Origin: an uncultured Verrucomicrobiota bacterium
GTDB lineage: Bacteria; Verrucomicrobiota; Verrucomicrobiia; Limisphaerales; SXQI01
Direction: 5' to 3'
DNA length: 64,000 nt
Assembly: GCA_964566945.1 (NCBI GenBank)
Contig: CAZMKE010000003.1
Span: 209,224-273,223, forward strand
This document shows, piece by piece, positions 1-64,000 of the stretch. Below the pieces are notes generated by a model. The model saw nothing but the letters and a program-made list of their open reading frames with translations, made no database searches and had not been told where the DNA came from. The position numbers were made by a program, and so were the translations under genes. Numbering within the stretch: the stretch's first letter is position 1; each line of letters starts with the position of its first letter.

Positions 1-199
1 CCCTCGATCATGTTCCTCTGTTACATCGGTTTGATTCTCTCTTTCCGCCTGCGAGGTGGCTATCGGGCGGTCGAGATTCAGCACGCTGCTTCCGTTCCTC
101 AACCCTCAGTCTGATTTATCGATGCGGTTTGGTTGCGGACGCCCGCGAAAAAGCGGGGTGAAAGGATGCCGGTTTTTCGCCTGCGGTTGGCGAGGTTCA

Positions 200-3100
200 A
201 TGGTGGGCCTGACCGTCTTTGCTCTGGCTCTGGCCAGTCTGTCGGCCGCGGAATCGCCCAATCCCGCGATCTCAGTTGAACCGCCTATCTTCCCCGCGTC
301 GGATGAAGCGGAGATTGCCCTGAAGACCTTTCGGCCGGCCCCGGGATTGAAAGTGGACCTGTTCGCCGCTGAACCGCTCCTGGCCAATCCCGTGGCGTTC
401 ACCGTCGACAACCAGGGCCGGGCATACGTGGTCGAGACCTACCGGCGGCTCGCAGGCGTGCTCGATATCGAGAGCCGCGTCGATTGGGAGGATCCTGAGA
501 TCACGCGGGCTCTCGGTGCGAACGTCGTTGCCGATGATCTGCTTTCCGGTGACCTGGCCTGCCGGACGGTCGAGGAGAATCTCGCGTTCCTCCGGCGCCA
601 CCTTGGCCCGCGCGCGGCCAGCCTGGCCGGGCTTTCGGAGCGGGTGCGGTTGATCACACCCGGCCAGGGCGGGAAGGCGGGCATCTCTTCGATCTTTGCC
701 GAGGGGTTCAACCGGATGGGCGACGGAGTGGCGGCCGGGATTCTGGCCCAGCGCGGGCAGGTCTTGTTTGGCTGCCTGCCCGATCTGTGGGAGTTGCGCG
801 ATCCCAAAGGCACGGGAGCCGCCACGGAACGCAAGCTCCTCCAGCACGGCTACGGGGTCCATGTGGGCACCGGCTCGCATTCTCTGCACGGCTTCAAGAT
901 CGGGCCTGACGGCAAGCTCTACTTCAGCATGGGCGACCGGGGCGCGTCGGTCACCGCCTGGGACGGGACACGCGTGGACAATCCCGAATCAGGCGCGGTG
1001 TTTCGTTGCCGCTTGGACGGCTCGCATCTTGAATTATTTGCGACCGGGCTTCGCAATCCTCAATCGCTGGCGTTCGATCAATTCGGCAATCTGTTTACCG
1101 GAGACAATAATTCCGACGGGGGCGATCCCTCGCGCTGGGTGTATGTCGTTGAGGGTGGAGATAGCGGCTGGCGCGTGGGCTACCAATACATCGAGCTTCC
1201 CCCGGATGCTGAAGATTTGGTCCGGCCTCCCCGGCCGCGCGGCGCCTGGTTGAACGAGGGGCAATGTTTGCCGGCCTTCGAGGGGCAGGCGGCTTTTCTT
1301 GTCCCGCCGGTCGCCAACATCGCCAACGGCCCGTCCGGCCTGGTGTTCTATCCCGGCGTCGGTCTGCCCGATCGCTACAATGAGCATTTTTTCCTGTGCG
1401 ATTTCAAAGGATCGGCTGCCAACAGCTTGATTCATGCGTTCGCGTCGCAACCCAAGGGAGCCGGCTTTGAGATGGTCGATCGCTCGGTTCTGCTTTCCAA
1501 CACGCTCCCCACCGATGTCGCTTTCGGCCCGGATTGCCGGCTTTACTTTTCCGATTGGGTGCAGGGCTGGAAACCTCCGGGCAAAGGCCGGCTCTATCGC
1601 GTCTTTTCTGAGGATCTCGCCGGGAGCGCTCTCGCACTCGAGACGAAGCGGCTGCTCGGGGAAGGGCTCGAAGGCCGGTCGATCGCGGATCTTTCCACAC
1701 TGCTCAGCCATCCCGACCAGCGAGTGCGCCAGGCCGCCCAGTTCGCCCTCGCGGACGCCCGCGCCGTGGACGCTCTCGCACTCGTCTTGAACTCGCGCGA
1801 GAACCGTCTCGCCCGGCTCCATGCCCTCTGGGCTCTGGGCCAGATCCAGGAGGAGGCGGCCGCGAATCTTTCGGTGCTTGATCCGGTCGTGCCGCTGCTC
1901 GCGGATGCCGATCCTGAGGTGGCCGCGCAGGCGGCCAGAACTCTTGGGGATGCGCGCTGCGCCAAAGCCCTCCCGGGCCTGTTGGCGCTGGTGGCGGACT
2001 CTCGCAATCCGCGAGGGCAGTTCTTTTCCGCTCTGGCTCTCGGCAAGTTGGGCCGTCCGGAGGCCGCGCCTGCGGTGGTTGCGATGCTGCGGGCCAATGA
2101 CAACCGCGACCCGTTTCTGCGGCACGCGGGCGTCATGGCTTTGGCGGGACTCCAGAATCTTCCGGCCCTCTCCGCTGCTTCGGAAGATTCCGCGCCGTCC
2201 GTGCGCATGGCGGCTCTGCTGGCTCTGCGCCGCCAGAGCCGTCCCGAGGTCGCTCGGTTTCTCAAAGATCCGGACCCCGCCGTTGCGGTCGAAGCCGCTC
2301 TGGCCATCACCGACGCCGGCATCTATCCCGCTTTGTCTGAACTCGCTGGATTGCTGGGCGATACGGATCGGTGGCGGCGGCTGCCGGACGGCTCGAACGG
2401 ACGGCCGGATTTGCTCACCCCGTTTTTGCGCCGCGCGGTTAATGCCAACTTCCGCCTGGGAGGCGCCCAGTCGGCTCGCGCTCTGGCGGATTTTGCGCTT
2501 CAAGCTGCCGCCCCTGAAGCCGTGCGCGTGGAAGCGTTGCAACGGCTGGCCCAGTGGGACAAGCCGTCGCCCCGCGACGCTATTACCGGCCTTTACCGTC
2601 CGCTCCCTCCTCGGGAGCCTGCGGCCGCCATTTGGGCTCTCCGGTCGGCGCTCGGCGCCCTCTGGCGCGATCCCTCCCGGGCGATTCGCATTGCCGCCGC
2701 GCAACTGGCTGGCCGCTATCAACTGCAGGAAGCGGAGCCGGATCTCGCGGCTCTGGTGCTGGACCCGGCTGCTCCCGCCCGCGTCCGAGTCGCCAGCCTG
2801 CGAGCCCTGTCCCAGCTTCCTGCGAACCCCCGCGTGGAACAGGCTTTTGCCTCGGCGGAGAACGATCCCGTCGAGGCCCTCCGGCTTGAGGCCGCCCGCA
2901 TTCGCGCCCGCCTCGGAGGCGGGGCTTCCGTGACCCATCTGCTGGCCTTGCTGGAGCGCGGAACCACGCCGGAACAGCAAAATGCCCTCGCCTTGCTCGG
3001 CAATTCTCCGGACCCAGCGGCAGATCGCCTTCTCGCGGGCCAGCTCGATCGTCTGCTGAGCGGGAAGCTCAAGCGCGAACTGCAGTTGGATCTTCTCGAA

Positions 3101-3625
3101 GCCGTGGAGAAGCGGGCTTCTCCGCTCCTCCAACCCAAGCTCACTCAGTACCAGGCCTCGTTGCCGCCGGGCGACGATCTTGCTTCCTTTCGGCCCGCCT
3201 TATGTGGCGGCGATGCTCGCGAAGGCCGGAGGATCTTCCTCCAGCGGGCCGACGTGGCCTGCCTGCGCTGCCATAAGATCGGCAGTGACGGCAGCGAGGT
3301 CGGGCCGGTCCTCAGCTCGGTCGGCGCGCGCCTGGATCGACAGGCCATTCTTGAATCGATCGTTTATCCGAATAAGAGCATTGCCCCCGGTTTTGAAACC
3401 ACCATCCTCCGCTTGAAGGATGGCGCTGTTCAGGCCGGCATCCTGAAAAGCGAGACCGACCTGGCGATTACTCTGAACTCTCCCGAGTCCGGCCTCGTGC
3501 AAATCCTCAAAGCCGATGTCGCGAGCCGGGACCGTGGGCTCTCTGGCATGCCCGAGGGCTTCGGCGCGATCCTCAGCAAGCGCGACCTGCGCGACCTGGT
3601 TGAATTCCTGGCCGGCCAGCGCTGA
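200..3625 (+). CDS. PVC-type heme-binding (CxxCH) HEAT-repeat protein with an N-terminal membrane-bound-dehydrogenase-like domain
   Basis: ORF 56..3625. The ATG at 200 gives the signal peptide MVGLTVFALALASLSAAES. Central HEAT-like repeats (PEVAAQAARTLGD, PSVRMAALLAL). C-terminal cytochrome c motif CLRCHKIG, then PDLS..G. This architecture is typical of Planctomycetes and Verrucomicrobia. Confidence 0.85.
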   Translation: MVGLTVFALALASLSAAESPNPAISVEPPIFPASDEAEIALKTFRPAPGLKVDLFAAEPLLANPVAFTVDNQGRAYVVETYRRLAGVLDIESRVDWEDPEITRALGANVVADDLLSGDLACRTVEENLAFLRRHLGPRAASLAGLSERVRLITPGQGGKAGISSIFAEGFNRMGDGVAAGILAQRGQVLFGCLPDLWELRDPKGTGAATERKLLQHGYGVHVGTGSHSLHGFKIGPDGKLYFSMGDRGASVTAWDGTRVDNPESGAVFRCRLDGSHLELFATGLRNPQSLAFDQFGNLFTGDNNSDGGDPSRWVYVVEGGDSGWRVGYQYIELPPDAEDLVRPPRPRGAWLNEGQCLPAFEGQAAFLVPPVANIANGPSGLVFYPGVGLPDRYNEHFFLCDFKGSAANSLIHAFASQPKGAGFEMVDRSVLLSNTLPTDVAFGPDCRLYFSDWVQGWKPPGKGRLYRVFSEDLAGSALALETKRLLGEGLEGRSIADLSTLLSHPDQRVRQAAQFALADARAVDALALVLNSRENRLARLHALWALGQIQEEAAANLSVLDPVVPLLADADPEVAAQAARTLGDARCAKALPGLLALVADSRNPRGQFFSALALGKLGRPEAAPAVVAMLRANDNRDPFLRHAGVMALAGLQNLPALSAASEDSAPSVRMAALLALRRQSRPEVARFLKDPDPAVAVEAALAITDAGIYPALSELAGLLGDTDRWRRLPDGSNGRPDLLTPFLRRAVNANFRLGGAQSARALADFALQAAAPEAVRVEALQRLAQWDKPSPRDAITGLYRPLPPREPAAAIWALRSALGALWRDPSRAIRIAAAQLAGRYQLQEAEPDLAALVLDPAAPARVRVASLRALSQLPANPRVEQAFASAENDPVEALRLEAARIRARLGGGASVTHLLALLERGTTPEQQNALALLGNSPDPAADRLLAGQLDRLLSGKLKRELQLDLLEAVEKRASPLLQPKLTQYQASLPPGDDLASFRPALCGGDAREGRRIFLQRADVACLRCHKIGSDGSEVGPVLSSVGARLDRQAILESIVYPNKSIAPGFETTILRLKDGAVQAGILKSETDLAITLNSPESGLVQILKADVASRDRGLSGMPEGFGAILSKRDLRDLVEFLAGQR

Positions 3626-3824
3626 GTGCGGCTCTCGAGCCGAGGAGCAGAAAGTCATTTGGACCGCGGAGAGCGGAGAGGAGTTCGAAACGCTCAGCGG
3701 GCGGGGGCGGTTCGGAAACCGGCCTGAATGGCATTGATCCCTGTGGCTCAATCCTCTACCTTCTTTTGTCGATCATCGTAGGGAGTATGATCAAGATGTT
3801 TGAGGGACGGTTGGGGGCTTCAAA

Positions 3825-4562
3825 ATGCCGGCGGTCGCGGATCCGGGTGCTTTGGTCTGCGGGGCGGGGGAATGGGTGATTGCAGATATGGGTGTTTCTC
3901 GGGATTTGCCAAAAGCTTCAATTCTGGTCGTCGAAGACGATCCGGAGCAACAGTGGATCTATGCGCAAACTCTTTCTCAGTATCATCTCACTTTCGTTTC
4001 GACCGGGTCGGAGGCGCTGGAAAGCCTCCGGCAGGCGGCGCCCGACCTGATCCTGCTCGACCACATCCTGCGCGACGGCGAACTGGGCGGGCAATGGCTG
4101 CCCCGGCTCAAGGATGCGGCGGCGCACGTCCCGATCATCGTCATCTCCGGCATTCTCGAGCCGGCGGATAAGATCGAAATGTTGCAGGGCCCTCGCTCCG
4201 CCAGTTTTGTCGTGACCAAGCCGGTGCGGATGGAGGAGCTCGAAAGGACGGTCGAGATCGCTCTTACGGAATGCGGCGTGGGCGAGGCGGTGCGCATCCT
4301 CCAATCGATGGAGCGGGCCGAGAAAGGCGACCTGCAGGAGCCGGACCGGCGTTTTGTCGAGCGGCTCGCCCGGCAGCACGACATGCTGCGCAAGCTCCGC
4401 GCCGCAGGCGCCCCGGCGAACGTCTCGCAACTCAGCCGCGATTATCATGTCTCGCGCCGGACCATCGCGCGCGACCTGCAGGAGTTGGTGCAGCGCGGGC
4501 AATTGCCGGCTGCGCTCTACCCGGACCTGGAAGTTGAGGAGAGCAAAGACTCTCCCAAATAG
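3825..4562 (+). CDS. Response regulator: receiver domain plus C-terminal DeoR/HTH_11-like helix-turn-helix
   Basis: Receiver motifs ILVVEDDPEQ, DLILLDHIL and VVTKP. C-terminal VSQLSRDYHVSRRTIARDLQELVQRG. The start could instead be the internal ATG at 3888 (MGVSRDL). Confidence 0.8.
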   Translation: MPAVADPGALVCGAGEWVIADMGVSRDLPKASILVVEDDPEQQWIYAQTLSQYHLTFVSTGSEALESLRQAAPDLILLDHILRDGELGGQWLPRLKDAAAHVPIIVISGILEPADKIEMLQGPRSASFVVTKPVRMEELERTVEIALTECGVGEAVRILQSMERAEKGDLQEPDRRFVERLARQHDMLRKLRAAGAPANVSQLSRDYHVSRRTIARDLQELVQRGQLPAALYPDLEVEESKDSPK

Positions 4563-4565
4563 GCG

Positions 4566-5951
4566 CTACTCCGGCTCCACCACCGCTTCATGGCCGCTGA
4601 AGCTGAGGATCTTCACCCGCGTGCCGCGCTCGATCAATTCCCCCTGCGTGATCACGTCCAGGATCTTTTCGCCGAACTGCGCCTTCCCGCCCGGCCGGAG
4701 GGTCGAGATCGCCAGGCCCGTCTCCCCCACCTGCGCGGCTTGCGCCCGCGCCTGGCGCGCGACCGAGGCCGAGCCGCTCGTGCTGGCCGAGATCAATCGA
4801 TGGAAAAGGGGCGTCTTCAGGAGAAACCGGCTCAGGAAAATCATGATCACCATCGCTGCCAGGCCGGTGAGGAGCACGTTCAGGAGCGGCGCCTGGATCA
4901 AGGCAAAGGACGGCACGGCCGGCATGCCCGGATACACGTCCGCCATCGCCATGACCAGCGCCGCCAGCATCAATGCCCCTCCGGCCAGCCCCAGCACCAG
5001 CGTGCCGGGAAAGACGAACAGTTCGGTCGCGACCAGGCCCAGCCCCACCCCGAAAACCACCATCCATTCCAGCCCTGACAGGCCTGCCACGTACCCGCCC
5101 AGAAAATAGAGCGCGAAACAGACGATCCCCGCCACCCCGGGCAATCCGAAACCCGGCGTCTTCATCTCGATGTAAACCCCCACAATGCCGGCCAGCAGGA
5201 GCAGCGGCGCGATCGTCGTCAGCCAGCTCGCGACTTGCTCCGCGCCGGTTGGCGTCACCCGCACGATCTTTGCGCCTCCCCGGCCCAGATGCCGCAGCAC
5301 CCCTTCCAGATCTTCGAATGTCCCGCTCGAAAGCAGCGCTTTCGGAGGCGAACCGTACCGCCGCTCCGCCTGCACATTTGTCAGCGTCAGAATCTGCCCC
5401 TTCTCATTGATTGATTCCCCGTCGAGCGTCACCTCCTTGTTCCGGTCGATCATCGCTTCGATCACGTCCACGTTGTAGCCGTTCTTCTCCGCGCTCGTCC
5501 TTACCAGCGCCCGCACCGCCGAAGTCATTTTCGTTTCGACCGTGTCCGGCAGCTTCTCCACGCCGCCGCCCGGTGAAAGCATGATCGGCGCAGCCGCCCC
5601 GATCACGCTCTGGGGCGACATAAAGATCTGCTGCGTGGCCACCGCGATAAAGGCCCCGGCTGAGAACGCCTTGCGGTTGACATAAGTGATCGTCCGGCCT
5701 TTGAACTGCTCCAGCGCATGCAGAATCTCTTCCGTGGAATCGAGCCGTCCTCCCGGAGTCTCCATATCGAGCACGATCATATCCGCCTTCGCTTCGATCG
5801 CCTGTTTCACCCCGCGGCGGACCAGATAGGCCAGCGGCGTGGCGATTTCGTCCCGGATCGGGATGACGTAGACCGGCTGCTCCACCGCTGCCGCGGAGGA
5901 ACCGAGGAGAACCGCCGCCAGACAAAGCTTCAGGAATAAACCGGGGCGCAT
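4566..5951 (-). CDS. NfeD-family membrane-bound ClpP-class serine protease
   Basis: Signal peptide, ClpP-like N-domain (DMIVLDMETPGGRLDS, SAGAFIAVA), about 5 TM helices, and a C-terminal NfeD OB-fold (GLAISTLRPGGKAQFGEKILDVITQGELIERGTRVKI). Confidence 0.85.
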   Translation of the reverse strand: MRPGLFLKLCLAAVLLGSSAAAVEQPVYVIPIRDEIATPLAYLVRRGVKQAIEAKADMIVLDMETPGGRLDSTEEILHALEQFKGRTITYVNRKAFSAGAFIAVATQQIFMSPQSVIGAAAPIMLSPGGGVEKLPDTVETKMTSAVRALVRTSAEKNGYNVDVIEAMIDRNKEVTLDGESINEKGQILTLTNVQAERRYGSPPKALLSSGTFEDLEGVLRHLGRGGAKIVRVTPTGAEQVASWLTTIAPLLLLAGIVGVYIEMKTPGFGLPGVAGIVCFALYFLGGYVAGLSGLEWMVVFGVGLGLVATELFVFPGTLVLGLAGGALMLAALVMAMADVYPGMPAVPSFALIQAPLLNVLLTGLAAMVIMIFLSRFLLKTPLFHRLISASTSGSASVARQARAQAAQVGETGLAISTLRPGGKAQFGEKILDVITQGELIERGTRVKILSFSGHEAVVEPE

Positions 5952-6128
5952 AATTTCAATTTACCAAAGGCGCGCCCGAAAGTCAGAACATTGCCGCAGG
6001 GACGCGGGGGAGAGGTTGCAGGCCTGGCCCGGTGTTTTTCACAAACTGGAGGTACAGTTTGGGACAGTGGGCTGGCAGGGGATGGGCCAGGAACTGTTTT
6101 TGATAGGGGAGATGTTGGGGGACGTTTT

Positions 6129-6920
6129 TCATGCGGCCTCCGGTCGGGGATGTTGATGATTGGATGGGGTGGATGAATGGGACGGGCTGTTCCCGGCTGA
6201 CTTCGGGGAACCGGGTGAGGGACGACGGGGCGCGGCGGCCTTCCGGCGTGGTTTTGTGTGCGACGGTTGAGCGGGCGAATGCGCAGGCGGGCAGTCGTTG
6301 GCTGGTGCATTTGGTGTCGCTGTCGCGGGTTGCTCCGGGTTGAGCGAGGGTCCGGGTGAAACTTCCGATTCAGCCGAAGCCCGGGCAGCTTCGACGAAAA
6401 CCGGATGATGGCCGAGGACATGGTCGACGATGGCGGAAAAGCGGTCTCTTTCCTCGTCCAGGCTTGGCTCGGCCGGAGGAGCGGAGCGGCGGAGTTTTTC
6501 CTCCTGAATCTTCACCTTGCGCTCCTGGAGGTCGTTGGAGCGGTGGCGCTGGACGAGAAAGAGAAGGTCTTTAAGGCGTTGGAAATCGTCTTTGTCGTCA
6601 CTGCCAGCGAGAGCGAGATCGAAAGCGCGGCGTTCGAGAAGGTGAATGGTGGCGGCAGAGAAGTCGGTCTGAACGTCGGCAGCGAAACGATTGATCTCGC
6701 GCGCGGCTTCGGCAGCCTCGGGCGACTCGTCCAGAACTTCGCGAGCCCGGGCATGGGCGATGTAGCGCTGCAGGCTGGTTTTCGGAATGGTGCGGCCGAA
6801 CTGTTCCTGGGCGAGTTCGACCGCCTTGCGGTAGGAATGGAGTTCAACCCACTCGGTGAGCTGGGCGAGTTGAGCATCGGTAAGATCGGCCAAGGCTTTG
6901 ATAGGACGCGGTTGTTTCAT
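6129..6920 (-). CDS. Hypothetical protein with an N-terminal HTH-like segment and a Pro/Ser-rich C-terminal tail
   Basis: Only a long ORF with coding-like composition in its first ~170 aa (LTDAQLAQLTEWVELHSYRKAVELAQEQFG). The tail is low-complexity. No family recognised. Confidence 0.45.
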   Translation of the reverse strand: MKQPRPIKALADLTDAQLAQLTEWVELHSYRKAVELAQEQFGRTIPKTSLQRYIAHARAREVLDESPEAAEAAREINRFAADVQTDFSAATIHLLERRAFDLALAGSDDKDDFQRLKDLLFLVQRHRSNDLQERKVKIQEEKLRRSAPPAEPSLDEERDRFSAIVDHVLGHHPVFVEAARASAESEVSPGPSLNPEQPATATPNAPANDCPPAHSPAQPSHTKPRRKAAAPRRPSPGSPKSAGNSPSHSSTPSNHQHPRPEAA

Positions 6921-7172
6921 AGGGTTAAAGGTTGCAAGGTTGGAAAAAGGGATGGGCTGTCCGGGTTGTCAGAGAGCCTGCCCCTTTTCGGGTGGTGAAC
7001 GTTTGGGATGGGCAGGGACAGGCACCGCAGAGCGTGGGCGCAAAGGAGGAGCCTGACCCCGGATTTCGGGGATAAACGAAACGGGTCACCCGGGCTGGGA
7101 GGAAGTCTGAACAGGGCGTTGGAGCGCGCTGTTCGGACGGCCTGAAAGGACCGAGTGACACGGATACTGTTG

Positions 7173-7189
7173 ATCCATGTCACATGGAT
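7173..7189. promoter_or_regulatory. 8-bp-arm palindrome ATCCATGT-C-ACATGGAT in a 420-bp intergenic region
   Basis: Read directly from the sequence. It lies upstream of the minus-strand gene 6129..6920 and downstream of the LysR gene. An operator role is only a guess. Confidence 0.25.
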
Positions 7190-7340
7190 AGTAGATCAGG
7201 AGTGCTTTTGGTTGTCAAGAGAGGGAAAATGACTGTGGAGAAATGACCAAAAGCCAAATGACAAATATCAAGGGAAAGCAGGGGCGGGTGGCTAGCGGGT
7301 GGCTCTTCTGGGGTTGACCATCCGACCATTCAAGGCACCC

Positions 7341-8258
7341 TCAACAGTCGTTCCCAATTTGGAGGATATCCACGAGCGATTTCAACTGGCGCGCCAGGCC
7401 TTCCTTGCGGTCGAGCGTTCGCTGTCGATAGCAGAGGACATACCTTCGATCCATCGGTTTGAGCCACTGCAGAGGAACCCGGGCAAATTGGGAGGAGGGC
7501 AGCTCGATGCCGGCGATGTTCGGCAAAATCGCCGCTATGTTTCCCTGCTTGAGGATTTCGGTCATGAGCGGGAACGAACTGCAAACCATCCGGAAATCAA
7601 GCGCGAGGTCCTGTTTGCCGGATAGCTCTGCCAATCGTGTTTTGAATTGCCCTTCGCCTTCCAGCGTGGCCAGCGGAAGCGCGCGGAGAATTTCCCGGAC
7701 TCCTCTTCCCTTCGCTCTGGAGGCGAATTCAATCGGCAGGTAGAGGGAGTAACTGATCGTGCCGAGCGCTTTTTGCTTCAGATCTTTGGGACAGGCGTCC
7801 TCTCGCACGATGCCGAGATCCAAGTCCGATTCCAACAACCCGCGGACAATATCCTTCGATCGCAGATTCCGGAACTCGAAACGGCAATTCGGGAGGAGAT
7901 CGCGGACTGCGCTGAGCCGCGGAAACAAGAGCCAGTGGAAAATGCTTTCGCCAGCGCCGAAACAAACATCTTGAGGCAGCGAGCGCATTTCCCTGCGAGC
8001 AACCTGAAGGGCTGACATAAACTCCCTGGCCAGGGCCAGCAGCTTTTGGCCAGCCGGAGTTGGCTGAAAGGAATTCCTCTTCCGGACAAACAGCTCCGTG
8101 CCGAGGAACGTTTCCAATTCGCGCAGCTGCCGGCTGTATTGCGATTGGCGGACCGCCCCCTTGGCCGCCCGGGTAACGCCGCCCGCCTCGGCAATCTCAC
8201 AAAACGTTCTGAGCCGCTCCAACGATAATCCACGTTCCGCAAAGAGTTCTTCGAACAT
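7341..8258 (-). CDS. LysR-family transcriptional regulator
   Basis: N-terminal wHTH LERLRTFCEIAEAGGVTRAAKGAVRQSQYSRQLRELETFLGTELFVR plus a substrate-binding-domain length of ~200 aa. Divergent from rmuC. Confidence 0.9.
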   Translation of the reverse strand: MFEELFAERGLSLERLRTFCEIAEAGGVTRAAKGAVRQSQYSRQLRELETFLGTELFVRKRNSFQPTPAGQKLLALAREFMSALQVARREMRSLPQDVCFGAGESIFHWLLFPRLSAVRDLLPNCRFEFRNLRSKDIVRGLLESDLDLGIVREDACPKDLKQKALGTISYSLYLPIEFASRAKGRGVREILRALPLATLEGEGQFKTRLAELSGKQDLALDFRMVCSSFPLMTEILKQGNIAAILPNIAGIELPSSQFARVPLQWLKPMDRRYVLCYRQRTLDRKEGLARQLKSLVDILQIGNDC

Positions 8259-8329
8259 GACTTAAGAGTCATGGAGCATGCCGAACCATGCGTTTACAGT
8301 TCAAGTGTTTTTGGGGCACTGTCGCCCGC

Positions 8330-9889
8330 ATGAAATATGAATTGATCATGACCAGCCTGGCTTTTGTTCTCGTGGGAGGTTCTTTGGGCGCATTTTTCGC
8401 GGTTCGATGGTTCAAATCGAAACTGGAGTCCGTGAATGCCGAAAATCTCGCAGCGCAGACCGGACTGGCGCGCGCTGAAGCTCTCCAGGAACAGCGCGGA
8501 CAAGAAATCGCGCACCTGAATGCCTTGCTCACGGCGGCCAACACCGAGAAGGAGCGATTGCAAGGTGACCTTATCGAAGCGACTACCCGCGGCGCCGCCG
8601 TCGGCGAGAGGGCCAACCGGATTCCAGAACTCGAGAGGGAGATCGCCAAGCAAGAGCAACAACTGACGGCTGCGCGGGAAGAACTCAGTCAACAAAAAGA
8701 AGCCCTCGCCAGGCTCAACGCGCAATTTGAGGAGGAGCGGAAAGCCGCAGAGGAGAAACTCGCCCTCGTTACGCGGGCGAAGGAAGAGCTCGGCCTGCAG
8801 TTCAAAGCGCTGTCTGCTGAGGCTCTCCAGAGTAACAATCAATCCTTTCTTGATCTCGCGAAGGAGGCGTTGGGAAAGTTTCAGCAAAGCGCGCAATCGG
8901 ACCTCACCTCCCGGCAAAAGGCGATTGACGAGGTCGTCAAGCCGCTCAAGGAATCGCTGCAAAAGGTGGACGGCCAGATCGCCCTGATCGAAACAGAACG
9001 GACGCGCGCCTACGCCTCGCTGACTCAGCAGGTCGGTTCCATGGCGACGACCCAAAAGCAGCTTCAGACCGAGACAGCCAACCTTGTCCAGGCGCTGCGC
9101 TCGCCGCAGGTCCGCGGCCGCTGGGGCGAAATCCAGTTGAAGCGCGTGGTTGAAATCGCCGGCATGCTTGAGCACTGCGATTTCATCCAGCAGGAATCCG
9201 TCACCACCGATGAGGGCCGCTTGCGACCAGACCTCATTGTGAAATTGCCCGGCAGCAAGAACATCATCGTGGATGCGAAGTGCCCTCTTCAGGCCTACCT
9301 GGATGCTCTCGCGACGACCGACGAATCCGCCCGGCTCGCTCTCCTAAGAAAGCACGCGAAGCAGGTTTCCGAGCACATTTCCAAGCTCAGCACCAAGGCC
9401 TACTGGACGCAGTTCGACGCGGCTCCGGAGTTTGTATTCCTTTTCCTGCCCGGTGAGGCGTTCTTTAGCGCAGCGCTCGAGCAGGATCCGACACTGATCG
9501 AAACGGGGGCCGATAGCCGGGTGATTCTGGCCACGCCCACAACTTTGATCGCGCTTCTGCGGGCGGTGTCACATGGCTGGCGCCAGGAACGAATTGCCGA
9601 AAATGCCCAGGCTATCAGCAATCTCGGACGTGAATTGCACGACCGCCTCCGCGTCTTCGCGGAACACGTCGGGACGATCGGTGAGCGCCTGGGCGGTGCG
9701 GTGCAGGCTTATAACAAAGCCGCCGGATCGCTCGAAGGCCGGGTGCTGGTCACGGCGCGCAAGTTGAAAGAGATCGGCGGCACGGTCGATAAAGAGATTG
9801 AATTGGTGGACTGCATCGAAGTGCTGCCGCGCCCGCTCCAGCTCCCTCCGTTGCCCGCCGCTACCGAGAGTGCCGTCGGGGCCAGCTGA
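8330..9889 (+). CDS. rmuC: DNA recombination protein RmuC
   Basis: N-terminal TM helix, long coiled coil, and the RmuC core [29 protein letters not shown]...DAKCPLQAY...FLPGEAFF. The ORF opens at 8288; the ATG at 8330 (MKYELIM) is the preferred start. Confidence 0.9.
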
Positions 9890-9893
9890 TTCC

Positions 9894-9917
9894 CGGAAAC
9901 GATGCGTTTTCCGTTTG
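9894..9917 (+). terminator. Possible intrinsic terminator after rmuC
   Basis: Hairpin CGGAAA-N8-TTTCCG followed by TTTG. The stem is short and AT-rich, so support is weak. Confidence 0.3.
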
Positions 9918-10040
9918 CATCTTAGAACGACTCTTGTTTAATCCGCATGAATTCGCTGCGATCTGTTGCGAAGGCTAAAAGTCTTCCGGGAATCGCAGCA
10001 CAGGCAGGGACGGCAATGGCAGAGGACGGACGGGCACAAT

Positions 10041-13000
10041 ATGTCGAACGCGTTTTTTGAACGGCCTATACTTAACGCGCCGTACGACTATCCGCGTCGG
10101 CATTGGGAGTTGGACGAGCAGGGGCAGCCGACTCAGCAAATCGTCGAGCGCCGGCGTGGGGCGAAGTTTCTCACTCCCATTCCGCGCCCGCGGAAACGAA
10201 AGAGTTCGCAGCAGGAGGAGATTCTTTTCCGAGACGACGAAGGCATTTCTACCCAAGCCCAGCAATATGCCGATATCGCGCACATCAACGAGCTGCGCCA
10301 ATACGTAGACGCCTGGCGCGAACTGCCAAACCCTAACCAGTGGCAGGTCACTCCCGAAACCGCCCGGCTCCTCCAGCACTGGCGCACTCATAATTACACC
10401 GGTGTCCGCCCGTTCTTCTGCCAGGTGGAAGCGGTCGAGACCGCCATCTGGCTCACCGAGGTTGCTCCACAATCGCCGAAACTCGGGAAGCGGTTTCTCG
10501 AATACCTGGCGAACGCGAACAATGACGCGAACCCGCAGCTTTCCCGCCTGGCCTTGAAGCTCGCCACGGGCGCGGGCAAAACCACCGTCATGGCCATGCT
10601 CATTGCGTGGCAGACCATCAACGCCGTTCGCCGCCCCAACAGCAAGAACTTCACCCGCGGCTTCCTGATCGTTGCGCCTGGTCTGACCATCAAAGATCGC
10701 CTTCGCGTCCTGCAGCCGAACGATCCCGACAGCTATTACGCCGCGCGGGAACTCGTGCCGAGCGACCTGCGGGAGGAAATTCAGAAAGCGAAGATCATCA
10801 TTACCAATTATCATGCCTTCAAGCTCCGGGAACGCGTGGAACTTTCCGCGGGCGGGCGCGCTCTGCTCCGCGGCCGGACCGGCGGCGAGCTGAACACCAC
10901 CGAGACCGAAGGGCAGATGATCCAGCGCGTCATGCCCGACCTCATGGGCCTGAAGAACATCATGGTCCTGAATGACGAGGCCCACCACTGCTATCGCGAG
11001 AAGCCCGCTGGCGAGGAGGATGAGGAACTCAGGGGCGAGGATCGCAAAGAAGCCGAAAAGAATAACGAAGCGGCCCGCCTCTGGATCTCCGGCCTGGAAG
11101 CCGTCAACCGCAAGCTCGGGCTCAGCCGTGTCATCGACCTCTCCGCCACGCCCTTCTTCCTGCGCGGCTCCGGCTATGCCGAGGGCACCCTATTTCCCTG
11201 GACCATGAGCGACTTCTCGCTGATGGACGCCATTGAATGCGGCATCGTGAAGCTCCCGCGCGTCCCCGTCGCCGAGAACATTCCCGGCGACGAACTGCCC
11301 ATGTTCCGTAATCTCTGGGAAAACATCCGCAAGCAAATGCCCAAAAAGGGCCGCGGCAAAGCCGAGGAACTCGACCCGCTCACAATACCGCCGCGTTTGC
11401 AGACCGCGCTGCAAGCGCTCTACGGGCATTACGAGAAGACCTTCAAGCTCTGGGAGGCTGAAGGCCTCAAAGTCCCGCCTTGCTTCATCATCGTTTGCAA
11501 TAACACTTCCACCTCCAAGCTCGTCTACGATTATATTTCAGGCTTCCATCGCAAGAACGAGGACGGCACCAGCACGCTCGTCCCCGGTCGCTTGGCCCTC
11601 TTCCGCAACTACGATGAGCAGACCGGTAATCCTTTCCCGCGTCCGAACACTCTGCTGATCGACAGCGAGCAACTCGAGGCCGGCGACGCTCTCGACTCGA
11701 ATTTCCGCGAAATGGCCAGCGACGAGATCGACCGTTTCCGGCGCGAGATCACCGAACGCACCGGGGACCAACGCCGGGCTGAGAGCATCACCGACCAGGA
11801 ACTCCTCCGCGAAGTGATGAACACCGTAGGGAAGGTGGGACAGCTCGGCGCCGGAATTCGCTGCGTCGTCTCCGTATCCATGCTCACGGAAGGTTGGGAT
11901 GCGAACACCGTCACTCACGTCCTCGGCGTTCGCGCCTTCGGCACTCAACTCCTGTGCGAGCAGGTCATTGGGCGCGCGCTCCGCCGCCAGTCTTACGATC
12001 TCAACGAGGAAGGCCGTTTCAACGTCGAATACGCCGACATCTTCGGCATTCCGTTCGATTTCACCGCCAAGCCGGTCATAGCCCCGCCGCAACCGCCGCG
12101 CGAAACCATCCAGGTGAAAGCCATCCATCCCGAACGCGATCCTCTCGAAATCCGCTTCCCGCGCGTGGAAGGTTACCGCGTGGAATTGCCCGAAGAGCGA
12201 CTGACGGCGAAGTTCAACGAAGATTCGATCCTGGAACTCACGCCCGACCTTGTCGGCCCGTCAAAAACTCATAACCAAGGTATTATCGGCAAGGGGGAGG
12301 ATATGAACCTTGAGCACCTCGAGGATACCCGCCCCTCCACCCTCATTTTTCATGTCACCAAGCGCCTACTCGAAACGAAATGGCGCGATCCCGGCGAACC
12401 GCCCAAGCTTTACCTGTTTGGCCAGCTCAAGCGCATTGTGAAAGAGTGGCTCGACCACTGCCTTATCTGCCGCGGCGACACCTATCCGGCCTTGCTCATT
12501 TACCAGGAACTGTCGGACATGGCCTGCGAACGAATCACCGCCGGAATCACCCGCAAATTCGAAGGCGAACGCCCCATCAAAGCGCTCCTCGATCCCTATA
12601 ACCCTACCGGCTCCACCAGACACGTCCGTTTCAACACCTCCCGCGCGAGTCGTTGGGAGACCCGAGCCGACCGGTCTCACGTCAATTGGGTGGTGCTCGA
12701 TAGCGACTGGGAAGCCGAGTTCTGCCGCGTTGCCGAATCGCACCCCAAAGTTCGCGCCTACGTCAAGAATCACAACCTCGGGCTGGAGGTCCCATACCGC
12801 TACGGCTCCGAAACCCGCAAATATCTCCCCGACTTCATTGTGCTGGTCGACGACGGCCGTGGGGAGAACGACCTGCTCCACCTCATTGTCGAGATCAAAG
12901 GCTACCGCCGCGAAGACGCGAAAGAAAAAAAGGCGGCCATCGAGACCTACTGGATCCCCGGAGTGAACAACCTTAAGCAATATGGCCGCTGGGCGTTCGC

Positions 13001-13094
13001 GGAATTCCGGGACATCTACGAAATCGAATCCGATTTCAAAGCCAAGGTGGAAGCCCAATTCAACCAAATGATCGCGAAAACCATAGAGAAATAG
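10041..13094 (+). CDS. Type III-like restriction enzyme Res subunit (SF2 DEAH helicase with a C-terminal PD-ExK nuclease)
   Basis: Walker A LATGAGKTTVMAML, DEAH box VLNDEAHHCY, helicase motif VI-like region QVIGRALRR, and a C-terminal nuclease motif YLPDFIVLV...LIVEIKGYR. The N-terminus MSNAFFERPILNAPYDYP is typical of this Res family. The ORF opens at a TTG at 9966; the ATG at 10041 is preferred. Confidence 0.9.
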   Translation: MSNAFFERPILNAPYDYPRRHWELDEQGQPTQQIVERRRGAKFLTPIPRPRKRKSSQQEEILFRDDEGISTQAQQYADIAHINELRQYVDAWRELPNPNQWQVTPETARLLQHWRTHNYTGVRPFFCQVEAVETAIWLTEVAPQSPKLGKRFLEYLANANNDANPQLSRLALKLATGAGKTTVMAMLIAWQTINAVRRPNSKNFTRGFLIVAPGLTIKDRLRVLQPNDPDSYYAARELVPSDLREEIQKAKIIITNYHAFKLRERVELSAGGRALLRGRTGGELNTTETEGQMIQRVMPDLMGLKNIMVLNDEAHHCYREKPAGEEDEELRGEDRKEAEKNNEAARLWISGLEAVNRKLGLSRVIDLSATPFFLRGSGYAEGTLFPWTMSDFSLMDAIECGIVKLPRVPVAENIPGDELPMFRNLWENIRKQMPKKGRGKAEELDPLTIPPRLQTALQALYGHYEKTFKLWEAEGLKVPPCFIIVCNNTSTSKLVYDYISGFHRKNEDGTSTLVPGRLALFRNYDEQTGNPFPRPNTLLIDSEQLEAGDALDSNFREMASDEIDRFRREITERTGDQRRAESITDQELLREVMNTVGKVGQLGAGIRCVVSVSMLTEGWDANTVTHVLGVRAFGTQLLCEQVIGRALRRQSYDLNEEGRFNVEYADIFGIPFDFTAKPVIAPPQPPRETIQVKAIHPERDPLEIRFPRVEGYRVELPEERLTAKFNEDSILELTPDLVGPSKTHNQGIIGKGEDMNLEHLEDTRPSTLIFHVTKRLLETKWRDPGEPPKLYLFGQLKRIVKEWLDHCLICRGDTYPALLIYQELSDMACERITAGITRKFEGERPIKALLDPYNPTGSTRHVRFNTSRASRWETRADRSHVNWVVLDSDWEAEFCRVAESHPKVRAYVKNHNLGLEVPYRYGSETRKYLPDFIVLVDDGRGENDLLHLIVEIKGYRREDAKEKKAAIETYWIPGVNNLKQYGRWAFAEFRDIYEIESDFKAKVEAQFNQMIAKTIEK

Positions 13095-13273
13095 CGAATA
13101 GCGAATTGAGAATGATCAAAAACTTGGGATCACAACTCACGATGAGTTCGGGACGTGCTTGGGACGTGCAGCACCCGATCGCAAAAAGGCGTGCTGCTGC
13201 TCCTCTGAACCGTTCCGCGTTCCCTCCCTTGCCTAATTCCCCATTCGCCGTTCAAAATTCTTAATTCCCCAAG

Positions 13274-13795
13274 ATGCCTCTCCCCGTCAAAACGGACAAC
13301 ATCGCTTCCCTGGTCCTCCTGATCCGAAGCGAGAAGGTGCTGCTCAGCCAGGATCTGGCTGCTCTTTACGGCGTTTCGGTGAGCGCGCTCAACCAGGCCG
13401 TCAAACGGAACCGGGAGCGTTTTCCGGAGGATTTCCTCTTTCAGCTGACCCAGGAGGAGGCCGAGGCCGCCCGTCGTTCAAGATCACAGATTGTGACCTT
13501 GAAACGCGGTGAAAACATCAAGTATCTCCCCTACGCGTTCACGGAACAGGGCGTGGCGATGCTCTCCAGCGTCCTGCGTTCTCCGCGCGCCGTCGAAGTG
13601 AATATCGCCATCATGCGCACCTTCGTGCAGCTTCGCCGTCTCATGGATTCCAACCGCGACCTAGCCAAAAAGATCGAATCGTTGGAAACGAAATATGACG
13701 AGCAGTTCGCCGCCGTCTTCGAAGCGATCAAACTCCTGGTTTCCGAGGACGAGGCCCGCAAAGCCCAACCCGAACGCAGGATCGGCTTCAAATGA
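13274..13795 (+). CDS. ORF6N (KilA-N-related) DNA-binding domain protein
   Basis: IRSEKVLLSQDLAALYGVSVSALNQAVKRNRERFPEDFLFQLTQEE...LPYAFTEQGVAMLSSVLRS is the ORF6N signature, followed by a C-terminal coiled coil. Confidence 0.85.
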   Translation: MPLPVKTDNIASLVLLIRSEKVLLSQDLAALYGVSVSALNQAVKRNRERFPEDFLFQLTQEEAEAARRSRSQIVTLKRGENIKYLPYAFTEQGVAMLSSVLRSPRAVEVNIAIMRTFVQLRRLMDSNRDLAKKIESLETKYDEQFAAVFEAIKLLVSEDEARKAQPERRIGFK

Positions 13796-14098
13796 ATAGG
13801 GAATTGAGAATGACGAGTAGTGAATTAATAGGTCGGCGGCAACGCGCGTCCGACGGTCGACTCGATTTGCCGGAACGAACTTTCGCTTTCGGCTGCAGCG
13901 CCCTTAATTTGTGTCGCTTTCCCGACAAGTCCGCCGGCGGCCGGCCAGAGCCGCGCCGATGTTCTCAGCAAAATTTCGATCGCCCGCAAAGAAGCCCGCG
14001 AAACTCATTACTGGCTCCGCCTCCAAGCTAGTTCGGGACAAAGACCACCCAACTCACAATTCTTTATTCTTAATTCACTATTCCCAATTTTCCTCTAG
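13792..14098 (+). pseudogene. Decayed four-helix-bundle (23S rRNA intervening-sequence type) protein gene
   Basis: Frame 1 gives PERTFAFGCSALNLCRFPDKSAGG. A +1-shifted frame gives QSRADVLSKISIARKEARETHYWLRL, the hallmark C-terminal helix of this family. The central ~25 aa are missing and the two halves are out of frame. Confidence 0.6.
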
Positions 14099-14102
14099 CG
14101 CC

Positions 14103-17100
14103 ATGGCTAAAAAACGCACATCCTCGCAAAAGACCATCGCCACCCTCACCCACGACGAGGCCAAGCGAAAGAACATCCCCACCGCCGAGTACCAAAGCGT
14201 CATCCAAAAAGACCAGGAAGCCCCGAAAGAAGTGCGCTATCCCCACAACGCCACCGGCCTCGAGGAAGAAAAGAAAACGCGCAACCGCGACCTCGATCCG
14301 CAGCTCGTCTGGCGGGGCAAAGACGAAAAAGATGGGTCTGACCTCGTCGTCCACGCTCCACCCCTCTACATCCAGGAAAAGGTCCACCCCAAAGTCCTGA
14401 TCGATGATCTTCTCGCTCAAACCACCAGCCACAAGTCACAAGCTAACCACCAGTTCGACCTGTTCTCCGATTTCAACGGCATCCCCAAGGGTGCCGACAA
14501 AACTGAGTTCTACCAGCACGACCAAAACTGGAGCAACCGCATGATTCTCGGGGATTCGCTCCAGGTCATGGCCAGTCTGGCCGAACGCGAAGGCCTCCGC
14601 GGCAAAGTCCAGTGCATCTATTTCGACCCGCCTTACGGAATTAAATTCAATAGCAACTTTCAGTGGAGCACCAGCAGCCGTGACGTGAAAGATGGCAGCG
14701 CTGAACACATAACACGAGAGCCGGAACAAGTGAAGGCCTTTCGCGACACTTGGCGAGATGGAATTCACAGTTACCTAACTTATCTTCGTGATCGTCTAAC
14801 ATTGGGCCGGGATCTCTTAAGCGAGTCAGGCTCCATCTTCGTGCAAATTGGCGATGAAAATGTCCATCGGTTGAGATCCTTGTTAGATGAGGTGTTCGGG
14901 GAGGAGAACTTCATTACGGAGATCGTGGTGAAAAAGAAGGGAAATCAAAAATCATCGCTCATGGATCCAGTGAACGACTTCATTCTCTGGTACTCAAAGT
15001 CGAAACGCTCGGAGGGCCATGTAAAGTTTCATATGCTTTACGAGGAGAGGTTGATTGATGGCGAGACTGTCGACGAGTTTTCCCGAATCGAGCTCTCAAA
15101 CGGCCGGATAGTTAACCTGAAGCAAGTCACGGATGACAGAGGCGAAAAGCTAGATTTTCGCGCGTATCCCCGGCGAATTGAACAAGAATATCCCGATGGT
15201 CGGCTTTTTCGACCGTGGCCGATCACCAATGGAGGCGAACGTGCTCAGCAGATGGATCCGGTTTATTTGGAGGGAGAGCCGACCTTCCCGCCAAAGGGGC
15301 GGTGCTGGAGCCATACATCAAAGGCACCTGCCCACGGGATGAGCGGTATGATGCGCAATCTCGTCTCCGGAAGGTTGGTCCGTTCAAAAACGAGTTTGGA
15401 CTTTAAGCGGTATCTCGAAGATTTTCCATTTAAAAGCATTTCGAATTGGTGGGATGGATTCGGCGGTGCCTCGGAACAAATTTACGTGGTTCAAACAAAC
15501 GAACGCATTGTCGAGCGTTGTATTCTTATGGCCACCGATCCGGGCGATCTCGTGCTCGATCCAACCTGCGGGTCTGGAACAACCGCCTATGTAGCAGAAC
15601 AATGGGCCCGGCGTTGGATCACTATTGATACGTCGCGCGTCGCGCTAGCGCTTGCTAGGGCTCGGGTAATGGCTGCGCGTTACCCGTTCTACCTGCTAGC
15701 GGATTCGCGAGAAGGTCAAGCCAAAGAAGCTGAACTCTCCCGTCGGCCGCAGAGCTCTCAGCCCGTTCACAATAACATCCGACAGGGGTTTGTTAATCGG
15801 CGTTGCGCCTATATTACCTCGGGCAGCATTGCCAACAACGCCGAGATCGATGTCATCTGGGACAAGTGGCAGAAGACCCTCGAACCTTTGCGCGAGAAAC
15901 TCAACGCGGCTCTGAAAAGGAACTGGCAGGAATGGGAAATCCCGCGCGAACTCCCATCTGACAGCTGCGACGGATCCGTCCGACTTCTTCACGAGCAGTG
16001 GTGGACCGCCCGCATCGCGCGCCAAAAGGAAATGGATGCCTCGATCGCCGCCAAGGCGGAATTCGAATACCTCTACGACAAGCCGTACGAAGACAAAAAG
16101 AAGGTTCGCGTCGCCGGCCCCTTCACCGTGGAAAGCCTTTCGCCTCACCGCATCCTCGGCGTCGACGAAAACGACGAACTGATTGATCCCATGCGCGAGA
16201 AAAGCCCCGATTACGGCGCGAAGCAGACCTTCCCGCAAATGATCCTGGAGAACCTCAAAACCGCCGGCGTCCAACAAGCCCACAAAGCCGGCAAAATTAC
16301 GTTTACCTCGCTCACCCCCTGGGCCGGCGCGCTCATCTGCGGCGAGGGCCGCTACCTGGAAGGCGACACCGAAAAGCGCGCCGCGATCTTCATCGGCCCG
16401 GAATTCGGCACCGTCCAGCGCGCCGACCTTGTCGAAGCTGCGCGCGAAGCCGGCGACGCCCAGTTCGATGTGCTCATCGCTTGCGCCTTCAACTACGAGG
16501 CTCACACCACCGAATTCAACAAGCTGGGCCGTCTCCCCGTCCTCAAAGCCCGCATGAACGCCGACCTCCACATGTCCGAGGACTTAAAGAATACTGGCAA
16601 AGGCAACCTCTTCGTCATATTCGGCGAACCGGATGTCAAAGTTTTTGAAGGAGGCACTTCTGGTCTGAGTGAAGAAATGGTTCGGCGAGAAAAGCGAATT
16701 TTAGAATTTAGCAAAAAGGAACAGGAGCTAAAAGGGGCAACGGATCCAAAGGAAAAGGAGCGGATTATTGCGCAAATCCGTGAACGAGAGCGTTACAAGC
16801 TCTTTATTCCGCGGGCTCAAGCTCTCGAGAAAGATCGCTTCATTGTCGAGATCTGGGGTGTAGACGTTTTCGACCCAAGCACGGGCGAAGTCCGCAGCGA
16901 CGGCCCGGACGGCATCGCCTGTTGGTTCATCGACACCGACTACAACCAGGAAAGCTTCTTCGTCCGCCACGCCTACTTCCTGGGCGCCAACGACCCCTAT
17001 AGCGCACTGAAAACGACATTGAAAGCCGAAATCGACCCCGAAGCCTGGGCCACACTCCACAGCGACACCTCGCGCCCGTTCGAAAAACCAAAATCTGGCC

Positions 17101-17162
17101 GCATTGCAGTTAAAGTGATAAACCACCTTGGCGACGAGGTTATGAAGGTTTTCAAAGTCTAG
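14103..17162 (+). CDS. Site-specific DNA methyltransferase (Type III Mod-like, beta-class N6A/N4C)
   Basis: Motif IV CIYFDPPYGIKFNSNF lies upstream of motif I VLDPTCGSGTTAYVAEQ (beta permutation). The ATG at 14103 (MAKKRTSSQ) is preferred over the ORF-track start at 13911, which runs through the pseudogene. Confidence 0.9.
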   Translation: MAKKRTSSQKTIATLTHDEAKRKNIPTAEYQSVIQKDQEAPKEVRYPHNATGLEEEKKTRNRDLDPQLVWRGKDEKDGSDLVVHAPPLYIQEKVHPKVLIDDLLAQTTSHKSQANHQFDLFSDFNGIPKGADKTEFYQHDQNWSNRMILGDSLQVMASLAEREGLRGKVQCIYFDPPYGIKFNSNFQWSTSSRDVKDGSAEHITREPEQVKAFRDTWRDGIHSYLTYLRDRLTLGRDLLSESGSIFVQIGDENVHRLRSLLDEVFGEENFITEIVVKKKGNQKSSLMDPVNDFILWYSKSKRSEGHVKFHMLYEERLIDGETVDEFSRIELSNGRIVNLKQVTDDRGEKLDFRAYPRRIEQEYPDGRLFRPWPITNGGERAQQMDPVYLEGEPTFPPKGRCWSHTSKAPAHGMSGMMRNLVSGRLVRSKTSLDFKRYLEDFPFKSISNWWDGFGGASEQIYVVQTNERIVERCILMATDPGDLVLDPTCGSGTTAYVAEQWARRWITIDTSRVALALARARVMAARYPFYLLADSREGQAKEAELSRRPQSSQPVHNNIRQGFVNRRCAYITSGSIANNAEIDVIWDKWQKTLEPLREKLNAALKRNWQEWEIPRELPSDSCDGSVRLLHEQWWTARIARQKEMDASIAAKAEFEYLYDKPYEDKKKVRVAGPFTVESLSPHRILGVDENDELIDPMREKSPDYGAKQTFPQMILENLKTAGVQQAHKAGKITFTSLTPWAGALICGEGRYLEGDTEKRAAIFIGPEFGTVQRADLVEAAREAGDAQFDVLIACAFNYEAHTTEFNKLGRLPVLKARMNADLHMSEDLKNTGKGNLFVIFGEPDVKVFEGGTSGLSEEMVRREKRILEFSKKEQELKGATDPKEKERIIAQIRERERYKLFIPRAQALEKDRFIVEIWGVDVFDPSTGEVRSDGPDGIACWFIDTDYNQESFFVRHAYFLGANDPYSALKTTLKAEIDPEAWATLHSDTSRPFEKPKSGRIAVKVINHLGDEVMKVFKV

Positions 17163-17174
17163 AGTTCTACGGCA

Positions 17175-19916
17175 ATGAAGGAGAAGCCCAAATTTGTCTG
17201 CCAGCGCGCCGAATATCTGAACAAGGACGACTTTATCAAGTGCCTGCGCCGCTTGCGGCAGTCCGGCGGACCAAAGCAGAAAGCGGCCGAGAAGGTAACC
17301 CAGATAATCGGAAACGTGGAACTCGGTACACAGGAGCTGTTTAAGCTCACCAATCACGGTGAAACCCGAATAGAGCATTGCGTCAAATATGACCTTCCGG
17401 GCGGGTGCCGGCTTGTTACAGTTCAGAACGAAAACGTAGTCTGGTTTCTATTCGTCGGCGACCACGAAGAAGCGGATCGCTGGATCGAGTCTCACAAGGG
17501 TTTGCAGTTTGCAGCTTGCAAAGAAGACAAACGAATTCGACAGACTCGCGTCGGGGTGCCGCAGATATTGTCTCCCGAACTGCAGCAAGCAGGCGTAATT
17601 ACCGACGAAAATAAGCCCTTCCTCACGCGCTTTGCGTTTCCCGAGTTCGAGAGTCTAATTCCCCAGGCCAAACTTCGGCGAGATCTTTTGGCGATCAAGG
17701 AAGAAACCGACGCCGACACGATTTTGGAAACAGTGGAGTTAATTGGTGATAAACTCATTCGGGAGTTGGTCTTCGATTTACTTGCGGCGTCAAAGGACGG
17801 CCACTATGACGAAGCAGAAATGCGTCTCAAGCTTTATCGAGATGAAGCCGAAAACGTAATCGAAAACCCTGAATTACTAAATGTCGCTTTGGAGTCCGGC
17901 GAAAACAGCGATTCGATTCTTAGCTTTAACGACCTCTCTCCTAATGAACTTAGTCGACTGCTGGACAGTGCTCGATTTGAGGATTGGATGGTCTTCCTGC
18001 ATCCAGAACAGAGGCGAATTGTCGATGCTGATTTTGAAATGCCTGCGGTCTTGAAGGGGGTTTCGGGCAGTGGGAAGACAGTCGTCCTGATTCACCGGGC
18101 ACGGCGTTTGGCGGAGAAGTATCCAAGGGAAAACGTCGCGATTCTTACGCTCAATCGCACGCTCGCGAATCTGCTTAAAAATCTCGTTTCGAGGTTATGC
18201 AACGGAAAAGTCCCGGAAAATTTAATGGTTGACGCGTATTACGACTATTTTCAGAAGGTATTGCGGCATTTCGGGGCCGAGGAATACTTGCAGGCTTTCG
18301 TTAATCATCTCACGCCAAATCACCCGATGGGAGCGACTTTCAAGCAGGCGTTTAATTACCATAAGGATCTGGCCAATGAGTTCTCCCAGCGCAGTAAAGA
18401 GAGTTTGGAAGATACGTGGCGGGAATATTGGAAGGACGAATTGGCGAAGGATGAGGCGGCAGCCAATCAAAAACGGATGCTGATAGAGGCGATCCGAGGG
18501 GAGTTCGATGAGGAGAGCTACATTCGGGATGAATTTACGCTCGTGCGGAGCGCATTCCCGGCGGGCGAGCGCAGCAGTCAAAACGGTCCCAGTTACTATA
18601 ACTACGGACGCAAAGGGCGCTGCATCAATTTCCCGGAAAAGGCGAGGCGGAGCGTGATTCGGCTGCTGATGCGTTACGAAGAATACATGCTCGCGGGCGC
18701 CATGCTGGATGAGATGGGGTTAGCACAGGCGCTGTTCCCATCGATTAGGCGGTTTCCCGAATTGCCGCCGGAGCTGCGGCGCCGGTGTCTGCTGGTGGAT
18801 GAGTTCCAAGATTTCTCCACACTTGAACTGCGGCTTTTGAAGCAGATACCCACGTCTCAAGAGAATGGCCTGTTTCTTACGGGGGACACCGTGCAAAAGG
18901 TGCTGGTGAAGGACTTTAATCTGGGCAACGCCGCTCTTGACCGTCACTACGTCCGCACTCGCACGATCCGGAAGAATTATCGGAATAGCAGGCAGATTCT
19001 CCAAGCGGCGGATGCGTTAATTCAGAAATACGGTGAGATGGCGGCAAAAACGGACGATTCGATAGAGCGCCTTCAACCCGAGCTGGCCGTACGCGAAACG
19101 GCCCGGCCCGTGGCGCTAAAAGCAAACCACGCCATTGAGGCCGCCTGGCAGACGGCGTATAACTGGGTGGTGGAAGGCCAAAATCCTCCCTGGTCTGTTT
19201 GTCTGGTCGCAGCAAATGCGAATCTGATCCCGATCGATAGGATATTAGCGAAAAGGCATCCCAGTCTGCAAGCGAATGAACTTTCCGGAGATTATATCAA
19301 TCGTAAAGACACGATTAGTGTCGGCGCGTTGAGCGATGTGAAAGGACTGGAGTTCAGCCTGATCATCATCATCGGCTGCTCCACGGATATTTTACCGAGT
19401 CCGCAAATTCCGGTCGGCGAGCAGTGGCGCGATGCGATGCGTCTGTATGTCGCGATGACGCGCGGAAGAGACCAAGTCGTCATGACATATCAGGGCGAAC
19501 CTTCGGAATTCCTTACCACGATGAGGGATTTCCTGGTTTGGGATGAAGTGGAGGTCTCAGAGGTGACGCCACCGAATCCGGCGAAGCCCACCGCTCCCGC
19601 ACTGCCACCCCCTCGGATTACGCTTCCAAAGCCGCAAAAGGCTGTTCGGGGCACGACCTTCGAAGTTTCCGCGAGCATCGATGTGATCCTGAGAGGTTAC
19701 TTCGAACGCCGCATTTACCGGGGCAACTCCCGACTGATCGGCAAGATGTCTGGGGGGAAGTTTCGGGAAGCCTATTTGCGTTGGCGCCGGCCAGAAAATC
19801 TCAACGGCATCCGAGTATCTGAGCTGTTTGGGAATCGGGAATTCCGGCGTGACCTCGCTGAGGAAGTGGACCGAATAATCAAGCCGTTCGGCGCTCGGCT
19901 GAACTGGGACAAATGA
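17175..19916 (+). CDS. UvrD-like SF1 helicase with an N-terminal RelE/ParE-like domain and an uncharacterised C-terminal extension (paralog 1)
   Basis: FLHPEQR, then Walker A GVSGSGKTVV, LVDEFQDFS, NYRNSRQI, KGLEFSLIIIIG and LYVAMTRGRDQVV. N-terminal HGETRIEHCVKYDLPGGCRLVTVQNENVVWFLFVGDHEEADRW resembles the toxin-fold beta-sheet. Starts 12 nt after the mod stop. Confidence 0.8.
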   Translation: MKEKPKFVCQRAEYLNKDDFIKCLRRLRQSGGPKQKAAEKVTQIIGNVELGTQELFKLTNHGETRIEHCVKYDLPGGCRLVTVQNENVVWFLFVGDHEEADRWIESHKGLQFAACKEDKRIRQTRVGVPQILSPELQQAGVITDENKPFLTRFAFPEFESLIPQAKLRRDLLAIKEETDADTILETVELIGDKLIRELVFDLLAASKDGHYDEAEMRLKLYRDEAENVIENPELLNVALESGENSDSILSFNDLSPNELSRLLDSARFEDWMVFLHPEQRRIVDADFEMPAVLKGVSGSGKTVVLIHRARRLAEKYPRENVAILTLNRTLANLLKNLVSRLCNGKVPENLMVDAYYDYFQKVLRHFGAEEYLQAFVNHLTPNHPMGATFKQAFNYHKDLANEFSQRSKESLEDTWREYWKDELAKDEAAANQKRMLIEAIRGEFDEESYIRDEFTLVRSAFPAGERSSQNGPSYYNYGRKGRCINFPEKARRSVIRLLMRYEEYMLAGAMLDEMGLAQALFPSIRRFPELPPELRRRCLLVDEFQDFSTLELRLLKQIPTSQENGLFLTGDTVQKVLVKDFNLGNAALDRHYVRTRTIRKNYRNSRQILQAADALIQKYGEMAAKTDDSIERLQPELAVRETARPVALKANHAIEAAWQTAYNWVVEGQNPPWSVCLVAANANLIPIDRILAKRHPSLQANELSGDYINRKDTISVGALSDVKGLEFSLIIIIGCSTDILPSPQIPVGEQWRDAMRLYVAMTRGRDQVVMTYQGEPSEFLTTMRDFLVWDEVEVSEVTPPNPAKPTAPALPPPRITLPKPQKAVRGTTFEVSASIDVILRGYFERRIYRGNSRLIGKMSGGKFREAYLRWRRPENLNGIRVSELFGNREFRRDLAEEVDRIIKPFGARLNWDK

Positions 19917-20034
19917 ATTGTTTGGAGTTTAACACAGCAGCCTTGAATATGCCCGGTGCGGAAAGAGCTTTAGTCTGTGTTGAGGCGGACCGGATACATG
20001 GGCGGTTTGCCGGCCGCTGCTTGGGCCGTAACCC

Positions 20035-22155
20035 ATGACCTTCCTCATCGCTGACACCTTCACCGAGAGCCTCGCCCGCCTCACTGGCGATGAGCAGAAA
20101 GCCGTGAAGACCACCGCCTTCGACCTCCAGCTGAATCCTGCCAACCCTGGACACCAGTTCCACAAGGTCGAACGCGCGAAAGACCGGAACTTCTGGTCCG
20201 TGCGTGTCGGCCGCGACGTGCGCCTGATCGTTCATCGCACCGCAGGAAGTCTTCTGCTGTGCTACGCCGATCACCATGACAAAGCTTATGACTGGGCCGA
20301 GCGACGCAAGCTGGAAACGCACCCCACCACCGGTGCGGCGCAGTTCGTCGAGATCCGCGAGCGCGTCCAGGAAATCGTTGTTCCGGTTTACATTGAGGAG
20401 AAGAAGCCAGCGGGAACCAATCCTCAGAAGTCCGAGAGGCCTCTGATCTTCGCTGGGATTCCCGATGCTGAACTGCTGAGCTACGGCGTTCCCCCGGAAT
20501 GGCTGAGCGACGTGAAGGGAGCGGACGAAAATTCCATCCTGGCGCTTGCCGAGCGGCTGCCCGCGGAAGCTTCGGAAGCGCTCCTGGAACTCGCTACTGG
20601 CGGCAAACCGCGCGTGCAACAGGTTGCCGCGCCAGCAGCGAGTCCTTTCGAACATCCGGACGCGCAACGCCGTTTCCGCATCCTAACGAACGTCGAGGAA
20701 CTGGAACGCGCTCTCGAATTCCCCTGGGACAAATGGACCATTTTTCTGCATCCGGAACAGCGGCAGTGGGTCGAACGAACTTACAATGGACCCGCACGCG
20801 TCTCGGGCTCGGCCGGCACGGGGAAAACTATTGTCGCACTCCACCGCGCTGTCTTCCTGGCCCGAGCCAATCCAAACGCGCGAGTGCTGCTGACGACCTT
20901 CTCGCATATCCTCGCGAACGCCCTCCGGACCCGCTTGCGTCGGCTCATCAGCAACGAGCCGCAACTGGCCGAGCGCCTTGAGGTGCATTCCATGAACGCA
21001 ATCGGAGGCCGTCTTTATAAGAGCACGTTCGGGCAAGCCGCCAACCTGGCGCCGCGAGAGGTCATCTCGGATCTCATCAAAGCCGCAGCGAAAGAAGCCG
21101 GCGAACATAAGTTCACCCACACGTTTCTCCTTTCGGAATGGGAGCACATCGTGGATGCCTGGCAACTGAGCACGTGGGAAAGTTACCGGGACGTCCAGCG
21201 CCTGGGCCGGAAGACACGGCTGCGAGAACCGGATCGCGCGATCCTATGGTGCATCTTCGAGAGAGTCCGCACCGCGCTGGCAGCGCGGAAAATGGTGACA
21301 GTGGCCCAAATGTTTACCGATCTGGCGGCGCGCCTCGGGAAAGGTCCCCAGAAGCCATTTGACTTCGCCGTGATCGATGAAGCCCAGGACGTGAGCATCG
21401 GCAGCCTTCGATTTCTCGCCGCCCTGGCCAGCCGCCCTGACGCGTTGTTCTTTGCCGGGGATCTCGGCCAGCGGATCTTTCAGCAACCCTTCTCCTGGCT
21501 CGCGCTCGGGGTCGACATCCGGGGCCGCGCGCGCACCTTGCGCGTCAATTACCGCACGTCACACCAGATCCGCACCCAGGCCGACCGGCTGCTGGGCCCG
21601 GAAATATCCGACGTGGACGGAAACCCGGAGAAGCGCACCGATACCGTGTCCCTCTTCAACGGCCCTCCGCCGGAAATCGAAACTTTCAAATCTCCGGAAG
21701 ATGAAAATTCGGCCGTGAGCGCCTGGATTTCCGCCCGGATGCAAGAGGGCATAGCGGCTCACGAAATCGCGGTTTTCGTCCGCTCCGAAGCCGAACTGCC
21801 CCGGGCCCGCGCGGCCGCCGAGAAATCCCAGCTCGCATTCGCAGTTCTGGACGACAAAGTGGAAACCAAGACGGGCCAAATCTCCCTTGGGACGATGCAC
21901 CTGGCCAAAGGCCTCGAATTCCGAGCGGTTGCGGTGATGGGGTGTGATGACGAAATCATCCCCCTGCAAAGCCGCATCGAAACCGTGGGCGAGGAGGCCG
22001 ACCTGAAAGAAATCTACGACACGGAACGCCAGTTGCTCTACGTCGCGTGCACACGCGCCCGTGATCGGCTGCTCATTACGGCTGTCCAGCCGGCATCCGA
22101 ATTTCTGGATGACCTCGAACCGAGTGGTGAAACGTTGTCTCCCTCTGAAGGCTAA
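20035..22155 (+). CDS. UvrD-like SF1 helicase with an N-terminal RelE/ParE-like domain (paralog 2)
   Basis: FLHPEQR, then Walker A SGSAGTGKTIV, VIDEAQDVS, NYRTSHQIR, KGLEFRAVAVMG and LLYVACTRARDRLL. N-terminal FWSVRVGRDVRLIVHRTAGSLLLCYADHHDKAYDWAERR is a RelE/ParE-like C-terminal signature. Confidence 0.85.
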   Translation: MTFLIADTFTESLARLTGDEQKAVKTTAFDLQLNPANPGHQFHKVERAKDRNFWSVRVGRDVRLIVHRTAGSLLLCYADHHDKAYDWAERRKLETHPTTGAAQFVEIRERVQEIVVPVYIEEKKPAGTNPQKSERPLIFAGIPDAELLSYGVPPEWLSDVKGADENSILALAERLPAEASEALLELATGGKPRVQQVAAPAASPFEHPDAQRRFRILTNVEELERALEFPWDKWTIFLHPEQRQWVERTYNGPARVSGSAGTGKTIVALHRAVFLARANPNARVLLTTFSHILANALRTRLRRLISNEPQLAERLEVHSMNAIGGRLYKSTFGQAANLAPREVISDLIKAAAKEAGEHKFTHTFLLSEWEHIVDAWQLSTWESYRDVQRLGRKTRLREPDRAILWCIFERVRTALAARKMVTVAQMFTDLAARLGKGPQKPFDFAVIDEAQDVSIGSLRFLAALASRPDALFFAGDLGQRIFQQPFSWLALGVDIRGRARTLRVNYRTSHQIRTQADRLLGPEISDVDGNPEKRTDTVSLFNGPPPEIETFKSPEDENSAVSAWISARMQEGIAAHEIAVFVRSEAELPRARAAAEKSQLAFAVLDDKVETKTGQISLGTMHLAKGLEFRAVAVMGCDDEIIPLQSRIETVGEEADLKEIYDTERQLLYVACTRARDRLLITAVQPASEFLDDLEPSGETLSPSEG

Positions 22156-22171
22156 TCGGCTCATCGAGGGG

Positions 22172-22652
22172 TCAAAGGGGAAGGAAGGCTTGGGGGAAAA
22201 AGCTCGGCGGGAGCATCGCTCCACCAGTTTGGAATGGTGGGCGTGATGATGGGGCGTGGACTGTGGGAGTGCCGGCAGGATGTTGATGGTCGCAATGTTC
22301 GGCCCCTTGCTGACGCGCGGGGCTCTGTTTGGGGGCGAGGGCTGAGGTCGTCCGGATTTGGGAGGTGTCTCCTGGCGAACCCCGATTGGAAGAAGGGCAC
22401 CGCTCGACCTGTTGACGCGAGGAACGGGAGGTGAGGGGTGGGTGCAGGCTGGTTGCGCGACCAACGACGCCCGGAAAGGAAATCGACGCAGCGGATGGTA
22501 GTGCGGTTCTTAGAGTCAGGGTTCGGCAGAGCCTCGCCCTCCCGAGGTTTGAAGCAAGGTCCTGCCGGGAGAAAAGAAAAAGCTCGGCGGAGCCTCGCTC
22601 CACCTTGGGGCTGGTGCAGTGGCCTGCTCGCTGACGCGCGCTCTGTGGGCGG
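22172..22652 (+). repeat. Two degenerate copies of dispersed intergenic repeat modules A and C
   Basis: 22172-22232 and 22500-22620 share GGTTCGGC(A/G)GAGCCTC(G/A)CCCTCC and AAAAAGCTCGGCGGAGCNCGCTCCAC with the copies at 27.6 and 33.5 kb. 22295-22335 and 22621-22652 carry the GCTGACGCGCG...CTCTGT module, also found at 33732-33775. Confidence 0.85.
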
Positions 22653-22749
22653 TTCGTGGCGTTCGACGATCCCGGCGTGGTCGCGCCCATCCCAACCTCT
22701 CCCGAGACAGAGTCACGCGAAACTCGAGCCACTCCTTTACCGCCTACGG

Positions 22750-25700
22750 TTATGGCAGCAGCAAGCGGAAAAAACCTGCAGCGGAATCGTCCCGAACAAT
22801 AGGAATTACTTCGAGTGCGCCGGTCGCGACTGCGTTGGCAACGGCCGTCCAAGGGCCGCTGGGGGTGGGGGCGCGCTGCAGCTCCCAAGAGCGGCCTGCG
22901 ACCGCAGGAAACGTCAAACGAAATGAGTTTGCGTCGAACGGCGCGATCGTGATGGGGTCGGCCGCAAGGTCGAGGCGGCCAAGGATCAGTGAATGGCCGG
23001 CGAGCGCGACCACTCCGTCTCGCTCCCAAACGATGAGCCTGCGAACCAGGGAGTCCACGGGGACTTTGGCGGACCCGGAGAGAGCGCGCGTGGCGGTGCG
23101 AAAACCTTCGAAGTGGATCTGCGAGTTAATATGCGCCGCGAGAACCGCCTGCTGGCCATCCGCGCTTAACGCGAGGGCGTCTGGAGCGAACGCGGTGCTA
23201 AGGAAGGACGTCGGCAACTCTCCGCGGAACTCCAGCGTGGCCGCGTCATACAATTCGCCCGGCCAGACCAGCACGGTGTTCTGCGCTGACTCCAGCCCGA
23301 ACGTTCGGCCTCGGTTCGGCACATCGCCCCCGACCTCAAGACCGTCCGCAGTCAGGCGATACCTTTTTAGCTTATTCTCGACACCTGCCGGGTCACCGAC
23401 AGCCAGAATCTCGTGAGGCGTCGCGCCCGGCGTGATGAGCGTCACTCCATCCCAGCCGCCTGGAATATTGGAGGGTCGCGGCTGTCCGTCGTCATACACA
23501 TAAACACCCGCCCCGGACGGTTCGGCAGCGCCGTAGAGTGAAACGAACACGGTGTGCGCTTCATCTGGCGGCACGAGCATATCCACCTGGTACCACTGCC
23601 AGCTTTCGGGCACGAACGTGTTGAAGTTGAGGTCCAGGGTGAATTCGGGCAGCAGGCAGCGGACGATGCGCTGGCCGCCGTTCAGCGCCACGTAGAGAAA
23701 TTCGCTGCCGGCGCTCAGGGCCAGGCGCACGGGCTGTCCGGGAAGCCCAATCTCCCGATCGACATGTCCACTGACAGGGTCGACAACGTAAAGGTTCGTC
23801 GAGGGCGCAAAACCGTCTCCGTTCGCGCTGGCCACGTAAAGCTTGTGCGCAAGACGGTCGTAGACCACGTCGGAGCCCGCAAGGTCGAACGTTTCCAAAA
23901 CGCCCGGAAGACCGCTCGCTTCGACTTGGCGGACTAAACGCGCGTAATTGTTCGAACGGTTCGCGTCGATGGACTCCGAACGAACCGATCCGATGATTTC
24001 AGCGGAAGTGAACGCTTTGCCCGGCAGAGCGCTGACGGAAAAGTTTGTGATTGAACCCGCGGGCAGGGCGCCAAGATCCACGCTGAGCAGATTGACGGCG
24101 GCCGAGAGCACGTTCGCTCCTGTCACCTGGAGCGAGGTGAACCCTTCCGGGAAGCGCACATCCACGCGGGCGCGCTGAGCGTCATTTGGGCCGGCGTTCT
24201 CAACGGTGAAGGTCCATGTTCCCGGCGTTGCGACCCGCCAGGCGCCGTCCGAACTGATCGAGAGGCCCAAGTCAGCGGGTGGGGCTTTCTCGCTTCGGGC
24301 TCGCCGGACGAACACGAGATCGTTGTCGGCTGCCTGATAAGCCAGGGTCGCCGGGCCCGCCACGATCCCAGCGGTTACCGCGGGATTCAGGGGAAGCTGC
24401 ATCGTCTCGAGCGTCACCTGCGTGTCGAGGTCATACCCGGTCAATTGCGTGCTATCGCTCCGAAAGATGACCCGTTCCGCAGCGGAAATAAGGGATGTTC
24501 CAGAACCGGGAGCATTGCCGAGCAGCGTCAGCGTGCCGGTGTCGAGCATTCGGCCGTCCTGCGCTACAAAGACGCCAGCCCCGGCGTTCACGTGATTCAT
24601 TAGCGTCGGTCCGGCTTGCGTGAAAATGAACTGCTGTCCATCCCACCGAATCAGGGTCATCTGAAACGGCGAGTAATCTTGAGAAAGGACCAACTGGCTC
24701 TCACCGTACGCAACGAGTGGCGCATAAAACGCGTTGGTCCAGGCCAGCAGGTGTCCGTTCACAAAGAGGCCGAGCTTCCCATCCGCCTCCACAAAGAGTT
24801 GGTCCGGGTGGCCGGGGTTTGCGGCCATCCAGGATACCGTTTGTGTGACAGCGCCTTCGGGCATCGCGGAGCTGAACACGGCTTCAACCGAGCCTGAGGC
24901 GAGGCTGGCACGCGCAATATTCGCCCCGTGATCGATCGCCAAATACAACGTCTGACTGTCATCGGCGAGAGACATCGTGACCGCGTTTTCACCAAATTGG
25001 CTTGTTTTCGCAACGAGGCCTGTGGCCGGATCAATGGCGACAACGGCACCGTCGTATTTGCTTTGCGGAGGCGTAAGCGCAATGATCTGGTTTCGGATGG
25101 AATCATAGGCGATGGAGCTGACCGTAAACGCGCTCGGAGCGCTCTCACCGGGGGCCAGTTCCGTCACCACTGGCAGATCAAGAGCTGCCAGATTGTTGCT
25201 GCGGTTGAGATCCACGGAGGCGGTGGCGATCCCGGCTTCGAGATGCATCAGGTCGGCCGCGAGGAAGGCGCCAGTAATCCAGTTGGTGAGTGAATTGCCG
25301 GGCGGCAGGTCGAGATCTGCCCACGAGACCAGCTGCGGGGCCTGAAAGACTGTGCCGTAATACGGAGCGAATGGGGTGGTGTTCGTCATGGAAAATCCCG
25401 CTGGCAACTGCGCGGTCAGGCCGGCGCGCACCGCGGCGGGGCCGGGATTTGTAACGATCATCCGGATCGTTACTTTCTCGTTCAGCTTGGGCTGCGCGGG
25501 ATCGAGATCAATGCGAACGGACAGGTCGCTCCCAGGGTCCAGACGGAACGAGGGGCTGGAGACGATGGCCAGATCGCCGCCACTGATTTGCACGAGCACC
25601 CGGCCGTCGCCCAAATCCGCAACGGAATCCGCGAAGCCCTCCGTTTCGAGGGGAAGGGTTGCGGTTCGAGCGAGGGTGGTCCGGTCAAATACCTCCAGGG

Positions 25701-27174
25701 TGCCCAAGCCGGGGCCGCTGTGTTGCAAGTAAATCAACTGATCTGCGGTAGCGCGGTATTCGAGTTGCGCGGTGCTGGAATCGGTATCTGTGGGCACCTT
25801 ACGGAGAAGCTTGCCTGAACGGGGCGCTAACTCCTCGCTGCTGCCGCTGTACATCACTCCATTCACCATCAAGAAACCGACTGACACACGAGGCCGAACA
25901 TACCCGTCCCCGCGGCTAACGCCGGAGTCACTGATCAGCAGCGGCACAACATCGTTGGCCGGGTAGCCGGACAGATAAGCTTCCGTCGCGCCGTTGAACT
26001 TCATAGAAGCAGAAAATGCAAAGCCCAACGAAGGCAGCGCGAGGCTCTGCGAAATCTTTTGCCCGTCGCGGAAAAGAGAGACCGCGCCGCCCCCGCTGTT
26101 GACGCCAGCGGTCAGCACCAGGGTGGAATCTCCCGGCGAGACCTCGAAAGCCAGCAGCTTATTATCGGCGGGCCCAATGTCGTAAATGAGATTCGTTGTA
26201 TCGCCGATCAGATCAATTCGCATGGCGGATTGCCCGCCCAGCACCGCGCAATGGAGAAAGTGCCCGTCCGGGGAGAGCCGCAAAAACGACGCGAACCCGG
26301 GCAGAGTCGTGATTGGCACCGGCACGAGCCTGGCGGAGTCGAGCGCGAAGAGGACAGTATTGCTCGCCCCCGGTTGGTTCGCTTCGAGAGCGTAAATCAG
26401 CTTACGTGGCGCGCTCCAGGCTGCTTCACGGACGCCCGCGGCGAACCGTTCGATTACGCTCAATTCGCGTGAGTCGCCGAAAGCGTTTCGAGCCTCAACG
26501 TGCAAACGAACGATCGCGTTCGTATCGAACAGGATACTGGCTGACCCGGCGCCGTTGACCAACGCGACTTGGTTTGTGGCTCGCACCACGCCGGCGCTGT
26601 CCAGGAGCGAGAGAGCTGCCGCATAAAGCCCGTTGGTGAGCGGGGCGCCTTCCGGGTTGAGCGCTTGAAACGTGACCGTGCGAGGCTCCCCGGCCGTGTA
26701 AATGTCGGACGGGACCGAGACCTTGAAACTCGCCGGATCATCGTCCCCAATGATCGTTTGGGCTGAGCCAGCGGCGTAAGCCGGAGAGGTGGCGGCGAGC
26801 GTGATCACCATATTCGTCTCCGGAATGGCGTCATCGATCGGCCCAATATTGAAGAAGGCGTTGGTGTTTCCCGCGCGCACGGTGACAGAGGCTGGAAAAA
26901 GCAGTTGATCCGGCGGGACCGCGGCCAGTGCGACCACAACATCATTGGTGGTTCGTGCGGAAATGGAAACGACTCCCTTGTTCGTCTGAATGCCGCCGTT
27001 TTCGGCCATGAGCCCAGGAATCCGGAGAGAAATGGCAGCCCCGGAACTCATCCGGACCAAGACCAGCGAACACCCAATGAGCAAAAGCAACCCAGATCGA
27101 CAAAATGAAATTGCCGGAGAATACCTCAGCATAAATAAAGCCGCCCGAATAGCGCCGAGCCGCAGTCGGCTCAC
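22750..27174 (-). CDS. Giant secreted surface or adhesin-like protein (Calx-beta-like N-terminus, DUF11-type repeats, beta-propeller-like segments)
   Basis: 1474-aa ORF with an N-terminal hydrophobic signal. VTVRAGNTNAFFNIGPIDDAIPE is Calx-beta-like. Two NRSNN motifs (SVDLNRSNN, SIDANRSNN) are typical of the DUF11 conserved repeat. Ends in ...GFFRLLLP. Confidence 0.75.
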   Translation of the reverse strand: MSRLRLGAIRAALFMLRYSPAISFCRSGLLLLIGCSLVLVRMSSGAAISLRIPGLMAENGGIQTNKGVVSISARTTNDVVVALAAVPPDQLLFPASVTVRAGNTNAFFNIGPIDDAIPETNMVITLAATSPAYAAGSAQTIIGDDDPASFKVSVPSDIYTAGEPRTVTFQALNPEGAPLTNGLYAAALSLLDSAGVVRATNQVALVNGAGSASILFDTNAIVRLHVEARNAFGDSRELSVIERFAAGVREAAWSAPRKLIYALEANQPGASNTVLFALDSARLVPVPITTLPGFASFLRLSPDGHFLHCAVLGGQSAMRIDLIGDTTNLIYDIGPADNKLLAFEVSPGDSTLVLTAGVNSGGGAVSLFRDGQKISQSLALPSLGFAFSASMKFNGATEAYLSGYPANDVVPLLISDSGVSRGDGYVRPRVSVGFLMVNGVMYSGSSEELAPRSGKLLRKVPTDTDSSTAQLEYRATADQLIYLQHSGPGLGTLEVFDRTTLARTATLPLETEGFADSVADLGDGRVLVQISGGDLAIVSSPSFRLDPGSDLSVRIDLDPAQPKLNEKVTIRMIVTNPGPAAVRAGLTAQLPAGFSMTNTTPFAPYYGTVFQAPQLVSWADLDLPPGNSLTNWITGAFLAADLMHLEAGIATASVDLNRSNNLAALDLPVVTELAPGESAPSAFTVSSIAYDSIRNQIIALTPPQSKYDGAVVAIDPATGLVAKTSQFGENAVTMSLADDSQTLYLAIDHGANIARASLASGSVEAVFSSAMPEGAVTQTVSWMAANPGHPDQLFVEADGKLGLFVNGHLLAWTNAFYAPLVAYGESQLVLSQDYSPFQMTLIRWDGQQFIFTQAGPTLMNHVNAGAGVFVAQDGRMLDTGTLTLLGNAPGSGTSLISAAERVIFRSDSTQLTGYDLDTQVTLETMQLPLNPAVTAGIVAGPATLAYQAADNDLVFVRRARSEKAPPADLGLSISSDGAWRVATPGTWTFTVENAGPNDAQRARVDVRFPEGFTSLQVTGANVLSAAVNLLSVDLGALPAGSITNFSVSALPGKAFTSAEIIGSVRSESIDANRSNNYARLVRQVEASGLPGVLETFDLAGSDVVYDRLAHKLYVASANGDGFAPSTNLYVVDPVSGHVDREIGLPGQPVRLALSAGSEFLYVALNGGQRIVRCLLPEFTLDLNFNTFVPESWQWYQVDMLVPPDEAHTVFVSLYGAAEPSGAGVYVYDDGQPRPSNIPGGWDGVTLITPGATPHEILAVGDPAGVENKLKRYRLTADGLEVGGDVPNRGRTFGLESAQNTVLVWPGELYDAATLEFRGELPTSFLSTAFAPDALALSADGQQAVLAAHINSQIHFEGFRTATRALSGSAKVPVDSLVRRLIVWERDGVVALAGHSLILGRLDLAADPITIAPFDANSFRLTFPAVAGRSWELQRAPTPSGPWTAVANAVATGALEVIPIVRDDSAAGFFRLLLP

Positions 27175-27549
27175 TCAAATACTTAGCCCCAAAACAAGCG
27201 TCTCAAGAGCGTAGAATTTGAAGTGTAAGCCGGTCAATTACAAACTGATAGGTCTGAACCTTACATTAGTTCCGTTTCTTCTCCGCTCTCGAACTGGGAT
27301 TCAGGCGATCTGTCCTATTCGCGGCCCCTCCGAAAAGCGCGACCCGACGATCCGCATCCATTACGACAGAAATCCTTTGGTTGGGCGCGAGGATTCTGGT
27401 TGGCCGCCGTGAGGCTCGAATGCGCCCTAAACCAGCGTCTGAGGAGCTTTATGCGAGAACCAATTTGGTGCTGGGCTTTTCCGTTTCTACCTCGGAAATG
27501 CCGGTGGGGATTTGCTTCCCACCAGCGATTTCGGGCCACAGGAACGGAT

Positions 27550-27920
27550 GCAATAGACGTTCGGACGGTTCATAAAGTTAGGGTTCGGCGGAGCCTCACC
27601 CTCCCGGGGATGGCGGGGGCTAAAGGGGAAGCAAGGTGCCTGGGTGAAAAAGCTCGGCGGAGGCTCGCTCCACTTTGGGCTGTGGCTGGGAACTTCTCCG
27701 AAGTTCTTGGAGAACGCTGCGTAATTCCGCTGGCCTGGTGCGTTTTAGGGCGCGGTTTGGCTAGGTGGATTGGCCGATGACCGATCGCCGTCGTTGGTTG
27801 GGCAGGGCGTCTCAGAAATCGATTGGGTTTTCGTTTTATTTCGGTGGTGGAGGGAGAACAGCGGCGCTCTGACGAGACGCCGCTACAGTGTTTTTGGGGG
27901 GGCGGCGGGTGGGCTAACGG
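27550..27920 (+). repeat. Full composite copy of the dispersed repeat (module A 27550-27679, module B 27680-27920)
   Basis: Module A is nearly identical to 33522-33655. Module B is ~80% identical by eye to 35156-35403. Confidence 0.9.
27860..27895 (+). terminator. Hairpin plus T-run inside repeat module B (terminator-like)
   Basis: AGCGGCGCTC-TGAC-GAGACGCCGCT (10-bp stem, 1-nt bulge), then ACAGTG TTTTT. The same hairpin occurs at 35338-35362. Confidence 0.35.
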
Positions 27921-28020
27921 TTTGACGGGGTGCGTCCTTCCGTTTCGAGACGCCTTGCCTCTCGTCAAACGCTCTTGTCGAGGGGCTTGAACTGAACGCA
28001 AACTGAGACAGCTTGGTCCT

Positions 28021-28695
28021 ATGCTTATCAGCCATCTTTGCCGGTTTATTTATCTCAAGACAAGGAAGACGGCGGGAACTTCGGTGGAGATCTATTTCGA
28101 ACCGTATTGTGTAGATCTGAAAAGCTACTTCGGGGAGGCGGAGGGCCGGCCGGCGGCGATCTCGGCGCAGGGCGTGGCCGGTTCGCGGCTCGGTTCTGCG
28201 GACCCACGGTGGTACAATCACATGCCGGCGGAAGAAGTGCGGGAACTGGCCGGGCGGGAGACCTGGGAGGCTTACTACAAGTTTTGTGTGATTCGCAATC
28301 CTTTCGACAAAGTGGTCTCATTCTTCTGGCATGAGGCTTCGGAACAGGCCCGAGTCCAGCTCGGGTCCGCCGATTTCAGCGATGTCCGCCGCACGTTCGC
28401 CGCTTGGACGGAATTGGAGCGCTTTCCTGTGGACCGGGGAATCTACACGATCGGCGGGATGCCTGCGGTCGATCGGTTTCTCCGTTACGAACAGTTGTCG
28501 GAGGACCTGCGGGAGATTTGTGGGAGGTTGTCCCTTCCCTGGCAACCTGCCCGGCTGGGCCGGTACAAAGGCGAGTTCCGGAAACGTGCGGAACCCTTTG
28601 AGGAATACTATACGGTGGAGGCTGCCGCCCGGGTGGCCAAGGCGTTCGCCTGGGAGCTCGAGTATTTTGGGTATCCCAGCTGCGGGCCGCGGTAG
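28021..28695 (+). CDS. Sulfotransferase family protein
   Basis: 5'-PSB-like loop IYLKTRKTAGTSV and 3'-PB-like motif FCVIRNPFDKVVSFFWH. Size of ~220 aa. Confidence 0.8.
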   Translation: MLISHLCRFIYLKTRKTAGTSVEIYFEPYCVDLKSYFGEAEGRPAAISAQGVAGSRLGSADPRWYNHMPAEEVRELAGRETWEAYYKFCVIRNPFDKVVSFFWHEASEQARVQLGSADFSDVRRTFAAWTELERFPVDRGIYTIGGMPAVDRFLRYEQLSEDLREICGRLSLPWQPARLGRYKGEFRKRAEPFEEYYTVEAAARVAKAFAWELEYFGYPSCGPR

Positions 28696-28712
28696 CGGGG
28701 GGAAGTCGGAGC

Positions 28713-29717
28713 TCAACGACCGGTCCGCGCGCGCAGTGCGAGATAGGCCGATTGCGCCCACCGCTGGGCCGCCGCTTTTGCCCCCCGTTCCGCCTGCCGC
28801 CGCTTCTCCGCGCGATCGTCCTGATACTGAAGCAAATGAAAAGGGTCCTTGGAGTAGGTGCGAAACACGCGGCGCTCGAAGGCCTCTGGCAGGTCGAGGC
28901 CGAAGAAGGCCGCTATGGCCCGGATTCGCTTGGGCAGGAGTTCCTCATAGTCGATGATCTGGCAGCCGTCGTCGGCCGATTCGAGAGCCGCCTCGAGATG
29001 TCGTGACAGCAGCCGGGCGCAGTACTCCTCGTCGGGCATCTCCTCCGGCGGTTGGGGCGGATTGCGCCAGCCGTACAGATCCTCCACTTGCGCAGCACTC
29101 TTGTAAGCCAGCCAGCCCCGTTCGTTCAGGCTGGAGACCAGAACTTCGGCGGGCTCGCGTATCAGGACAACGCAGGGCGTTTCGGGCCAGCATTGGCGCA
29201 CAAAGCGCATCGCGAAAAGATTCAAGCTGCAAAACTTGATCACGAGCTTTTCCGGTTGGCCGGTGCGATAGCAGGCAAAGAGCCGGAAGAGCGCTTCGAA
29301 AAGCCTCCGTCGCGCATCGCCCCAGCGGGCGCGAAGGTAAGGAGACGAGGCCTCCGGGTACCAGCGAGCCAGACGCACAAAGGCTCCGGCCTCCGCAGCC
29401 ACCAGAGCGCCGGGAGCATTCTTGAGCGCGTTTGCGACGAGCGTGGAGCCACAATGAGAAACATGAAAGATGAAGCCGGCAGGCCGGACCGGGGGGAGCC
29501 GCTCGCTCCAGGCCAGCATGGCCTCGATGGAAGTATCCAGCTCCGCCGCGGCCGGGCTGGCGTTTCGGAGCTTCTCCACGGTCTGATGAAAAAAAGGCTC
29601 TGCCAGGGGCTCGGCCCCAAACTCCATCCAGCGCACCGCGCCGCCCGGGACCAAGGCTGGGTCGGGATCAAACTCAAAATCGAGTGGCAGCCAGCCGGCT
29701 GTGGGCAGTGTCCTCAT
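28713..29717 (-). CDS. Sulfotransferase-fold protein (divergent)
   Basis: FIFHVSHCGSTLVANAL (PSB-like loop) and VVLIREPAEVLVSS (3'-PB-like R-x-P-x-x-x-x-S). Its start overlaps the upstream stop by 4 nt (ATGA). Confidence 0.6.
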   Translation of the reverse strand: MRTLPTAGWLPLDFEFDPDPALVPGGAVRWMEFGAEPLAEPFFHQTVEKLRNASPAAAELDTSIEAMLAWSERLPPVRPAGFIFHVSHCGSTLVANALKNAPGALVAAEAGAFVRLARWYPEASSPYLRARWGDARRRLFEALFRLFACYRTGQPEKLVIKFCSLNLFAMRFVRQCWPETPCVVLIREPAEVLVSSLNERGWLAYKSAAQVEDLYGWRNPPQPPEEMPDEEYCARLLSRHLEAALESADDGCQIIDYEELLPKRIRAIAAFFGLDLPEAFERRVFRTYSKDPFHLLQYQDDRAEKRRQAERGAKAAAQRWAQSAYLALRARTGR

Positions 29718-30694
29718 GAATGAGCCTGCTCGGGCGCTTGAAAGGCAACGACCCGGTCCCGGGATAGGGCCGCCAGAAAGAGGGCCAGGTCTTCGTGCTC
29801 GAATTCGTTCTTGAACTGGCTGTAAAACTCCGCCATCGCCACCGGAGCCCGGTCCAGGATGTACTGCAGCAAAGGTGCGGCATCAGCCGGGAAAAGCAGC
29901 TCCTTGCCGCCTGCGGTTAAGTAAACGGTGTCCCGATCGCGCCGAAAGATTTTTGGAACGCGCGGCGTAGCCAGCACGATGGAATGATCCGGCGGCAGGT
30001 CTTCACTCCAGGCCCGGCCGGGCGGTGGATGGAGAGGGGCGAGTCGATTGAGGCGGCGCGCATGGGCTTCCAGCAGGCCTGGTGTCCGAAATGCGCCCCC
30101 AAACGCCCTGCGCAATTTCGCCAGGTAGGCGACTTGAGTGGAGAGGCTGGCAAAACGCGGAATATCCGTCTGAAAAACCTCGGAATCCTTCATCTTGTCT
30201 GCCAGCCAGAGCAGCAGGTCGGCTCCGGTCGGGTTCCGGATATGGAAAAACCAGCTCACGGTTGGCTGGTCCAAAGGATGAGCGGAGCGCCACCAGCTCC
30301 GAGGCAGATACAAAGTGCCTCCGGTTTCAAGCCGGGCCTCCCAACCGGGCGCCTCGGTGGCTTGCGCGTCACTGCCGTAAGTCCTCCAACTGGTTGGTCC
30401 GGCCACCTGGAGCACGATCAGGTCCTGCTCGGCCCGGTACGGCTCGCTGACATTCCAATCGCGCACCCGTTCCGGCCGCAGGGGCGCTTCGAGATGGCGT
30501 TCCAGGCTCCAGGCCAGTCCGAGGGCGGGAGAGCAGGTCGCGCATTCCCCACAGGAGCATTCCGCCGCCCGCGGACCCGACTCGAGGAAATCAAAACGAC
30601 CGGCCGTTCCCGGCGAGTGCAACGGCCCGGCGCCGTAATAGTCCCCCAAGAACTCCGGAACGGGGACCGGCTCGAAAATAGCGCCGAGATTCAT
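29714..30694 (-). CDS. JmjC/cupin-4 (RoxA/YcfD-like ribosomal-oxygenase fold) protein with substituted catalytic residues
   Basis: PYRAEQDLIVLQVAGPTSWRTY aligns by eye to the cupin-4 core PHxDxxDVFxxQxxGxKxW. GGTLYLPRSWWRSA aligns to GDxLYxPxGxxH. The C-terminal LFPADAAPLLQYILDRAPVAMAEF...LALFLAALS resembles the YcfD winged-helix domain. N-terminal Cys cluster CSCGECATC. Confidence 0.7.
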   Translation of the reverse strand: MNLGAIFEPVPVPEFLGDYYGAGPLHSPGTAGRFDFLESGPRAAECSCGECATCSPALGLAWSLERHLEAPLRPERVRDWNVSEPYRAEQDLIVLQVAGPTSWRTYGSDAQATEAPGWEARLETGGTLYLPRSWWRSAHPLDQPTVSWFFHIRNPTGADLLLWLADKMKDSEVFQTDIPRFASLSTQVAYLAKLRRAFGGAFRTPGLLEAHARRLNRLAPLHPPPGRAWSEDLPPDHSIVLATPRVPKIFRRDRDTVYLTAGGKELLFPADAAPLLQYILDRAPVAMAEFYSQFKNEFEHEDLALFLAALSRDRVVAFQAPEQAHS

Positions 30695-32079
30695 GCGGCC
30701 GGCCCGCCCGCACTTATCATTTCCGCCAGCTCACGATCTGAGACCCGGCGCTTCCGGACAGATGCGTGCGCGATCAGATAATCGATCGTTCGCTCTTCAA
30801 GTTCAGCGCCAGAGGCCGCAGGAATTCCAAATCGGCGCGCGAGTTCGGCGACGATCAATCCGAGGCGGAGGCGGCGCTCGGCTATGCTTCGAAACTGGCT
30901 TTCGATCGAGGCGCGTTCGGCGGCTTCCTCCGGAATCACCCCTCCGTCGGACTGTGCCGCCTTCAAGAGCGCCTGGAACTCGACGTCGACCACTCCCGGA
31001 AACAGTGGGATCGAATAGCGACTGTCCAGATGGTTCAGCACCTGCAGCGCGAGATGCCTGCGCAGGAAGGCGGCCTGATCCGGAGCCGGGTTGTCCGCGA
31101 CCAGCTGCTCGATGATGACGCTCGAAAAATCGGGCGCGGGCAGATCCGGCAGATGGGTGGCCACGACCGCCATCTCCAACGCGCCCGAGTCCTCGCCCGC
31201 CGTCAGGTTGCAACTGGACGCGACGCTACCGGCCGGCAGGCCTTGCTGCATGGAGTGCACCGCCAAGCGCTTAAGCGCCCATGCTCGCGCCTCGTTGCCG
31301 TAACGTTCCTGCAGGACAGCGTGAGGAATCTGGCCCGGCCGGAAGCCCGGCAAACGGATGCGGCGGCCGATCTCTTGCAGGCGTGCGTCGACAGCCTGCG
31401 CCACGGCCGCCTCGCCGCAGCGACCCCGATACTCACGCCGGGCGCCTTCCCGGCTGGTCTCCTCCCAGACTGCAAGGTTTCCCGGCGGGCGGGAGGGCTC
31501 TGCCGCCGCTGCGGCGCTCTGAGTTGGGGGGGGCGAATCGGAGCGCTCGAGTTTGTAGGCAACCGAGACGCGCAGCACCTTACAGGCACGACTCGGCGCC
31601 TTGCCGCAATGAGGAATGCGCCCATCGAAGAACACCGCGCGGTTCGGGCGGGGCCTGACCGCCAGTGCGATTTCGCCCGCGGCGTCGTAGAATACCGTCT
31701 CGCCATCCCAGCCGTCGTGCCATTCGGGATTTGGGTAGTAGAGCAGCGTAAAGTTGCCCGGCTTGCTGTCATCAACGTGGGTCTCGCCGCCCAATCCATA
31801 GGTATGGCCGTTTGCGTACTGGCGGACCACCCGGAGCGGCCCTCCGGCAAGCTTCTCGCAACGGCTCCGAACAAGCTCCCAGATGGCCTGGAACGCGGCG
31901 TCTCCTTCCAAATCCATGCGCCAGAAGCGCGGGCTTTCCCCTTCCACCGACCCGTGGCCGAAGTGCCAGCCCTTTCCCATGCACGTCGCCCAAGCCGCGG
32001 CGTGCAGATGCGGCGGGGCCAAATCGTCCAGGACTTCCACCAGGGGTTCGAAAGAGTCTGTGTCAGGGTGCGGCTGCAA
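30691..32079 (-). CDS. Fusion protein: N-terminal 2OG-Fe(II) oxygenase plus trigger-factor N- and C-domains (no PPIase domain)
   Basis: Oxygenase: ETHVDD (HxD), RIPHCG (distal His), LRVSV (Arg). From aa ~225, AVDARLQEIGRRIRLPGFRPGQIPHAVLQERYGNEARAWALKRL parallels E. coli Tig [41 protein letters not shown], including the GFRxGxxP motif (nt 31324-31347). The C-terminal AERRLRLGLIVAELARRFGI resembles the Tig C-domain. Confidence 0.8.
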   Translation of the reverse strand: MQPHPDTDSFEPLVEVLDDLAPPHLHAAAWATCMGKGWHFGHGSVEGESPRFWRMDLEGDAAFQAIWELVRSRCEKLAGGPLRVVRQYANGHTYGLGGETHVDDSKPGNFTLLYYPNPEWHDGWDGETVFYDAAGEIALAVRPRPNRAVFFDGRIPHCGKAPSRACKVLRVSVAYKLERSDSPPPTQSAAAAAEPSRPPGNLAVWEETSREGARREYRGRCGEAAVAQAVDARLQEIGRRIRLPGFRPGQIPHAVLQERYGNEARAWALKRLAVHSMQQGLPAGSVASSCNLTAGEDSGALEMAVVATHLPDLPAPDFSSVIIEQLVADNPAPDQAAFLRRHLALQVLNHLDSRYSIPLFPGVVDVEFQALLKAAQSDGGVIPEEAAERASIESQFRSIAERRLRLGLIVAELARRFGIPAASGAELEERTIDYLIAHASVRKRRVSDRELAEMISAGGPAA

Positions 32080-32722
32080 AGCGAATCAGGTTTTGGTAGG
32101 CCTTGGAAAGGAGCAGCGAAAGGTCCGGGCGATTCAACTGATCCACAGTCGTTGAGGCTCGGGCCAGGTCGTAGAGAATGGTGCGGAGGTGTTCGTCGCG
32201 AACGGCGCTCTGAATCCAAGTAACTGCTGCGAGCCGGGTCCCGCGGGTCACCGGCGCCACGTGATGAACCGATGTGGCGGAGTAGACGATTGCCTCGCCG
32301 GCATCCAGCTTGATCTCGTCTCCCCCCTCGATAACCAGTTCACCTCCATCATAACTCTCGGGAGGGCTGAGGAAAAGCGTCATTGCGAGATCGGTCCGAA
32401 TGCCGTTCGGACCTCCCATCAGTCCGCCGTCAACATGGTCGCCGTATCCCATCCCTGGTTCATAGCGGCTGAAAAGTGGCAACACCCAGCATTTGGGCAG
32501 GGCGAAAGTCTGAAAATCGCGATGCCGTTTCATGGCCTGGTCCACCAGGGCATCGAGCGCGTTGGAATCTTTTGCCCCTCGTTCGACTTGAAGGTTGTTT
32601 TTGACCTGGGCTGCACCTCCGCCGGCGGTGGCTTTCCCGTTGACAAAAGTCCGCTGTCTTAATGCGCGGACAGCCTGTTCCGTCTCCTTCCTGTCCAGCA
32701 GGCGAAAAACCTCCCGATGCAT
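32063..32722 (-). CDS. PKHD-type Fe(II)/2OG-dependent hydroxylase (YbiX/PiuC family)
   Basis: Collinear by eye with E. coli YbiX: NGKATAGGGAAQVKNNLQ, GDHVDGG, TDLAMTLFLSPPESYDGGELVI, SVHHVAPVTRGTRLAAVTWIQS. Confidence 0.9.
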   Translation of the reverse strand: MHREVFRLLDRKETEQAVRALRQRTFVNGKATAGGGAAQVKNNLQVERGAKDSNALDALVDQAMKRHRDFQTFALPKCWVLPLFSRYEPGMGYGDHVDGGLMGGPNGIRTDLAMTLFLSPPESYDGGELVIEGGDEIKLDAGEAIVYSATSVHHVAPVTRGTRLAAVTWIQSAVRDEHLRTILYDLARASTTVDQLNRPDLSLLLSKAYQNLIRFAAAP

Positions 32723-32752
32723 CTCGACCTAGCTGCGGCAGGATGTTCCGGC

Positions 32753-33316
32753 CTACTGCACTTTTGGGTGCTTTCGGCGCCACACCAAGGCTCCCGCAAG
32801 GGTCAAACCGCCGGCCACTAAAGCTGTTTGGGACGGTTCTGGCACCACCGTTGCCGTCAGGTCCATTTGATAGTTGTTGCTCAGGGCGGCATTTTTCCGA
32901 ACGAACAGTTGTCCGTCCGACGGAACGACTCCATTTACTGAGCCGCCCAAGCCTTCCAGAGTCGCGGACCCTAAGGAGGCCTGGCTGCTGTTGAAAACCG
33001 TGAAGCTGCTGCCTTTTTCCTGACCTAGAGGGTTATAAGTGCCGCGAAGAGAGAACGAGGTGCCCGACGCGAGGTTGGAGAACTCAAACCAATCAGTGTC
33101 CGAGCCACCATCTGTTCCTCGGACGGTGGTTGTTCCTGTTGGCAGAGCATAGGCGAGCGCAAAAGAATTGCCAAAATCTGAGGGCGCCGGGCTTGTTCCT
33201 TCGATGATGACTTGACCGGAAGAACTAACTCCGCTCATCGTCCCAAGGCACGTGGTGGCGAGGAGGGTTCGCGTAAAACGGCTCTCAAAAAAGCCAGTCG
33301 ATATCGTGGTGGTCAT
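32753..33316 (-). CDS. PEP-CTERM sorting-domain protein with a PPC (pre-peptidase C-terminal)-like domain
   Basis: C-terminal VPEPSQTALVAGGLTLAGALVWRRK (PEP motif, TM helix, basic tail). GSDTDWFEFSNLASGTSF is a PPC-like motif. Its stop lies 30 nt upstream of the hydroxylase start on the same strand. Confidence 0.85.
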   Translation of the reverse strand: MTTTISTGFFESRFTRTLLATTCLGTMSGVSSSGQVIIEGTSPAPSDFGNSFALAYALPTGTTTVRGTDGGSDTDWFEFSNLASGTSFSLRGTYNPLGQEKGSSFTVFNSSQASLGSATLEGLGGSVNGVVPSDGQLFVRKNAALSNNYQMDLTATVVPEPSQTALVAGGLTLAGALVWRRKHPKVQ

Positions 33317-33396
33317 AGTAAACGCCTGCAGTTCGGATTACGCCAGAGAGCTTGATTTACTGCAAGGGAAAACTGCAGAAAAAACGCGCCAGTTCT

Positions 33397-33775
33397 GTTC
33401 GGCAGAGCCTCACCCTCCCGGCGAGGCGGTGCGAGGCGGGAGTATCACCGGAATTTTTTTGACCCGCGGAAATGCGGATGGGGATTCGCTTCACCAACGA
33501 GGTCGGGCAACAAGAACGGAAGCAATAGACATTCGGACGGTTAATAAAGTTGGGGTTCGGCGGAGCCTCACCCTCCGGGGGGCGGCGGGGGCCAAAGGGG
33601 AACCGAGGTGCTTGGGTGAAAAAGCTCGGCGGAGCCCCGCTCCACCTTTGGAGTGGTGGCAAAGGAGGAACCAAAATAAGTCCGAACCTGGGGGGGAAGG
33701 TGTGGGAAAGTTGGAAGGTTCGGGACGAGTGAGATGTTCGGCCACTTGCTGACGCGCGCCTATAGGCTCTGTTGG
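33397..33775 (+). repeat. Dispersed repeat copies: partial module A at 33397-33426, full module A at 33522-33655, module C at 33732-33775
   Basis: GCAATAGACATTCGGACGGTTAATAAAGTTGGGGTTCGGCGGAGCCTCACCCTCC...AAAAAGCTCGGCGGAGCCCCGCTCCAC, nearly identical to 27550-27679. Confidence 0.9.
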
Positions 33776-33955
33776 GTGTCTCTGTGTTCCTTGGCATGGA
33801 TTCGCCACCTCAACTCTGTCCGGTCGGCTTGGCGGGGCGCAGAAGACACGGGCCGTGTCAGCCAGAGTGACAGTCGACAGGGCGACGAAAACGAGGAAGG
33901 ACCAAGCCCGGCGGGCTCGGTCCTTGCAAGGCACCCTTCTGGTCGAGGGTTGAGT

Positions 33956-34801
33956 TTAGGTCAGCGCGCGACGAGCAGCCAAGAGGCCTGCCAAACCTAT
34001 GCCCAGTAACCCAAAGCAAGAACTGGAATCCGGCACTCCATGACCGGTATCCTGGCGCTGCTCGTAATCGACCGAGAGATCCTCAATCAATCGATAATTG
34101 TCCGGCGGAATTGGGCCACCCAGGTTTAGCACGCCGATTTCCAAACCGGTAACGCCATCGTACTCGTGCAGCTTGCTGTTAAAAATGTCTGACACCCAGA
34201 AGTTGCTTCCATCATACGCGATGCCAGTGGCCTGGTAGGCGGTTTGAATGAAGTTCGCGGTCAAGACATTGCCATTCGTGTCGTAAATATCGTAATTGTG
34301 CCCTGCGTCTTCACGATTGACGATTAGCTTGCCGTTAAAGTACTCCATCCCGTCCATGTTGTTTGAGGCCAGCGAGAAGGTGACCGTCTTGATATTGTTT
34401 CCGGTGACAGGATCAATCTGGAAACCTTTGTTTGAGCCGGAGTAGTCGGTGGTCCAAAACGTCGAACCGTCCCAGGCGATCGTGGACATGCTGGCATTCT
34501 GCGTCAAAATGGAGCCCAGCGAGAGTCCGGTTGTAATGTCCGTCTTGTAGATGTGGGGGTCACCCACAACTGTCGAATAAAGAACGTTGCCGACAACGAC
34601 AACGCCGCGACCGTTTCCGACTGAAGGGTTGTATTGAACCAGTTTTACCCCCGTCGACGTGTCGAACTTCTCCACGTAGTCTCCGGAACCACTGGCGTTG
34701 TTTCCGTAGATGGTTTGTGCTGCTTTGGCTGAGGCAAGTCCCGCCAACGCAGTGCCTGCTAAAAGAAAAGCGATCTTGTTCATACGGTTTGTAGCGGGCA
34801 T
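33956..34801 (-). CDS. PEP-CTERM-type secreted beta-propeller-like repeat protein
   Basis: Signal peptide MNKIAFLLAGTALAGLASA. Repeated DG(S/T)xFW..D blades. C-terminal VPDSSSCFGLLGIGLAGLLAARR is a PEP-CTERM variant. Confidence 0.8.
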   Translation of the reverse strand: MPATNRMNKIAFLLAGTALAGLASAKAAQTIYGNNASGSGDYVEKFDTSTGVKLVQYNPSVGNGRGVVVVGNVLYSTVVGDPHIYKTDITTGLSLGSILTQNASMSTIAWDGSTFWTTDYSGSNKGFQIDPVTGNNIKTVTFSLASNNMDGMEYFNGKLIVNREDAGHNYDIYDTNGNVLTANFIQTAYQATGIAYDGSNFWVSDIFNSKLHEYDGVTGLEIGVLNLGGPIPPDNYRLIEDLSVDYEQRQDTGHGVPDSSSCFGLLGIGLAGLLAARRALT

Positions 34802-35155
34802 TATTCATGCCAAATCGGAGATCGCTGTGGGGCAAGCGGTTAGTAAAATGTGCGAATGGTGATCTGTTTTAAATTGTAAAAATCGGTTACGTTTTTGATT
34901 ATCTGGACGGCTCTAGCAGGGGGGGGAGGAGAGTGGGAAAGCGTCCATGCATTACTTATATATTGTCGATCGTTGAGCAAAATCCGTGGATTAAATTTGC
35001 GACGCGGCGGTGCCTCCAGCTCAATAATGCTGCTTCCCTAAATGGTCCGAGGAAGAGTGATGGCATCGCGTCGCTTCTATATTGCTGCATTCGAAGCAAA
35101 ATATGTGGGTTCAGTGTGATTGGGAAAGGCATCATGGTGCTCGCGCGACGGCACT

Positions 35156-35403
35156 GGGTTGCGGCTGGGAACTTCTCCGAAGTGTCTGGAGAACGCCGCG
35201 TGATTTTGCCGCCGGATTCGTTTTTCGGCGCGGTTTGGATGGGGGGATTGGTGGATGACCGATCTCCGTCGTTGGTTGGGCAGCGAGTATCAGGAATTGA
35301 TTTGGTTTTCGTTTTGTTTCGGTGATGGAGAAAGAACAGCGGCGCTCTGACGAGACGCCGCTACCGTGTTCTTGCGGGGCGGCGGATGGGCGGGGGTTTA
35401 ACG
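35156..35403 (+). repeat. Dispersed repeat module B, second full copy
   Basis: GGCTGGGAACTTCTCCGAAGT...GATGACCGATC.CCGTCGTTGGTTGGGCAG...GAACAGCGGCGCTCTGACGAGACGCCGCTAC is shared with 27680-27920. Confidence 0.9.
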
Positions 35404-35512
35404 GGCGTCGCTGGCTTGCTGCCAGGGGGCGGCGATGTGAGCAGTGATGCCGGGGTTGTGGCTCGCGACGGCGAGGGTGGAGCCGTCCGGACTGAAGGCG
35501 GCGGCGAACGGG

Positions 35513-35585
35513 AGGTTTTCGTTTCGATTCGGTGATGGAGGGAGAACAGCGGCGCAGTGCTTTTTTGCGGGGCGGCGGCGTGGTG
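35513..35585 (+). repeat. Partial third copy of module B (hairpin deleted)
   Basis: GGTTTTCGTTTCGATTCGGTGATGGAGGGAGAACAGCGGCG...GCGGGGCGGCGGCG matches the 3' part of module B. Lies ~80 nt upstream of the next gene. Confidence 0.75.
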
Positions 35586-35664
35586 ACGCCGACAAGGGGC
35601 CGTTACAGGATGGAATGATCCGTTCTGCTTGCAGCGGGGAGGTCTGACGAGAGAGGATGGGGTG

Positions 35665-36723
35665 ATGGAGACATTTAAGATTGCGCTTTATCCCGGGGAC
35701 GGGATTGGGGTGGATGTGACGCGGGAGGCGGTGCGGGTGCTGCGGGCGGCGGAGCAGGTGCTGGGCGGATTTCACCTGGAGTTTACGGAGTTCGACTGGG
35801 GCGCGGAGCTGGGGGTGCGGACGGGGCGGGTGGCACCGGAGAATCTTCTGGAGGTGCTCCGGCCGTTTGATGCGATTTTTCTCGGGGCGCTGGGTGATCC
35901 GGCGCGGCTGCCGGACCATGTGACACTGGAGCCGCTGATCCGGCTGCGGCAGAAGTTCGATCAATATGCGTGTGTGCGGCCGGCAAAGCTTTTCGCCGGG
36001 GTGCCCTCGTTGCTGGCGGGGAAAGGGCCGGCCGATATTGATCTGGTGGTGGTGCGCGAGAATTCGGAGGGGGAATACGTGAATGCGGGCGGGCGGTTCC
36101 GCACGGGGGAGCCGGAGGAGTTCGCGCTCCAGACCGCGATTCACACGCGGAAGGGAATCGAGCGGATCCTGCGCTACGCGTTTGGCCTGGCGCGGACGCG
36201 CCGCCGGAAATTGACGATGATCACGAAGTCGAACGCGCAGCGCTTCTCGTTTGTGCTGTGGGACGAAATCCTGGAGGAGATCCGAAAGGAGTTTCCGGAT
36301 GTGCAGGCGGACAAACAGCATGTGGATGCCGCGGCGATGAATTTCGTGCGAACGCCGGAGCGGTTTGACGTGGTGGTGGCGTCGAATTTGTTCGGGGACA
36401 TTCTAACCGACCTTAGCGCCATTCTGGCGGGCGGGCTGGGCCTGGCCCCGAGCGCAAACCTGAACCCGGAGCGGCGGTTTCCGTCGATGTTCGAGCCGGT
36501 GCATGGATCGGCTCCCGATATCGCGGGCAAAGGGATCGCGAATCCGGCGGCGGCGGTGCTGAGCGCGGCGTTCATGCTGGAGTGGCTGGGGCTCAAGGAG
36601 GCGGCCGGCCGCATCCGGCAGGCGGTGGAGCGGGTGCTGGTCCAGAAGAGGACCACGCCGGATTTGGGAGGGGCGCTCACGACCACGCAGATGGGCGAGG
36701 CGATTTGCGCGGAGTTGCGCTGA
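35665..36723 (+). CDS. Tartrate/D-malate/3-isopropylmalate dehydrogenase family protein
   Basis: METFKIALYPGDGIGVDVTREA, VRENSEGEY, NLFGDILTDL and HGSAPDIAGKGIANP. The ATG at 35665 is preferred over the ORF start at 35629. Confidence 0.85.
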   Translation: METFKIALYPGDGIGVDVTREAVRVLRAAEQVLGGFHLEFTEFDWGAELGVRTGRVAPENLLEVLRPFDAIFLGALGDPARLPDHVTLEPLIRLRQKFDQYACVRPAKLFAGVPSLLAGKGPADIDLVVVRENSEGEYVNAGGRFRTGEPEEFALQTAIHTRKGIERILRYAFGLARTRRRKLTMITKSNAQRFSFVLWDEILEEIRKEFPDVQADKQHVDAAAMNFVRTPERFDVVVASNLFGDILTDLSAILAGGLGLAPSANLNPERRFPSMFEPVHGSAPDIAGKGIANPAAAVLSAAFMLEWLGLKEAAGRIRQAVERVLVQKRTTPDLGGALTTTQMGEAICAELR

Positions 36724-36771
36724 ATTTGTTGTTTTAGCCGGGCCCTTTCCGCTCTATCGTGCGGCTTCTGC

Positions 36772-37563
36772 ATGAATCAAGTTGCCCTCATCACCGGAGC
36801 CTCACGGGGCATCGGCCGGGCTATCGCCATCGAGTTGGCGGGCCTGGGCTTTGATCTGCTGCTGAGCTTCCGTTCCGATGGCGTGGCGGCTCGACAGGCC
36901 GTGGACGAGTGCCGGGCGGCCGCGGGGCGGGCGGGGCAGGCCATTCGGGCGGAGCTGGCCCAGGGGGACATATCCAGCGCGTCGACGCGCGAGGAGTTGA
37001 TCCGGACGGCGCGCAGTGCTTTCGGACGCCTGGATCTGCTGGTGAACAATGCCGGGATGGCGCCGCGTGAACGCAGGGATCTGCTGGAAACTTCCGAGGC
37101 GAGCTTTGACGAATTGATCGGAGTGAATCTCAAGGCGCCATTTTTTCTGACGCAACGGGCGGCGCGCTGGATGATCGAGTTGAAAGGGTCGCTCGGCCCG
37201 GAGTACCGTCCGAAAATCGTGACGATCAGTTCGGTGAGCGCTTATGCCGCCTCGGTGAATCGGGGCGAGTATTGCGTGTCGAAAGCCGGCCTTTCGATGA
37301 TGACCACCTTGTTTGCCGCCCGACTGGCTTCGCAGGAGATCGGCGTCTACGAAATTCGCCCGGGCATCATCGCCACGGACATGACCGCAGGGGTGAAGGA
37401 GAAATATGATCGGCTTATTGCGCAGGGGCTGACTCCGCTGCAGCGCTGGGGGGCTCCGGCGGATGTGGCGCGGGCGGTTTCGGCCATCGCCCGGGATCTT
37501 TTGCCGTTCAGCACGGGCGAGGTGATCAATGTCGATGGCGGTTTTCATTTGCGCACTCTTTGA
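36772..37563 (+). CDS. SDR-family oxidoreductase
   Basis: [15 protein letters not shown] (TGxxxGxG), NNAG, and a YxxxK region (YCVSKAG). Confidence 0.9.
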
Positions 37564-37575
37564 AACCTGGCGTTC

Positions 37576-38940
37576 ATGAAGATTGATACAACCATCACGG
37601 TGGAATCGCTCGGGCCCGGCCTGCAGCGGCTGTTCGAGCTGTCCGGGAAAAAGATCCTGGACCTGGAACGAACCTGGGACACCGCCAAGGGGACGCCCGT
37701 GTTCACAGTGCGCGGGAAGTACACGACGCGCGGCTGGACCGAATGGACGCGCGGTTTTCAATTCGGGAGCGCCTTGCTGCAATTCGACGCGACGGGCGAG
37801 AAGGAGTTTTTGGATCTGGCGCGCGGCCGGATTGCGTCGTCCATGGCGACCCATATTTCGCATATCGGGGTGCATGATCACGGATTCAACATCGTGAGCA
37901 CCTACGGGAATCTGTGGCGGTTGTTGCGCCACGGGAAAATGGCTCCGAACCCGGATCTGGCGGCTCTGTGCGAACTGGCGTTGAAAGTTTCCGGCGCGGT
38001 GCAGGCGGCGCGCTGGACCCCGATCAGCAACGGCGAGGGATACATCTACTCGTTCAACGGGCCGCACTCGCTCTTCATCGACACGATGCGCTCGCTCCGG
38101 TCCCTGGCGCTGGCCCATCAGCTCGGCCATTGCCTGATGGCGGAGCATGATGCGCGGATTTCGCTGCTGGATCGGCTGGTGCAGCATGCCCGCACGACGG
38201 CGGCGTTCTCGATTTATTATGGCGTAGGCCGGGATCACTATGACAAGCGCGGCCGAACGGCGCACGAAAGCATCTTCAACACGAACGACGGGCATTTCCG
38301 CTGCCCCAACTCCCAGCAGGGCTACTCTCCCTTCTCGACCTGGACGCGCGGGCTGGCCTGGGCGATTTGCGGGTTTGCCGAGCAGTTGGAATTCCTGCGC
38401 ACCCGGGCCAACGACGAGTTTGGCAATCCGGGCGGGAAAAAGGCGGTGGCCAAGACATTGCTGGAAGCGGCCACAGCCGCGGCGGATTTTTATATCGAAA
38501 ACAGCTGCGCCTGCGGCGTGCCGATGTGGGACACCGGGGCGCCGGGCCTGGCGAATCTCCCGGACCATCTGGATCGCCCGGCTGATCCTTATAATTCCGA
38601 GGAACCGGTGGACAGCTCGGCGGCGGCGATCGCCGCGCAGGGGTTGTTGCGGTTGGGCGCCTGCCTGCCCGGGAAAGGGCGCTATAACTATCGCGCGGCC
38701 GGTTTGACGATTCTGCGCACCCTGTTGCGGGCGCCTTATCTTTCCGAGAGCGGCAGGCATCAAGGGTTGCTGCTGCATTCGGTTTATCATCGCCCGAACA
38801 GCTGGGATTACGTGGCCAAGGGCCAGAAAGTTCCCAACGGCGAAAGCTCGATGTGGGGCGATTATCATCTCCGGGAAGCCGCGCTGATGCTCTGGAAAGA
38901 AGGGCGCGGCGAACCGTATCTCACCTTTTTCGATTCATGA
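37576..38940 (+). CDS. Six-hairpin glycoside hydrolase-like protein (GH88/unsaturated glucuronyl hydrolase-like)
   Basis: HDHGFN and a C-terminal WGDYHLREAALML resembling the GH88 GDYYFLEAL motif. The family call is tentative. Confidence 0.55.
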   Translation: MKIDTTITVESLGPGLQRLFELSGKKILDLERTWDTAKGTPVFTVRGKYTTRGWTEWTRGFQFGSALLQFDATGEKEFLDLARGRIASSMATHISHIGVHDHGFNIVSTYGNLWRLLRHGKMAPNPDLAALCELALKVSGAVQAARWTPISNGEGYIYSFNGPHSLFIDTMRSLRSLALAHQLGHCLMAEHDARISLLDRLVQHARTTAAFSIYYGVGRDHYDKRGRTAHESIFNTNDGHFRCPNSQQGYSPFSTWTRGLAWAICGFAEQLEFLRTRANDEFGNPGGKKAVAKTLLEAATAAADFYIENSCACGVPMWDTGAPGLANLPDHLDRPADPYNSEEPVDSSAAAIAAQGLLRLGACLPGKGRYNYRAAGLTILRTLLRAPYLSESGRHQGLLLHSVYHRPNSWDYVAKGQKVPNGESSMWGDYHLREAALMLWKEGRGEPYLTFFDS

Positions 38941-40424
38941 CCGAGCCTTTCAAGCTCACGCGCATTCCGGCCCTCAAAACGGTGGAGGAGTTCCGGGCCC
39001 ATTGCCAGTCCCTCAAAGTTGTTTTGCCGACGGACGACGAATTGCTGGCGGCGGCCGGATCGCCTCTGGCTGAGCCTTGGACCCGCGCGAAGATTCGCGG
39101 CAAGACGATTGGCAATCGCGTGGTCATTCAACCGATGGAAGGCTGGGATGGCACGGTGGATGGCCATCCCACGGAGGACACCCTCCGGCGCTGGAAGCGA
39201 TTCGGCGAAAGCGGAGCGAAACTGATTTATGGCGGAGAAGCGATGGCGGTCTGCCCGGCCGGCCGGGCCAACCCGAATCAGTTGATCATCGACCGCGCGC
39301 ATTTGGCGGGTTTGAGCGGTTTGCGGGAAGCGCTCGTTTCGAGCCATCGGCAGAAGCATGGAAGCGCGGACGACCTGGTGATCGGCTTTCAGCTCACCCA
39401 TTCCGGAAGATTCTGCCGGCCAACGGACAAGAAGCGGCTGGAGCCGCGTATTGCCTTCCGGCATCCGTTGCTGGACCGAAAGTTTGGCGTGATGGACGAT
39501 CGCCCGGTTCTTTCGGACGGCGAGGTCGAACAACTGATCGCGGAGTACGTCGCTGCGGCGCGGGTGGCGGAAGAGGCGGGGGCCGATTTTGTCGACATCA
39601 AGCATTGCCACGGGTATCTGCTCCACGAATTTCTGGGCGCGCACTTGCGGCCGGGGAAGTACGGCGGTTCGTTTGAGAACCGCACGCGCATTCTGCGGGA
39701 GATCGTGGCTGGCATGCGAGCGGCGGGCCTCTCGATCGAGGTGGCGGTGCGGCTGAGCGCATTTGATTTTGCGCCGTTCCGCCCGGATCCGGCGCTTTCT
39801 TCTCCCGGCAAGCCCGGGCCCGGAATACCGGAGGATGTTTCTGCGTGCCTGCCTTACCGCCATGGCTTCGGAGTGTCGGAGGCTGATCCAACCCGTTACG
39901 ACCTGGCTGAGACGTTCCGGTTCGTGGAATTATGCGGCACGCTTGGGGTGAAGCTTCTGAACCTGACGGCCGGGTCCCCCTACTACAATCCGCATATTCA
40001 GCGCCCCGCGGCCTATCCTCCGTCCGATGGTTATCAGCCGGCTTACGATCCGCTGATCGATGTGGCGCGCCAGATCGACGTGGTGCGCCAGGTGCGGGCG
40101 TGTGCGCCCCAGGAAGTTGGCATTATCGGCAGCGCCTATAGCTATCTCCAGGAGTACCTCCCGCACGTGGCCCAGGCGGTGGTCCGCCAGGGTTGGGCCG
40201 ATTTTATCGGCCTGGGGCGGGCCGTGCTCAGCTACCCGGCAATGCTGGCCGATGTCCTGGCCGCGCGCCCGCTGGAAAAGCGATGGGTTTGCCGCACGTT
40301 CAGTGATTGCACGACCGCGCCGCGCAACGGCATGATCAGCGGCTGTTACCCACTGGACAAGCATTACGGGAACAAGCCGGAAAACGAGCAATTGAAAGCG
40401 GTGAAGAGGGAAGGCGTTCGTTGA
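38937..40424 (+). CDS. NADH:flavin oxidoreductase (Old Yellow Enzyme family)
   Basis: VIQPMEGWDG, QLTHSGR and FVDIKHCHGYLLHEFL. The ATG at 38937 overlaps the upstream TGA (ATGA). Confidence 0.8.
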   Translation: MTEPFKLTRIPALKTVEEFRAHCQSLKVVLPTDDELLAAAGSPLAEPWTRAKIRGKTIGNRVVIQPMEGWDGTVDGHPTEDTLRRWKRFGESGAKLIYGGEAMAVCPAGRANPNQLIIDRAHLAGLSGLREALVSSHRQKHGSADDLVIGFQLTHSGRFCRPTDKKRLEPRIAFRHPLLDRKFGVMDDRPVLSDGEVEQLIAEYVAAARVAEEAGADFVDIKHCHGYLLHEFLGAHLRPGKYGGSFENRTRILREIVAGMRAAGLSIEVAVRLSAFDFAPFRPDPALSSPGKPGPGIPEDVSACLPYRHGFGVSEADPTRYDLAETFRFVELCGTLGVKLLNLTAGSPYYNPHIQRPAAYPPSDGYQPAYDPLIDVARQIDVVRQVRACAPQEVGIIGSAYSYLQEYLPHVAQAVVRQGWADFIGLGRAVLSYPAMLADVLAARPLEKRWVCRTFSDCTTAPRNGMISGCYPLDKHYGNKPENEQLKAVKREGVR

Positions 40425-40487
40425 GCGACAACGGGTCGAGCAATTCGAGGTTGGCGGCGCGTTCCTAGTAGGTGCATAGTCTGGTCT

Positions 40488-40721
40488 ATGCAAAGCGTAA
40501 CTTTGGATGAGCAGAAGCATTTGGCCGAACTTATCCGTGAGCTGGCGCCCGATGCAGAGCTGTGGATTACAGATGAGAATGGCCCGGTTGCGAAGCTTTC
40601 CTCCGTGCCCTCAAAAACATCGTTGCGCGATCTTAAGCCACGATCCGTTGGGGCGGTCCTCCAGTCGGTTCCCTCCCCGGGCGAGGACCTGCTGGATGAA
40701 ATGCTGCGATCGAAACAATGA
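40488..40721 (+). CDS. Putative type II antitoxin (VapB/DUF2281-like)
   Basis: 77 aa. ITDENGPVAKL then RSVGA...EDLLDEML. The stop overlaps the start of the PIN-like ORF (ATGA). Confidence 0.45.
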   Translation: MQSVTLDEQKHLAELIRELAPDAELWITDENGPVAKLSSVPSKTSLRDLKPRSVGAVLQSVPSPGEDLLDEMLRSKQ

Positions 40722-40940
40722 TCGGCGCTGATACCACCTTCCTCGTTCAACTCGAATTGATGGAGCTGCCCGCTCACGAACGGGCTCACACGCTTCTCCG
40801 GCGGCACATTCTGGAGGCGAACGTTTGCTTGGCGCTCGCTGAATTTATCCATTTTGCCCCGCATGGTCCGAAAAGCGAACGGACTGCTTTTTCTGTCGCA
40901 CCGGGCTGGCGTTTGAGGCAAAGTCGGGAAACCCAGTATG
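40718..40940 (+). pseudogene. Truncated PIN-domain (VapC-like) toxin remnant
   Basis: MIGADTTFLVQLE...LAEFIH resembles a PIN N-terminus with its first catalytic Asp. The rest of the domain is missing and the frame runs into the DUF1080 gene. Confidence 0.4.
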
Positions 40941-41885
40941 AAAGTTTTTGCTGCTCTCGCGTTCGCTGCCGTGCTTTCAGTCGTCGCTGCCGAAAAACCG
41001 GTGGCGGAGACGTTTCTAGATCCGGCGAAGGCCGGGCAGGACTACAAGGATCAAGGCGAGTACAAGAATGACTGGGGCGGGGCGCAAGTCATTGCTTTGG
41101 GGAATAACGAATTCCGCTTGGTGACCTATCCGGGCGGCCTCCCGGGTGAAGGAGCGGACAAGGCGAACAAGCGCGAAAACCCTGGCAAACGGGACGGCAG
41201 CAAGGTGGTCTTTACCGGGGAGAACGGCTATCGGGCGGAACTGCAGGACGGCAAGATTACCATCCGGACCTCAGATGGCGGGCCGTGGACCATGGAAAAG
41301 GTGGAGCGCAAAAGTCCGACGTTGGGCGCGAAGCCGCCGAAAGGAGCGGTGGTGCTGTTCGATGGCGGCAGCGCCGATGCCTGGACCAACGGCCATACGG
41401 AAGAGCGCGGGCTATTAATGCCCGGCACAAAGAGCAAGCAGAGCTTCACCAATTTTACGGCGCACCTGGAGTTTTTGCTGCCGTTCAAGCCGCTCGGCCG
41501 CGGGCAGGATCGGGGCAATAGCGGCGTGTATCTGCAGGATCGGTACGAAGTCCAGGTGCTGGATTCCTTTGGGTTGAAGGGGCAGGACAATGAGTGCGGC
41601 GCGCTCTATTCGCAGGCGGCCCCTTCAGTGAACATGTGCTACCCGCCGCTGACCTGGCAAACCTATGACATCCAGTTCAAGACCGCGCAGTTTGATGCAG
41701 CTGGCGCGAAAACGAAAGGGGCGGTTGTCACGATTCGGCACAATGGGGTGACGATTTTCGATAAACACGAGATCGAAGGTCCGACGCCCGGCGGCAAGAA
41801 GGAAGATGCCTCCGGGGGCCCGCTGCAACTCCAGGGCCATGGCAACCCGGTGTTTTATCGGAACGTCTGGGTCATGCCCGAGTAA
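40938..41885 (+). CDS. DUF1080 (3-keto-disaccharide hydrolase-like) secreted protein
   Basis: Signal peptide. GNSGVYLQDRYEVQVLDSFG, CGALYSQAAP, GPLQLQGHGNPVFYRNVWV. Confidence 0.85.
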   Translation: MKVFAALAFAAVLSVVAAEKPVAETFLDPAKAGQDYKDQGEYKNDWGGAQVIALGNNEFRLVTYPGGLPGEGADKANKRENPGKRDGSKVVFTGENGYRAELQDGKITIRTSDGGPWTMEKVERKSPTLGAKPPKGAVVLFDGGSADAWTNGHTEERGLLMPGTKSKQSFTNFTAHLEFLLPFKPLGRGQDRGNSGVYLQDRYEVQVLDSFGLKGQDNECGALYSQAAPSVNMCYPPLTWQTYDIQFKTAQFDAAGAKTKGAVVTIRHNGVTIFDKHEIEGPTPGGKKEDASGGPLQLQGHGNPVFYRNVWVMPE

Positions 41886-41906
41886 CTCGGAGAATTAGCA
41901 CTCATC

Positions 41907-43295
41907 GTGTCGCGCACCTCGGACAGCAAGTTCTCCCGGCGTGGATTCCTCAAGGGATCGGCAGGCATTGCGGCGTCGTTGGCGGCTTTGAACGCCCGGG
42001 GAGCCGCGACGAACGCTCCGGCTTCGACGCCGGAAAGCCTTCTCTACCTTCCGCCGGTGCTCTCCTGCCCAACGGAAACATCCATTCGCATTGGCGCCTT
42101 GAATGAAAAAGGAGCGGCCGAGGCGATGCTGGAACTGCGCAAAGAGGGCGCCGCGAGTTGGGATCGGCCGGAACCGGTGGTGAAAGTGGGGGATTACGAG
42201 ATCCTGAATTGGACGTTGAAGAATCTTACCGGGGCGACGCGCTACGAATATCGCATCCTGCTGAAGCGGCAGGGGAGCGAAGCGTTCCGTCCCGCGAGCG
42301 CTGGCAGCTTCCGCACGCAGCGCAAGGGGCCGGCCAGTTATACCGCGCTGCTCATGACCGATCCCCATACGGGTTCGTTTCCGCTGGGAAGCAGCCCGGC
42401 GGTGACCTTGGACCGGGTGGTTCAGAACGTGGCGCCGTTGAACGCGGATTTCGTCCTGGCGTTGGGGGACAACGTGGCCTGGCGCGGGTCGCGCGAATTT
42501 CCCCAGCGGAGCGCCGATGGCGCCCTGGCCGCCTACTCGCAATATCGGCGGCAGATTGGGCCGTTGTCCGCGCACTGCCCACATTTCGGAGTGATTGGCA
42601 ATTGGGAGGGGGAGAGCGGGAAATTTCCCGCGCGGAACATCGAGATCGTGGCCGGAGTGCGGCAGGCGCTGCTGCCGGCGCCCAACCATCAGACCTATCC
42701 GCAGGGCGGGAGTGAACGGCAGGACTATTACGCGTTCTCGTGGGGCGACGCGCTCTACATCATCCTGAACGTGCAGACCTATTCGCTGCCGTCCGATCCG
42801 GAGCATCTTCCGAGCCTCATGGCCGATGTGAACCAGATCAGCGAATGGACCCTCGGCGACAAGCAAATGGCCTGGTTCGAGCAGACCCTAAAGAACGCCA
42901 CGGAGCGTTACCGTTTCGTTTGCATTCATCACACCGCGGGCGGCAATGCCGGCGACGCGCTCAATACGAATTACGGGCGGGGCGGCCCCCGGGCGGTCGG
43001 AACGGGCGAGCAGGTGAAGATCCACGCGCTGATGAAGAAACACAAAGTGCAGATCTTTTTTTACGGGCACGACCACGTGTTCGTCGACGAGGTCGTCGAT
43101 GGAATTCATTACACGCTTCCCGGGAGTTGCGGCGCGCCGTGGAAATTCACGAAGGAAGAAACGGGTTATGATCGATTTTGGCCGGACTCCGGCCACGCGA
43201 CCCTCGAGATCACGCCGGAGAAGGCCACCGTGAAGTTTATCAATATCGAAGGAAAGATTTTGCACAGCTTCTCCGTTCTGCCTGCTGCCGCGTAA
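41907..43295 (+). CDS. Tat-secreted metallophosphoesterase (purple-acid/PhoD-like)
   Basis: GTG start. Twin-arginine signal SRRGFLKGSAGIAASLAAL. GDNVAWRG, VCIHHT and FYGHDHVF metal-ligand motifs. Confidence 0.8.
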   Translation: MSRTSDSKFSRRGFLKGSAGIAASLAALNARGAATNAPASTPESLLYLPPVLSCPTETSIRIGALNEKGAAEAMLELRKEGAASWDRPEPVVKVGDYEILNWTLKNLTGATRYEYRILLKRQGSEAFRPASAGSFRTQRKGPASYTALLMTDPHTGSFPLGSSPAVTLDRVVQNVAPLNADFVLALGDNVAWRGSREFPQRSADGALAAYSQYRRQIGPLSAHCPHFGVIGNWEGESGKFPARNIEIVAGVRQALLPAPNHQTYPQGGSERQDYYAFSWGDALYIILNVQTYSLPSDPEHLPSLMADVNQISEWTLGDKQMAWFEQTLKNATERYRFVCIHHTAGGNAGDALNTNYGRGGPRAVGTGEQVKIHALMKKHKVQIFFYGHDHVFVDEVVDGIHYTLPGSCGAPWKFTKEETGYDRFWPDSGHATLEITPEKATVKFINIEGKILHSFSVLPAAA

Positions 43296-43351
43296 AAGGG
43301 AATGGACGCCGTTTTTCGCCTCTTTCCAGATTTCGCCAACCTGAATTTTAA

Positions 43352-44146
43352 ATGAACCCAACCTCCGCCCTCCTGCCGGAAATCTGCCGAATCGCCACTT
43401 GCGCCGGCGCTGAAGCCATGCGCTTTTACAGCCGCGGCATCGCGGTCACGGTGAAAGGTGATTCCTCTCCTCTGACCGACGCGGACCGCGCGTCCCACGA
43501 ATACATCGTGAGCCGGTTGCCCGAGCTGATGCCGGGCGTGCCGGTGATTTCGGAGGAATCGGCCGAGGGCGTATCCGGGACGGCGATCGGGGCGCCGCGC
43601 TTTTGGTTGGTGGATCCGTTGGATGGAACGAAGGAGTTCTTGAAGGGGACCGGCGAATTCACCGTGAACATCGCGCTGATCGAGAAGGGCAAGCCGGTCC
43701 TGGGGGTGGTGCATGCTCCGGCCATCGGCCTGACGTATTCCGCCGGGGCGCAGCTCGGGGCGTTCCGCCAGAAAGCGGGCGAAAGTGCGACCGCGATTCG
43801 CGTCGGCAAGGCGGATGCGGCCCGGATGCGCGTGGTGGCAAGCAAAGACCACGCAGGGCCGATGGTGAGCGCGCTGCTCGCCCGGTTGCCCGGCGCGGAA
43901 CTGAAATCGATGGGAAGCTCACTCAAGTTTTGCCTCGTGGCCGAGGGGGCGGCCGATCTCTACCTGAGAGACGTCCCCACCATGGAATGGGACACCGCGG
44001 CCGCCCAGTGCGTGGTGGAAGCAGCTGGCGGCCGGCTCTGCACGCTGGACGGGCAGCCGCTCCGCTACGGCAAAGCCGGGTTGAAGAATCCGTCGCTTAT
44101 GACGGTGGGGGACACAACGCTCGATTGGAAGGCGCTGACAGCCTGA
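43352..44146 (+). CDS. cysQ: 3'(2'),5'-bisphosphate nucleotidase CysQ
   Basis: SPLTDADRASHEYI, WLVDPLDGTKEF and EWDTAAAQ; ~264 aa. Confidence 0.9.
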   Translation: MNPTSALLPEICRIATCAGAEAMRFYSRGIAVTVKGDSSPLTDADRASHEYIVSRLPELMPGVPVISEESAEGVSGTAIGAPRFWLVDPLDGTKEFLKGTGEFTVNIALIEKGKPVLGVVHAPAIGLTYSAGAQLGAFRQKAGESATAIRVGKADAARMRVVASKDHAGPMVSALLARLPGAELKSMGSSLKFCLVAEGAADLYLRDVPTMEWDTAAAQCVVEAAGGRLCTLDGQPLRYGKAGLKNPSLMTVGDTTLDWKALTA

Positions 44147-44159
44147 GAGCCTGCGCGAC

Positions 44160-44780
44160 TCATTTATCAGGAGCCGGCACCGCTTGCAGGCCGGGATATC
44201 TTTTCTGGTATTCGCTGACGGCTTTTCTGGGGAGCACCAGCGTCACGTTGCCGTGGTAACGGAGCAGCACGAGATTCTGGTGTTCGAACCCCTGGATGGC
44301 GGGGTCCCACCATTCCGGCTCATCCGTCTGCAACGCTTTCTCAAAGGCCGCGACCCATTGGCCGCCATTCAGGGCGTTGGTCGACCCAAAGTTGACGGAG
44401 GCGGCCGCAACGTGCTTCTCGATGAAGTATTGGGTGCCGGTGACTTGCATGCATTGATTCAGCAGGCCGTGGACCGAGCTTCTCGTGACGGGCGTAGCCG
44501 GGAAGCTCCATTTGGCCGGGTTCGGACGGTGTCGGAGGGAGTATTCCAGGTACGCTCCCAGCAGGCGCTGCCATAACCCCGCATTCGTCGGGATTATGCC
44601 GGTAGGATAGGTCGTTCTCGCCAGATCGAGGTCGCGAGCGAACGGGGGCTCGGGGTTGAGATCCATGGCCAGAAGTCCTGCGACGATCAGACAGCCACAC
44701 AGGAAAAGGCTGGCTGCAAGCCAGAGCCATTTCCGCAGGGAGCCAGGTGGCTTGGAGGTCTCGGGCTGAGCCATGAACAT
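44160..44780 (-). CDS. Hypothetical membrane-anchored protein
   Basis: A single N-terminal TM helix (WLWLAASLFLCGCLIVAGLLAM). No family recognised. Confidence 0.5.
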   Translation of the reverse strand: MFMAQPETSKPPGSLRKWLWLAASLFLCGCLIVAGLLAMDLNPEPPFARDLDLARTTYPTGIIPTNAGLWQRLLGAYLEYSLRHRPNPAKWSFPATPVTRSSVHGLLNQCMQVTGTQYFIEKHVAAASVNFGSTNALNGGQWVAAFEKALQTDEPEWWDPAIQGFEHQNLVLLRYHGNVTLVLPRKAVSEYQKRYPGLQAVPAPDK

Positions 44781-44820
44781 GCAAGAATCCAGCAGATCTG
44801 CAGACCTTTCGGCAAAAGGG

Positions 44821-45747
44821 CTACTGAACGTCCAGGGCGACCTGAACCGGTGTTGAGTTGCCGAAGTTTTTGAAGTCCTTGTAGGACCAGACGACCTTTT
44901 TATCCGGGGTGATTTCGATGATTTGCGGGTTGTCCGGGCCGGCGTGGCAGTTGCCGATGACGGTGTGGCCGTTGTTCAGGCGTTGCACGCGGGTGACCCA
45001 GGCGAGCGTGATGCCGGGCAAGTCGTTCTGATCCACCTTCCAGACGATTTCCTTTTTCGGGGTGACTTCCAGGACGCAGTGGCCATTCCCGCCGCCAATC
45101 AAGGTATTGCCGTTTGGCAGGCGGATGGCGCTAAACAGATAATTGCCGAAGGCTTCCGGCCCATGTCCGGGCTTGCGTTCCTTTCCGAACAGGGGTTGTT
45201 CAAACTCCCAGACGATCTTGCCGGTGGGATCGTATTCCCGAACGCACCCGTCAAATTGCTGGGCGACGAGGTAGTTGCCATTGGCGATTTTGCGGACGAG
45301 CCGCGTATCCATATGGGGATCGGGATGATCGACGCGCAATTTGATTTCGTGGCGCAGCTTCCCGTCGCGGTCCACTTCAATAATGCGCGCGGTGCCGGAT
45401 TCCGCAATCAGGGTCAGTCCATTGTCGAGCCGCTGGAAGGCATGGACTTCGAGCTTTTTCCCTGCGTTGCCGTTCGCCGTCGAAGCGTCGTACTGCCAGA
45501 CGATTTTATGATCCGGCGTTTCCTCGACGATCAAATGCCACCCTTGCTGGTAGAGCAGGTTGCCGTCAGGCAAGAGGGTCGCATCGTGAATCGCACCCAC
45601 CTTGGTGAGCCGGCTGAGGCTGCCGTCCGGAGCGACCACCGCTAAAACGTGCGTGGAGTCGTCTGCCATCAAAAGCCCGGGCATGGCGGCGCGAGCCGGA
45701 ACCAGCGTGGCAACAAGCGCTAAAAGCGCGGTGCGAAAAAGGGTCAT
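44821..45747 (-). CDS. Secreted beta-propeller repeat protein (PQQ-like/ASST-like fold)
   Basis: Signal MTLFRTALLALVATLVPARA. Repeated blades LPDGNLL..., KIVWQY, KIVWEF, EIVWKV, KVVWSY. The ORF opens at 45777. Confidence 0.7.
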   Translation of the reverse strand: MTLFRTALLALVATLVPARAAMPGLLMADDSTHVLAVVAPDGSLSRLTKVGAIHDATLLPDGNLLYQQGWHLIVEETPDHKIVWQYDASTANGNAGKKLEVHAFQRLDNGLTLIAESGTARIIEVDRDGKLRHEIKLRVDHPDPHMDTRLVRKIANGNYLVAQQFDGCVREYDPTGKIVWEFEQPLFGKERKPGHGPEAFGNYLFSAIRLPNGNTLIGGGNGHCVLEVTPKKEIVWKVDQNDLPGITLAWVTRVQRLNNGHTVIGNCHAGPDNPQIIEITPDKKVVWSYKDFKNFGNSTPVQVALDVQ

Positions 45748-46089
45748 GCCGGAGACGATAGAGAAAGAGAGTTCCAAACGGAAAACAAAATTCTCGGAAT
45801 GTCCCGGCAGCTGGAGCGGCGAATAGCGGGCCGGGCGGGAGGGGTGATCTGGAGTTGCGGACGGTCGATTCCAACTCTATCCGGCTCTGATGTTTACAAC
45901 TGCATATAAGGAAATCCCTGATAGCCAATTGCCACTTAAAATCGCATCATCCCCGAGTTCTGATTACTGATTCACGGAAGGAGGCGGCCCTGGGTGGGGT
46001 GCGTCTCCTTCCGCGATATGCTCCTGGGCGAATGATGGGCGGATGGCTTTGCTTGCTTTGGGGGAGAGGAGCTTCGTAGAATTTCCCGC

Positions 46090-47352
46090 ATGATCTCCTG
46101 TAAGATAGCGGCGCTCTGTGCCGTTTTGTGCGCATGCGTGCTCCGGACCGTGGCTCAAGTGAAAGAAGCGAACTACGATGAGGCCAAAGTGGGGCAATAC
46201 ACTTTGCCCGATCCTCTGAAGATGGAGGACGGAACGCCAGTGGCCGATGCCCGGGCCTGGCGGGAGAAGCGGCGACCGGAGATTTTGCGGCTGTTCGAAA
46301 CTCACATGTATGGGAGGCCGCCGGGGAAGGCTCCCATTTTTTTCGAGAAGACTTCCGAGGATAAAAACGCCTTGGGCGGCACGGCCACTCGGCGGGAAAT
46401 CTCGATCTACCTGAAAAGGGATCATTCAGGACCGCGTCTTGACCTGCTGCTTTACGTTCCGAACGCCGCGACGCGGCCGGCACCCGCGTTTCTTGGCCTG
46501 AACTTCGAAGGAAACCACACGGTCAGTCCGGACGCGGGGATCACGTTCAAAAAGACCATTCGGAACGCCACGAATTCCGTGGAAGTCGCACGGGGCCACC
46601 AGGCCGCCCAATGGCAGGTGGAGAAATTGATTGGGCGGGGTTATGCCGTGGCCACGATGTATTACGGGGACATTGATCCGGATTACGATGATGGCTTCCA
46701 GAACGGGGTTCATCCGTTGTTCTACCAGCCGGGCCAGTCCAAGCCGGCGCCGGATGAATGGGGCTCGATCGGGGCGTGGGCCTGGGGTTTAAGCCGCATA
46801 CTGGATTACCTCGAGAGCGACAAGGATATCGACGCGAAGAAGGTGGCGCTGATGGGGCACTCCCGCCTCGGGAAGACGGCGTTGTGGGCCGGGGCGGAGG
46901 ACGAGCGTTTTGCCATCGTGATTTCGAACGATTCCGGCTGCGGCGGGGCGGCGCTGAGCCGCCGCGATTTCGGTGAGACCGTCCACCGGATCAACACTTC
47001 ATTCCCACACTGGTTTTGCACGAATTTCAAGAAGTACAACGCGAACGAAGGGGCCTGCCCGGTGGACCAGCATGAATTAATCGCGCTGGTGGCGCCGCGG
47101 CCGGTGTATGTGGCGAGCGCCGCCGAGGATTTATGGGCGGACCCGAAAGGGGAGTTTCTCGGCGCCAAGGGAGCGGAGCCGGTCTACAGGCTTTTGGGGA
47201 AGGACGGCCTGCCGGCGGAGAGCATGCCGGGGGTCAATCAGCCGGTGATGGGGACGATCGGTTATCACGTCCGGACCGGCAAACACGACGTGACGGAGTA
47301 CGATTGGGAGCAGTACTTGAAGTTCGCGGACAAGCATTTTGGCCGGAGATAA
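46090..47352 (+). CDS. Glucuronoyl esterase-like carbohydrate esterase (CE15-like)
   Basis: Signal peptide. [14 protein letters not shown] resembles the CE15 G-C-S-R-x-G-K nucleophile motif. Confidence 0.7.
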
Positions 47353-47372
47353 GGGGAGTTTCGATTGCACGT

Positions 47373-48458
47373 ATGAGCAGGACGAAAGTGGCGCTTCTCG
47401 GGGCGGGATTCATTGCGGATATCCACATGGAATCGTACGAGCGATTCGTGCCCGAGGCCGAGGTGGCAGCGGTGTATTCGCGCTCGCCGCAGCGGGCGGA
47501 AGCATTCGCCAAGAAACATCACATTCCGCGGGTTTTCAGCGAAATTGAGCAGACGATCGAGCAGAGCGGCGCCGACGTGATCGACATCTGCCTGCCGAAT
47601 TGCCTGCATCACCGGGCGGTGTTGGCCGCGGCGCGAGCGGGAAAGCATGTCATTATTGAAAAGCCGTTCGCCCTGACGCTGGAGCAGGCGGACGAGATGA
47701 TCGAGGCGTGCCGGGCGCGCGGCGTAAAGCTGATGTATGCGGAAGAGCTGTGCTTTGCGCCGAAATATGAGCGCGTCCGCAAGCTGGTCCGGGAAAATGC
47801 GGTCGGGCCGGTCTACATGCTCAAGCAGAGCGAGAAGCATTCCGGGCCGCACAGCGATTGGTTCTACGATGTGAACCAAAGCGGAGGCGGCGTTTTGATG
47901 GACATGGGCTGCCACGGCCTGGCGTGGTTTCGCTGGATGCTGGGGGGAAATCCAAAAGTGACGAGCGTTTACGCCACCATGAACACCTTTCTCCACAAAG
48001 GCAGGACGCGCGGCGAAGATAATTCGGTGACGATTGTGGAATTCGAAAACGGGGTGATCGGCGTTTGCGAAAACAGCTGGGCGCGCCACGGCGGCATGGA
48101 TGATCGAGTGGAGGTTTACGGGACGGGCGGCGTGATCTATGCCGATCTTTTCCAGGGGAACGCGGCGCTGACCTACAGCGAAAAGGGCTACGGCTATGCG
48201 CTGGAAAAGGCGGGGTCGACCCAAGGCTGGACATTCACGATTTTTGAAGAGGCTTTCAACCAGGGCTATCCGCAAGAGTTGAAGCATTTCATCCGGTGCG
48301 TCCGGGAGAATCTTCAGCCTTTGGTGACGGGAGAAGATGGCCGGGCGGTTCTGGAGATGATGTACGCGGCTTATCGTTCCGCGGGGTCGGGCGCCAAGGT
48401 CGCGCTGCCCTTCCATGCACGGGTGTCCAAGCCGATTGATTTGTGGCTGGGCGCGTAA
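47373..48458 (+). CDS. Gfo/Idh/MocA-family oxidoreductase
   Basis: MSRTKVALLGAGFIADIHMESY Rossmann N-terminus, and EKPFALTLEQADEMI. The ATG at 47373 is preferred over the ORF start at 47133, which overlaps the previous gene. Confidence 0.9.
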   Translation: MSRTKVALLGAGFIADIHMESYERFVPEAEVAAVYSRSPQRAEAFAKKHHIPRVFSEIEQTIEQSGADVIDICLPNCLHHRAVLAAARAGKHVIIEKPFALTLEQADEMIEACRARGVKLMYAEELCFAPKYERVRKLVRENAVGPVYMLKQSEKHSGPHSDWFYDVNQSGGGVLMDMGCHGLAWFRWMLGGNPKVTSVYATMNTFLHKGRTRGEDNSVTIVEFENGVIGVCENSWARHGGMDDRVEVYGTGGVIYADLFQGNAALTYSEKGYGYALEKAGSTQGWTFTIFEEAFNQGYPQELKHFIRCVRENLQPLVTGEDGRAVLEMMYAAYRSAGSGAKVALPFHARVSKPIDLWLGA

Positions 48459-48523
48459 ATCCGGGCGACGGCTTTGGGGCAAGTCAGTTCCAGCCCTGAC
48501 AACCTGGGCCAGACTGTTAACTT

Positions 48524-48557
48524 ATCCAGCCGCAAGTGAGATCCAGCCGCAAGTGAG
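48524..48557 (+). repeat. Perfect 17-bp tandem duplication (ATCCAGCCGCAAGTGAG x2)
   Basis: Read directly: 48524-48540 equals 48541-48557. The second copy contains the candidate GTG start of the downstream gene. Confidence 0.95.
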
Positions 48558-49782
48558 TTCACGAGGGATAGCCTGGCTTTCGATTGCTGCGCTGAATGCA
48601 GCGCTTTGGCTCTTCATTCTGCACAAGCGCGAGGCGGCCAAGGCGCTCGCGGGCGGCAAGCTTGAATCCGCCAGCGCGGCTTCCGCCACTCGCGGAGCCA
48701 AAGGAGTCGCGCCGATTGTCGTCCGGACCAACGCCTTTCAGTGGGGCCAACTGGAATCTGAAGATTATCGAACCTACATCAACCGGCTCCGGAGCATCGG
48801 CTGCCCGGAGGAAACGATCCGGGACATTGTCATTGCGGATCTCGAGAAACTGATGGCGCCCGAAGTGAGGCAGGCGGAAGGCAAGCGCGAGCCGCCGAAA
48901 TATTGGGAACCAAAGGCCCTCGCCCGCACGCTCGACACCCTGGACAAACTCGGCAAGAAGCAGGACATCGATTTCCGCAAACGCGAGGTCGTGCGCGAAC
49001 TGCTGGGCATTGATCTCGCCGCGGAACGGGCGCGGGTGAAGGGCGAGTCGGATTTTTATGAGGAACGCCTGGGATTTCTGGATGCCGAAAAACAGGGGCG
49101 GATTCGTATGGCGATGGAAAAGGCGAACCGGGAAGAGGCCGCGCTGCGCGAGAAATCTTGGCTGGAGAATGATGAACTAACGGCGGAGGACAAAGCCCAA
49201 CTGAAGGAAATCCAGAAGCAAAAAGATCAGAGCATCGCATCCGTTTTGTCGCCGGATGAGCTGGACCAATATAATCTGTGGTTCTCGTCGAGCGCTTACA
49301 GGGTGCGCGACGCGTTCCTGGTGTTGGAACCGAATGAAGCGGATTTCCTCGCGCTCTACCACATTCAGAAGGAGTTCGATGACAAATGGGAGGGCGTTGA
49401 CCCCGCTACTCTGGTCGGGGTGGAGCGCGCGGCGTATGACCAGGCGAAGCAGCAGTACGAAAACTCCATTCGCGAACATCTTGGGCCGGAGCGTTACGAG
49501 AAATACCTGCAAACGCGCGAGCCGGATTTTCAACAATTGCAGGACACCATCGCGCAATTCGGGTTGAGTCCGGACGTGGCCCAGCAGGTTTACGACTTCA
49601 AGAAGACGCTGACGGACGAGCGGGCGAAGGTGGCGGGCAACTCGAGCCTGGGCGCGGAGCAGCGCGGGCAGATCGTCAAAGCGCTGAACGAGGAAACGGA
49701 ACGGGCGATGATCGAGGTCCTGGGGCCGAAGCCGTACCGCTATTATCTGCGGAGCGGAGCGGGCAAATGGCTTTCGGAATAA
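48553..49782 (+). CDS. Hypothetical membrane-anchored, coiled-coil-rich protein
   Basis: TM helix IAWLSIAALNAALWLFIL, then a charged helical region. The start is uncertain (GTG at 48553; the ORF opens at 48415). Confidence 0.5.
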   Translation: MSSRGIAWLSIAALNAALWLFILHKREAAKALAGGKLESASAASATRGAKGVAPIVVRTNAFQWGQLESEDYRTYINRLRSIGCPEETIRDIVIADLEKLMAPEVRQAEGKREPPKYWEPKALARTLDTLDKLGKKQDIDFRKREVVRELLGIDLAAERARVKGESDFYEERLGFLDAEKQGRIRMAMEKANREEAALREKSWLENDELTAEDKAQLKEIQKQKDQSIASVLSPDELDQYNLWFSSSAYRVRDAFLVLEPNEADFLALYHIQKEFDDKWEGVDPATLVGVERAAYDQAKQQYENSIREHLGPERYEKYLQTREPDFQQLQDTIAQFGLSPDVAQQVYDFKKTLTDERAKVAGNSSLGAEQRGQIVKALNEETERAMIEVLGPKPYRYYLRSGAGKWLSE

Positions 49783-49819
49783 ATTTGAAAACGCCCGGGA
49801 AATCCGAAAGGTTGGCCGC

Positions 49820-50383
49820 GTGAAGCAGGTGATTTTACTCGTCGCGATCATTGCCGCTGCGTGCGGCTGCAAGAATGATCCGTCCCAGACCGCTCCCGCC
49901 CCCGCTCCGGCGGCCGCGGCGCCGGAGGCCCCGCAGCGGAGTTCCGCCCCGCAGGAAATCCCTCGCGCGGCTGAGGGGCGTCCGCAGTCGCGCCTGGTCA
50001 CGCTCAAGCTTTGGGTGGGGACGAACGAGGTGACAGCCGAGATTGCGCAGACCATGCCGCAGATCATGTCCGGAATGATGTGGCGCACCAACATGCCGGA
50101 AATGGAATCGATGCTGTTTGTTTTTTCGCAACCGCACCGGGCGCAATTCTGGATGCGGAACACGCTGCTGCCCCTTTCCTGCGCTTATATTGATTCGGAG
50201 GGCAACATCCTCGAACTGCATGACATGAAGCCGAAAGATGAGACGCCGATACCGGCGGGATCAGAACAAGTGCAATATGTGCTCGAGGTGAACCAGGGCT
50301 GGTTCGAACGGCACAACGTCACCCCGGGGATGTTGATCACGACGGAGCGCGGATCGCTCAGCCAGACCTTTTTCCGGCGGTAA
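49820..50383 (+). CDS. DUF192 lipoprotein
   Basis: Lipobox LVAIIAAACGC. GMMWRTNMPEMESMLFVF...FWMRNTLLPLSCAYID is the DUF192 signature. Confidence 0.85.
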   Translation: MKQVILLVAIIAAACGCKNDPSQTAPAPAPAAAAPEAPQRSSAPQEIPRAAEGRPQSRLVTLKLWVGTNEVTAEIAQTMPQIMSGMMWRTNMPEMESMLFVFSQPHRAQFWMRNTLLPLSCAYIDSEGNILELHDMKPKDETPIPAGSEQVQYVLEVNQGWFERHNVTPGMLITTERGSLSQTFFRR

Positions 50384-50386
50384 GTC

Positions 50387-51454
50387 ATGGCATCCTTTCA
50401 GGTTATCTTTCTCGAGCATGGCTATAAGTCGGTGGCCATCGAGCGGGGCATTGTTGAAGGCGCGAGCGGGGAATTCATCGATGGCGATCAATTCAGCCTC
50501 GAGGAGTCCTTGCGCCGCGGGGCGATGGCGGAAGGGATCATGCTGCGGCGGATACCGATCCGCCCCGAGACCATCCGGAGTTTCAAAAAGGCGCGCATCA
50601 TTATGCGGTACGGGGTGGGGGTGGATAACGTCGATCTCGCCGCCGCCACGGAGGCGGGAATTATCGTGGGGCACGTTCCGGTTTACTGCCAGGACGAGGT
50701 GTCGACGCACGCCATAGCACTGCTTTTGGCGTGCATCCGCCGGATCACCTGGACCGATGAACGACTGCGCGCTGGCGATTGGAATGTGCATGAGCCCGAT
50801 CCGATCTTCCGGGTGGCGGGAAAGACTCTGGGGATTGTTGGGTTGGGAACCCTGGGGCAGGCGGTGGCCCGCAAATTTCAAGGATGGGGCTTGCGGCTGG
50901 TGGCGACCGACCCGTTTATCGACCGACCCGTTGCGGATCAATTGGGCGTTGAGTTGATGCCGTTCGAGACACTCCTGCAGGAATCCGACTTTGTGTCGTT
51001 GCATGTGCCGCTCCTGACCGAAACACGGCATCTCATCAACCGTGCGACCCTGTCGCTAATGAAGAGGGGGGCGATCCTGGTGAACACCGCCCGGGGACCG
51101 GTGGTGCATGGATTGGACCTGCTAAGAGCATTGGATGAAGGGCAATTGAGCTGCGCGGCGCTGGATGTGTTCGAAGAAGAACCGCCGGCCAGGGAATCAC
51201 CGCTGCGCAGGCATCCGCGTCTGCTGATCAGCGATCATGTGGCGTGGTATTCCGAGGAATCGCAAATGGAGCTGCAGCGCCGGGCAGCCGAGGAAGTGGT
51301 GCGGGTCTGCACCGGGCGGCTGCCGGAGGCGATCGCGAATCCGGAAGTACTGGTGAAATTGGGGCGTGCGGCGGAGTGGCAGCCGAACCATCTGGCGCGC
51401 TGGCAGGCGAAGCGTGCGGCGGCGCTGGGTTTGGGCGCGCGCGGCGGCCGGTAG
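50387..51454 (+). CDS. D-isomer-specific 2-hydroxyacid dehydrogenase family protein
   Basis: GKTLGIVGLGTLGQAVARK NAD-binding motif, LLQESDFVSLHVPL, NTARG, and DVFEEEP. Confidence 0.9.
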   Translation: MASFQVIFLEHGYKSVAIERGIVEGASGEFIDGDQFSLEESLRRGAMAEGIMLRRIPIRPETIRSFKKARIIMRYGVGVDNVDLAAATEAGIIVGHVPVYCQDEVSTHAIALLLACIRRITWTDERLRAGDWNVHEPDPIFRVAGKTLGIVGLGTLGQAVARKFQGWGLRLVATDPFIDRPVADQLGVELMPFETLLQESDFVSLHVPLLTETRHLINRATLSLMKRGAILVNTARGPVVHGLDLLRALDEGQLSCAALDVFEEEPPARESPLRRHPRLLISDHVAWYSEESQMELQRRAAEEVVRVCTGRLPEAIANPEVLVKLGRAAEWQPNHLARWQAKRAAALGLGARGGR

Positions 51455-51571
51455 CGCAAACTGTTTGCAGCCTTGCTCTTATGGTGAGATAATCCTTCGT
51501 CAGATGGAAGCAGCGGGATTAGACGCGGGGAATGGGCAGCGCCTGAAACAGACAGTGAGCGCCGGGTCGGC

Positions 51572-52777
51572 ATGTCCATGAGTTCCGCTATTTCCAATGA
51601 CCCGCGCGGAGGCCGCGGGTTTCCAGCGGACCCGGTGCTGCGGGAGCGCGATGAGCGGTTGGAGTCGCTGAAGGCGGTTGCGGGCAAGCTGGCGCACGAT
51701 TTCAATAATTTCCTGGTCCCCACCTACGGCTACCTCACGTTGATGAAGGACGAGATTCCGGCGGGTTCGACCGCCGCTCTCTACATCAACTCCATGGATA
51801 ATGCCGCCCAAAAGGCGGAGAGTTATATCTCTTCGATCCTCCTCGGGATGCGCCCGTACCGGCAATTCTCGCCGCGTGAATTTCACCTAAATCTCGTCGT
51901 GCACGAATTGGTGGAGCGGTGGAAGACCGAGACGCCGGAAGGGACCGAGATCCAGGTTAGCCTTCGACTGGCGCCGTTCCTCCTCATGGGCGACGAGAAG
52001 CAATGGCGGATTGTCATCGAGCAGCTGCTCTCCAACGCGCGTTATGCGCTCGCCATGGGAGGGCAGTTCGAGGTGGTGCTCGAGAGCGTTCATCTGGACG
52101 CGGCGGAGGTTGAGCGCCTGGGCCTGAGTACTCAGGAAGTGTTTTGCCTCCGGGTTCGCGACAGCGGGTTCGGAATGAACAGCGAGACTTTTCGGCGGGC
52201 CTTTGAGCCGTTCTTCACGACGCGCAATCATATCAAGGCGGCGGGCCTCGGGCTGACCATGGTGCATGGCATCACTCTCTTTCACGGAGGGCAGGTTGAA
52301 CTGAAGAGCGCGGTGGATGAAGGCACGACCGTGACCCTCTGGATTCCGGCCCGGAACGCGGGGCAGTCCGAGCGGCTGAGCCTGGCCGGTCTTCCTGCGC
52401 CCAGATCACGGCCCAAGCCCCGCATTCTGGTGCTGACCGATGACCCGCTCGTCAAGGAGGTGCTGCGCGGCTGGATCGGAAGCCTGGGACTCGAGCCGGA
52501 AACGGCCAGCGATGAGAAGGAGGCTCGCCGGTCTTTGCAGCGTCCTGGGGGGAATTATGCCCTGGTGATCTGCGAAGCCGACTTGAAGTGCGGCGGCGGG
52601 CAAGCCCTGTTCGAGTGCCTGCGGCCAGCCGCTCCGGGCGTTCCGTGGGTTTTTCTTTGTGGACAGCGCAAGCCGCGCTTCGAGAGCTTGAGTCCGGCGG
52701 ATCAGCCCATTTTATTGCAGAAGCCGGTCTCATCTCGGGCGATCGAGGACCTGCTGCGCAAATGGGCCGGCCGTTGA
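51572..52777 (+). CDS. Hybrid sensor histidine kinase (HisKA, HATPase and C-terminal receiver), cytoplasmic
   Basis: H-box KLAHDFNNFL, N-box LLSNARYA, G-boxes DSGFGM and GLGLTMVHG. Receiver motifs ILVLTDDP, VICEADL and LLQKP. Confidence 0.85.
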   Translation: MSMSSAISNDPRGGRGFPADPVLRERDERLESLKAVAGKLAHDFNNFLVPTYGYLTLMKDEIPAGSTAALYINSMDNAAQKAESYISSILLGMRPYRQFSPREFHLNLVVHELVERWKTETPEGTEIQVSLRLAPFLLMGDEKQWRIVIEQLLSNARYALAMGGQFEVVLESVHLDAAEVERLGLSTQEVFCLRVRDSGFGMNSETFRRAFEPFFTTRNHIKAAGLGLTMVHGITLFHGGQVELKSAVDEGTTVTLWIPARNAGQSERLSLAGLPAPRSRPKPRILVLTDDPLVKEVLRGWIGSLGLEPETASDEKEARRSLQRPGGNYALVICEADLKCGGGQALFECLRPAAPGVPWVFLCGQRKPRFESLSPADQPILLQKPVSSRAIEDLLRKWAGR

Positions 52778-52786
52778 CCAGGCAGG

Positions 52787-54604
52787 TTAGACCCGGACGC
52801 GCTTGAGTTCTTTGAGGATGTTGTAGTCGATCCCTTCCATTTCGAGGAAGCCTTGCAGCTGGCGGAGCCGGGTTGGATGGCGGATTTTGCGCAGGGCCTT
52901 GGCTTCTATCTGGCGGATGCGTTCGCGCGTAACACGGAACTGCTTGCCGACTTCCTCCAAGGTGCGGGGATAACCGTCGCTCAGGCCGAAACGCAATTCC
53001 AGCACCTGCCGCTCCCGCTCCCCCAACGTCGTGAGGACGTCGATGATTTTGGCCTTCAGCAAGCCGAACGCGGTCCGGTTGGAGGGATCCTCAGCCGTCT
53101 TGTCCTCAATAAAATCTCCAAGGTTGGCGTCCTCGCCTTCGCCGATCTCGGTCTGCAACGAAACCGGTTGCTGCGCCATTTTAAGAAGCGAGCGAATTCT
53201 CTCCGCGGGGATCTGCATTTCGTCGGCAATCTCACCCGGCAGCGGTTCGCGGCCAAATTCCTGCACCAATTGCTGCTGCATGCGGAGAACTTTGTTCAGG
53301 GTTTCGATCATATGCACCGGGATGCGGATCGTTCGGGCCTGATCCGCGATCGAGCGGGTGATGGATTGCCGGATCCACCAGGTGGCGTAGGTGGAAAACT
53401 TGTAGCCCCGCTGGTATTCGAATTTCTCGACCGCTTTCATCAACCCCATGTTTCCCTCCTGGATCAGGTCGAGAAAACTCATGCCGCGGTTGGTGTATCG
53501 TTTGGCGATTGAAATGACGAGGCGGAGATTGGCTTGAACCATCTCTCCCTTGGTATCAGCGGCGCGCCCGCGGAAATGCTGCAAGCGCTCGTGCCGCTCC
53601 AGGAATTCGCCGGCTGGGGTGCGCAAAAGCATTTCCAGCGAATGCAGTTTGCTTTGTTCGGCGCTGATCGCGAGTGCGTCCGGACCGCCCGGCTTTTGCT
53701 GGTGCTCGCGGAGAGCCGCGGTCGCCGCCTGGATTTTTTCGGCAATGTTGTCCGCGACCTGGCTCATCTCCTCGATGATCTTCTGCTTGAAGCAAAACCG
53801 TGGAAACAGTCCGCGCAGTTTGCGGGAAACCGCGTCGAGCTCGGCTTGCGCTTTGGCTTTCTGCTCCGGATGGCCGCTCTTCAGCGCCGCGAAGCGGGAG
53901 TCGGCAAGCGCATCAAGCTCCCGGGTTTTCTTCATCAGGCGCCGGAGCGTTCGGGTGTGGCCTTCGCGGTCGGGAATTTTTGCGTCATGAATCGCCCGGT
54001 CAAAGCGTTCCTTGGGCGGGTCGCAAACGAGTTTTTCCGCGAGGGCGACATGTTCTTTGGCGGTGAAACCGAGGTTGTAGACGATGTCCTTAATCGCCAG
54101 TTCCGCCTCTTCAATCTTCTTCGAGATTTCGACCTCCTCCTCGCGGGTGAGCAATTTCACCTGCCCCATCTCTTTGAGATACATGCGAACGGGGTCGTCC
54201 AGCGCCTCGACCGTCCCTTCGCTTTCCTCCTCGTCCTTGACCGGCGCTTTGGCGCGATTGGCCGGGACTTCCGCCACTTCAATGTCGAGCGCGGCCAAGC
54301 GTCGAAAGATTTCATCCAGATCCTCCGGAACGACCGTCTCCGAGCCGAGCGCTTCGTTGATGTCCTCCCGGGTCAGGTAGCCTTGCTCCCGAGCCAATTG
54401 AACGAGTTCCTTGACCTTGTCGCGCAGGGTGGCGGGGAGCTCCCGCTGCGGGAGGCTTCCGTCAGCGGCGGACCCGGCCCGATCCTTGCGCGCTGGAGAA
54501 TGGTTGCGCTTCGTGGGCAGCAGCGAAGCCGCATCGGCATTGCGCGCTCCGTCCGACTTGGAGGCCGGATCGATATCCAGAAGTGGGCCAGCGTCGATGT
54601 TCAT
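52787..54604 (-). CDS. rpoD: RNA polymerase primary sigma factor RpoD
   Basis: Regions 1.1-4 are recognisable: [72 protein letters not shown] and [27 protein letters not shown]. The ATG at 54604 is preferred over the ORF start at 54832. Confidence 0.95.
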
Positions 54605-54862
54605 CCGGGCGGGTTGCCTGCGTGCGTTTTCGGCCGACACGCCGCGTTGCGGCGAGTTTTGCCTTTTGCTGGGAACGTTCCTGCTGTCTCGCACAAAGCC
54701 ATGTGATCGTTCGAGGCGCAGTGTGGGGTCCTGCGAAAGGAGCGTCAAGCCAAGCGGTTGCCACCCTGGCCTGATGTTTCGTTCAGGGCCGCCCTGACAC
54801 GTGGATTTTCCAGAGGCGCGATTCATCCGCACGGCCTCTTCTTCAGTAATTCGGCGGCGCTC

Positions 54863-55591
54863 TTAGCGCGGGCGATCTTCCGGGTAAATGGTAATGCCGG
54901 CGCGGAAAAGCAGCTTAAAAAGAATCTTTAGAAAATCTTCCTCGTTGCTCACGTTGCGGAGGAGCTGGTTTTCGAGATTGAGTTTGATCTCCTGGCTTCT
55001 TTTCGGTCGTTCGAGATTGTTGTAGCGCACCAAACCGATGGAGAGATTGAGGAGATCGACACCGCTGAGAGAATATCCCGCGCCTTTTTGTCCGCCGCGC
55101 GTTCCGGCGGCGCCCGGGGCAGCCTTACTGAACCACTCAAGAAGGTTGGTTCGTCCGCCGCTCTCGACAATATTGAGTTCCCGAAGTTTTAAGCGGAGAA
55201 ACGTCAGGTGGACTTTGCCGAGGACGAGCTTTCCCGGTTCGTATTCGAGGTGAATCTCGGGAGCATCGAGCAACTTTGAGCCGCCGAAATCGGGCGGGTT
55301 GTAGATAACGACATTCTCCAGGGTGAATTTCGGATCGAGCAATCCAACATCCACCTTGCCGATTTTGGTTTCGAAGCCGGTTTTCCGCCGCAGATGTTGT
55401 TCCGCGAGGGACCGGACGATGGTGTCCTTGAGCAACAGCAGGCCGATCACCAGGACGATGATCAGCAGCAGCAGGCGGAACGCCCAGCGGAAGACGAACC
55501 TAATCACGTTCCTGAGAGAATAAGGAGAGTTTCCAGGTTGGGAAGCAAATCGAGCGCCCCAGTCAGGATGCGGGGCGCGCTTGGGCGGCAA
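54863..55591 (-). CDS. Membrane-anchored AsmA/DUF748-like protein
   Basis: N-terminal TM helix LLLLIIVLVIGLLLL, then a beta-rich region. The start is uncertain. Confidence 0.5.
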   Translation of the reverse strand: MPPKRAPHPDWGARFASQPGNSPYSLRNVIRFVFRWAFRLLLLIIVLVIGLLLLKDTIVRSLAEQHLRRKTGFETKIGKVDVGLLDPKFTLENVVIYNPPDFGGSKLLDAPEIHLEYEPGKLVLGKVHLTFLRLKLRELNIVESGGRTNLLEWFSKAAPGAAGTRGGQKGAGYSLSGVDLLNLSIGLVRYNNLERPKRSQEIKLNLENQLLRNVSNEEDFLKILFKLLFRAGITIYPEDRPR

Positions 55592-55687
55592 TCGAGCGCT
55601 GCAATCGAGTTGACATCTGCGGCGGCCATCTTACAACCGAGCTCGTCACCCTGCTTCTCCCGAAAGATCGGTCTGGGGGAAAGTGCC

Positions 55688-58357
55688 ATGAGATCCAATC
55701 ACTTAAATATCCTTTTGGTTTGCGGTGCGAGCCTGGCGTTGCTCGGCTGCCACCCGAAAACCGCGTCCGGTCCGGCTTCGAAGAAATCCGCCACCGCGGT
55801 CTATCGATTATTCGATTTGTTTCAGCCGGAAGACCTGTCCGGTAAAGTTTCCCCGGAAGACGCGGGTTGGAAGCGGGTTGAATGGCGGGCCGATGAGATG
55901 GCTCCTTGGACTCCTCCACCTTCCGAACCGGGGAAAACGAACGAAGTTAAGACTCCTCCTCCGGTCCTCGGGTTTCAGCCGCTGGGAGACCTGACCAGCC
56001 TTGCCGTGGGGCAGGGGCGCCTGGCGGGCGAAGGGACAGGGCCCGCGCCACTGCTGCATTTCGCCCTGCGCGAGAATCGGGGGGGCGCTGAAAATGTAAA
56101 GTTTGTGGAAGTGAAGATGACCGTTTCCGGAGCCAAGCAGGCCTGGCTGCGGCCAGAGCGCGGTTATGCGATGGACGAAGCGGCGGTCAAAGCCTGGGCT
56201 GTGCAGACGAATTCGTGGGATGCTTCCGTTGATATCGAAGACAACAAGGTCCAGACCTACCGGTTCGAGATCAAGGCGGATCGCGGCCGACAGGGCAATC
56301 CTCCTCCCGCCGGTCCCGGGGGCATGGGTGGCCCTGGTCCGGGCGGTTCTCCCACGACGGACCGGCCCAGGCTTCCCGAACCGCGTGATGGCGATTTGCG
56401 GCATTTCTTTCTTACTTTTCGAGACGCGAAGTCGGCAAAATTCGCGATCGAATCGGTGCGATTCGTGAGCGAGCGCGAAGAGAAGCTTAAGGACCCTTCA
56501 GGCCAGCAATGGGCCGGCCTGGCGGAGATTTATCACGCCACGCTGGCAGCGAAAACGCCGGAGATCTTCCGCATGCCACTGCGTGAATTGCCAGAAAAGG
56601 CAGCGCTTCAATTGGCCATCGGCACCCGGGAAGATTCGCCCGTCAAGTTCACCATTTCCATTTCGCCCCGGGACGCCGGCAAGGAGGCGGGACCGACGCG
56701 GCTTTTTGAACGAACCGTCACCATCCCGAATCGCTGGCAGAGCGTCCGTCTTGATTTGTCGGCTTATGCTGGAAAAAGCGTTTTGCTAGAGCTCGCCGTT
56801 GCCGGCGAAAAGAAGGGGCTCTGGGGCTACTGGGGTTCGCCGATCATCCGCAGCCATGCCAGCGATGGAGTTGGCGTGGCGAACGGTCCCGGCGGCAAGC
56901 CGAGGCCTCGCGGGGTTATCTTCATGGTGATCGACACCCTGCGGAAGGACCACCTGAATATCTACGGCTATCCGCGCGAAACCACAGTGTATCTGAAGAA
57001 GTTTGCCGAAGAGGGGGTTGCCTTCAATCACGCGATCTCCCAAGGAACCATGACCAAGATCTCGGTTCCATCCATGGTGACCTCCCTTTATCCGATGTCC
57101 CATACGGTGCTCGGCTTTGACAAAGGCCTTCCTGCTTCCGCCAAGACAATCGCGGAGGTGTTTCGTGATGAAGGTTATTCCACGGTGGCATACTCGTCCG
57201 TTCCGTTCACGGGCAAGATGAACAACATGCATCAGGGGTACGATGAGCTGCATGAGAAGGCGTCGATTTCCGATAGTGAGTACGACGCGAAGACGGCCCG
57301 CCATTATGTCGACCGCTTGATTCCCTGGCTGGAAGAGCATCACGATGAGCCCTTCTTTGTTTTTCTGCATCTGTTTGACCCGCACTCGCCGTTTCGGCCG
57401 CGTCCGCCGTATGACACGATGTGGGGAGCAGCCAACGCCAAGGATCGGTTGGCGGAGTTGGAGGAAGATATGCGGCGGGAGAAAGTGCCGCTGTCGATGG
57501 GATTGCCGGGGAAAACCGACTATCAGAAGACGGGCAATAATCCGGAGGAGCTCTTAAAGATTTATCAGGACTGGTACGATGGCTCGATCCGCGGCGTTGA
57601 TGCCGAGGTGGGCCGATTGCTGGAAGCGTTGCGCGACATGGGCTTGGAAAAAGACACGCTGTTCGTCTGGGGAACGGATCACGGTGAAGAGTTCTGGGAG
57701 CATGGGCGGCTTTTCCATGGCCACAGCGTTTACGGCGAACTGAACCAGGTCCCGCTGGTTTTTCATTGGCCGAACAATCCGGACATTCGGAAAGGCGTGA
57801 TGATCCAGCAGCAAGTGCAAAACATCGACATCATGCCAACGATCCTCGAACTGACCGGCATCACCGGGCCGACGAACATGCAGGGTCGCAGCCTGCTCCC
57901 GCTCTTGAACGGAACAGGCGTGGCCAATTGGGAAGATCGGCCCGCCATAACCCAGGCGATGGTTGGCCCGCCGCCCGGTTCCCCCGAGCCTCGCAAGGAC
58001 AAGCCACACTTCGGCATTATCGACCATGGCTGGAAGCTGATCCGGAAGGAAGTTGATCCGACCGCCCAGGAAGAGCTTTACGAGCATCCCGCGGATTACC
58101 TGAATCTCACGAACGTCTTCCCGCTCCCGGACAGTGCGGCCCGGGTTAAGACCCTGGAGGAGACTCTCGAGAGCTGGAAGAAGATGGCGCACGCAGCGGA
58201 ATTGCCGAGCGATGACACCATGGCTCAACAGGTCAGCTCGGAAGAACTGCGGCGTTTGCGGGCCCTTGGTTATGTGGGCGGCGCGCCCGCCGCAAAGGCT
58301 CCGGCCAGCGCGGCCACCAACGCCCCGCCAGCGGCGGGAACCTCCACCAACAAGTAA
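55688..58357 (+). CDS. Lipoprotein with an uncharacterised N-terminal domain and a C-terminal sulfatase-like (alkaline-phosphatase superfamily) domain
   Basis: The ATG at 55688 gives MRSNHLNILLVCGASLALLGC (lipobox). AP-superfamily core VIFMVIDTLRKDH, GTMTKISVPSM, LHLFDPHSPF and WGTDHGEE. Confidence 0.8.
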   Translation: MRSNHLNILLVCGASLALLGCHPKTASGPASKKSATAVYRLFDLFQPEDLSGKVSPEDAGWKRVEWRADEMAPWTPPPSEPGKTNEVKTPPPVLGFQPLGDLTSLAVGQGRLAGEGTGPAPLLHFALRENRGGAENVKFVEVKMTVSGAKQAWLRPERGYAMDEAAVKAWAVQTNSWDASVDIEDNKVQTYRFEIKADRGRQGNPPPAGPGGMGGPGPGGSPTTDRPRLPEPRDGDLRHFFLTFRDAKSAKFAIESVRFVSEREEKLKDPSGQQWAGLAEIYHATLAAKTPEIFRMPLRELPEKAALQLAIGTREDSPVKFTISISPRDAGKEAGPTRLFERTVTIPNRWQSVRLDLSAYAGKSVLLELAVAGEKKGLWGYWGSPIIRSHASDGVGVANGPGGKPRPRGVIFMVIDTLRKDHLNIYGYPRETTVYLKKFAEEGVAFNHAISQGTMTKISVPSMVTSLYPMSHTVLGFDKGLPASAKTIAEVFRDEGYSTVAYSSVPFTGKMNNMHQGYDELHEKASISDSEYDAKTARHYVDRLIPWLEEHHDEPFFVFLHLFDPHSPFRPRPPYDTMWGAANAKDRLAELEEDMRREKVPLSMGLPGKTDYQKTGNNPEELLKIYQDWYDGSIRGVDAEVGRLLEALRDMGLEKDTLFVWGTDHGEEFWEHGRLFHGHSVYGELNQVPLVFHWPNNPDIRKGVMIQQQVQNIDIMPTILELTGITGPTNMQGRSLLPLLNGTGVANWEDRPAITQAMVGPPPGSPEPRKDKPHFGIIDHGWKLIRKEVDPTAQEELYEHPADYLNLTNVFPLPDSAARVKTLEETLESWKKMAHAAELPSDDTMAQQVSSEELRRLRALGYVGGAPAAKAPASAATNAPPAAGTSTNK

Positions 58358-58376
58358 CCGATCCCATGATTTGCCT

Positions 58377-58997
58377 ATGAAATCCCTCCTATATCGCCTG
58401 CGGTTCGGGCGTCCTCTGGTGCTGGTGTCGGGCTTGCCTCGTTCCGGAACCTCGATGCTGATGCAGATGCTCGAGAAGGGGGGCATGCCGATCGTCACCG
58501 ATAAAATTCGCACCGCGGATGAAGACAACCCGAAAGGGTACCACGAATTCGAGCGCATCAAGGAAATCGACAAAACCCAGGACAAGAGCTGGCTCAAGCA
58601 ATATCGCGGGCAGGTGATCAAAACGATTTCGTTTCTGCTGCAGGATCTGCCCCTGGACCTGAATTATCAGGTGATCTTTATGCGCCGCAATATTGAAGAG
58701 GTGCTGCGTTCGCAGAACAAGATGCTCGAACGGAGCGGCTCCGCCGGCACGATCGTGGCCGATGACAAGATGCGCCGGAACTATGAGTTTCACCTGAAGA
58801 AGGTGTATTACCAGCTGGAGCACATCCCAAATTTTGAAGTGCTCTACATCGATTATCCCGCGGTGGTCGAAGATCCGTTGCGCGAGGCGAAGAGAATCAA
58901 TGCTTTCCTGGGCGGACGGTTGAACGCGGAGGCGATGGCCGGCGCGGTGGAATCGAGCCTTTATCGGAACCGGGTTGCCGCGCCATCGCATGCTTGA
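58377..58997 (+). CDS. Sulfotransferase family protein
   Basis: 5'-PSB loop VSGLPRSGTSMLMQML and 3'-PB motif FMRRNIEEVLRS. The ATG at 58377 is preferred over the ORF start at 58134. Confidence 0.85.
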   Translation: MKSLLYRLRFGRPLVLVSGLPRSGTSMLMQMLEKGGMPIVTDKIRTADEDNPKGYHEFERIKEIDKTQDKSWLKQYRGQVIKTISFLLQDLPLDLNYQVIFMRRNIEEVLRSQNKMLERSGSAGTIVADDKMRRNYEFHLKKVYYQLEHIPNFEVLYIDYPAVVEDPLREAKRINAFLGGRLNAEAMAGAVESSLYRNRVAAPSHA

Positions 58998-61242
58998 TCC
59001 GCTCCAGTTGAAATATCCACGGACCAAAGGCGGGGCGAGCGATGGTCACCATGCGCTGGAGCCGACACGGTTGAGCCGGGCTTGGGGGTTCTCTGCCTCC
59101 GGCGTTCTGGTGCTGCTGGCGTTCCTGGCGTTTCCGCCTCAGGCGCACGCCTATCTCGGGCCGGGCGCCGGGTTCACTATCGTTTCCACGTTCTTCGTTC
59201 TCTTCACGGCGATTGCGTCCGCGTTCCTGGTGCTTCTGACCTGGCCCTTTCGCTGGGTGTTGAAGCGGATTTTTCGGCCCAAGCGCGCGGGCACTGCCCA
59301 AACCCAGCGGATTGTCATCGTCGGCTTGGACGGGCAGGATCCCGAGTTGACCGAAAAGTGGATGAACGAAGGGTTGTTGCCGAACTTTGCCCGGCTGCGG
59401 GAAACAGGAGCGTTCGCCCGGTTGGGCACGACGCTCCCGGCCGAGTCGCCGGTCGCCTGGTCGTCGTTCCAGACCGGCTGCAACCCGGGGAAACATCGCA
59501 TCTACGATTTCCTCGTGCCGAACCGGAAGTCGCTCATGCCCGAGCTGAGCTCCGCGAACGTCACCGCCCCGGCGCGCACGCTCAAGCTGGGCAAATATCT
59601 CATTCCGATCGGGCGTCCGAACATCGCGGCCGGGCGGAAGAGTGAAGCGTTCTGGACGATTCTCGGGCGGTATGGCGTTTTCAGTTCCGTGCTCCGGGTT
59701 CCGATCACGTTTCCGCCGGAGAAGTTTTCAGGCGTGCTCCTATCCGCCATGAATGTGCCGGACGTGAAAGGCAGCCAGGGCACCTACTTCTACTTTACGA
59801 CGGACGAGGCCGATAAGCGGACGCTTGTGAGCGGCCAGCAATGCCCCTTCCAGAAAATCGAGGGGGGCGCTCAAGGCGAGTTGCCGGGGCCGGAAAACAC
59901 TCTCGTGAAAAATGGCGGAGAGTTGAAGATTCCGTTTTCGATCCTCACCTCCAAAGACGGCGCCGGGGCGGCGCAACTCCGTTTGCCAGATCAAACGGTC
60001 ACGCTCCGCCTGAATGAATACACTCCGTGGGTGACGCTGAGTTACAAAGCAGCCGTGGGATTCACCGTGAAAGCGATCGCCCGCTTCCTCCTGTTGGACC
60101 AGGCGCCGCAGGTGCGACTTTACGTCACTCCAATTCAGATTGATCCGGAGAATCCAGCGCTGCCGATCTCCCATCCGGTCTCCTACTCGATCTATCTCGC
60201 CAAGCGCCAGGGGCCGTTCGCCACGCTCGGCGTGGCGGAAGACACTTCGGGCCTGAACGAGGGAGTGATCGGGGAGGAGGCTTTCTTCCAGCAGGCGCAG
60301 GATATTCATCGCGAGCGCGAGGAGATGTTCTTCGACGCGCTCGAGAAAACCCGCCGGGGATCTGTGGTCTGCGTTTTTGACATAACGGACCGGCTGCAGC
60401 ACATGTTTTTCCGCTTTCACCAGGACGCAAAATGGGGCGCGGCGATTTCCAATCCACGCTACGCCAATGTGCTGCGCGATCTCTATGTCCAGATGGATGG
60501 CCTGGTCGGCCGCGTGATGAAACAACTTGATCCGCAGACAACTCTGATGGTCTTGTCGGACCATGGATTCAAGCCGTTCCGGCGGGCGGTGGAATTGAAC
60601 CGTTGGCTGCAATTGCACGGTTTTCTTGCGGAAAGCGTGGATTCCCGGACGCCGGATCTTTTGCAGCGGGTTGATTGGTCCCGCACCCGGGCCTACGCCG
60701 TCGGCTTTGGAGGCATCTATTTGAATATCGCGGGACGGGAAGCCAAGGGGATCGTTCCCCGGGAAGAAGCGGCGCAGTTGAAGCGGGAGATTATTTCCAA
60801 GCTCAAGGAACTCCGTGACCCGGGTTATCCAGGTGCGCCGATCAGCGAGGTTTACGATCGCGAACAGGCTTACAAAGGCCCGTACGTCCAGGATGCGCCG
60901 GATTTGGTGGTCGGCTTTTCGCCCGGTTATCGCGTGGCTTGGGAAACGGTGACCGGCGGTTTCGGAGAACAGGTGATTTCGGACAACACACGCCCGTGGA
61001 GCGGCGATCACAACATGAATCCCCCGGAGGTTCCGGGCATGTTCTTCTCCAACCGGCCGATTGATACTCCCAACCCTAGCATCACTGATATTGCTCCGAC
61101 CGTTTTGGATCTCTTTGGCGTTCCGGTTCCACCGCATATGGATGGCAAGCCGATCATGACTGGTAAGCGGAAGCTCGCGCCCGCGGAAGCGAACCGGGAG
61201 CCTTCGCTGGCGGCAGCGGCGGAAAGGAACGGCGGTCGATGA
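58990..61242 (+). CDS. Membrane-anchored alkaline-phosphatase-family protein (type I phosphodiesterase/NPP-like), paralog 1
   Basis: Two N-terminal TM helices. IVIVGLDGQDPEL, TTLPAESPVAWSSFQTG, LSDHGF and WSGDHNM. The ATG at 58990 overlaps the sulfotransferase stop by 8 nt. Confidence 0.8.
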   Translation: MLDPLQLKYPRTKGGASDGHHALEPTRLSRAWGFSASGVLVLLAFLAFPPQAHAYLGPGAGFTIVSTFFVLFTAIASAFLVLLTWPFRWVLKRIFRPKRAGTAQTQRIVIVGLDGQDPELTEKWMNEGLLPNFARLRETGAFARLGTTLPAESPVAWSSFQTGCNPGKHRIYDFLVPNRKSLMPELSSANVTAPARTLKLGKYLIPIGRPNIAAGRKSEAFWTILGRYGVFSSVLRVPITFPPEKFSGVLLSAMNVPDVKGSQGTYFYFTTDEADKRTLVSGQQCPFQKIEGGAQGELPGPENTLVKNGGELKIPFSILTSKDGAGAAQLRLPDQTVTLRLNEYTPWVTLSYKAAVGFTVKAIARFLLLDQAPQVRLYVTPIQIDPENPALPISHPVSYSIYLAKRQGPFATLGVAEDTSGLNEGVIGEEAFFQQAQDIHREREEMFFDALEKTRRGSVVCVFDITDRLQHMFFRFHQDAKWGAAISNPRYANVLRDLYVQMDGLVGRVMKQLDPQTTLMVLSDHGFKPFRRAVELNRWLQLHGFLAESVDSRTPDLLQRVDWSRTRAYAVGFGGIYLNIAGREAKGIVPREEAAQLKREIISKLKELRDPGYPGAPISEVYDREQAYKGPYVQDAPDLVVGFSPGYRVAWETVTGGFGEQVISDNTRPWSGDHNMNPPEVPGMFFSNRPIDTPNPSITDIAPTVLDLFGVPVPPHMDGKPIMTGKRKLAPAEANREPSLAAAAERNGGR

Positions 61243-63323
61243 ACTCCGATCTTCATTCCAAAAAACCACGCCCATCGAATGCGTTGAAAGCGGCGGTTTC
61301 CTGGTTTCGCTTGCCGGCACGGCGAGGGATCGCCCGCATCGCGCTGGTTTTCGCTTCGTTGGTGGCGGCCTCTCTTCAGGCGGCTCCGCGGAAAGTGATG
61401 GTGCTCGGGATTGATGGGATGGATCCTCAATTGCTCCAGACCTTTATCGATCAGGGCCGCATGCCGAACTTTAAGGCGCTAATCGCGGAAGGGGATTTTC
61501 GCCCGCTCCAGACTACGATGCCGCCCCAAAGTCCCGTCGCGTGGTCCACGTTCATGACGGGCATGGACCCGGGCGGACACGGCATCTACGACTTCATTCA
61601 TGTGGATCAGGCGAAGATGGCGCCGTACTCGTCGATGGCTCAGGCCGATCCCGGTGGCCGGCCAATCAATGTCGGGTCGTGGTCGTTCCCGACGTCGGGC
61701 GGCAGCGTCAAAATGCTGCGAAAAGGGGCCACGTTCTGGCAGATGCTGGGGGATCGTGGTTTTCGCTCCACGATCTTTCGGATGCCGGTGAATTTTCCGC
61801 CGGTGAAAGCTCCGGGCCGCGCGCTGGCGGGGATGGGCACGCCGGACCTGGTCGGTTCCCTCGGAACCTTCTCGTTTTACACCGATCACCGCCGCGATTG
61901 GCCTCCGACGGTTTCAGGGGGGGAGATTTACGGAGTGACGGTAATTAGCAACCGCGTGCAGGGCAATCTCAACGGGCCCCCCAATACCTTCCGGAGGTTT
62001 CCGACCAAGGAAAGCCTGGATCTGCGGGAAAAGGGCCGGGATGTTCCGCTCCAGTTTGAAAATCCAGCCATGACGCAGCCTTTCACGGCCTACCTTGATC
62101 TGGCGGCCGGGGCGGCGAAGTTTGTGGTTGGGGATCAGGAGTTCATTCTCAAGGAGAAGGAATGGAGCGATTGGATTCACGTGGAGTTCGAGGCCATTCC
62201 GCATCTCATGAAGGTCAGCTCCGCCGGCCGGTTTTACCTCAAGCAGATCAGCCCGAAATTCGAGCTTTACGTGACGCCCCTCCAGATCGATCCGGAGGAT
62301 CCGGTGATGCCGATCTCCCAGCCGGCGAATTGGTCGAAACAGCTCTGCTCGGAGCTGGGGCGGTTCTACACCCACGGCATTCCCGAGGATTCGCAGGCCT
62401 TCAACCACGGCGTTCTCAGCGCGCACGAGTTTTGGGGCCAGTTAATGGCGGTTTATGACGAGCGAGCCCGCGCGCTGGACTACCTGTTGAAGCATCAGGA
62501 CGAGGATTTCCTGTTTGTCTATTTTGGGACGGTGGATCAAGGCTGCCACATGCTCTGGCACTTCATGGATCCGAAACATCCAGGATATGTGCCGGATGAG
62601 ACACTCAAGGATGGCATTCGGAAGCTGTACGAGTTGCTCGACAGCCGGCTCGGGCGGGTGCGCGAGGCGGTGGGCAAAGACACCACGCTGATCGTGATGT
62701 CGGATCATGGGTTCGCGCCGTTTTACTGGGAGGTGAACCTGAATACGTGGCTGCTGGAGCAGGGCTATATCACGCTCAAAGATCCTTCCAAGCCAGAGAG
62801 CGGTGAGTTTTTCTCCAATGTCGATTGGTCCCGCACCCGGGCGTATGCCGCGGGGCTGAACGGCCTTTACATCAATCTGAAAGGCCGGGAAAAGGAAGGA
62901 AGCATCGCCCCCGGAGCCGAATATGACGCGCTGCTCGAACAACTGGAGAAAGCGCTGCTGGGCATGAAAGATCTGCGCAACGGTCAATCACCCGTCTCTC
63001 TCGCGTTGCGCCCCCGCCGGGACTTTCACGGGCCGGAAAAGGAAAAGGGCCCCGACATCCTCGTGGGATACAGCCGGGGTTACCGCAGTTCGTCGGACAG
63101 CCCGTTGGGTTTGTTTCCCAAGAACGTTTTCGTGGATAACAAAACGCCCTGGAGTGGCGATCACTGCATTGATTACCGGCTGGTCCCGGGCGTGCTGGTG
63201 ACCAATCGCCGAATCACTCGCCCCGATCCGTCACTGGCGGACCTTACGGTTTCGTTGCTCCACGAGTTCGGAATTGCGCCTCCGGGAGAACTGGTCGGAA
63301 AACAGGTTTTGGAACCCAAATAA
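61239..63323 (+). CDS. Alkaline-phosphatase-family protein (NPP-like), paralog 2
   Basis: VMVLGIDGMDPQL, TTMPPQSPVAWSTFMTG, MSDHGF and WSGDHCI. ATGA overlap with paralog 1. Confidence 0.85.
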   Translation: MNSDLHSKKPRPSNALKAAVSWFRLPARRGIARIALVFASLVAASLQAAPRKVMVLGIDGMDPQLLQTFIDQGRMPNFKALIAEGDFRPLQTTMPPQSPVAWSTFMTGMDPGGHGIYDFIHVDQAKMAPYSSMAQADPGGRPINVGSWSFPTSGGSVKMLRKGATFWQMLGDRGFRSTIFRMPVNFPPVKAPGRALAGMGTPDLVGSLGTFSFYTDHRRDWPPTVSGGEIYGVTVISNRVQGNLNGPPNTFRRFPTKESLDLREKGRDVPLQFENPAMTQPFTAYLDLAAGAAKFVVGDQEFILKEKEWSDWIHVEFEAIPHLMKVSSAGRFYLKQISPKFELYVTPLQIDPEDPVMPISQPANWSKQLCSELGRFYTHGIPEDSQAFNHGVLSAHEFWGQLMAVYDERARALDYLLKHQDEDFLFVYFGTVDQGCHMLWHFMDPKHPGYVPDETLKDGIRKLYELLDSRLGRVREAVGKDTTLIVMSDHGFAPFYWEVNLNTWLLEQGYITLKDPSKPESGEFFSNVDWSRTRAYAAGLNGLYINLKGREKEGSIAPGAEYDALLEQLEKALLGMKDLRNGQSPVSLALRPRRDFHGPEKEKGPDILVGYSRGYRSSSDSPLGLFPKNVFVDNKTPWSGDHCIDYRLVPGVLVTNRRITRPDPSLADLTVSLLHEFGIAPPGELVGKQVLEPK

Positions 63324-63331
63324 GGAATCTT

Positions 63332-63523
63332 ATGTTCGCACCCAAAGTAAAAATCGACAAAGCGCTCTACGAGAAGATCAAGATGTATTCGCACATCGCG
63401 GGTTACTCGTCGCCCGAGGAATTCGTGCACCACGCTCTGGAAAAGGAACTGAAGCAGTTCGAAGGCGCGGAGTCCGAGGATGAAATTCGCCAGAAGCTCA
63501 AGGGCCTCGGCTACATCTCTTAG
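63332..63523 (+). CDS. Small (63 aa) ribbon-helix-helix-like protein
   Basis: KVKIDKALYEKIKMYSHIAGYSSPEEFVHHALEKEL fits a strand-helix-helix pattern. Lies 8 nt after the upstream stop. Confidence 0.45.
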   Translation: MFAPKVKIDKALYEKIKMYSHIAGYSSPEEFVHHALEKELKQFEGAESEDEIRQKLKGLGYIS

Positions 63524-63527
63524 CGCC

Positions 63528-64000
63528 ATGTCCGTGCGTCACGTTCAGAAATACGCGGTGCTCCAGAGGCTGGCGATCTTCGCCCTCGCCAGCCTGGCCG
63601 TGTTTGCCGAAGAGAAGCCATTGACCATTGGCTGGGCCAACTTGCAGTGGCCGCCTGCCACCAACCATGTGATCAGCGTCACCAACCCGACGCCCAACAT
63701 CTATGGGCAGGTCTGGATCGACGGCGTGACGAGCCAGCCCGGAGCTGCGCCAAAGCTCATGGCGCAACTCGGGTTCGGGCCCGCGGGCTCGAATCCCCTC
63801 ACTAACAAGAAATGGCAATGGGTGGATGCCCGCTTCAACCTTGACGTGGGCAACAACGACGAGTTTATGGCGAATCTGCTGCCGGAAGCTCCTGGCGTTT
63901 ACGATTATCTCTACCGTTATTCCACGACCGGCGGCAGCAATTGGCTGTATGCCGACCTGAAAGGCCCGCTGCCCGCCATTACCAACGGCCTTCCATTGGC
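63528..64000 (+). CDS. Secreted protein, 5' partial (runs off the window)
   Basis: Own translation from the ATG at 63528: MSVRHVQKYAVLQRLAIFALASLAVFAEEKPLTIGWANLQWPP...YRYSTTGGSNWLYADLKGP. The frame is open to the end of the window, has a signal peptide, and looks like a carbohydrate-binding-like N-domain. Confidence 0.6.
   Translation, partial: MSVRHVQKYAVLQRLAIFALASLAVFAEEKPLTIGWANLQWPPATNHVISVTNPTPNIYGQVWIDGVTSQPGAAPKLMAQLGFGPAGSNPLTNKKWQWVDARFNLDVGNNDEFMANLLPEAPGVYDYLYRYSTTGGSNWLYADLKGPLPAITNGLPL

Follow-up and report, generated by a model that had tools for sequence, protein, structure and literature searches.

What are two UvrD-like helicases, each preceded by a toxin-like domain, doing beside the restriction-modification (R-M) genes of an uncultured Verrucomicrobiota bacterium? 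The two genes, called H1 and H2 here, occupy positions 17175 to 22155 of the window, that is, the whole stretch of 64,000 nucleotides that was analysed (GCA_964566945.1, CAZMKE010000003.1:209224-273223). An earlier note on this DNA had described them as tandem, duplicated paralogs lying directly behind an R-M operon and resembling an anti-phage module.

The locus and its two helicases

The genes between 9966 and 22155 lie on the same strand in the order Res, ORF6N, Mod, H1 and H2, and RmuC is also found within 8288-22155. The block from 8.3 to 22.2 kb is flanked by ordinary chromosomal genes, and its GC content is lower than that of the flanks. The features of the locus are as follows:

9966..13094, + strand: Res, first triad gene; SF2 helicase with C-terminal endonuclease, BPTD_3080 family
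13274..13795, + strand: ORF6N-domain gene (Pfam ORF6N, E 4e-30) in the second cargo slot, the Res-Mod junction
13911..17162, + strand: Mod, second triad gene; large N6/N4 DNA methyltransferase
17175..19916, + strand: H1, 913 aa, ATG start; RelE-fold domain and UvrD-like helicase, in the Mod-H2 slot
17175..17579, + strand: H1 N-terminal domain (aa 1-135), modelled as RelE/ParE fold from AF2, Foldseek and residue conservation
17985..19514, + strand: H1 SF1A helicase core, putative Q-motif to SEFL, from Pfam and motifs
18057-18080, + strand: H1 Walker A, within the helicase core
18798-18812, + strand: H1 DEFQD, within the helicase core
19521..19916, + strand: H1 C-terminal extension (aa 783-913), conserved within the subfamily in the alignment
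19917..20034, no strand: H1-H2 spacer of 118 nt, not conserved among loci
20035..22155, + strand: H2, 706 aa, ATG start, third triad gene; RelE-fold domain and UvrD-like helicase
20035..20364, + strand: H2 N-terminal domain (aa 1-110), modelled as RelE/YoeB-like from AF2, Foldseek and Pfam HigB-like_toxin
20734..22107, + strand: H2 SF1A helicase core, from Pfam and motifs
20806-20829, + strand: H2 Walker A, within the helicase core
21376-21390, + strand: H2 DEAQD, within the helicase core

Res matched NCBIfam NF046055 with 1370.8 bits (cut-off 800) as well as the Pfam families ResIII and RE_endonuc. Mod matched PADLOC MTase_III (PDLC03632, 1331.9 bits) and Pfam N6_N4_Mtase; its translation probably begins at the Met near 14103, and its C-terminus, GRIAVKVINHLGDEVMKVFKV*, agrees with the Mod ends of other loci. 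The ORF6N-domain gene gave a match to PADLOC PDC-S05 (E 1.5e-52). Since the Mod reading frame ends at 17162, H1 starts after a gap of 12 nt, exactly as the earlier note had it. No small antitoxin gene adjoins H1 or H2, which are preceded by this gap and by the 118-nt spacer, respectively. The GC content of H1 is 0.531, that of Mod 0.546 and that of H2 0.612, compared with 0.600 for the whole window, in line with the earlier description of H1 as more A/T-rich and H2 as host-like.

Both helicase reading frames are intact and contain all the motifs previously quoted: WMVFLHPEQR (aa 271-280), GVSGSGKT (295-302), DEFQD (542-546), NYRNSRQI (601-608), KGLEF (723-727) and VAMTRGRD (759-766) in H1, and WTIFLHPEQR (aa 234-243), GSAGTGKT (258-265), DEAQD (448-452), NYRTSHQI (505-512), KGLEF (625-629) and VACTRARD (670-677) in H2. 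The Pfam scores for UvrD-helicase and UvrD_C (gathering cut-offs 23 and 25.6) are 61.2 and 34.7 bits for H1 and 61.8 and 72.2 bits for H2. With these scores above gathering, and with Walker A (GxGKT), DExQD and the later motifs intact, both proteins belong to superfamily SF1A. The helicase motifs are invariant in the alignments of both the H1 and the H2 family, and chance falls far short of accounting for the HMM E-values of the two reading frames (1e-16 to 1e-20).

The W.(V/I)FLHPEQR element, which had been called distinctive, is present in both proteins and is taken by us to be the Q-motif of UvrD-family helicases; because it occupies the Q-motif place, just before Walker A, it is probably a family feature and no special signature. 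The C-terminal extension reported for H1 does exist, but it comprises approximately 133 aa after SEFL (aa 777-780) and not approximately 150, and it contains no Pfam match.

The best scores of the two proteins against the NCBIfam equivalogs UvrD, Rep, PcrA and HelD, 60.6 and 76.6 bits, lie far below the cut-offs of 419-1168. PADLOC-DB v2 has no model of its own for either protein, which the earlier note could not assign to a named defence system, and no description of them was found in the literature searched. GajB models account for more of the PADLOC matches of H1 and H2 than any other kind and include the top match for H1 (68-71 bits); the NERD+UvrD candidate C3a187 is the best match for H2 (87.5 bits) and the second for H1 (65 bits). 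The H2 family is named '3'-5' exonuclease' by NCBI, and homologs are annotated as RelE by JGI.

The restriction-modification framework and its cargo slots

The H2 family is large (more than 8000 matches at about 70 % identity). The survey of this family covered 80 loci of GTDB representatives, drawn from at least 590 matches, and 84 loci were clustered, with home-made calling and clustering of the neighbouring ORFs. Of the 54 H2 loci with at least 3.5 kb of upstream sequence, 44 have Mod upstream in the same orientation, about 19 % of the loci with sufficient upstream sequence showing none, and Res occurs in 30 of the 39 loci whose upstream sequence reaches 8 kb or more. The three genes are spread over more than 15 phyla, with median identities across phyla of 77 % for Res, 62 % for Mod and 68 % for H2. 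A conjugative Pseudomonas plasmid carries the triad in a compact form with overlapping genes, and of the 12 plasmids that have a close Res, 10 have H2 too. The R-M operon, which has been transferred widely, includes H2 as an integral third gene that moves together with the other two.

The framework around H2 has the composition of a Type III R-M system, namely a Res combining an SF2 ATPase with a C-terminal endonuclease and an N6/N4 Mod; it is not a plain two-gene res-mod system, the H2 family being its conserved third gene. The placement of the helicases "directly behind" the R-M operon thus caught a real link but understated it, as H2 is part of the triad and H1 lies inside the operon. Positions 9966-22155 form a single defence operon, with all its genes on the same strand, whose underlying framework of three genes is horizontally mobile.

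Of 51 loci, 11 have the helicase gene immediately after Mod (-4 to 41 nt), and an insert of 0.56-7.2 kb separates the two genes in the remaining 40. The inserts are variable, lie on the same strand as Mod and the helicase, and include HamB of Hachiman (1400 bits), IetA/IetS (979 bits), DRT RT_UG14 (703 bits), GmrSD/HEC-06 and ABC ATPases. The junctions of the triad serve as cargo slots, and the defence genes found in them vary from genome to genome. Here the slot between Res and Mod is filled by the ORF6N/PDC-S05 gene and the Mod-H2 slot by H1, which is an embedded cassette in the sense of a same-strand gene between core genes, in a slot taken by other defence systems elsewhere. None of the 51 other Mod-upstream loci has an H1-like gene in this slot, which is empty there or holds unrelated cargo.

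The H1 family is rarer than the H2 family (198 divergent matches) and occurs in a variety of contexts. Relatives lie between PglX and PglZ in BREX (BrxC 1531, PglX 1538, PglZ 994 bits); others belong to a DISARM/Dpd-like cluster, or occur immediately downstream of a canonical Type III Mod-Res pair, adjoining PtuA (Septu) or Dnd genes, and in a prophage accessory region with Shedu and RelE genes. Several homologs stand alone among housekeeping genes. The H1 family represents a mobile gene that stands on its own. The anti-phage setting proposed in the earlier note holds, and H1 and H2 are probably both anti-phage genes.

The N-terminal domains and their putative active site

The N-terminal domains were modelled with AF2 at pLDDT 82.5 (H1, aa 1-135) and 88 (H2, aa 1-110). 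For H1, all 50 of the top 50 Foldseek matches in the PDB belong to the RelE/ParE superfamily (YafQ, E 5.9e-4; RelE 3bpq, TM 0.73). The best match of the H2 domain is RelE of M. jannaschii (3bpq, E 1.2e-4, TM 0.78, rmsd 2.3), and its listed top 50 PDB matches are of the same superfamily. The matches of both domains comprise RelE, YoeB, YafQ, HigB, ParE and similar toxins as well as the CARF-RelE fusion Cami1, at E-values that are modest (1e-4 to 1e-2) for these predicted models. The two domain profiles were aligned to each other by hhalign with 95.7 % probability (E 1e-8, 105 columns).

Pfam HigB-like_toxin matched 15 of 20 H2-family N-domains below threshold (best E 1.1e-4). No RelE/ParE-clan family scored above gathering for H2 (HigB-like_toxin 16.9 against 27, ParE_like 15.4 against 24.4) and none matched the H1 N-domain, whose link in sequence to RelE/ParE runs solely through its hhalign match to the H2 domain; neither N-domain profile had a sequence match in the PDB. 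Both domains are confidently modelled as RelE/ParE (BECR) folds, in which a helix pair packs against an antiparallel beta-sheet, and are homologous to each other. The toxin-like N-termini suggested by the earlier note are thus borne out by the AF2 and Foldseek results, the sub-threshold HigB-like matches and the JGI annotation.

The near-invariant residues of the H1-family domain are T59, E63, R65, K71, R79, G95, H97 and W103, and of the 99 members, 92-97 have T59, E63, R65, K71, R79 and H97. A NERD nuclease domain has been added at the N-terminus of 17 H1 relatives. In all of these T59, E63, K71 and H97 are lost, R65 is retained in 9 and R79 in 8, and the structural residues Y72, G95 and W103 are kept in 15-17. 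This loss follows an effector-replacement pattern and supports a putative functional site in the N-domain.

The invariant residues of the H2 family are D50, S55, R57, R63, H67, H81, Y85 and W87. In tentative hhalign comparisons with YoeB and RelE, of weak score, H2 FWSVR...VRLIV...HH fell on YoeB FWSRR...HRLVY...YHY (R63 on R65, H81 on H83), R57, R63, H81 and Y85 fell at positions including YoeB R59, R65 and H83, and H1 K71, R79, H97 and W103 fell on RelE K52, R61, R81 and Y87.

Known systems, proposed function and alternatives

CnuH of the Type II/III-A CoCoNuT (McrBC-type) restriction systems is an SF1 helicase with a RelE-like domain (Bell et al., eLife 2024, PMC11090510). It resembles H1 and H2 in having a RelE/colicin-D-fold 'RNase toxin-like' domain N-terminal to the SF1 core, within a restriction system, and in the predicted coupling of a motor to RNA targeting. 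However, CnuH is a UPF1-like SF1B protein whose partners are the McrBC GTPase/nuclease and HEPN effectors and which also contains SmpB-like and OB domains, whereas H1 and H2 are UvrD-like SF1A proteins that begin with the RelE domain and lack partners of the McrBC or HEPN kind, and the partner of H2 is a methylation-dependent Type III-like R-M system. An assignment to CnuH was rejected as the UvrD-type Pfam families scored best, AAA_11/AAA_12 were marginal and the operon contains no McrBC-type gene.

GajB of Gabija, which is reported to sense DNA termini made by GajA, shares with H1 and H2 a UvrD-family SF1A core as a defence sensor. The PADLOC matches are limited to parts of the helicase core, however, and GajB has no RelE-fold N-domain. 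Gabija was rejected since there is no GajA OLD/TOPRIM gene among RmuC, Res, ORF6N, Mod, H1 and H2 (8288-22155); the earlier note was right in setting aside Gabija, DISARM and BREX for this locus. A homolog in a Vibrio prophage has been labelled 'Gabija__GajB_3' by its depositors. Hma was rejected as well: it is defined with an m5C methylase (HmaB, plus the HmaA helicase and the HmaC ATPase), whereas Mod here is of the N6/N4 type, and no Hma model occurs among the PADLOC matches listed for Res and Mod or among the listed top 25 of H1 and H2. The match to C3a187 is confined to the helicase core and H1 and H2 have no NERD domain, the likeness being that 17 H1 relatives carry one.

An RNase placed inside an R-M system has been proposed to be a fail-safe for overwhelmed restriction (HEPN-R-M concept; Anantharaman et al. 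2013, PMC3710099). PrrC likewise is an RNase-type effector encoded within an R-M operon, but it joins an ABC-ATPase to an anticodon nuclease in Type I hsd loci, and here a UvrD-like motor and a RelE fold reside in a Type III-like host. Cami1, found among the Foldseek matches, is a RelE-fold RNase fused to a sensor domain as a defence effector; its CARF sensor reads cyclic oligoadenylate and it has no helicase. HEC-07, one of nine embedded-gene candidates chosen for phage-defence testing (Payne et al. 2024, 10.1101/2024.01.29.577857), has a RelE-like C-terminal domain but differs from H1 and H2 in its AdoMetDC-like and thioredoxin-like domains and in the lack of a helicase. [quoted passage not shown] Its variable same-strand cassettes between core genes of methylation systems resemble those described here, and H1 relatives occupy the BREX pglX-pglZ slot; what differs is the host, here a triad of Type III-like genes.

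The best explanation of the whole, held with moderate confidence, is that H1 and H2 are helicase sensors coupled to RelE RNase effectors in restriction-linked abortive infection; the RNase activity, ribosome dependence and trigger are what we infer for both proteins. The helicase module would act as sensor or motor, loading on DNA ends or ssDNA from restricted or replicating foreign DNA, by analogy with GajB on GajA termini. ATP-driven engagement would release the N-terminal RelE-like domain, which may then work as an RNase that most likely attacks mRNA on the ribosome, in the manner of RelE, YoeB and Cami1, so that translation would halt and the infection would be aborted. H2 would back up the Type III enzyme from within the operon as a second line of defence, comparable to PrrC in Type I loci, and H1 would be an autonomous single-gene version of the same mechanism. 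Against this stand the absence of an antitoxin-like gene, which leaves the control of a constitutively fused toxin unexplained, the occurrence of several H1 homologs alone among housekeeping genes, and the H2 loci without Mod. The RelE/ParE fold also takes in non-nuclease gyrase poisons (ParE), and the N-domains stay below Pfam gathering with modest Foldseek E-values.

Rather unlikely, in our judgement, is a RelE-fold domain that serves as a non-catalytic nucleic-acid- or protein-binding adaptor, the helicase assisting restriction itself without abortive infection. It would unwind or process Res-generated ends for host nucleases, strip or recycle Res-Mod complexes, or help in target discrimination. 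The inheritance of H2 with Res and Mod is indeed as close as that of a subunit would be, and UvrD-family enzymes are known to be motors that load at ends and nicks and translocases that displace proteins. The NCBI family name, the sub-threshold RelE-family matches and the uncertain activity of the RelE-like domain in CnuH, another restriction-linked helicase, fit such a role too. However, polar residues are invariant in both families on the RelE/YoeB catalytic positions, as placed tentatively by weak hhalign alignments, and the decay of the H1-family residues upon NERD gain, with the fold maintained, fits an enzymatic effector better. The H1 family occurs in many unrelated contexts and alone, and is therefore no dedicated subunit of one R-M enzyme.

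It is improbable that the fusions are selfish addiction elements, in which a RelE toxin, restrained either in cis by the helicase part or by the R-M proteins, stabilizes a mobile R-M island through post-segregational killing and not through phage defence. R-M systems themselves act as addiction modules, both N-domains have a toxin fold, the genes occur on plasmids and beside IS elements, and their distribution is extremely broad and recent across phyla. But a separate labile antitoxin is absent, an ATP-driven motor of 600-800 aa would be a costly one, and the neighbours and slot contents are defence systems, with H1 relatives at the classical BREX embedding site. Addiction and defence roles can coexist.

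The tandem duplication advanced in the earlier note, with a two-helicase anti-phage module behind and separate from the R-M genes, is very improbable. H1 and H2 are adjacent on the same strand, share a three-part architecture, helicase motifs and homologous N-domains, and UvrD-family helicases are often activated by dimerisation. Nevertheless, they share no more than 27 % identity, all of it in the helicase core, and their N-termini cannot be aligned by BLASTP; the two families are also unlike in size, conservation and GC content. The other Mod-upstream loci among the 84 clustered contain neither an H1-like slot gene nor a second helicase-cluster gene, and approximately 50 H1-family loci lack an H2-type triad, one of them (L113) having a second helicase-cluster gene adjoining. 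As H1 and H2 belong to different families and H1 is cargo in the H2 triad, their pairing is a coincidence of cargo and frame and no duplication. Finally, it is barely conceivable that they are ordinary repair or replication helicases of the UvrD/Rep/PcrA/HelD type lying near R-M genes by chance: the Pfam UvrD-helicase and UvrD_C matches and weak NCBIfam matches to UvrD, Rep, PcrA, helicase IV and HelD would suit this, but the latter reach about 60 bits against the high equivalog cut-offs, the spread is patchy, horizontal and cross-phylum with a fixed R-M partner, both proteins have a toxin-fold N-domain, and the block differs in GC content from its ordinary chromosomal flanks.

With respect to the preferred helicase-RNase reading, it is suggested tentatively, as a possibility, that the BPTD_3080-type Res-Mod-(RelE-UvrD) triad is a distinct, so far unnamed restriction class in which a UvrD-like motor would read DNA ends or stalled complexes left by the Type III enzyme and license a fused RelE RNase aimed at the ribosome, and whose two junctions would be a pan-phylum integration hotspot for the shuttling of other defence systems. 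If so, the triad would hard-wire restriction to abortive infection, and proteins of RelE-UvrD architecture, those of the solitary H1 family among them, would serve generally as 'methylation-system companion' effectors.

Two RelE-fold helicases behind the Mod gene

The two ORFs proposed in an earlier note, made from the sequence alone, were found exactly at the positions ascribed to them and are referred to here as H1 and H2:

17175-19916, + strand: H1, ORF of 913 aa
20035-22155, + strand: H2, ORF of 706 aa

In both proteins the Pfam UvrD-helicase, AAA_19 and UvrD_C domains scored above their gathering scores, and all the motifs quoted previously (the pre-Walker A element, Walker A, DE(F/A)QD, NYRxSxQI, KGLEF and TR(G/A)RD) could be located. 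The element directly before Walker A, WMVFLHPEQR in H1 and WTIFLHPEQR in H2, lies at what we take to be the site of the Q-motif in UvrD-family helicases. Since H1 and H2 reached ~60-77 bits where the NCBIfam equivalog models for UvrD, Rep, PcrA and HelD require 419-1168 bits, it was ruled out that they are housekeeping orthologs of these enzymes. H1 starts 12 nt past the stop of Mod, the methylase gene, and is richer in A/T (GC content 0.531) than the host-like H2 (0.612) and the window (0.600), as had been remarked before. The C-terminal extension attributed to H1 is present, but it comprises ~133 aa past the helicase core and not ~150 aa; no Pfam match to it was obtained with H1 itself or with ten diverse members of its family. 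The promoter and terminator scan gave a signal at chance level and was uninformative, and tRNA genes are absent from the window.

The RelE/ParE fold, on which the earlier note had staked its reading of the N-termini, is predicted for both proteins, since the structural models, the Foldseek matches and the profile match between H1 and H2 all point to it. AlphaFold2 models built on family alignments reached a pLDDT of 82.5 for aa 1-135 of H1 and 88 for aa 1-110 of H2. The top 50 Foldseek PDB matches of both models belonged to the RelE/ParE superfamily (RelE, YoeB, YafQ, HigB, ParE and similar toxins) and included the CARF-RelE defence protein Cami1. The best match of the H1 domain was YafQ (E 5.9e-4), with a TM score of 0.73 to RelE 3bpq; that of the H2 domain was the same Methanocaldococcus jannaschii RelE structure, 3bpq (E 1.2e-4, TM 0.78, rmsd 2.3 Å). 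The N-domain profiles of H1 and H2 matched each other with 95.7% probability (E 1e-8, 105 columns), the match taking in a common beta-hairpin past the RelE core. The RelE signal in the sequences is weak but consistent: H2 gave Pfam matches to HigB-like_toxin and ParE_like below threshold, HigB-like_toxin was matched by 15 of 20 H2-family N-domains (best E 1.1e-4), and many homologs carry the JGI label 'mRNA-degrading endonuclease RelE'. The H1 N-domain had no Pfam match, and the profiles of both N-domains found no meaningful match among all PDB sequences. When aa 1-110 of H2 were searched against the representative library, the best 150 matches revealed no alternative architectures, only the same family and fragments.

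The view that the two genes are a tandem duplication did not hold: BLASTP aligned the helicase cores only (27% identity, E 6e-31) and left the N-termini unaligned. Judging by the homologs collected, the H2 family is very large and unusually conserved, with more than 8000 matches, the top 120 at 69-76% identity, and a mean column identity of 77% in a 54-sequence alignment. The H1 family is small and divergent, with 198 matches, most of them at 30-67% identity and one partial match at 87%.

The Res-Mod-helicase triad and its cargo

When one genome per species was scanned, at least 590 stretches matched H2, and 80 of these loci were examined by home-made ORF calling and clustering with the window proteins. 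These loci (63-72% identity to H2) come from more than 15 phyla, among them Zixibacteria, Nitrospirota, Verrucomicrobiota, Acidobacteriota, Planctomycetota, Chloroflexota, Elusimicrobia, Bdellovibrionota, Armatimonadota and many Proteobacteria. The recurring layout is the restriction gene Res, Mod, 0-5 variable genes, mostly on the same strand, and the helicase gene, with all three framework genes in the same orientation. A Mod homolog was present in 44 of the 54 H2 loci with at least 3.5 kb of upstream sequence (immediately upstream in 11, within four genes in 30 and elsewhere in 3), and Res in 30 of the 39 with at least 8 kb. The median identities to the window proteins across phyla, 77% for Res, 62% for Mod and 68% for H2, indicate that the three travel together. 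The window Res belongs to NCBIfam NF046055, 'BPTD_3080 family restriction endonuclease' (1370.8 bits, cut-off 800), and Mod matches PADLOC MTase_III PDLC03632 with 1332 bits. The first part of the Mod ORF, 13911-14102 (GTG at 13911), is probably an over-extension, as the homologs and the PADLOC match start near the Met at ~14103 (MAKKRTSSQKTIATLTHDEAKRKNIPTAEYQS...).

The triad was also encountered on plasmids. On p1NCPPB4222, a conjugative plasmid of P. avellanae, the triad is compact (NZ_CP091148.1, 18967-27027): the genes for Res, Mod and a '3'-5' exonuclease', an H2-family protein of 61% identity, overlap at their boundaries. An R. leguminosarum plasmid carries the triad with small inserts in an island that also bears Shedu, DarT and TIR genes. 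In the reverse search, the helicase was present on 10 of the 12 plasmids bearing a Res at least 50% identical to that of the window; the two plasmids without it, both from Methylibium, look truncated. No match was found in the E. coli complete genomes searched, and no H2 homolog in the phage collection. A mobile, Type III-like triad of the BPTD_3080 type with H2 as its third gene is well supported. A distant H2-like gene (36% identity) was noted on a Thermus thermophilus plasmid (locus L161, NZ_AP025610.1, 3465-10998). It lies directly 3' of a gene for a DEAD/DEAH helicase of 1838 aa, which is itself preceded, ~1.3 kb away, by the gene of a giant N-6 methylase, and it has a type III-A CRISPR-Cas locus on the opposite side; the same terminal gene may here serve a different methylase-helicase framework.

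The gap between Mod and the helicase gene measured -4 to 41 nt in 11 of 51 loci and 0.56-7.2 kb (1-5 genes) in the other 40. In the window the insert is 2872 nt long with H1 as its sole gene, and none of the other loci in which Mod lies upstream had an H1-like gene in this slot. The cargo proteins taken as representatives matched known components of defence systems: HamB of Hachiman (1400 bits), IetA (232 bits) and IetS (979 bits), GmrSD/HEC-06 (280 bits), the DRT reverse transcriptase RT_UG14 (703 bits), OLD/AriA/NsnB-like ABC ATPases, and CTD12 with DUF2326. Two recurrent inserts (clusters c4, c3, c5 and c8 of the neighbour survey) were recorded as well:

L061, ~7.6-10.0 kb; also L020, L024, L054, L081, L023, L031, L065: three-gene cassette (c4, c3, c5; ~255, 180 and 140 aa) in the Mod-helicase slot of 6-9 loci
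L027, 332-1516; also L010, L026, L056, L079: 394-aa AAA_16/STAND-like ATPase (c8), encoded directly 5' of the H2-type helicase gene in five loci

The cassette had no Pfam or PADLOC match and is a defence candidate by virtue of its embedding; the ATPase had no PADLOC match.

Two further genes of the window lie at the borders of Res:

8288-9889, + strand: RmuC-family gene, 76 nt upstream of Res, matching the PADLOC DRT-associated 'RTasRmuC' (E 1.1e-55)
13274-13795, + strand: ORF6N-domain gene at the Res-Mod junction, matching the PADLOC phage-defence candidate PDC-S05 (E 1.5e-52)

The position of the latter makes the Res-Mod junction a second cargo slot. The H1 homolog of Termitidicoccus mucosus (L085) likewise has an ORF6N gene next to it. 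At the nucleotide level the 3' end of Mod (…GRIAVKVINHLGDEVMKVFKV and the stop) and the 5' end of the helicase gene are conserved and the intervening sequence is not, a pattern suggestive, though no proof, of cargo exchange through recombination within the conserved sequences on either side. The idea of a recombination site conserved 5' of H2 was considered but rejected, as conservation is confined to the coding ends of the Mod and helicase genes. Taken together, it is well supported that H1 is embedded cargo and that the slots are filled with defence systems. The whole block is flanked by ordinary chromosomal genes, NfeD, LysR and DUF7133/HEAT on one side and DUF11/CARDB on the other. Elsewhere in the window (29714-32079, - strand) a gene for a JmjC-like protein adjoins one for a 2OG-Fe(II) oxygenase fused to the N- and C-terminal domains of trigger factor; this combination is unusual and hints at a hydroxylase associated with the ribosome.

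The H1 family elsewhere and known defence systems

Three exact-sequence look-ups and 71 metagenomic loci revealed no conserved partner gene of the H1 family. Several of its members lie within methylation-based defence systems or directly beside them. Two homologs (L094 and L095) sit in type I BREX with BrxC (1531 bits), where PglX (1538 bits) and PglZ (994 bits) enclose them and a GmrSD-like gene is also present; two others (L098 and L110) are 3' of DpdE/DrmD-like (701 bits) and DrmMI-like (246 bits) genes. A further one starts 14 nt past a canonical Type III Mod-Res pair (L109; 546 and 633 bits), one has Septu PtuA (616 bits) two genes upstream (L114), and one adjoins a Dnd cluster (L087). 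A homolog of 27.5% identity, tagged 'Gabija__GajB_3' by the depositors, is encoded by Vibrio phage 10N.286.54.E5_PE002 (L160, PQ189353.1, 6088-8358); its gene belongs to the accessory region that separates the lysis module of a lambdoid prophage from the replication module, and has Shedu SduA and a free-standing RelE-like gene as neighbours. Other homologs are solitary amid metabolic genes. Since the family has no fixed partner and several of its members reside in defence loci, H1 is regarded as an autonomous, mobile, defence-associated single gene. P. aeruginosa PA1372, an island gene of low GC content that encodes a helicase with a C-terminal UvrD-like domain and whose inactivation abolishes the fitness cost of plasmid pNUK73 (PMC4410645), could be related to such solitary H1-type genes.

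PADLOC-DB v2 contains no model specific for H1 or H2; the best matches in it, at most 88 bits, were to the generic helicase core of GajB, the NERD+UvrD candidate C3a187 and RTasHel. Helicases are mentioned neither in a dedicated survey of multi-domain RelE/ParE toxins nor in a 2026 BECR classification preprint, and term counts for the MANTIS preprint, a candidate prior description, gave 0 occurrences of 'UvrD'. The closest architectural precedent is CnuH of the CoCoNuT Type IV restriction systems, in which a RelE-like 'RTL' domain precedes an SF1 helicase (PMC11090510), but the CnuH helicase is UPF1-like whereas H1 and H2 are UvrD-like. That RelE-fold domains can serve as effectors in defence has precedents in Cami1 and HEC-07. 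Embedding of defence genes has been described in Hma, BREX, DISARM and Type I R-M systems (10.1101/2024.01.29.577857), but the framework around H1 and H2 is none of these; Hma in particular was rejected as it uses an m5C methylase. H1 and H2 are viewed as a variation on known themes: RNase back-ups linked to R-M systems, effectors of the RelE type, and defence genes embedded in other systems.

Putative active site and proposed function

The fusion of a RelE fold to a UvrD-like helicase and its genomic logic are well supported, and the genomic context (80 of at least 590 matches on the H2 side, 71 metagenomic loci on the H1 side) makes a defence role of H1 and H2 likely. As to the mechanism, we infer that the helicase module would act as a sensor of DNA ends or ssDNA arising from restriction or phage replication, its ATP-dependent engagement unleashing a RelE-like RNase and leading to translation arrest. 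The proposal is modelled on the Gabija helicase GajB, reported to sense the termini made by GajA. With H2, the triad would back up its restriction activity with an abortive second line of its own, in keeping with what has been proposed for PrrC and HEPN-R-M combinations (PMC3710099); H1 would be the same device working by itself. That H2 is so highly conserved across phyla would plausibly fit an effector with a universally conserved target such as the ribosome. The main rival explanation takes the RelE fold as a non-catalytic adaptor and has the helicase assist the restriction reaction itself.

The residues of the RelE-fold domains bear on this choice. In the H1 family T59, E63, R65, K71, R79 and H97 are retained in 92-97 of the 99 members without NERD. 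An extra N-terminal NERD nuclease (Pfam PF08378) has been acquired by 17 H1 relatives:

P0146, P0157-P0161, P0163, P0165, P0167, P0170, P0174, P0176-P0179, P0183, P0184: NERD-bearing H1 relatives

In these proteins T59, E63, K71 and H97 are retained in 0 of 17, R65 in 9 and R79 in 8, and the fold-defining Y72, G95 and W103 persist in 15-17. Such a loss is the pattern expected if an effector active site had been made dispensable by a second nuclease. In the H2 family D50, S55, R57, R63, H67, H81, Y85 and W87 are invariant. With the E. coli toxins as references, hhalign placed F53-W-S-V-R57, R63 and H81 of H2 on FWSRR, R65 and H83 of YoeB, and K71, R79, H97 and W103 of H1 on K52, R61, R81 and Y87 of RelE; this mapping of catalytic residues is provisional and suggestive only.

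The Res-Mod and Mod-helicase junctions constitute a new 'guilt-by-embedding' hotspot, whose unannotated recurrent cassettes are defence candidates. The 62-77% conservation of the three proteins across phyla makes the system attractive for biochemistry and hints at a universally conserved effector target, e.g. the ribosome. If the proposed RNase and abortive-infection mechanism holds, a very widespread fused sensor-effector design, in which a UvrD-type helicase drives a RelE-type RNase, would be added to the defence repertoire, and a large family of Type III-like R-M systems would turn out to be three-component systems with a built-in abortive back-up.

Follow-up and report, generated by a model that had tools for sequence, protein, structure and literature searches.

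A 2OG-Fe(II) oxygenase fused to trigger factor N- and C-domains in an operon that points to dedicated modification of one secreted surface protein

Closest described systems

The trigger factor (TF; Tig; TIGR00115; PF05697 + PF00254 + PF05698) is regarded as a generalist chaperone. It shares with the fusion protein described here, referred to as Oxy::TF, the fold of the N-domain, the GFRxGxxP loop, the helices of the C-domain, the conserved AERRxRLG helix among them, and the strand and helix at the C-terminus. Oxy::TF differs from Tig in lacking the FKBP/PPIase domain and a counterpart of TF residues 365-399 and in carrying a 180-aa oxygenase N-terminally via a flexible linker, and while Tig has a housekeeping context, the gene encoding Oxy::TF is located in a rare accessory operon. 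The order of an N-domain followed by a C-domain is that of the 'TF-NC' fragment, which keeps chaperone function.

Regarding paralogues of the trigger factor, the PceT/RdhT-type proteins of organohalide respirers likewise share an operon with the one exported client that they serve, and act prior to translocation. PceT is said to keep the PPIase and C domains and to lack the ribosome-binding N-domain; the Oxy::TF family, which keeps N + C and loses the PPIase, would be the reverse of this arrangement. As a precedent, the signal peptide of an exported client is bound by PceT, a TF paralogue from the same operon (PMC10624902). The client of PceT is of the Tat type whereas the one predicted here is of the Sec type, and here the chaperone module has modifying enzymes as fusion or operon partners.

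The oxygenases closest to that of the fusion are PHD2/EGLN, the bacterial PPHD, PiuC/YbiX and OGFOD1/Tpa1 (PF13640) as well as FlmC, with which it shares the DSBH fold, the iron triad HxD...H and the Arg that binds the C5-carboxylate of 2OG. Among related enzymes acting on the translation machinery, YcfD/RoxA, OGFOD1/Tpa1 and PPHD hydroxylate uL16, uS12 and EF-Tu, respectively. We know of no PHD/P4H-type hydroxylase that is fused to a chaperone or to a ribosome-docking module. Hydroxylation and subsequent sulfation of co-encoded secreted proteins has been predicted for bacterial operons of 2OG oxygenases and sulfotransferases (Iyer et al., 2010; PMC2938197), which comprise 2OG dioxygenases, sulfotransferases and a secreted non-enzymatic protein as the presumed substrate, with collagen-like proteins adjoining relatives of the enzymes. 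Unlike in the present operon, neither a trigger factor module nor a PEP-CTERM/PPC client was described there, and the terms 'trigger factor' and 'chaperone' are mentioned nowhere in that paper (PMC2938197).

The idea of an enzyme meeting an unfolded chain before folding or export is shared with peptide deformylase (PDF), methionine aminopeptidase (MAP) and the ER collagen prolyl 4-hydroxylase acting on nascent procollagen; PDF and MAP, however, have ribosome-binding elements of their own and act on all chains. To our knowledge, bacteria do not station modifying enzymes at the ribosomal exit beyond these two, and no bacterial enzyme borrows the docking domain of the trigger factor or is dedicated to a single client in this way. 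Compared with these systems, Oxy::TF could be a client-dedicated TF paralogue with its own enzyme, encoded in a small, horizontally mobile operon whose products act in the cytoplasm on one secreted surface protein, modifying it ahead of its entry into the Sec pathway, a reading that we regard as evenly poised between right and wrong.

Architecture and spread of the oxygenase-trigger factor fusion

The gene encoding Oxy::TF is located on the reverse strand at positions 30691-32079 of the window, the whole 64-kb stretch of DNA analysed here, and encodes 462 aa from a TTG start at 32079, the reading frame being open over all 462 codons. This start is backed by the homologues, the N-termini of which likewise read MxPxP. 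One gene caller placed the start at Met34 (P0001, 429 aa). The domain order is a PHD/P4H-like 2OG-Fe(II) oxygenase, a variable disordered linker, a TF N-domain and a shortened TF C-domain.

The oxygenase domain (aa 14-179; 31543-32040, reverse strand), recognised by Pfam, NCBIfam, invariant columns and fold matches, was matched by 2OG-FeII_Oxy_3 (PF13640) at aa 92-165 in Pfam (E 1.9e-8, 35.6 bits against a gathering score of 27). The initial annotation had described a complete set of ligands, and this set is intact throughout the family: the predicted iron ligands H101 and D103 in HVDD (aa 101-104; 31768-31779, reverse strand) and H157 within RIPHCG (aa 154-159; His codon at 31609-31611, reverse strand), together with the putative 2OG-binding R170 within LRVSV (aa 169-173; Arg codon at 31570-31572, reverse strand), are invariant in 115 homologues. 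The best sequence-family match was FlmC-like (NCBIfam, 6.9e-19), covering only model positions 83-179 and missing the cut-off of the FlmC family NF052475 (68.6 against 240 bits), and the domain is a relative and not a member of that family. Foldseek showed a fold resembling PiuC, 3dkq, PHD2 and PPHD (TMt ~0.6) that lies nearest to the clade of prolyl hydroxylases with PPHD and OGFOD1 among its members. As judged from sequence and model, the domain has the DSBH fold, the HxD...H triad and the 2OG-binding basic residue of PHD/P4H-like 2OG-Fe(II) oxygenases. The fold clade and the secreted-protein neighbours of orthologues suggest that it may hydroxylate protein side chains; a protein substrate is supported because in Myxococcota the genes of standalone orthologues of the oxygenase (50-59% identity) come immediately after those of secreted collagen-like GPQ/GPA lipoproteins.

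The oxygenase is followed by a Pro/Ala-rich, disordered linker (aa 180-203; 31471-31542, reverse strand), the length of which varies between ~10 and 75 aa across homologues (column entropy 3.2 bits), and then by a TF N-terminal domain of the ribosome-binding type (aa 204-327; 31099-31470, reverse strand) and, immediately thereafter, by the shortened TF C-domain (aa 328-462; 30694-31098, reverse strand). A stretch collinear with the TF N-domain, docking signature included, and a C-domain-like arm had been proposed by eye, and both are borne out by searches with Pfam, in which the oxygenase and TF parts were each matched above gathering scores: Trigger_N at aa 209-325 (E 1.4e-12) and Trigger_C at aa 344-420 (E 8e-6; profile positions 26-110 of 162), both within the region aa 220-462 or overlapping it, where a lack of such matches had been named as grounds for abandoning the idea. 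The family profile aligned with residues 7-85 (E 7e-13) and 240-429 (E 6e-8) of the Escherichia coli TF, and had no counterpart of the linker/PPIase segment (~131-240) or of TF residues 365-399. The signature loop GFRPGQIP, the motif that docks TF on uL23, is located at aa 245-252, exactly at nucleotides 31324-31347 (reverse strand) as first read; the other motif positions of the initial annotation were also correct, including QERYG at aa 257-261 and AERRLRLGLIVAELARRFGI at aa 400-419 in the arm of the C-domain.

In the AF2 model (mean pLDDT 91.5), disorder (pLDDT <50) is confined to aa 187-199 of the linker, and the placement of the oxygenase relative to the TF cradle is undefined (pTM 0.64). 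The modelled N-domain has the TF-N topology beta-beta-alpha-loop-alpha-beta-beta and leads straight into a C-domain of five helices where full TF has the whole domain; whether this reduced C-domain, with no counterpart of TF 365-399, functions as a cradle is uncertain. Comparison of a model with TF had been suggested from the outset, and Foldseek of the AF2 model against the PDB ranked the ribosome-bound E. coli TF first (2vrh_A, 1.7e-8), with PiuC, 3dkq and PHD2 next in rank for the half containing the oxygenase. The absence of an FKBP/PPIase segment between the TF parts, claimed at first sight, also stood: no FKBP_C match was obtained for Oxy::TF in Pfam even at E <= 0.1, and PF00254 is absent from all 120 listed homologues, which, together with the alignment to E. 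coli TF, rules out a hidden PPIase. Oxy::TF missed the equivalog cut-off of TIGR00115 (66.6 against 180.2 bits), and no canonical tig was found in the window, where TF queries matched the Oxy::TF reading frame only.

The docking loop is highly conserved across the family. All 115 homologues have P244, G245 and G249, while L243, F246, R247 and P252 are conserved in at least 90%, and mean entropy is 0.58 bits for the loop (aa 241-252), 1.91 for the remaining TF-N and 0.97 for the oxygenase core. In this alignment no other stretch of the TF part is as conserved as the loop, and its pattern matches that of genuine TFs, although such conservation could serve another interaction. These data bear on a role off the ribosome, in which the TF(N+C) module never docks and acts post-translationally as a client-specific holdase or recognition module, PceT-like or similar to RiPP recognition elements, binding the complete unfolded preprotein or its signal peptide and presenting it to the hydroxylases. 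A signal-peptide-binding TF paralogue has its precedent in PceT, and the association with the client described below would be the same. The C-domain is the main chaperone module of TF, and free TF holds secretory precursors. However, a pure holdase has no obvious use for a loop that is conserved above the oxygenase core, and PceT-type paralogues reportedly lack the N-domain that the Oxy::TF family keeps. An off-ribosome holdase is considered rather unlikely.

The Oxy::TF architecture is common to more than 200 proteins, mostly of Acidobacteriota with some of Verrucomicrobiota and Pseudomonadota, which carry automatically assigned database names such as 'SM-20-related protein' or 'trigger factor'. 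A survey of the fusion across PVC genomes had been suggested; the family is centred on Acidobacteriota and not on the PVC group. A literature search found no paper on an oxygenase-TF architecture or on a link of PEP-CTERM proteins to it, in agreement with the initial annotation, which knew of no such enzyme, even though databases hold over 200 members. Separate TF(N+C) genes do occur in some genomes, and the possibility that two genes had been joined by an artefact of assembly or by a frameshift was raised at the outset; beyond that nothing was found in its favour, while the same continuous architecture in more than 200 independent sequences from many assemblies, a near-identical copy in an independent Logan assembly and a confident AF2 model across both halves rule it out, leaving a chance that is next to negligible. 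The fusion is real and far beyond chance.

The operon and its predicted secreted client

The full cassette consists of genes encoding, in order, a secreted PPC-fold PEP-CTERM protein, a PKHD/YbiX oxygenase, Oxy::TF, a ligand-less JmjC-like protein, a sulfotransferase and a second sulfotransferase. A 30-nt gap between the client and PKHD genes is followed by overlaps of 17 nt, ATGA and ATGA, Oxy::TF sharing the 17 nt with the end of the upstream PKHD gene and an ATGA with the start of the next one, and the cassette is compact and translationally coupled. A strong terminator is present upstream only, behind the neighbouring VPDSG gene, and an Rfam scan of the intergenic repeats gave no match.

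The predicted client (32753-33316, reverse strand) is a secreted protein with the signal-peptide core RTLLATTCLG, a beta-sandwich resembling PPC/collagen-binding domains and a PEP-CTERM tail, for which no curated PEP-CTERM subfamily scored above its cut-off. The signal-peptide core is near-invariant in the client family (RxLL[AT]TTCLT), whose members have a PPC-fold domain and usually a PEP-CTERM anchor; the 64-kb window contains this motif a single time, two occurrences were counted in 1.04 Mb of control loci, and the motif is specific to cassette loci. A word-indexed search for client homologues returned only nine matches because the client family diverges fast. The conserved acidic/Asn residues of the client may bind Ca2+, as in clostridial collagen-binding domains, and not be modification sites. 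The Tyr in G-Y-[AL]-L-P is present in six of eleven full cassettes and in none of nine short ones; this correlation is weak, and the residue was set aside as a sulfation site and is a lead only.

Regarding the further enzymes, the PKHD-type (YbiX/PiuC-like) Fe(II)/2OG dioxygenase (32063-32722, reverse strand; NF003974, 2.2e-64), encoded 30 nt downstream of the client gene, has conserved iron and 2OG ligands (H.D...H...R). The JmjC/ribosomal-oxygenase-like cupin (29714-30694, reverse strand), identified from domain matches and present in full cassettes only, matches the YxbC, MINA, NO66 and YcfD profiles, but its HxD...H positions are not conserved, which rules it out as a third active hydroxylase; it is probably a pseudo-enzyme or adaptor. 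The oxygenase of the fusion itself is PHD-like and not JmjC according to Foldseek, and thus falls outside the ROX type.

Both sulfotransferases were assigned from Pfam and PAPS-loop motifs and have no sequence relatives in the PDB. The first, again confined to full cassettes, is Sulfotransfer_3-like with a conserved H-x-S-x-C-G-S-T-L loop (28713-29717, reverse strand); PF13469 was matched by eight of ten orthologues, the protein of the window itself giving a weak match (E 0.0048). The second, of the Sulfotransfer_2 type with a K-T-x-K-T-A-G-T-S loop (28021-28695, forward strand), is convergent with the operon; other genomes have it on one side of the cassette or the other. Relatives of Sulfotransfer_2 are often carbohydrate sulfotransferases, PKHD/YbiX/PiuC enzymes are without an established substrate, and PEP-CTERM systems are tied to exopolysaccharide production, all of which would suit the hydroxylation and sulfation of a non-protein substrate, an exopolysaccharide or small molecule, with the PEP-CTERM protein and TF-like module merely co-regulated. 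The minimal cassettes, however, comprise the client, one oxygenase and TF(N+C) and no sugar-pathway genes, a polypeptide chaperone module fused to an enzyme favours a polypeptide substrate, and orthologues adjoin collagen-like proteins; a non-protein substrate is improbable.

Across genomes, the PKHD gene adjoins the TF gene in 35 of the 38 loci carrying the TF module, and a client with the signal motif was found in nearly all loci having enough upstream sequence, a few (L010, L081) having no recognisable client. Split cassettes (L068, L070, L071, L072, L082) contain the client, PKHD and a standalone TF(N+C) gene of 250-285 aa, a standalone form also seen via an independent gene call, and one locus (L013) has the client and the fusion with PKHD missing. 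The variants of the cassette almost always keep the secreted protein, whether TF(N+C) is separate or PKHD is missing, and the TF N+C module follows the client and not the fused oxygenase. In the reverse look-up from client homologues, all three informative contexts have an oxygenase gene and then a further gene, which in one encodes a complete standalone Trigger_N+Trigger_C protein and in the other two is cut at the contig end and has no domain call. Searched from either side, the client gene is next to or near the TF gene in nearly every locus, in which respect the family resembles the PceT-type paralogues, and the neighbouring PEP-CTERM protein, initially singled out only as a target for mass spectrometry, is now the likely client.

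The initial annotation had proposed that Oxy::TF hydroxylates either nascent chains or a ribosomal protein near the tunnel exit. The former fits the evidence; the latter, an oxygenase parked at the tunnel exit and acting there on a ribosomal protein (uL23, uL29 or uL24) or on some other component of translation, would be consistent with the retained docking motif, with the fold being nearest the clade of PPHD and OGFOD1 and with the PKHD-type and ROX-like neighbours, although the ROX-like one is without iron ligands. It is disfavoured because the TF module persists without a fused oxygenase and then almost always together with the secreted protein, because orthologues adjoin collagen-like proteins, and because the cassette is rare and mobile, being present in at least 21 of ~185,000 species genomes with a patchy distribution and unrelated flanks, unlike what is expected of ribosome maintenance. 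Sulfotransferases and client have no role in such a model, and hydroxylation of a ribosomal protein is highly improbable.

Proposed function and biological meaning

The operon suggests an as yet undescribed machinery that acts on one particular secreted protein of the cell surface and modifies it before export, possibly during its synthesis. The more specific reading of a client-specific, ribosome-tethered hydroxylase, in which the docking domain of TF has come to deliver modifying enzymes to one nascent secretory protein, RxLL[AT]TTCLT is selected at the tunnel exit and hydroxylation, with sulfation following in some lineages, takes place before Sec export and processing by an exosortase, is put forward tentatively, as possible rather than probable. 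In the evenly poised main reading, ribosome binding, recognition of the signal peptide, target residues, chemistry and the order of steps would be as follows. The TF N-domain would park the protein at the ribosomal tunnel exit via the GFRxGxxP loop, and the reduced C-domain cradle would capture the emerging preprotein, possibly by its conserved signal peptide, holding it unfolded and off the export machinery. The flexibly tethered PHD/P4H-like oxygenase and the PKHD oxygenase would hydroxylate side chains, most plausibly of proline, and in full cassettes the two PAPS-type sulfotransferases may act on the protein next, the ligand-less JmjC-like protein serving as an adaptor. Export of the modified protein would come last, together with exosortase processing of those clients that have a PEP-CTERM tail.

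The system is compact, with three to six genes, and one of its carriers, Rudaea sp. 3F27F6, which is listed by strain name without a MAG label, is probably a cultured isolate in which the hypothesis would be directly testable. It offers a handle on the role of PKHD/YbiX/PiuC enzymes, on chemical modification of PEP-CTERM/exosortase cargo and on a sequence-conserved signal peptide. Should the docking loop have the function that it has in TF, the ribosome-binding module of TF would be a portable address tag acquired by an enzyme during evolution, and bacteria would be able to hydroxylate, and perhaps sulfate, a surface protein co-translationally, like collagen in the eukaryotic ER. If the reading of a client-specific, ribosome-tethered hydroxylase is true, Oxy::TF would be the first machine for co-translational modification to be derived from TF, and its route of hydroxylation and sulfation would be new for surface proteins of bacteria.

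Architecture and distribution of the fusion

The open reading frame at 30691-32079 (minus strand), with 462 open codons and a TTG start codon, encodes a 2OG-Fe(II) oxygenase followed by trigger-factor (TF) N- and C-domains. The motifs from which the initial annotation had derived this reading all lie where it placed them, namely HVDD (aa 101-104), RIPHCG (aa 154-159) and LRVSV (aa 169-173) in the oxygenase, and GFRPGQIP (aa 245-252, nt 31324-31347), QERYG and AERRLRLGLIVAELARRFGI (aa 400-419) in the TF module. Its assignment of both TF domains proved significant in profile searches, with Pfam matches above gathering score for Trigger_N (aa 209-325, E 1.4e-12) and Trigger_C (aa 344-420, E 8e-6) as well as 2OG-FeII_Oxy_3 (aa 92-165, E 1.9e-8). 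The missing PPIase was also borne out: no FKBP domain was matched by Pfam even at E <= 0.1, and a profile from 115 homologues, aligning with E. coli TF residues 7-85 (E 7e-13) and 240-429 (E 6e-8), skipped the linker and PPIase segment. This profile also left out C-domain residues 365-399, which are part of 'arm 2' in the structure reported by Ferbitz et al. (2004). The nearest NCBIfam families are FlmC 2OG oxygenases for the N-terminal half and tig for the remainder, both scoring far under the family cut-offs.

An AlphaFold model with the alignment of the 115 homologues as input (mean pLDDT 91.5, disorder only in linker residues 187-199) contains, in order, a beta-sandwich oxygenase, a beta-beta-alpha-loop-alpha-beta-beta TF 'tail' domain and five helices, the placement of the domains relative to each other being undefined (pTM 0.64). 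The top-ranking PDB structure for the model is that of ribosome-bound E. coli TF (2vrh_A, E 1.7e-8), followed for the oxygenase half by PiuC, 3dkq, PHD2, Trichoplax PHD, P. putida P4H and OGFOD1; the modelled fold places the fused oxygenase in the prolyl-hydroxylase structural clade. The linker, by which the oxygenase is attached N-terminally to the TF tail domain, varies from about 10 to 75 aa among homologues.

A protein search with the fusion gave 206 matches. Full-length identity among the 120 matches listed was 45-65%, except for a near-copy (P0001, 99%), and PF13640 and PF05697 (with or without PF05698) were present in almost all of these 120, while an FKBP domain was found in none of them; the source databases name homologues solely 'SM-20-related protein', 'trigger factor' or 'hypothetical'. 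The full-length architecture in homologues, together with the recurrence of the whole cassette, nearly identical, in an independent assembly, shows that the fusion described in the initial annotation is not an artefact. One gene caller starts P0001 at Met34 rather than at TTG, but the homologues share a conserved MxPxP N-terminus, in support of the TTG start. Since residues H101, D103, H157 and R170 are invariant in 115 sequences, the fused oxygenase should be catalytically active.

With each species represented by one genome, a scan detected the full-length fusion in at least 21 genomes, its counts being lower bounds set by its search patterns. Carriers are mostly Acidobacteriota (Bryobacterales, Solibacteraceae, Terriglobia), with others in one Acetobacteraceae MAG, one Prosthecobacter MAG and Rudaea sp. 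3F27F6 (Gammaproteobacteria), the last probably an isolate, as it bears a strain name and no MAG label. With the TF half alone as query, about 30 clusters of a 50%-identity clustered library matched at E <= 1e-30, ordinary trigger factors appearing only from about E 1e-20.

Cassette organization and the predicted secreted client

The fusion lies in a minus-strand run that opens with a 187-aa PEP-CTERM protein (33316-32753), the predicted substrate or client, and continues after a 30-nt gap with a PKHD/YbiX-type dioxygenase gene (PKHD; 32722-32063, NF003974 E 2e-64) overlapping the fusion by 17 nt. ATGA overlaps connect the fusion with a JmjC-like gene (30694-29714) and the latter with a Sulfotransfer_3-like gene (29717-28713), the last of the run; a Sulfotransfer_2 gene (28021-28695) is convergent to the operon. 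A strong terminator hairpin (13-bp stem, 33897-33925) lies directly upstream of the cassette, 3' of a VPDSG-CTERM neighbour. Regarding synteny, tblastn of the neighbours against all TF-module loci revealed a gene order common to Acidobacteriota, Rudaea and the Acetobacteraceae and Prosthecobacter MAGs. PKHD adjoins the TF module in 35 of 38 loci. About 15 cassettes are full, with the JmjC-like and sulfotransferase genes, which the short cassettes lack. The cassette behaves like a compact mobile unit, as its flanking genes differ wholly from genome to genome.

The cassette's neighbours in the window are a 1474-aa DUF11-repeat surface protein (22750-27174, minus strand) and the 281-aa VPDSG-CTERM protein (33956-34801, minus strand), whose sorting signal is a hint that the window comes from Verrucomicrobiota. 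An intergenic repeat some 470 nt long, with no match in Rfam, is dispersed at 27480-27950, 33464-33651, 35155-35405, 22168-22224 and 22504-22609; it is complete upstream of the Sulfotransfer_2 gene. The client gene has the left half of the repeat (87-88% identity) upstream of it, and the right half (83-86%) is found beyond the VPDSG-CTERM gene, which the two halves bracket. Direct copies thus stand on both sides of the cassette, with terminator-like hairpins on the minus strand. The region 9966-22155, of lower G+C (0.53-0.54 at 14-20 kb, about 0.60-0.65 elsewhere), encodes a ResIII/endonuclease protein, a large N6_N4 DNA methylase and two UvrD-like helicases, and looks like a horizontally acquired restriction-modification or defence island.

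Members of the client family carry the signal-peptide core R-x-L-L-[AT]-T-T-C-L-T, followed by DFxN, LPxGT, DxFxFxGL, VPxDG and usually a PEP-CTERM tail; none of the curated PEP-CTERM subfamilies claims them. The core motif has one occurrence in the 64-kb window, about 30 in 38 cassette loci and two in unrelated control loci totalling 1.04 Mb. Across the window client and its orthologues in loci L002-L082, from three phyla, the core is near-invariant, which is unusual for a signal peptide. A client model of moderate quality (core pLDDT 80-90) is a beta-sandwich, closest to the collagen-binding domain of clostridial collagenase and the pre-peptidase C-terminal (PPC) domain (TM about 0.72-0.78 on target), and by analogy with collagen-binding domains its conserved acidic and Asn positions may be Ca2+ ligands. 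The Rudaea client (L008 6438-7292), with two PPC-like repeats in tandem, has no PEP-CTERM tail; exosortase sorting is therefore not a strict requirement of the cassette.

Five loci (L068, L070, L071, L072, L082) have, directly after PKHD, a standalone TF(N+C) gene of 250-285 aa without the FlmC-like domain, a form represented by P0123, P0126, P0128, P0131, P0139 and P0146; in L071 (5947-6798) its start ATG overlaps the PKHD stop. An independent gene call on a 36-kb contig gives the client, a 224-aa oxygenase and a 252-aa Trigger_N+Trigger_C protein, and in L013 the client is followed by the fusion, with PKHD absent. All these variants thus share the client and TF(N+C), accompanied by one or more PHD-like oxygenases. 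In the reverse test, all three informative client-homologue contexts, out of four, contained the oxygenase and, after it, one further gene, a complete standalone TF(N+C) in one, cut by the contig end and without a domain call in two. The TF module follows the secreted client rather than the fused oxygenase; that the fusion is a ribosomal-protein hydroxylase we consider very unlikely. The minimal cassette in L071 is followed (6990-9050) by a gene for a TMTC-like multi-pass membrane protein that bears TPR repeats and a DUF1736/O-mannosyltransferase-like match and could be a coincidental neighbour or a further client-modifying enzyme.

Partner enzymes and relatives of the oxygenase

Regarding the partner enzymes, PKHD retains the H.D...H...R set. 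The JmjC-like protein has profile matches to YxbC, MINA53, NO66 and YcfD, conserves neither HxD nor the distal His in 11 orthologues and has LYLPRSWWRS at the position of YxbC LYLPRGLWHS; from its sequence, it is probably a non-catalytic adaptor or pseudo-enzyme within an operon of otherwise active (predicted) oxygenases. The Sulfotransfer_2 protein passes the Pfam threshold and has a KTxKTAGTS loop; in the Sulfotransfer_3-like protein the HxSxCGSTL loop is invariant, and 8 of 10 orthologues match Sulfotransfer_3. The tyrosine of the client motif G-Y-[AL]-L-P, found in 6/11 sulfotransferase-bearing cassettes versus 0/9 short ones, is a possible sulfation site.

Standalone orthologues of the oxygenase (50-59% identity) usually have a PKHD paralogue alongside. 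In four Myxococcota loci they lie, together with a PKHD paralogue, directly 3' of small secreted lipoprotein-type collagen-like proteins (L034 7047-7490, 7510-7956; L040 7534-7983; L045 592-1176; L046 1322-1747) with GPQ/GPA triplets and a C-terminal domain that is conserved and ends in CFTP[PT]x; these gene sets may constitute a bacterial prolyl-hydroxylation system of collagen-like type. By analogy, this adjacency supports the predicted hydroxylation of co-encoded secreted proteins, with proline the simplest target; action of the cassette enzymes on a non-protein substrate appears improbable. At distant FlmC-like oxygenase loci of Sphingomonadales and Xanthomonadales, proteins with MRELxxxELxxVxGG double-glycine-type leaders and G/D/Y/W-rich repeats (L051 244-999, 1590-2393; L052 5395-6324; L055 3161-3709; L057 6648-7175; L060 6129-6965, 11038-11880) may be another class of secreted substrate.

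Proposed ribosome docking and mechanism

In the alignment of 115 homologues, P244, G245 and G249 are invariant, conservation reaches 90% or more at L243, F246, R247 and P252, and mean column entropy is 0.58 bits in the signature loop (aa 241-252), compared with 1.91 in the rest of the TF N-domain, 1.78 in the C-domain and 0.97 in the oxygenase core. In genuine trigger factors this loop is the uL23-contacting segment, which, having the lowest entropy, is the most strongly protected part of the TF module. On this pattern of conservation the docking motif is judged to be under selection, the strongest in silico argument for ribosome docking by the fusion, short of proof.

The client has a Sec-type signal peptide, and oxygenases and PAPS-dependent sulfotransferases are cytoplasmic, so its modification must come before export. 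The client would be modified while nascent or held unfolded; the TF N+C module would supply tunnel-exit docking and unfolded-chain holding, the invariant signal-peptide core would be a candidate recognition element, and the linker tether to the TF tail domain would put the oxygenase close to the exit port. A ribosome-docked, client-dedicated TF-oxygenase modifying a secreted protein before export has, in our estimate, roughly even chances; the same client-modifying system working off the ribosome is possible, at distinctly lower probability.

The ribosome-docked TF-oxygenase would resemble a trigger factor and a PHD-type hydroxylase in its working. Unlike Tig, the fusion lacks the PPIase, has a reduced C-domain and scores under the equivalog cut-off, and its oxygenase falls outside the FlmC family. 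Relative to PceT, its domain loss runs the other way. In logic the fusion is like PceT, the TF paralogue that serves a single exported client and binds the signal peptide of that client (PMC10624902). The full cassette fits the hydroxylation and subsequent sulfation of co-encoded secreted proteins predicted for other bacterial operons by Iyer et al. (PMC2938197), with different enzyme families and client and the TF module in addition. The initial annotation had known of no described enzyme with such an architecture, and literature searches likewise turned up no account of the cassette, the client family, the fusion or the standalone TF(N+C) genes. Neither the domain families nor the idea of TF paralogues dedicated to a client is novel. 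The enzyme-TF fusion, its tie to a PEP-CTERM/PPC client and the co-translational hydroxylation that these would imply are new, and all three are testable.
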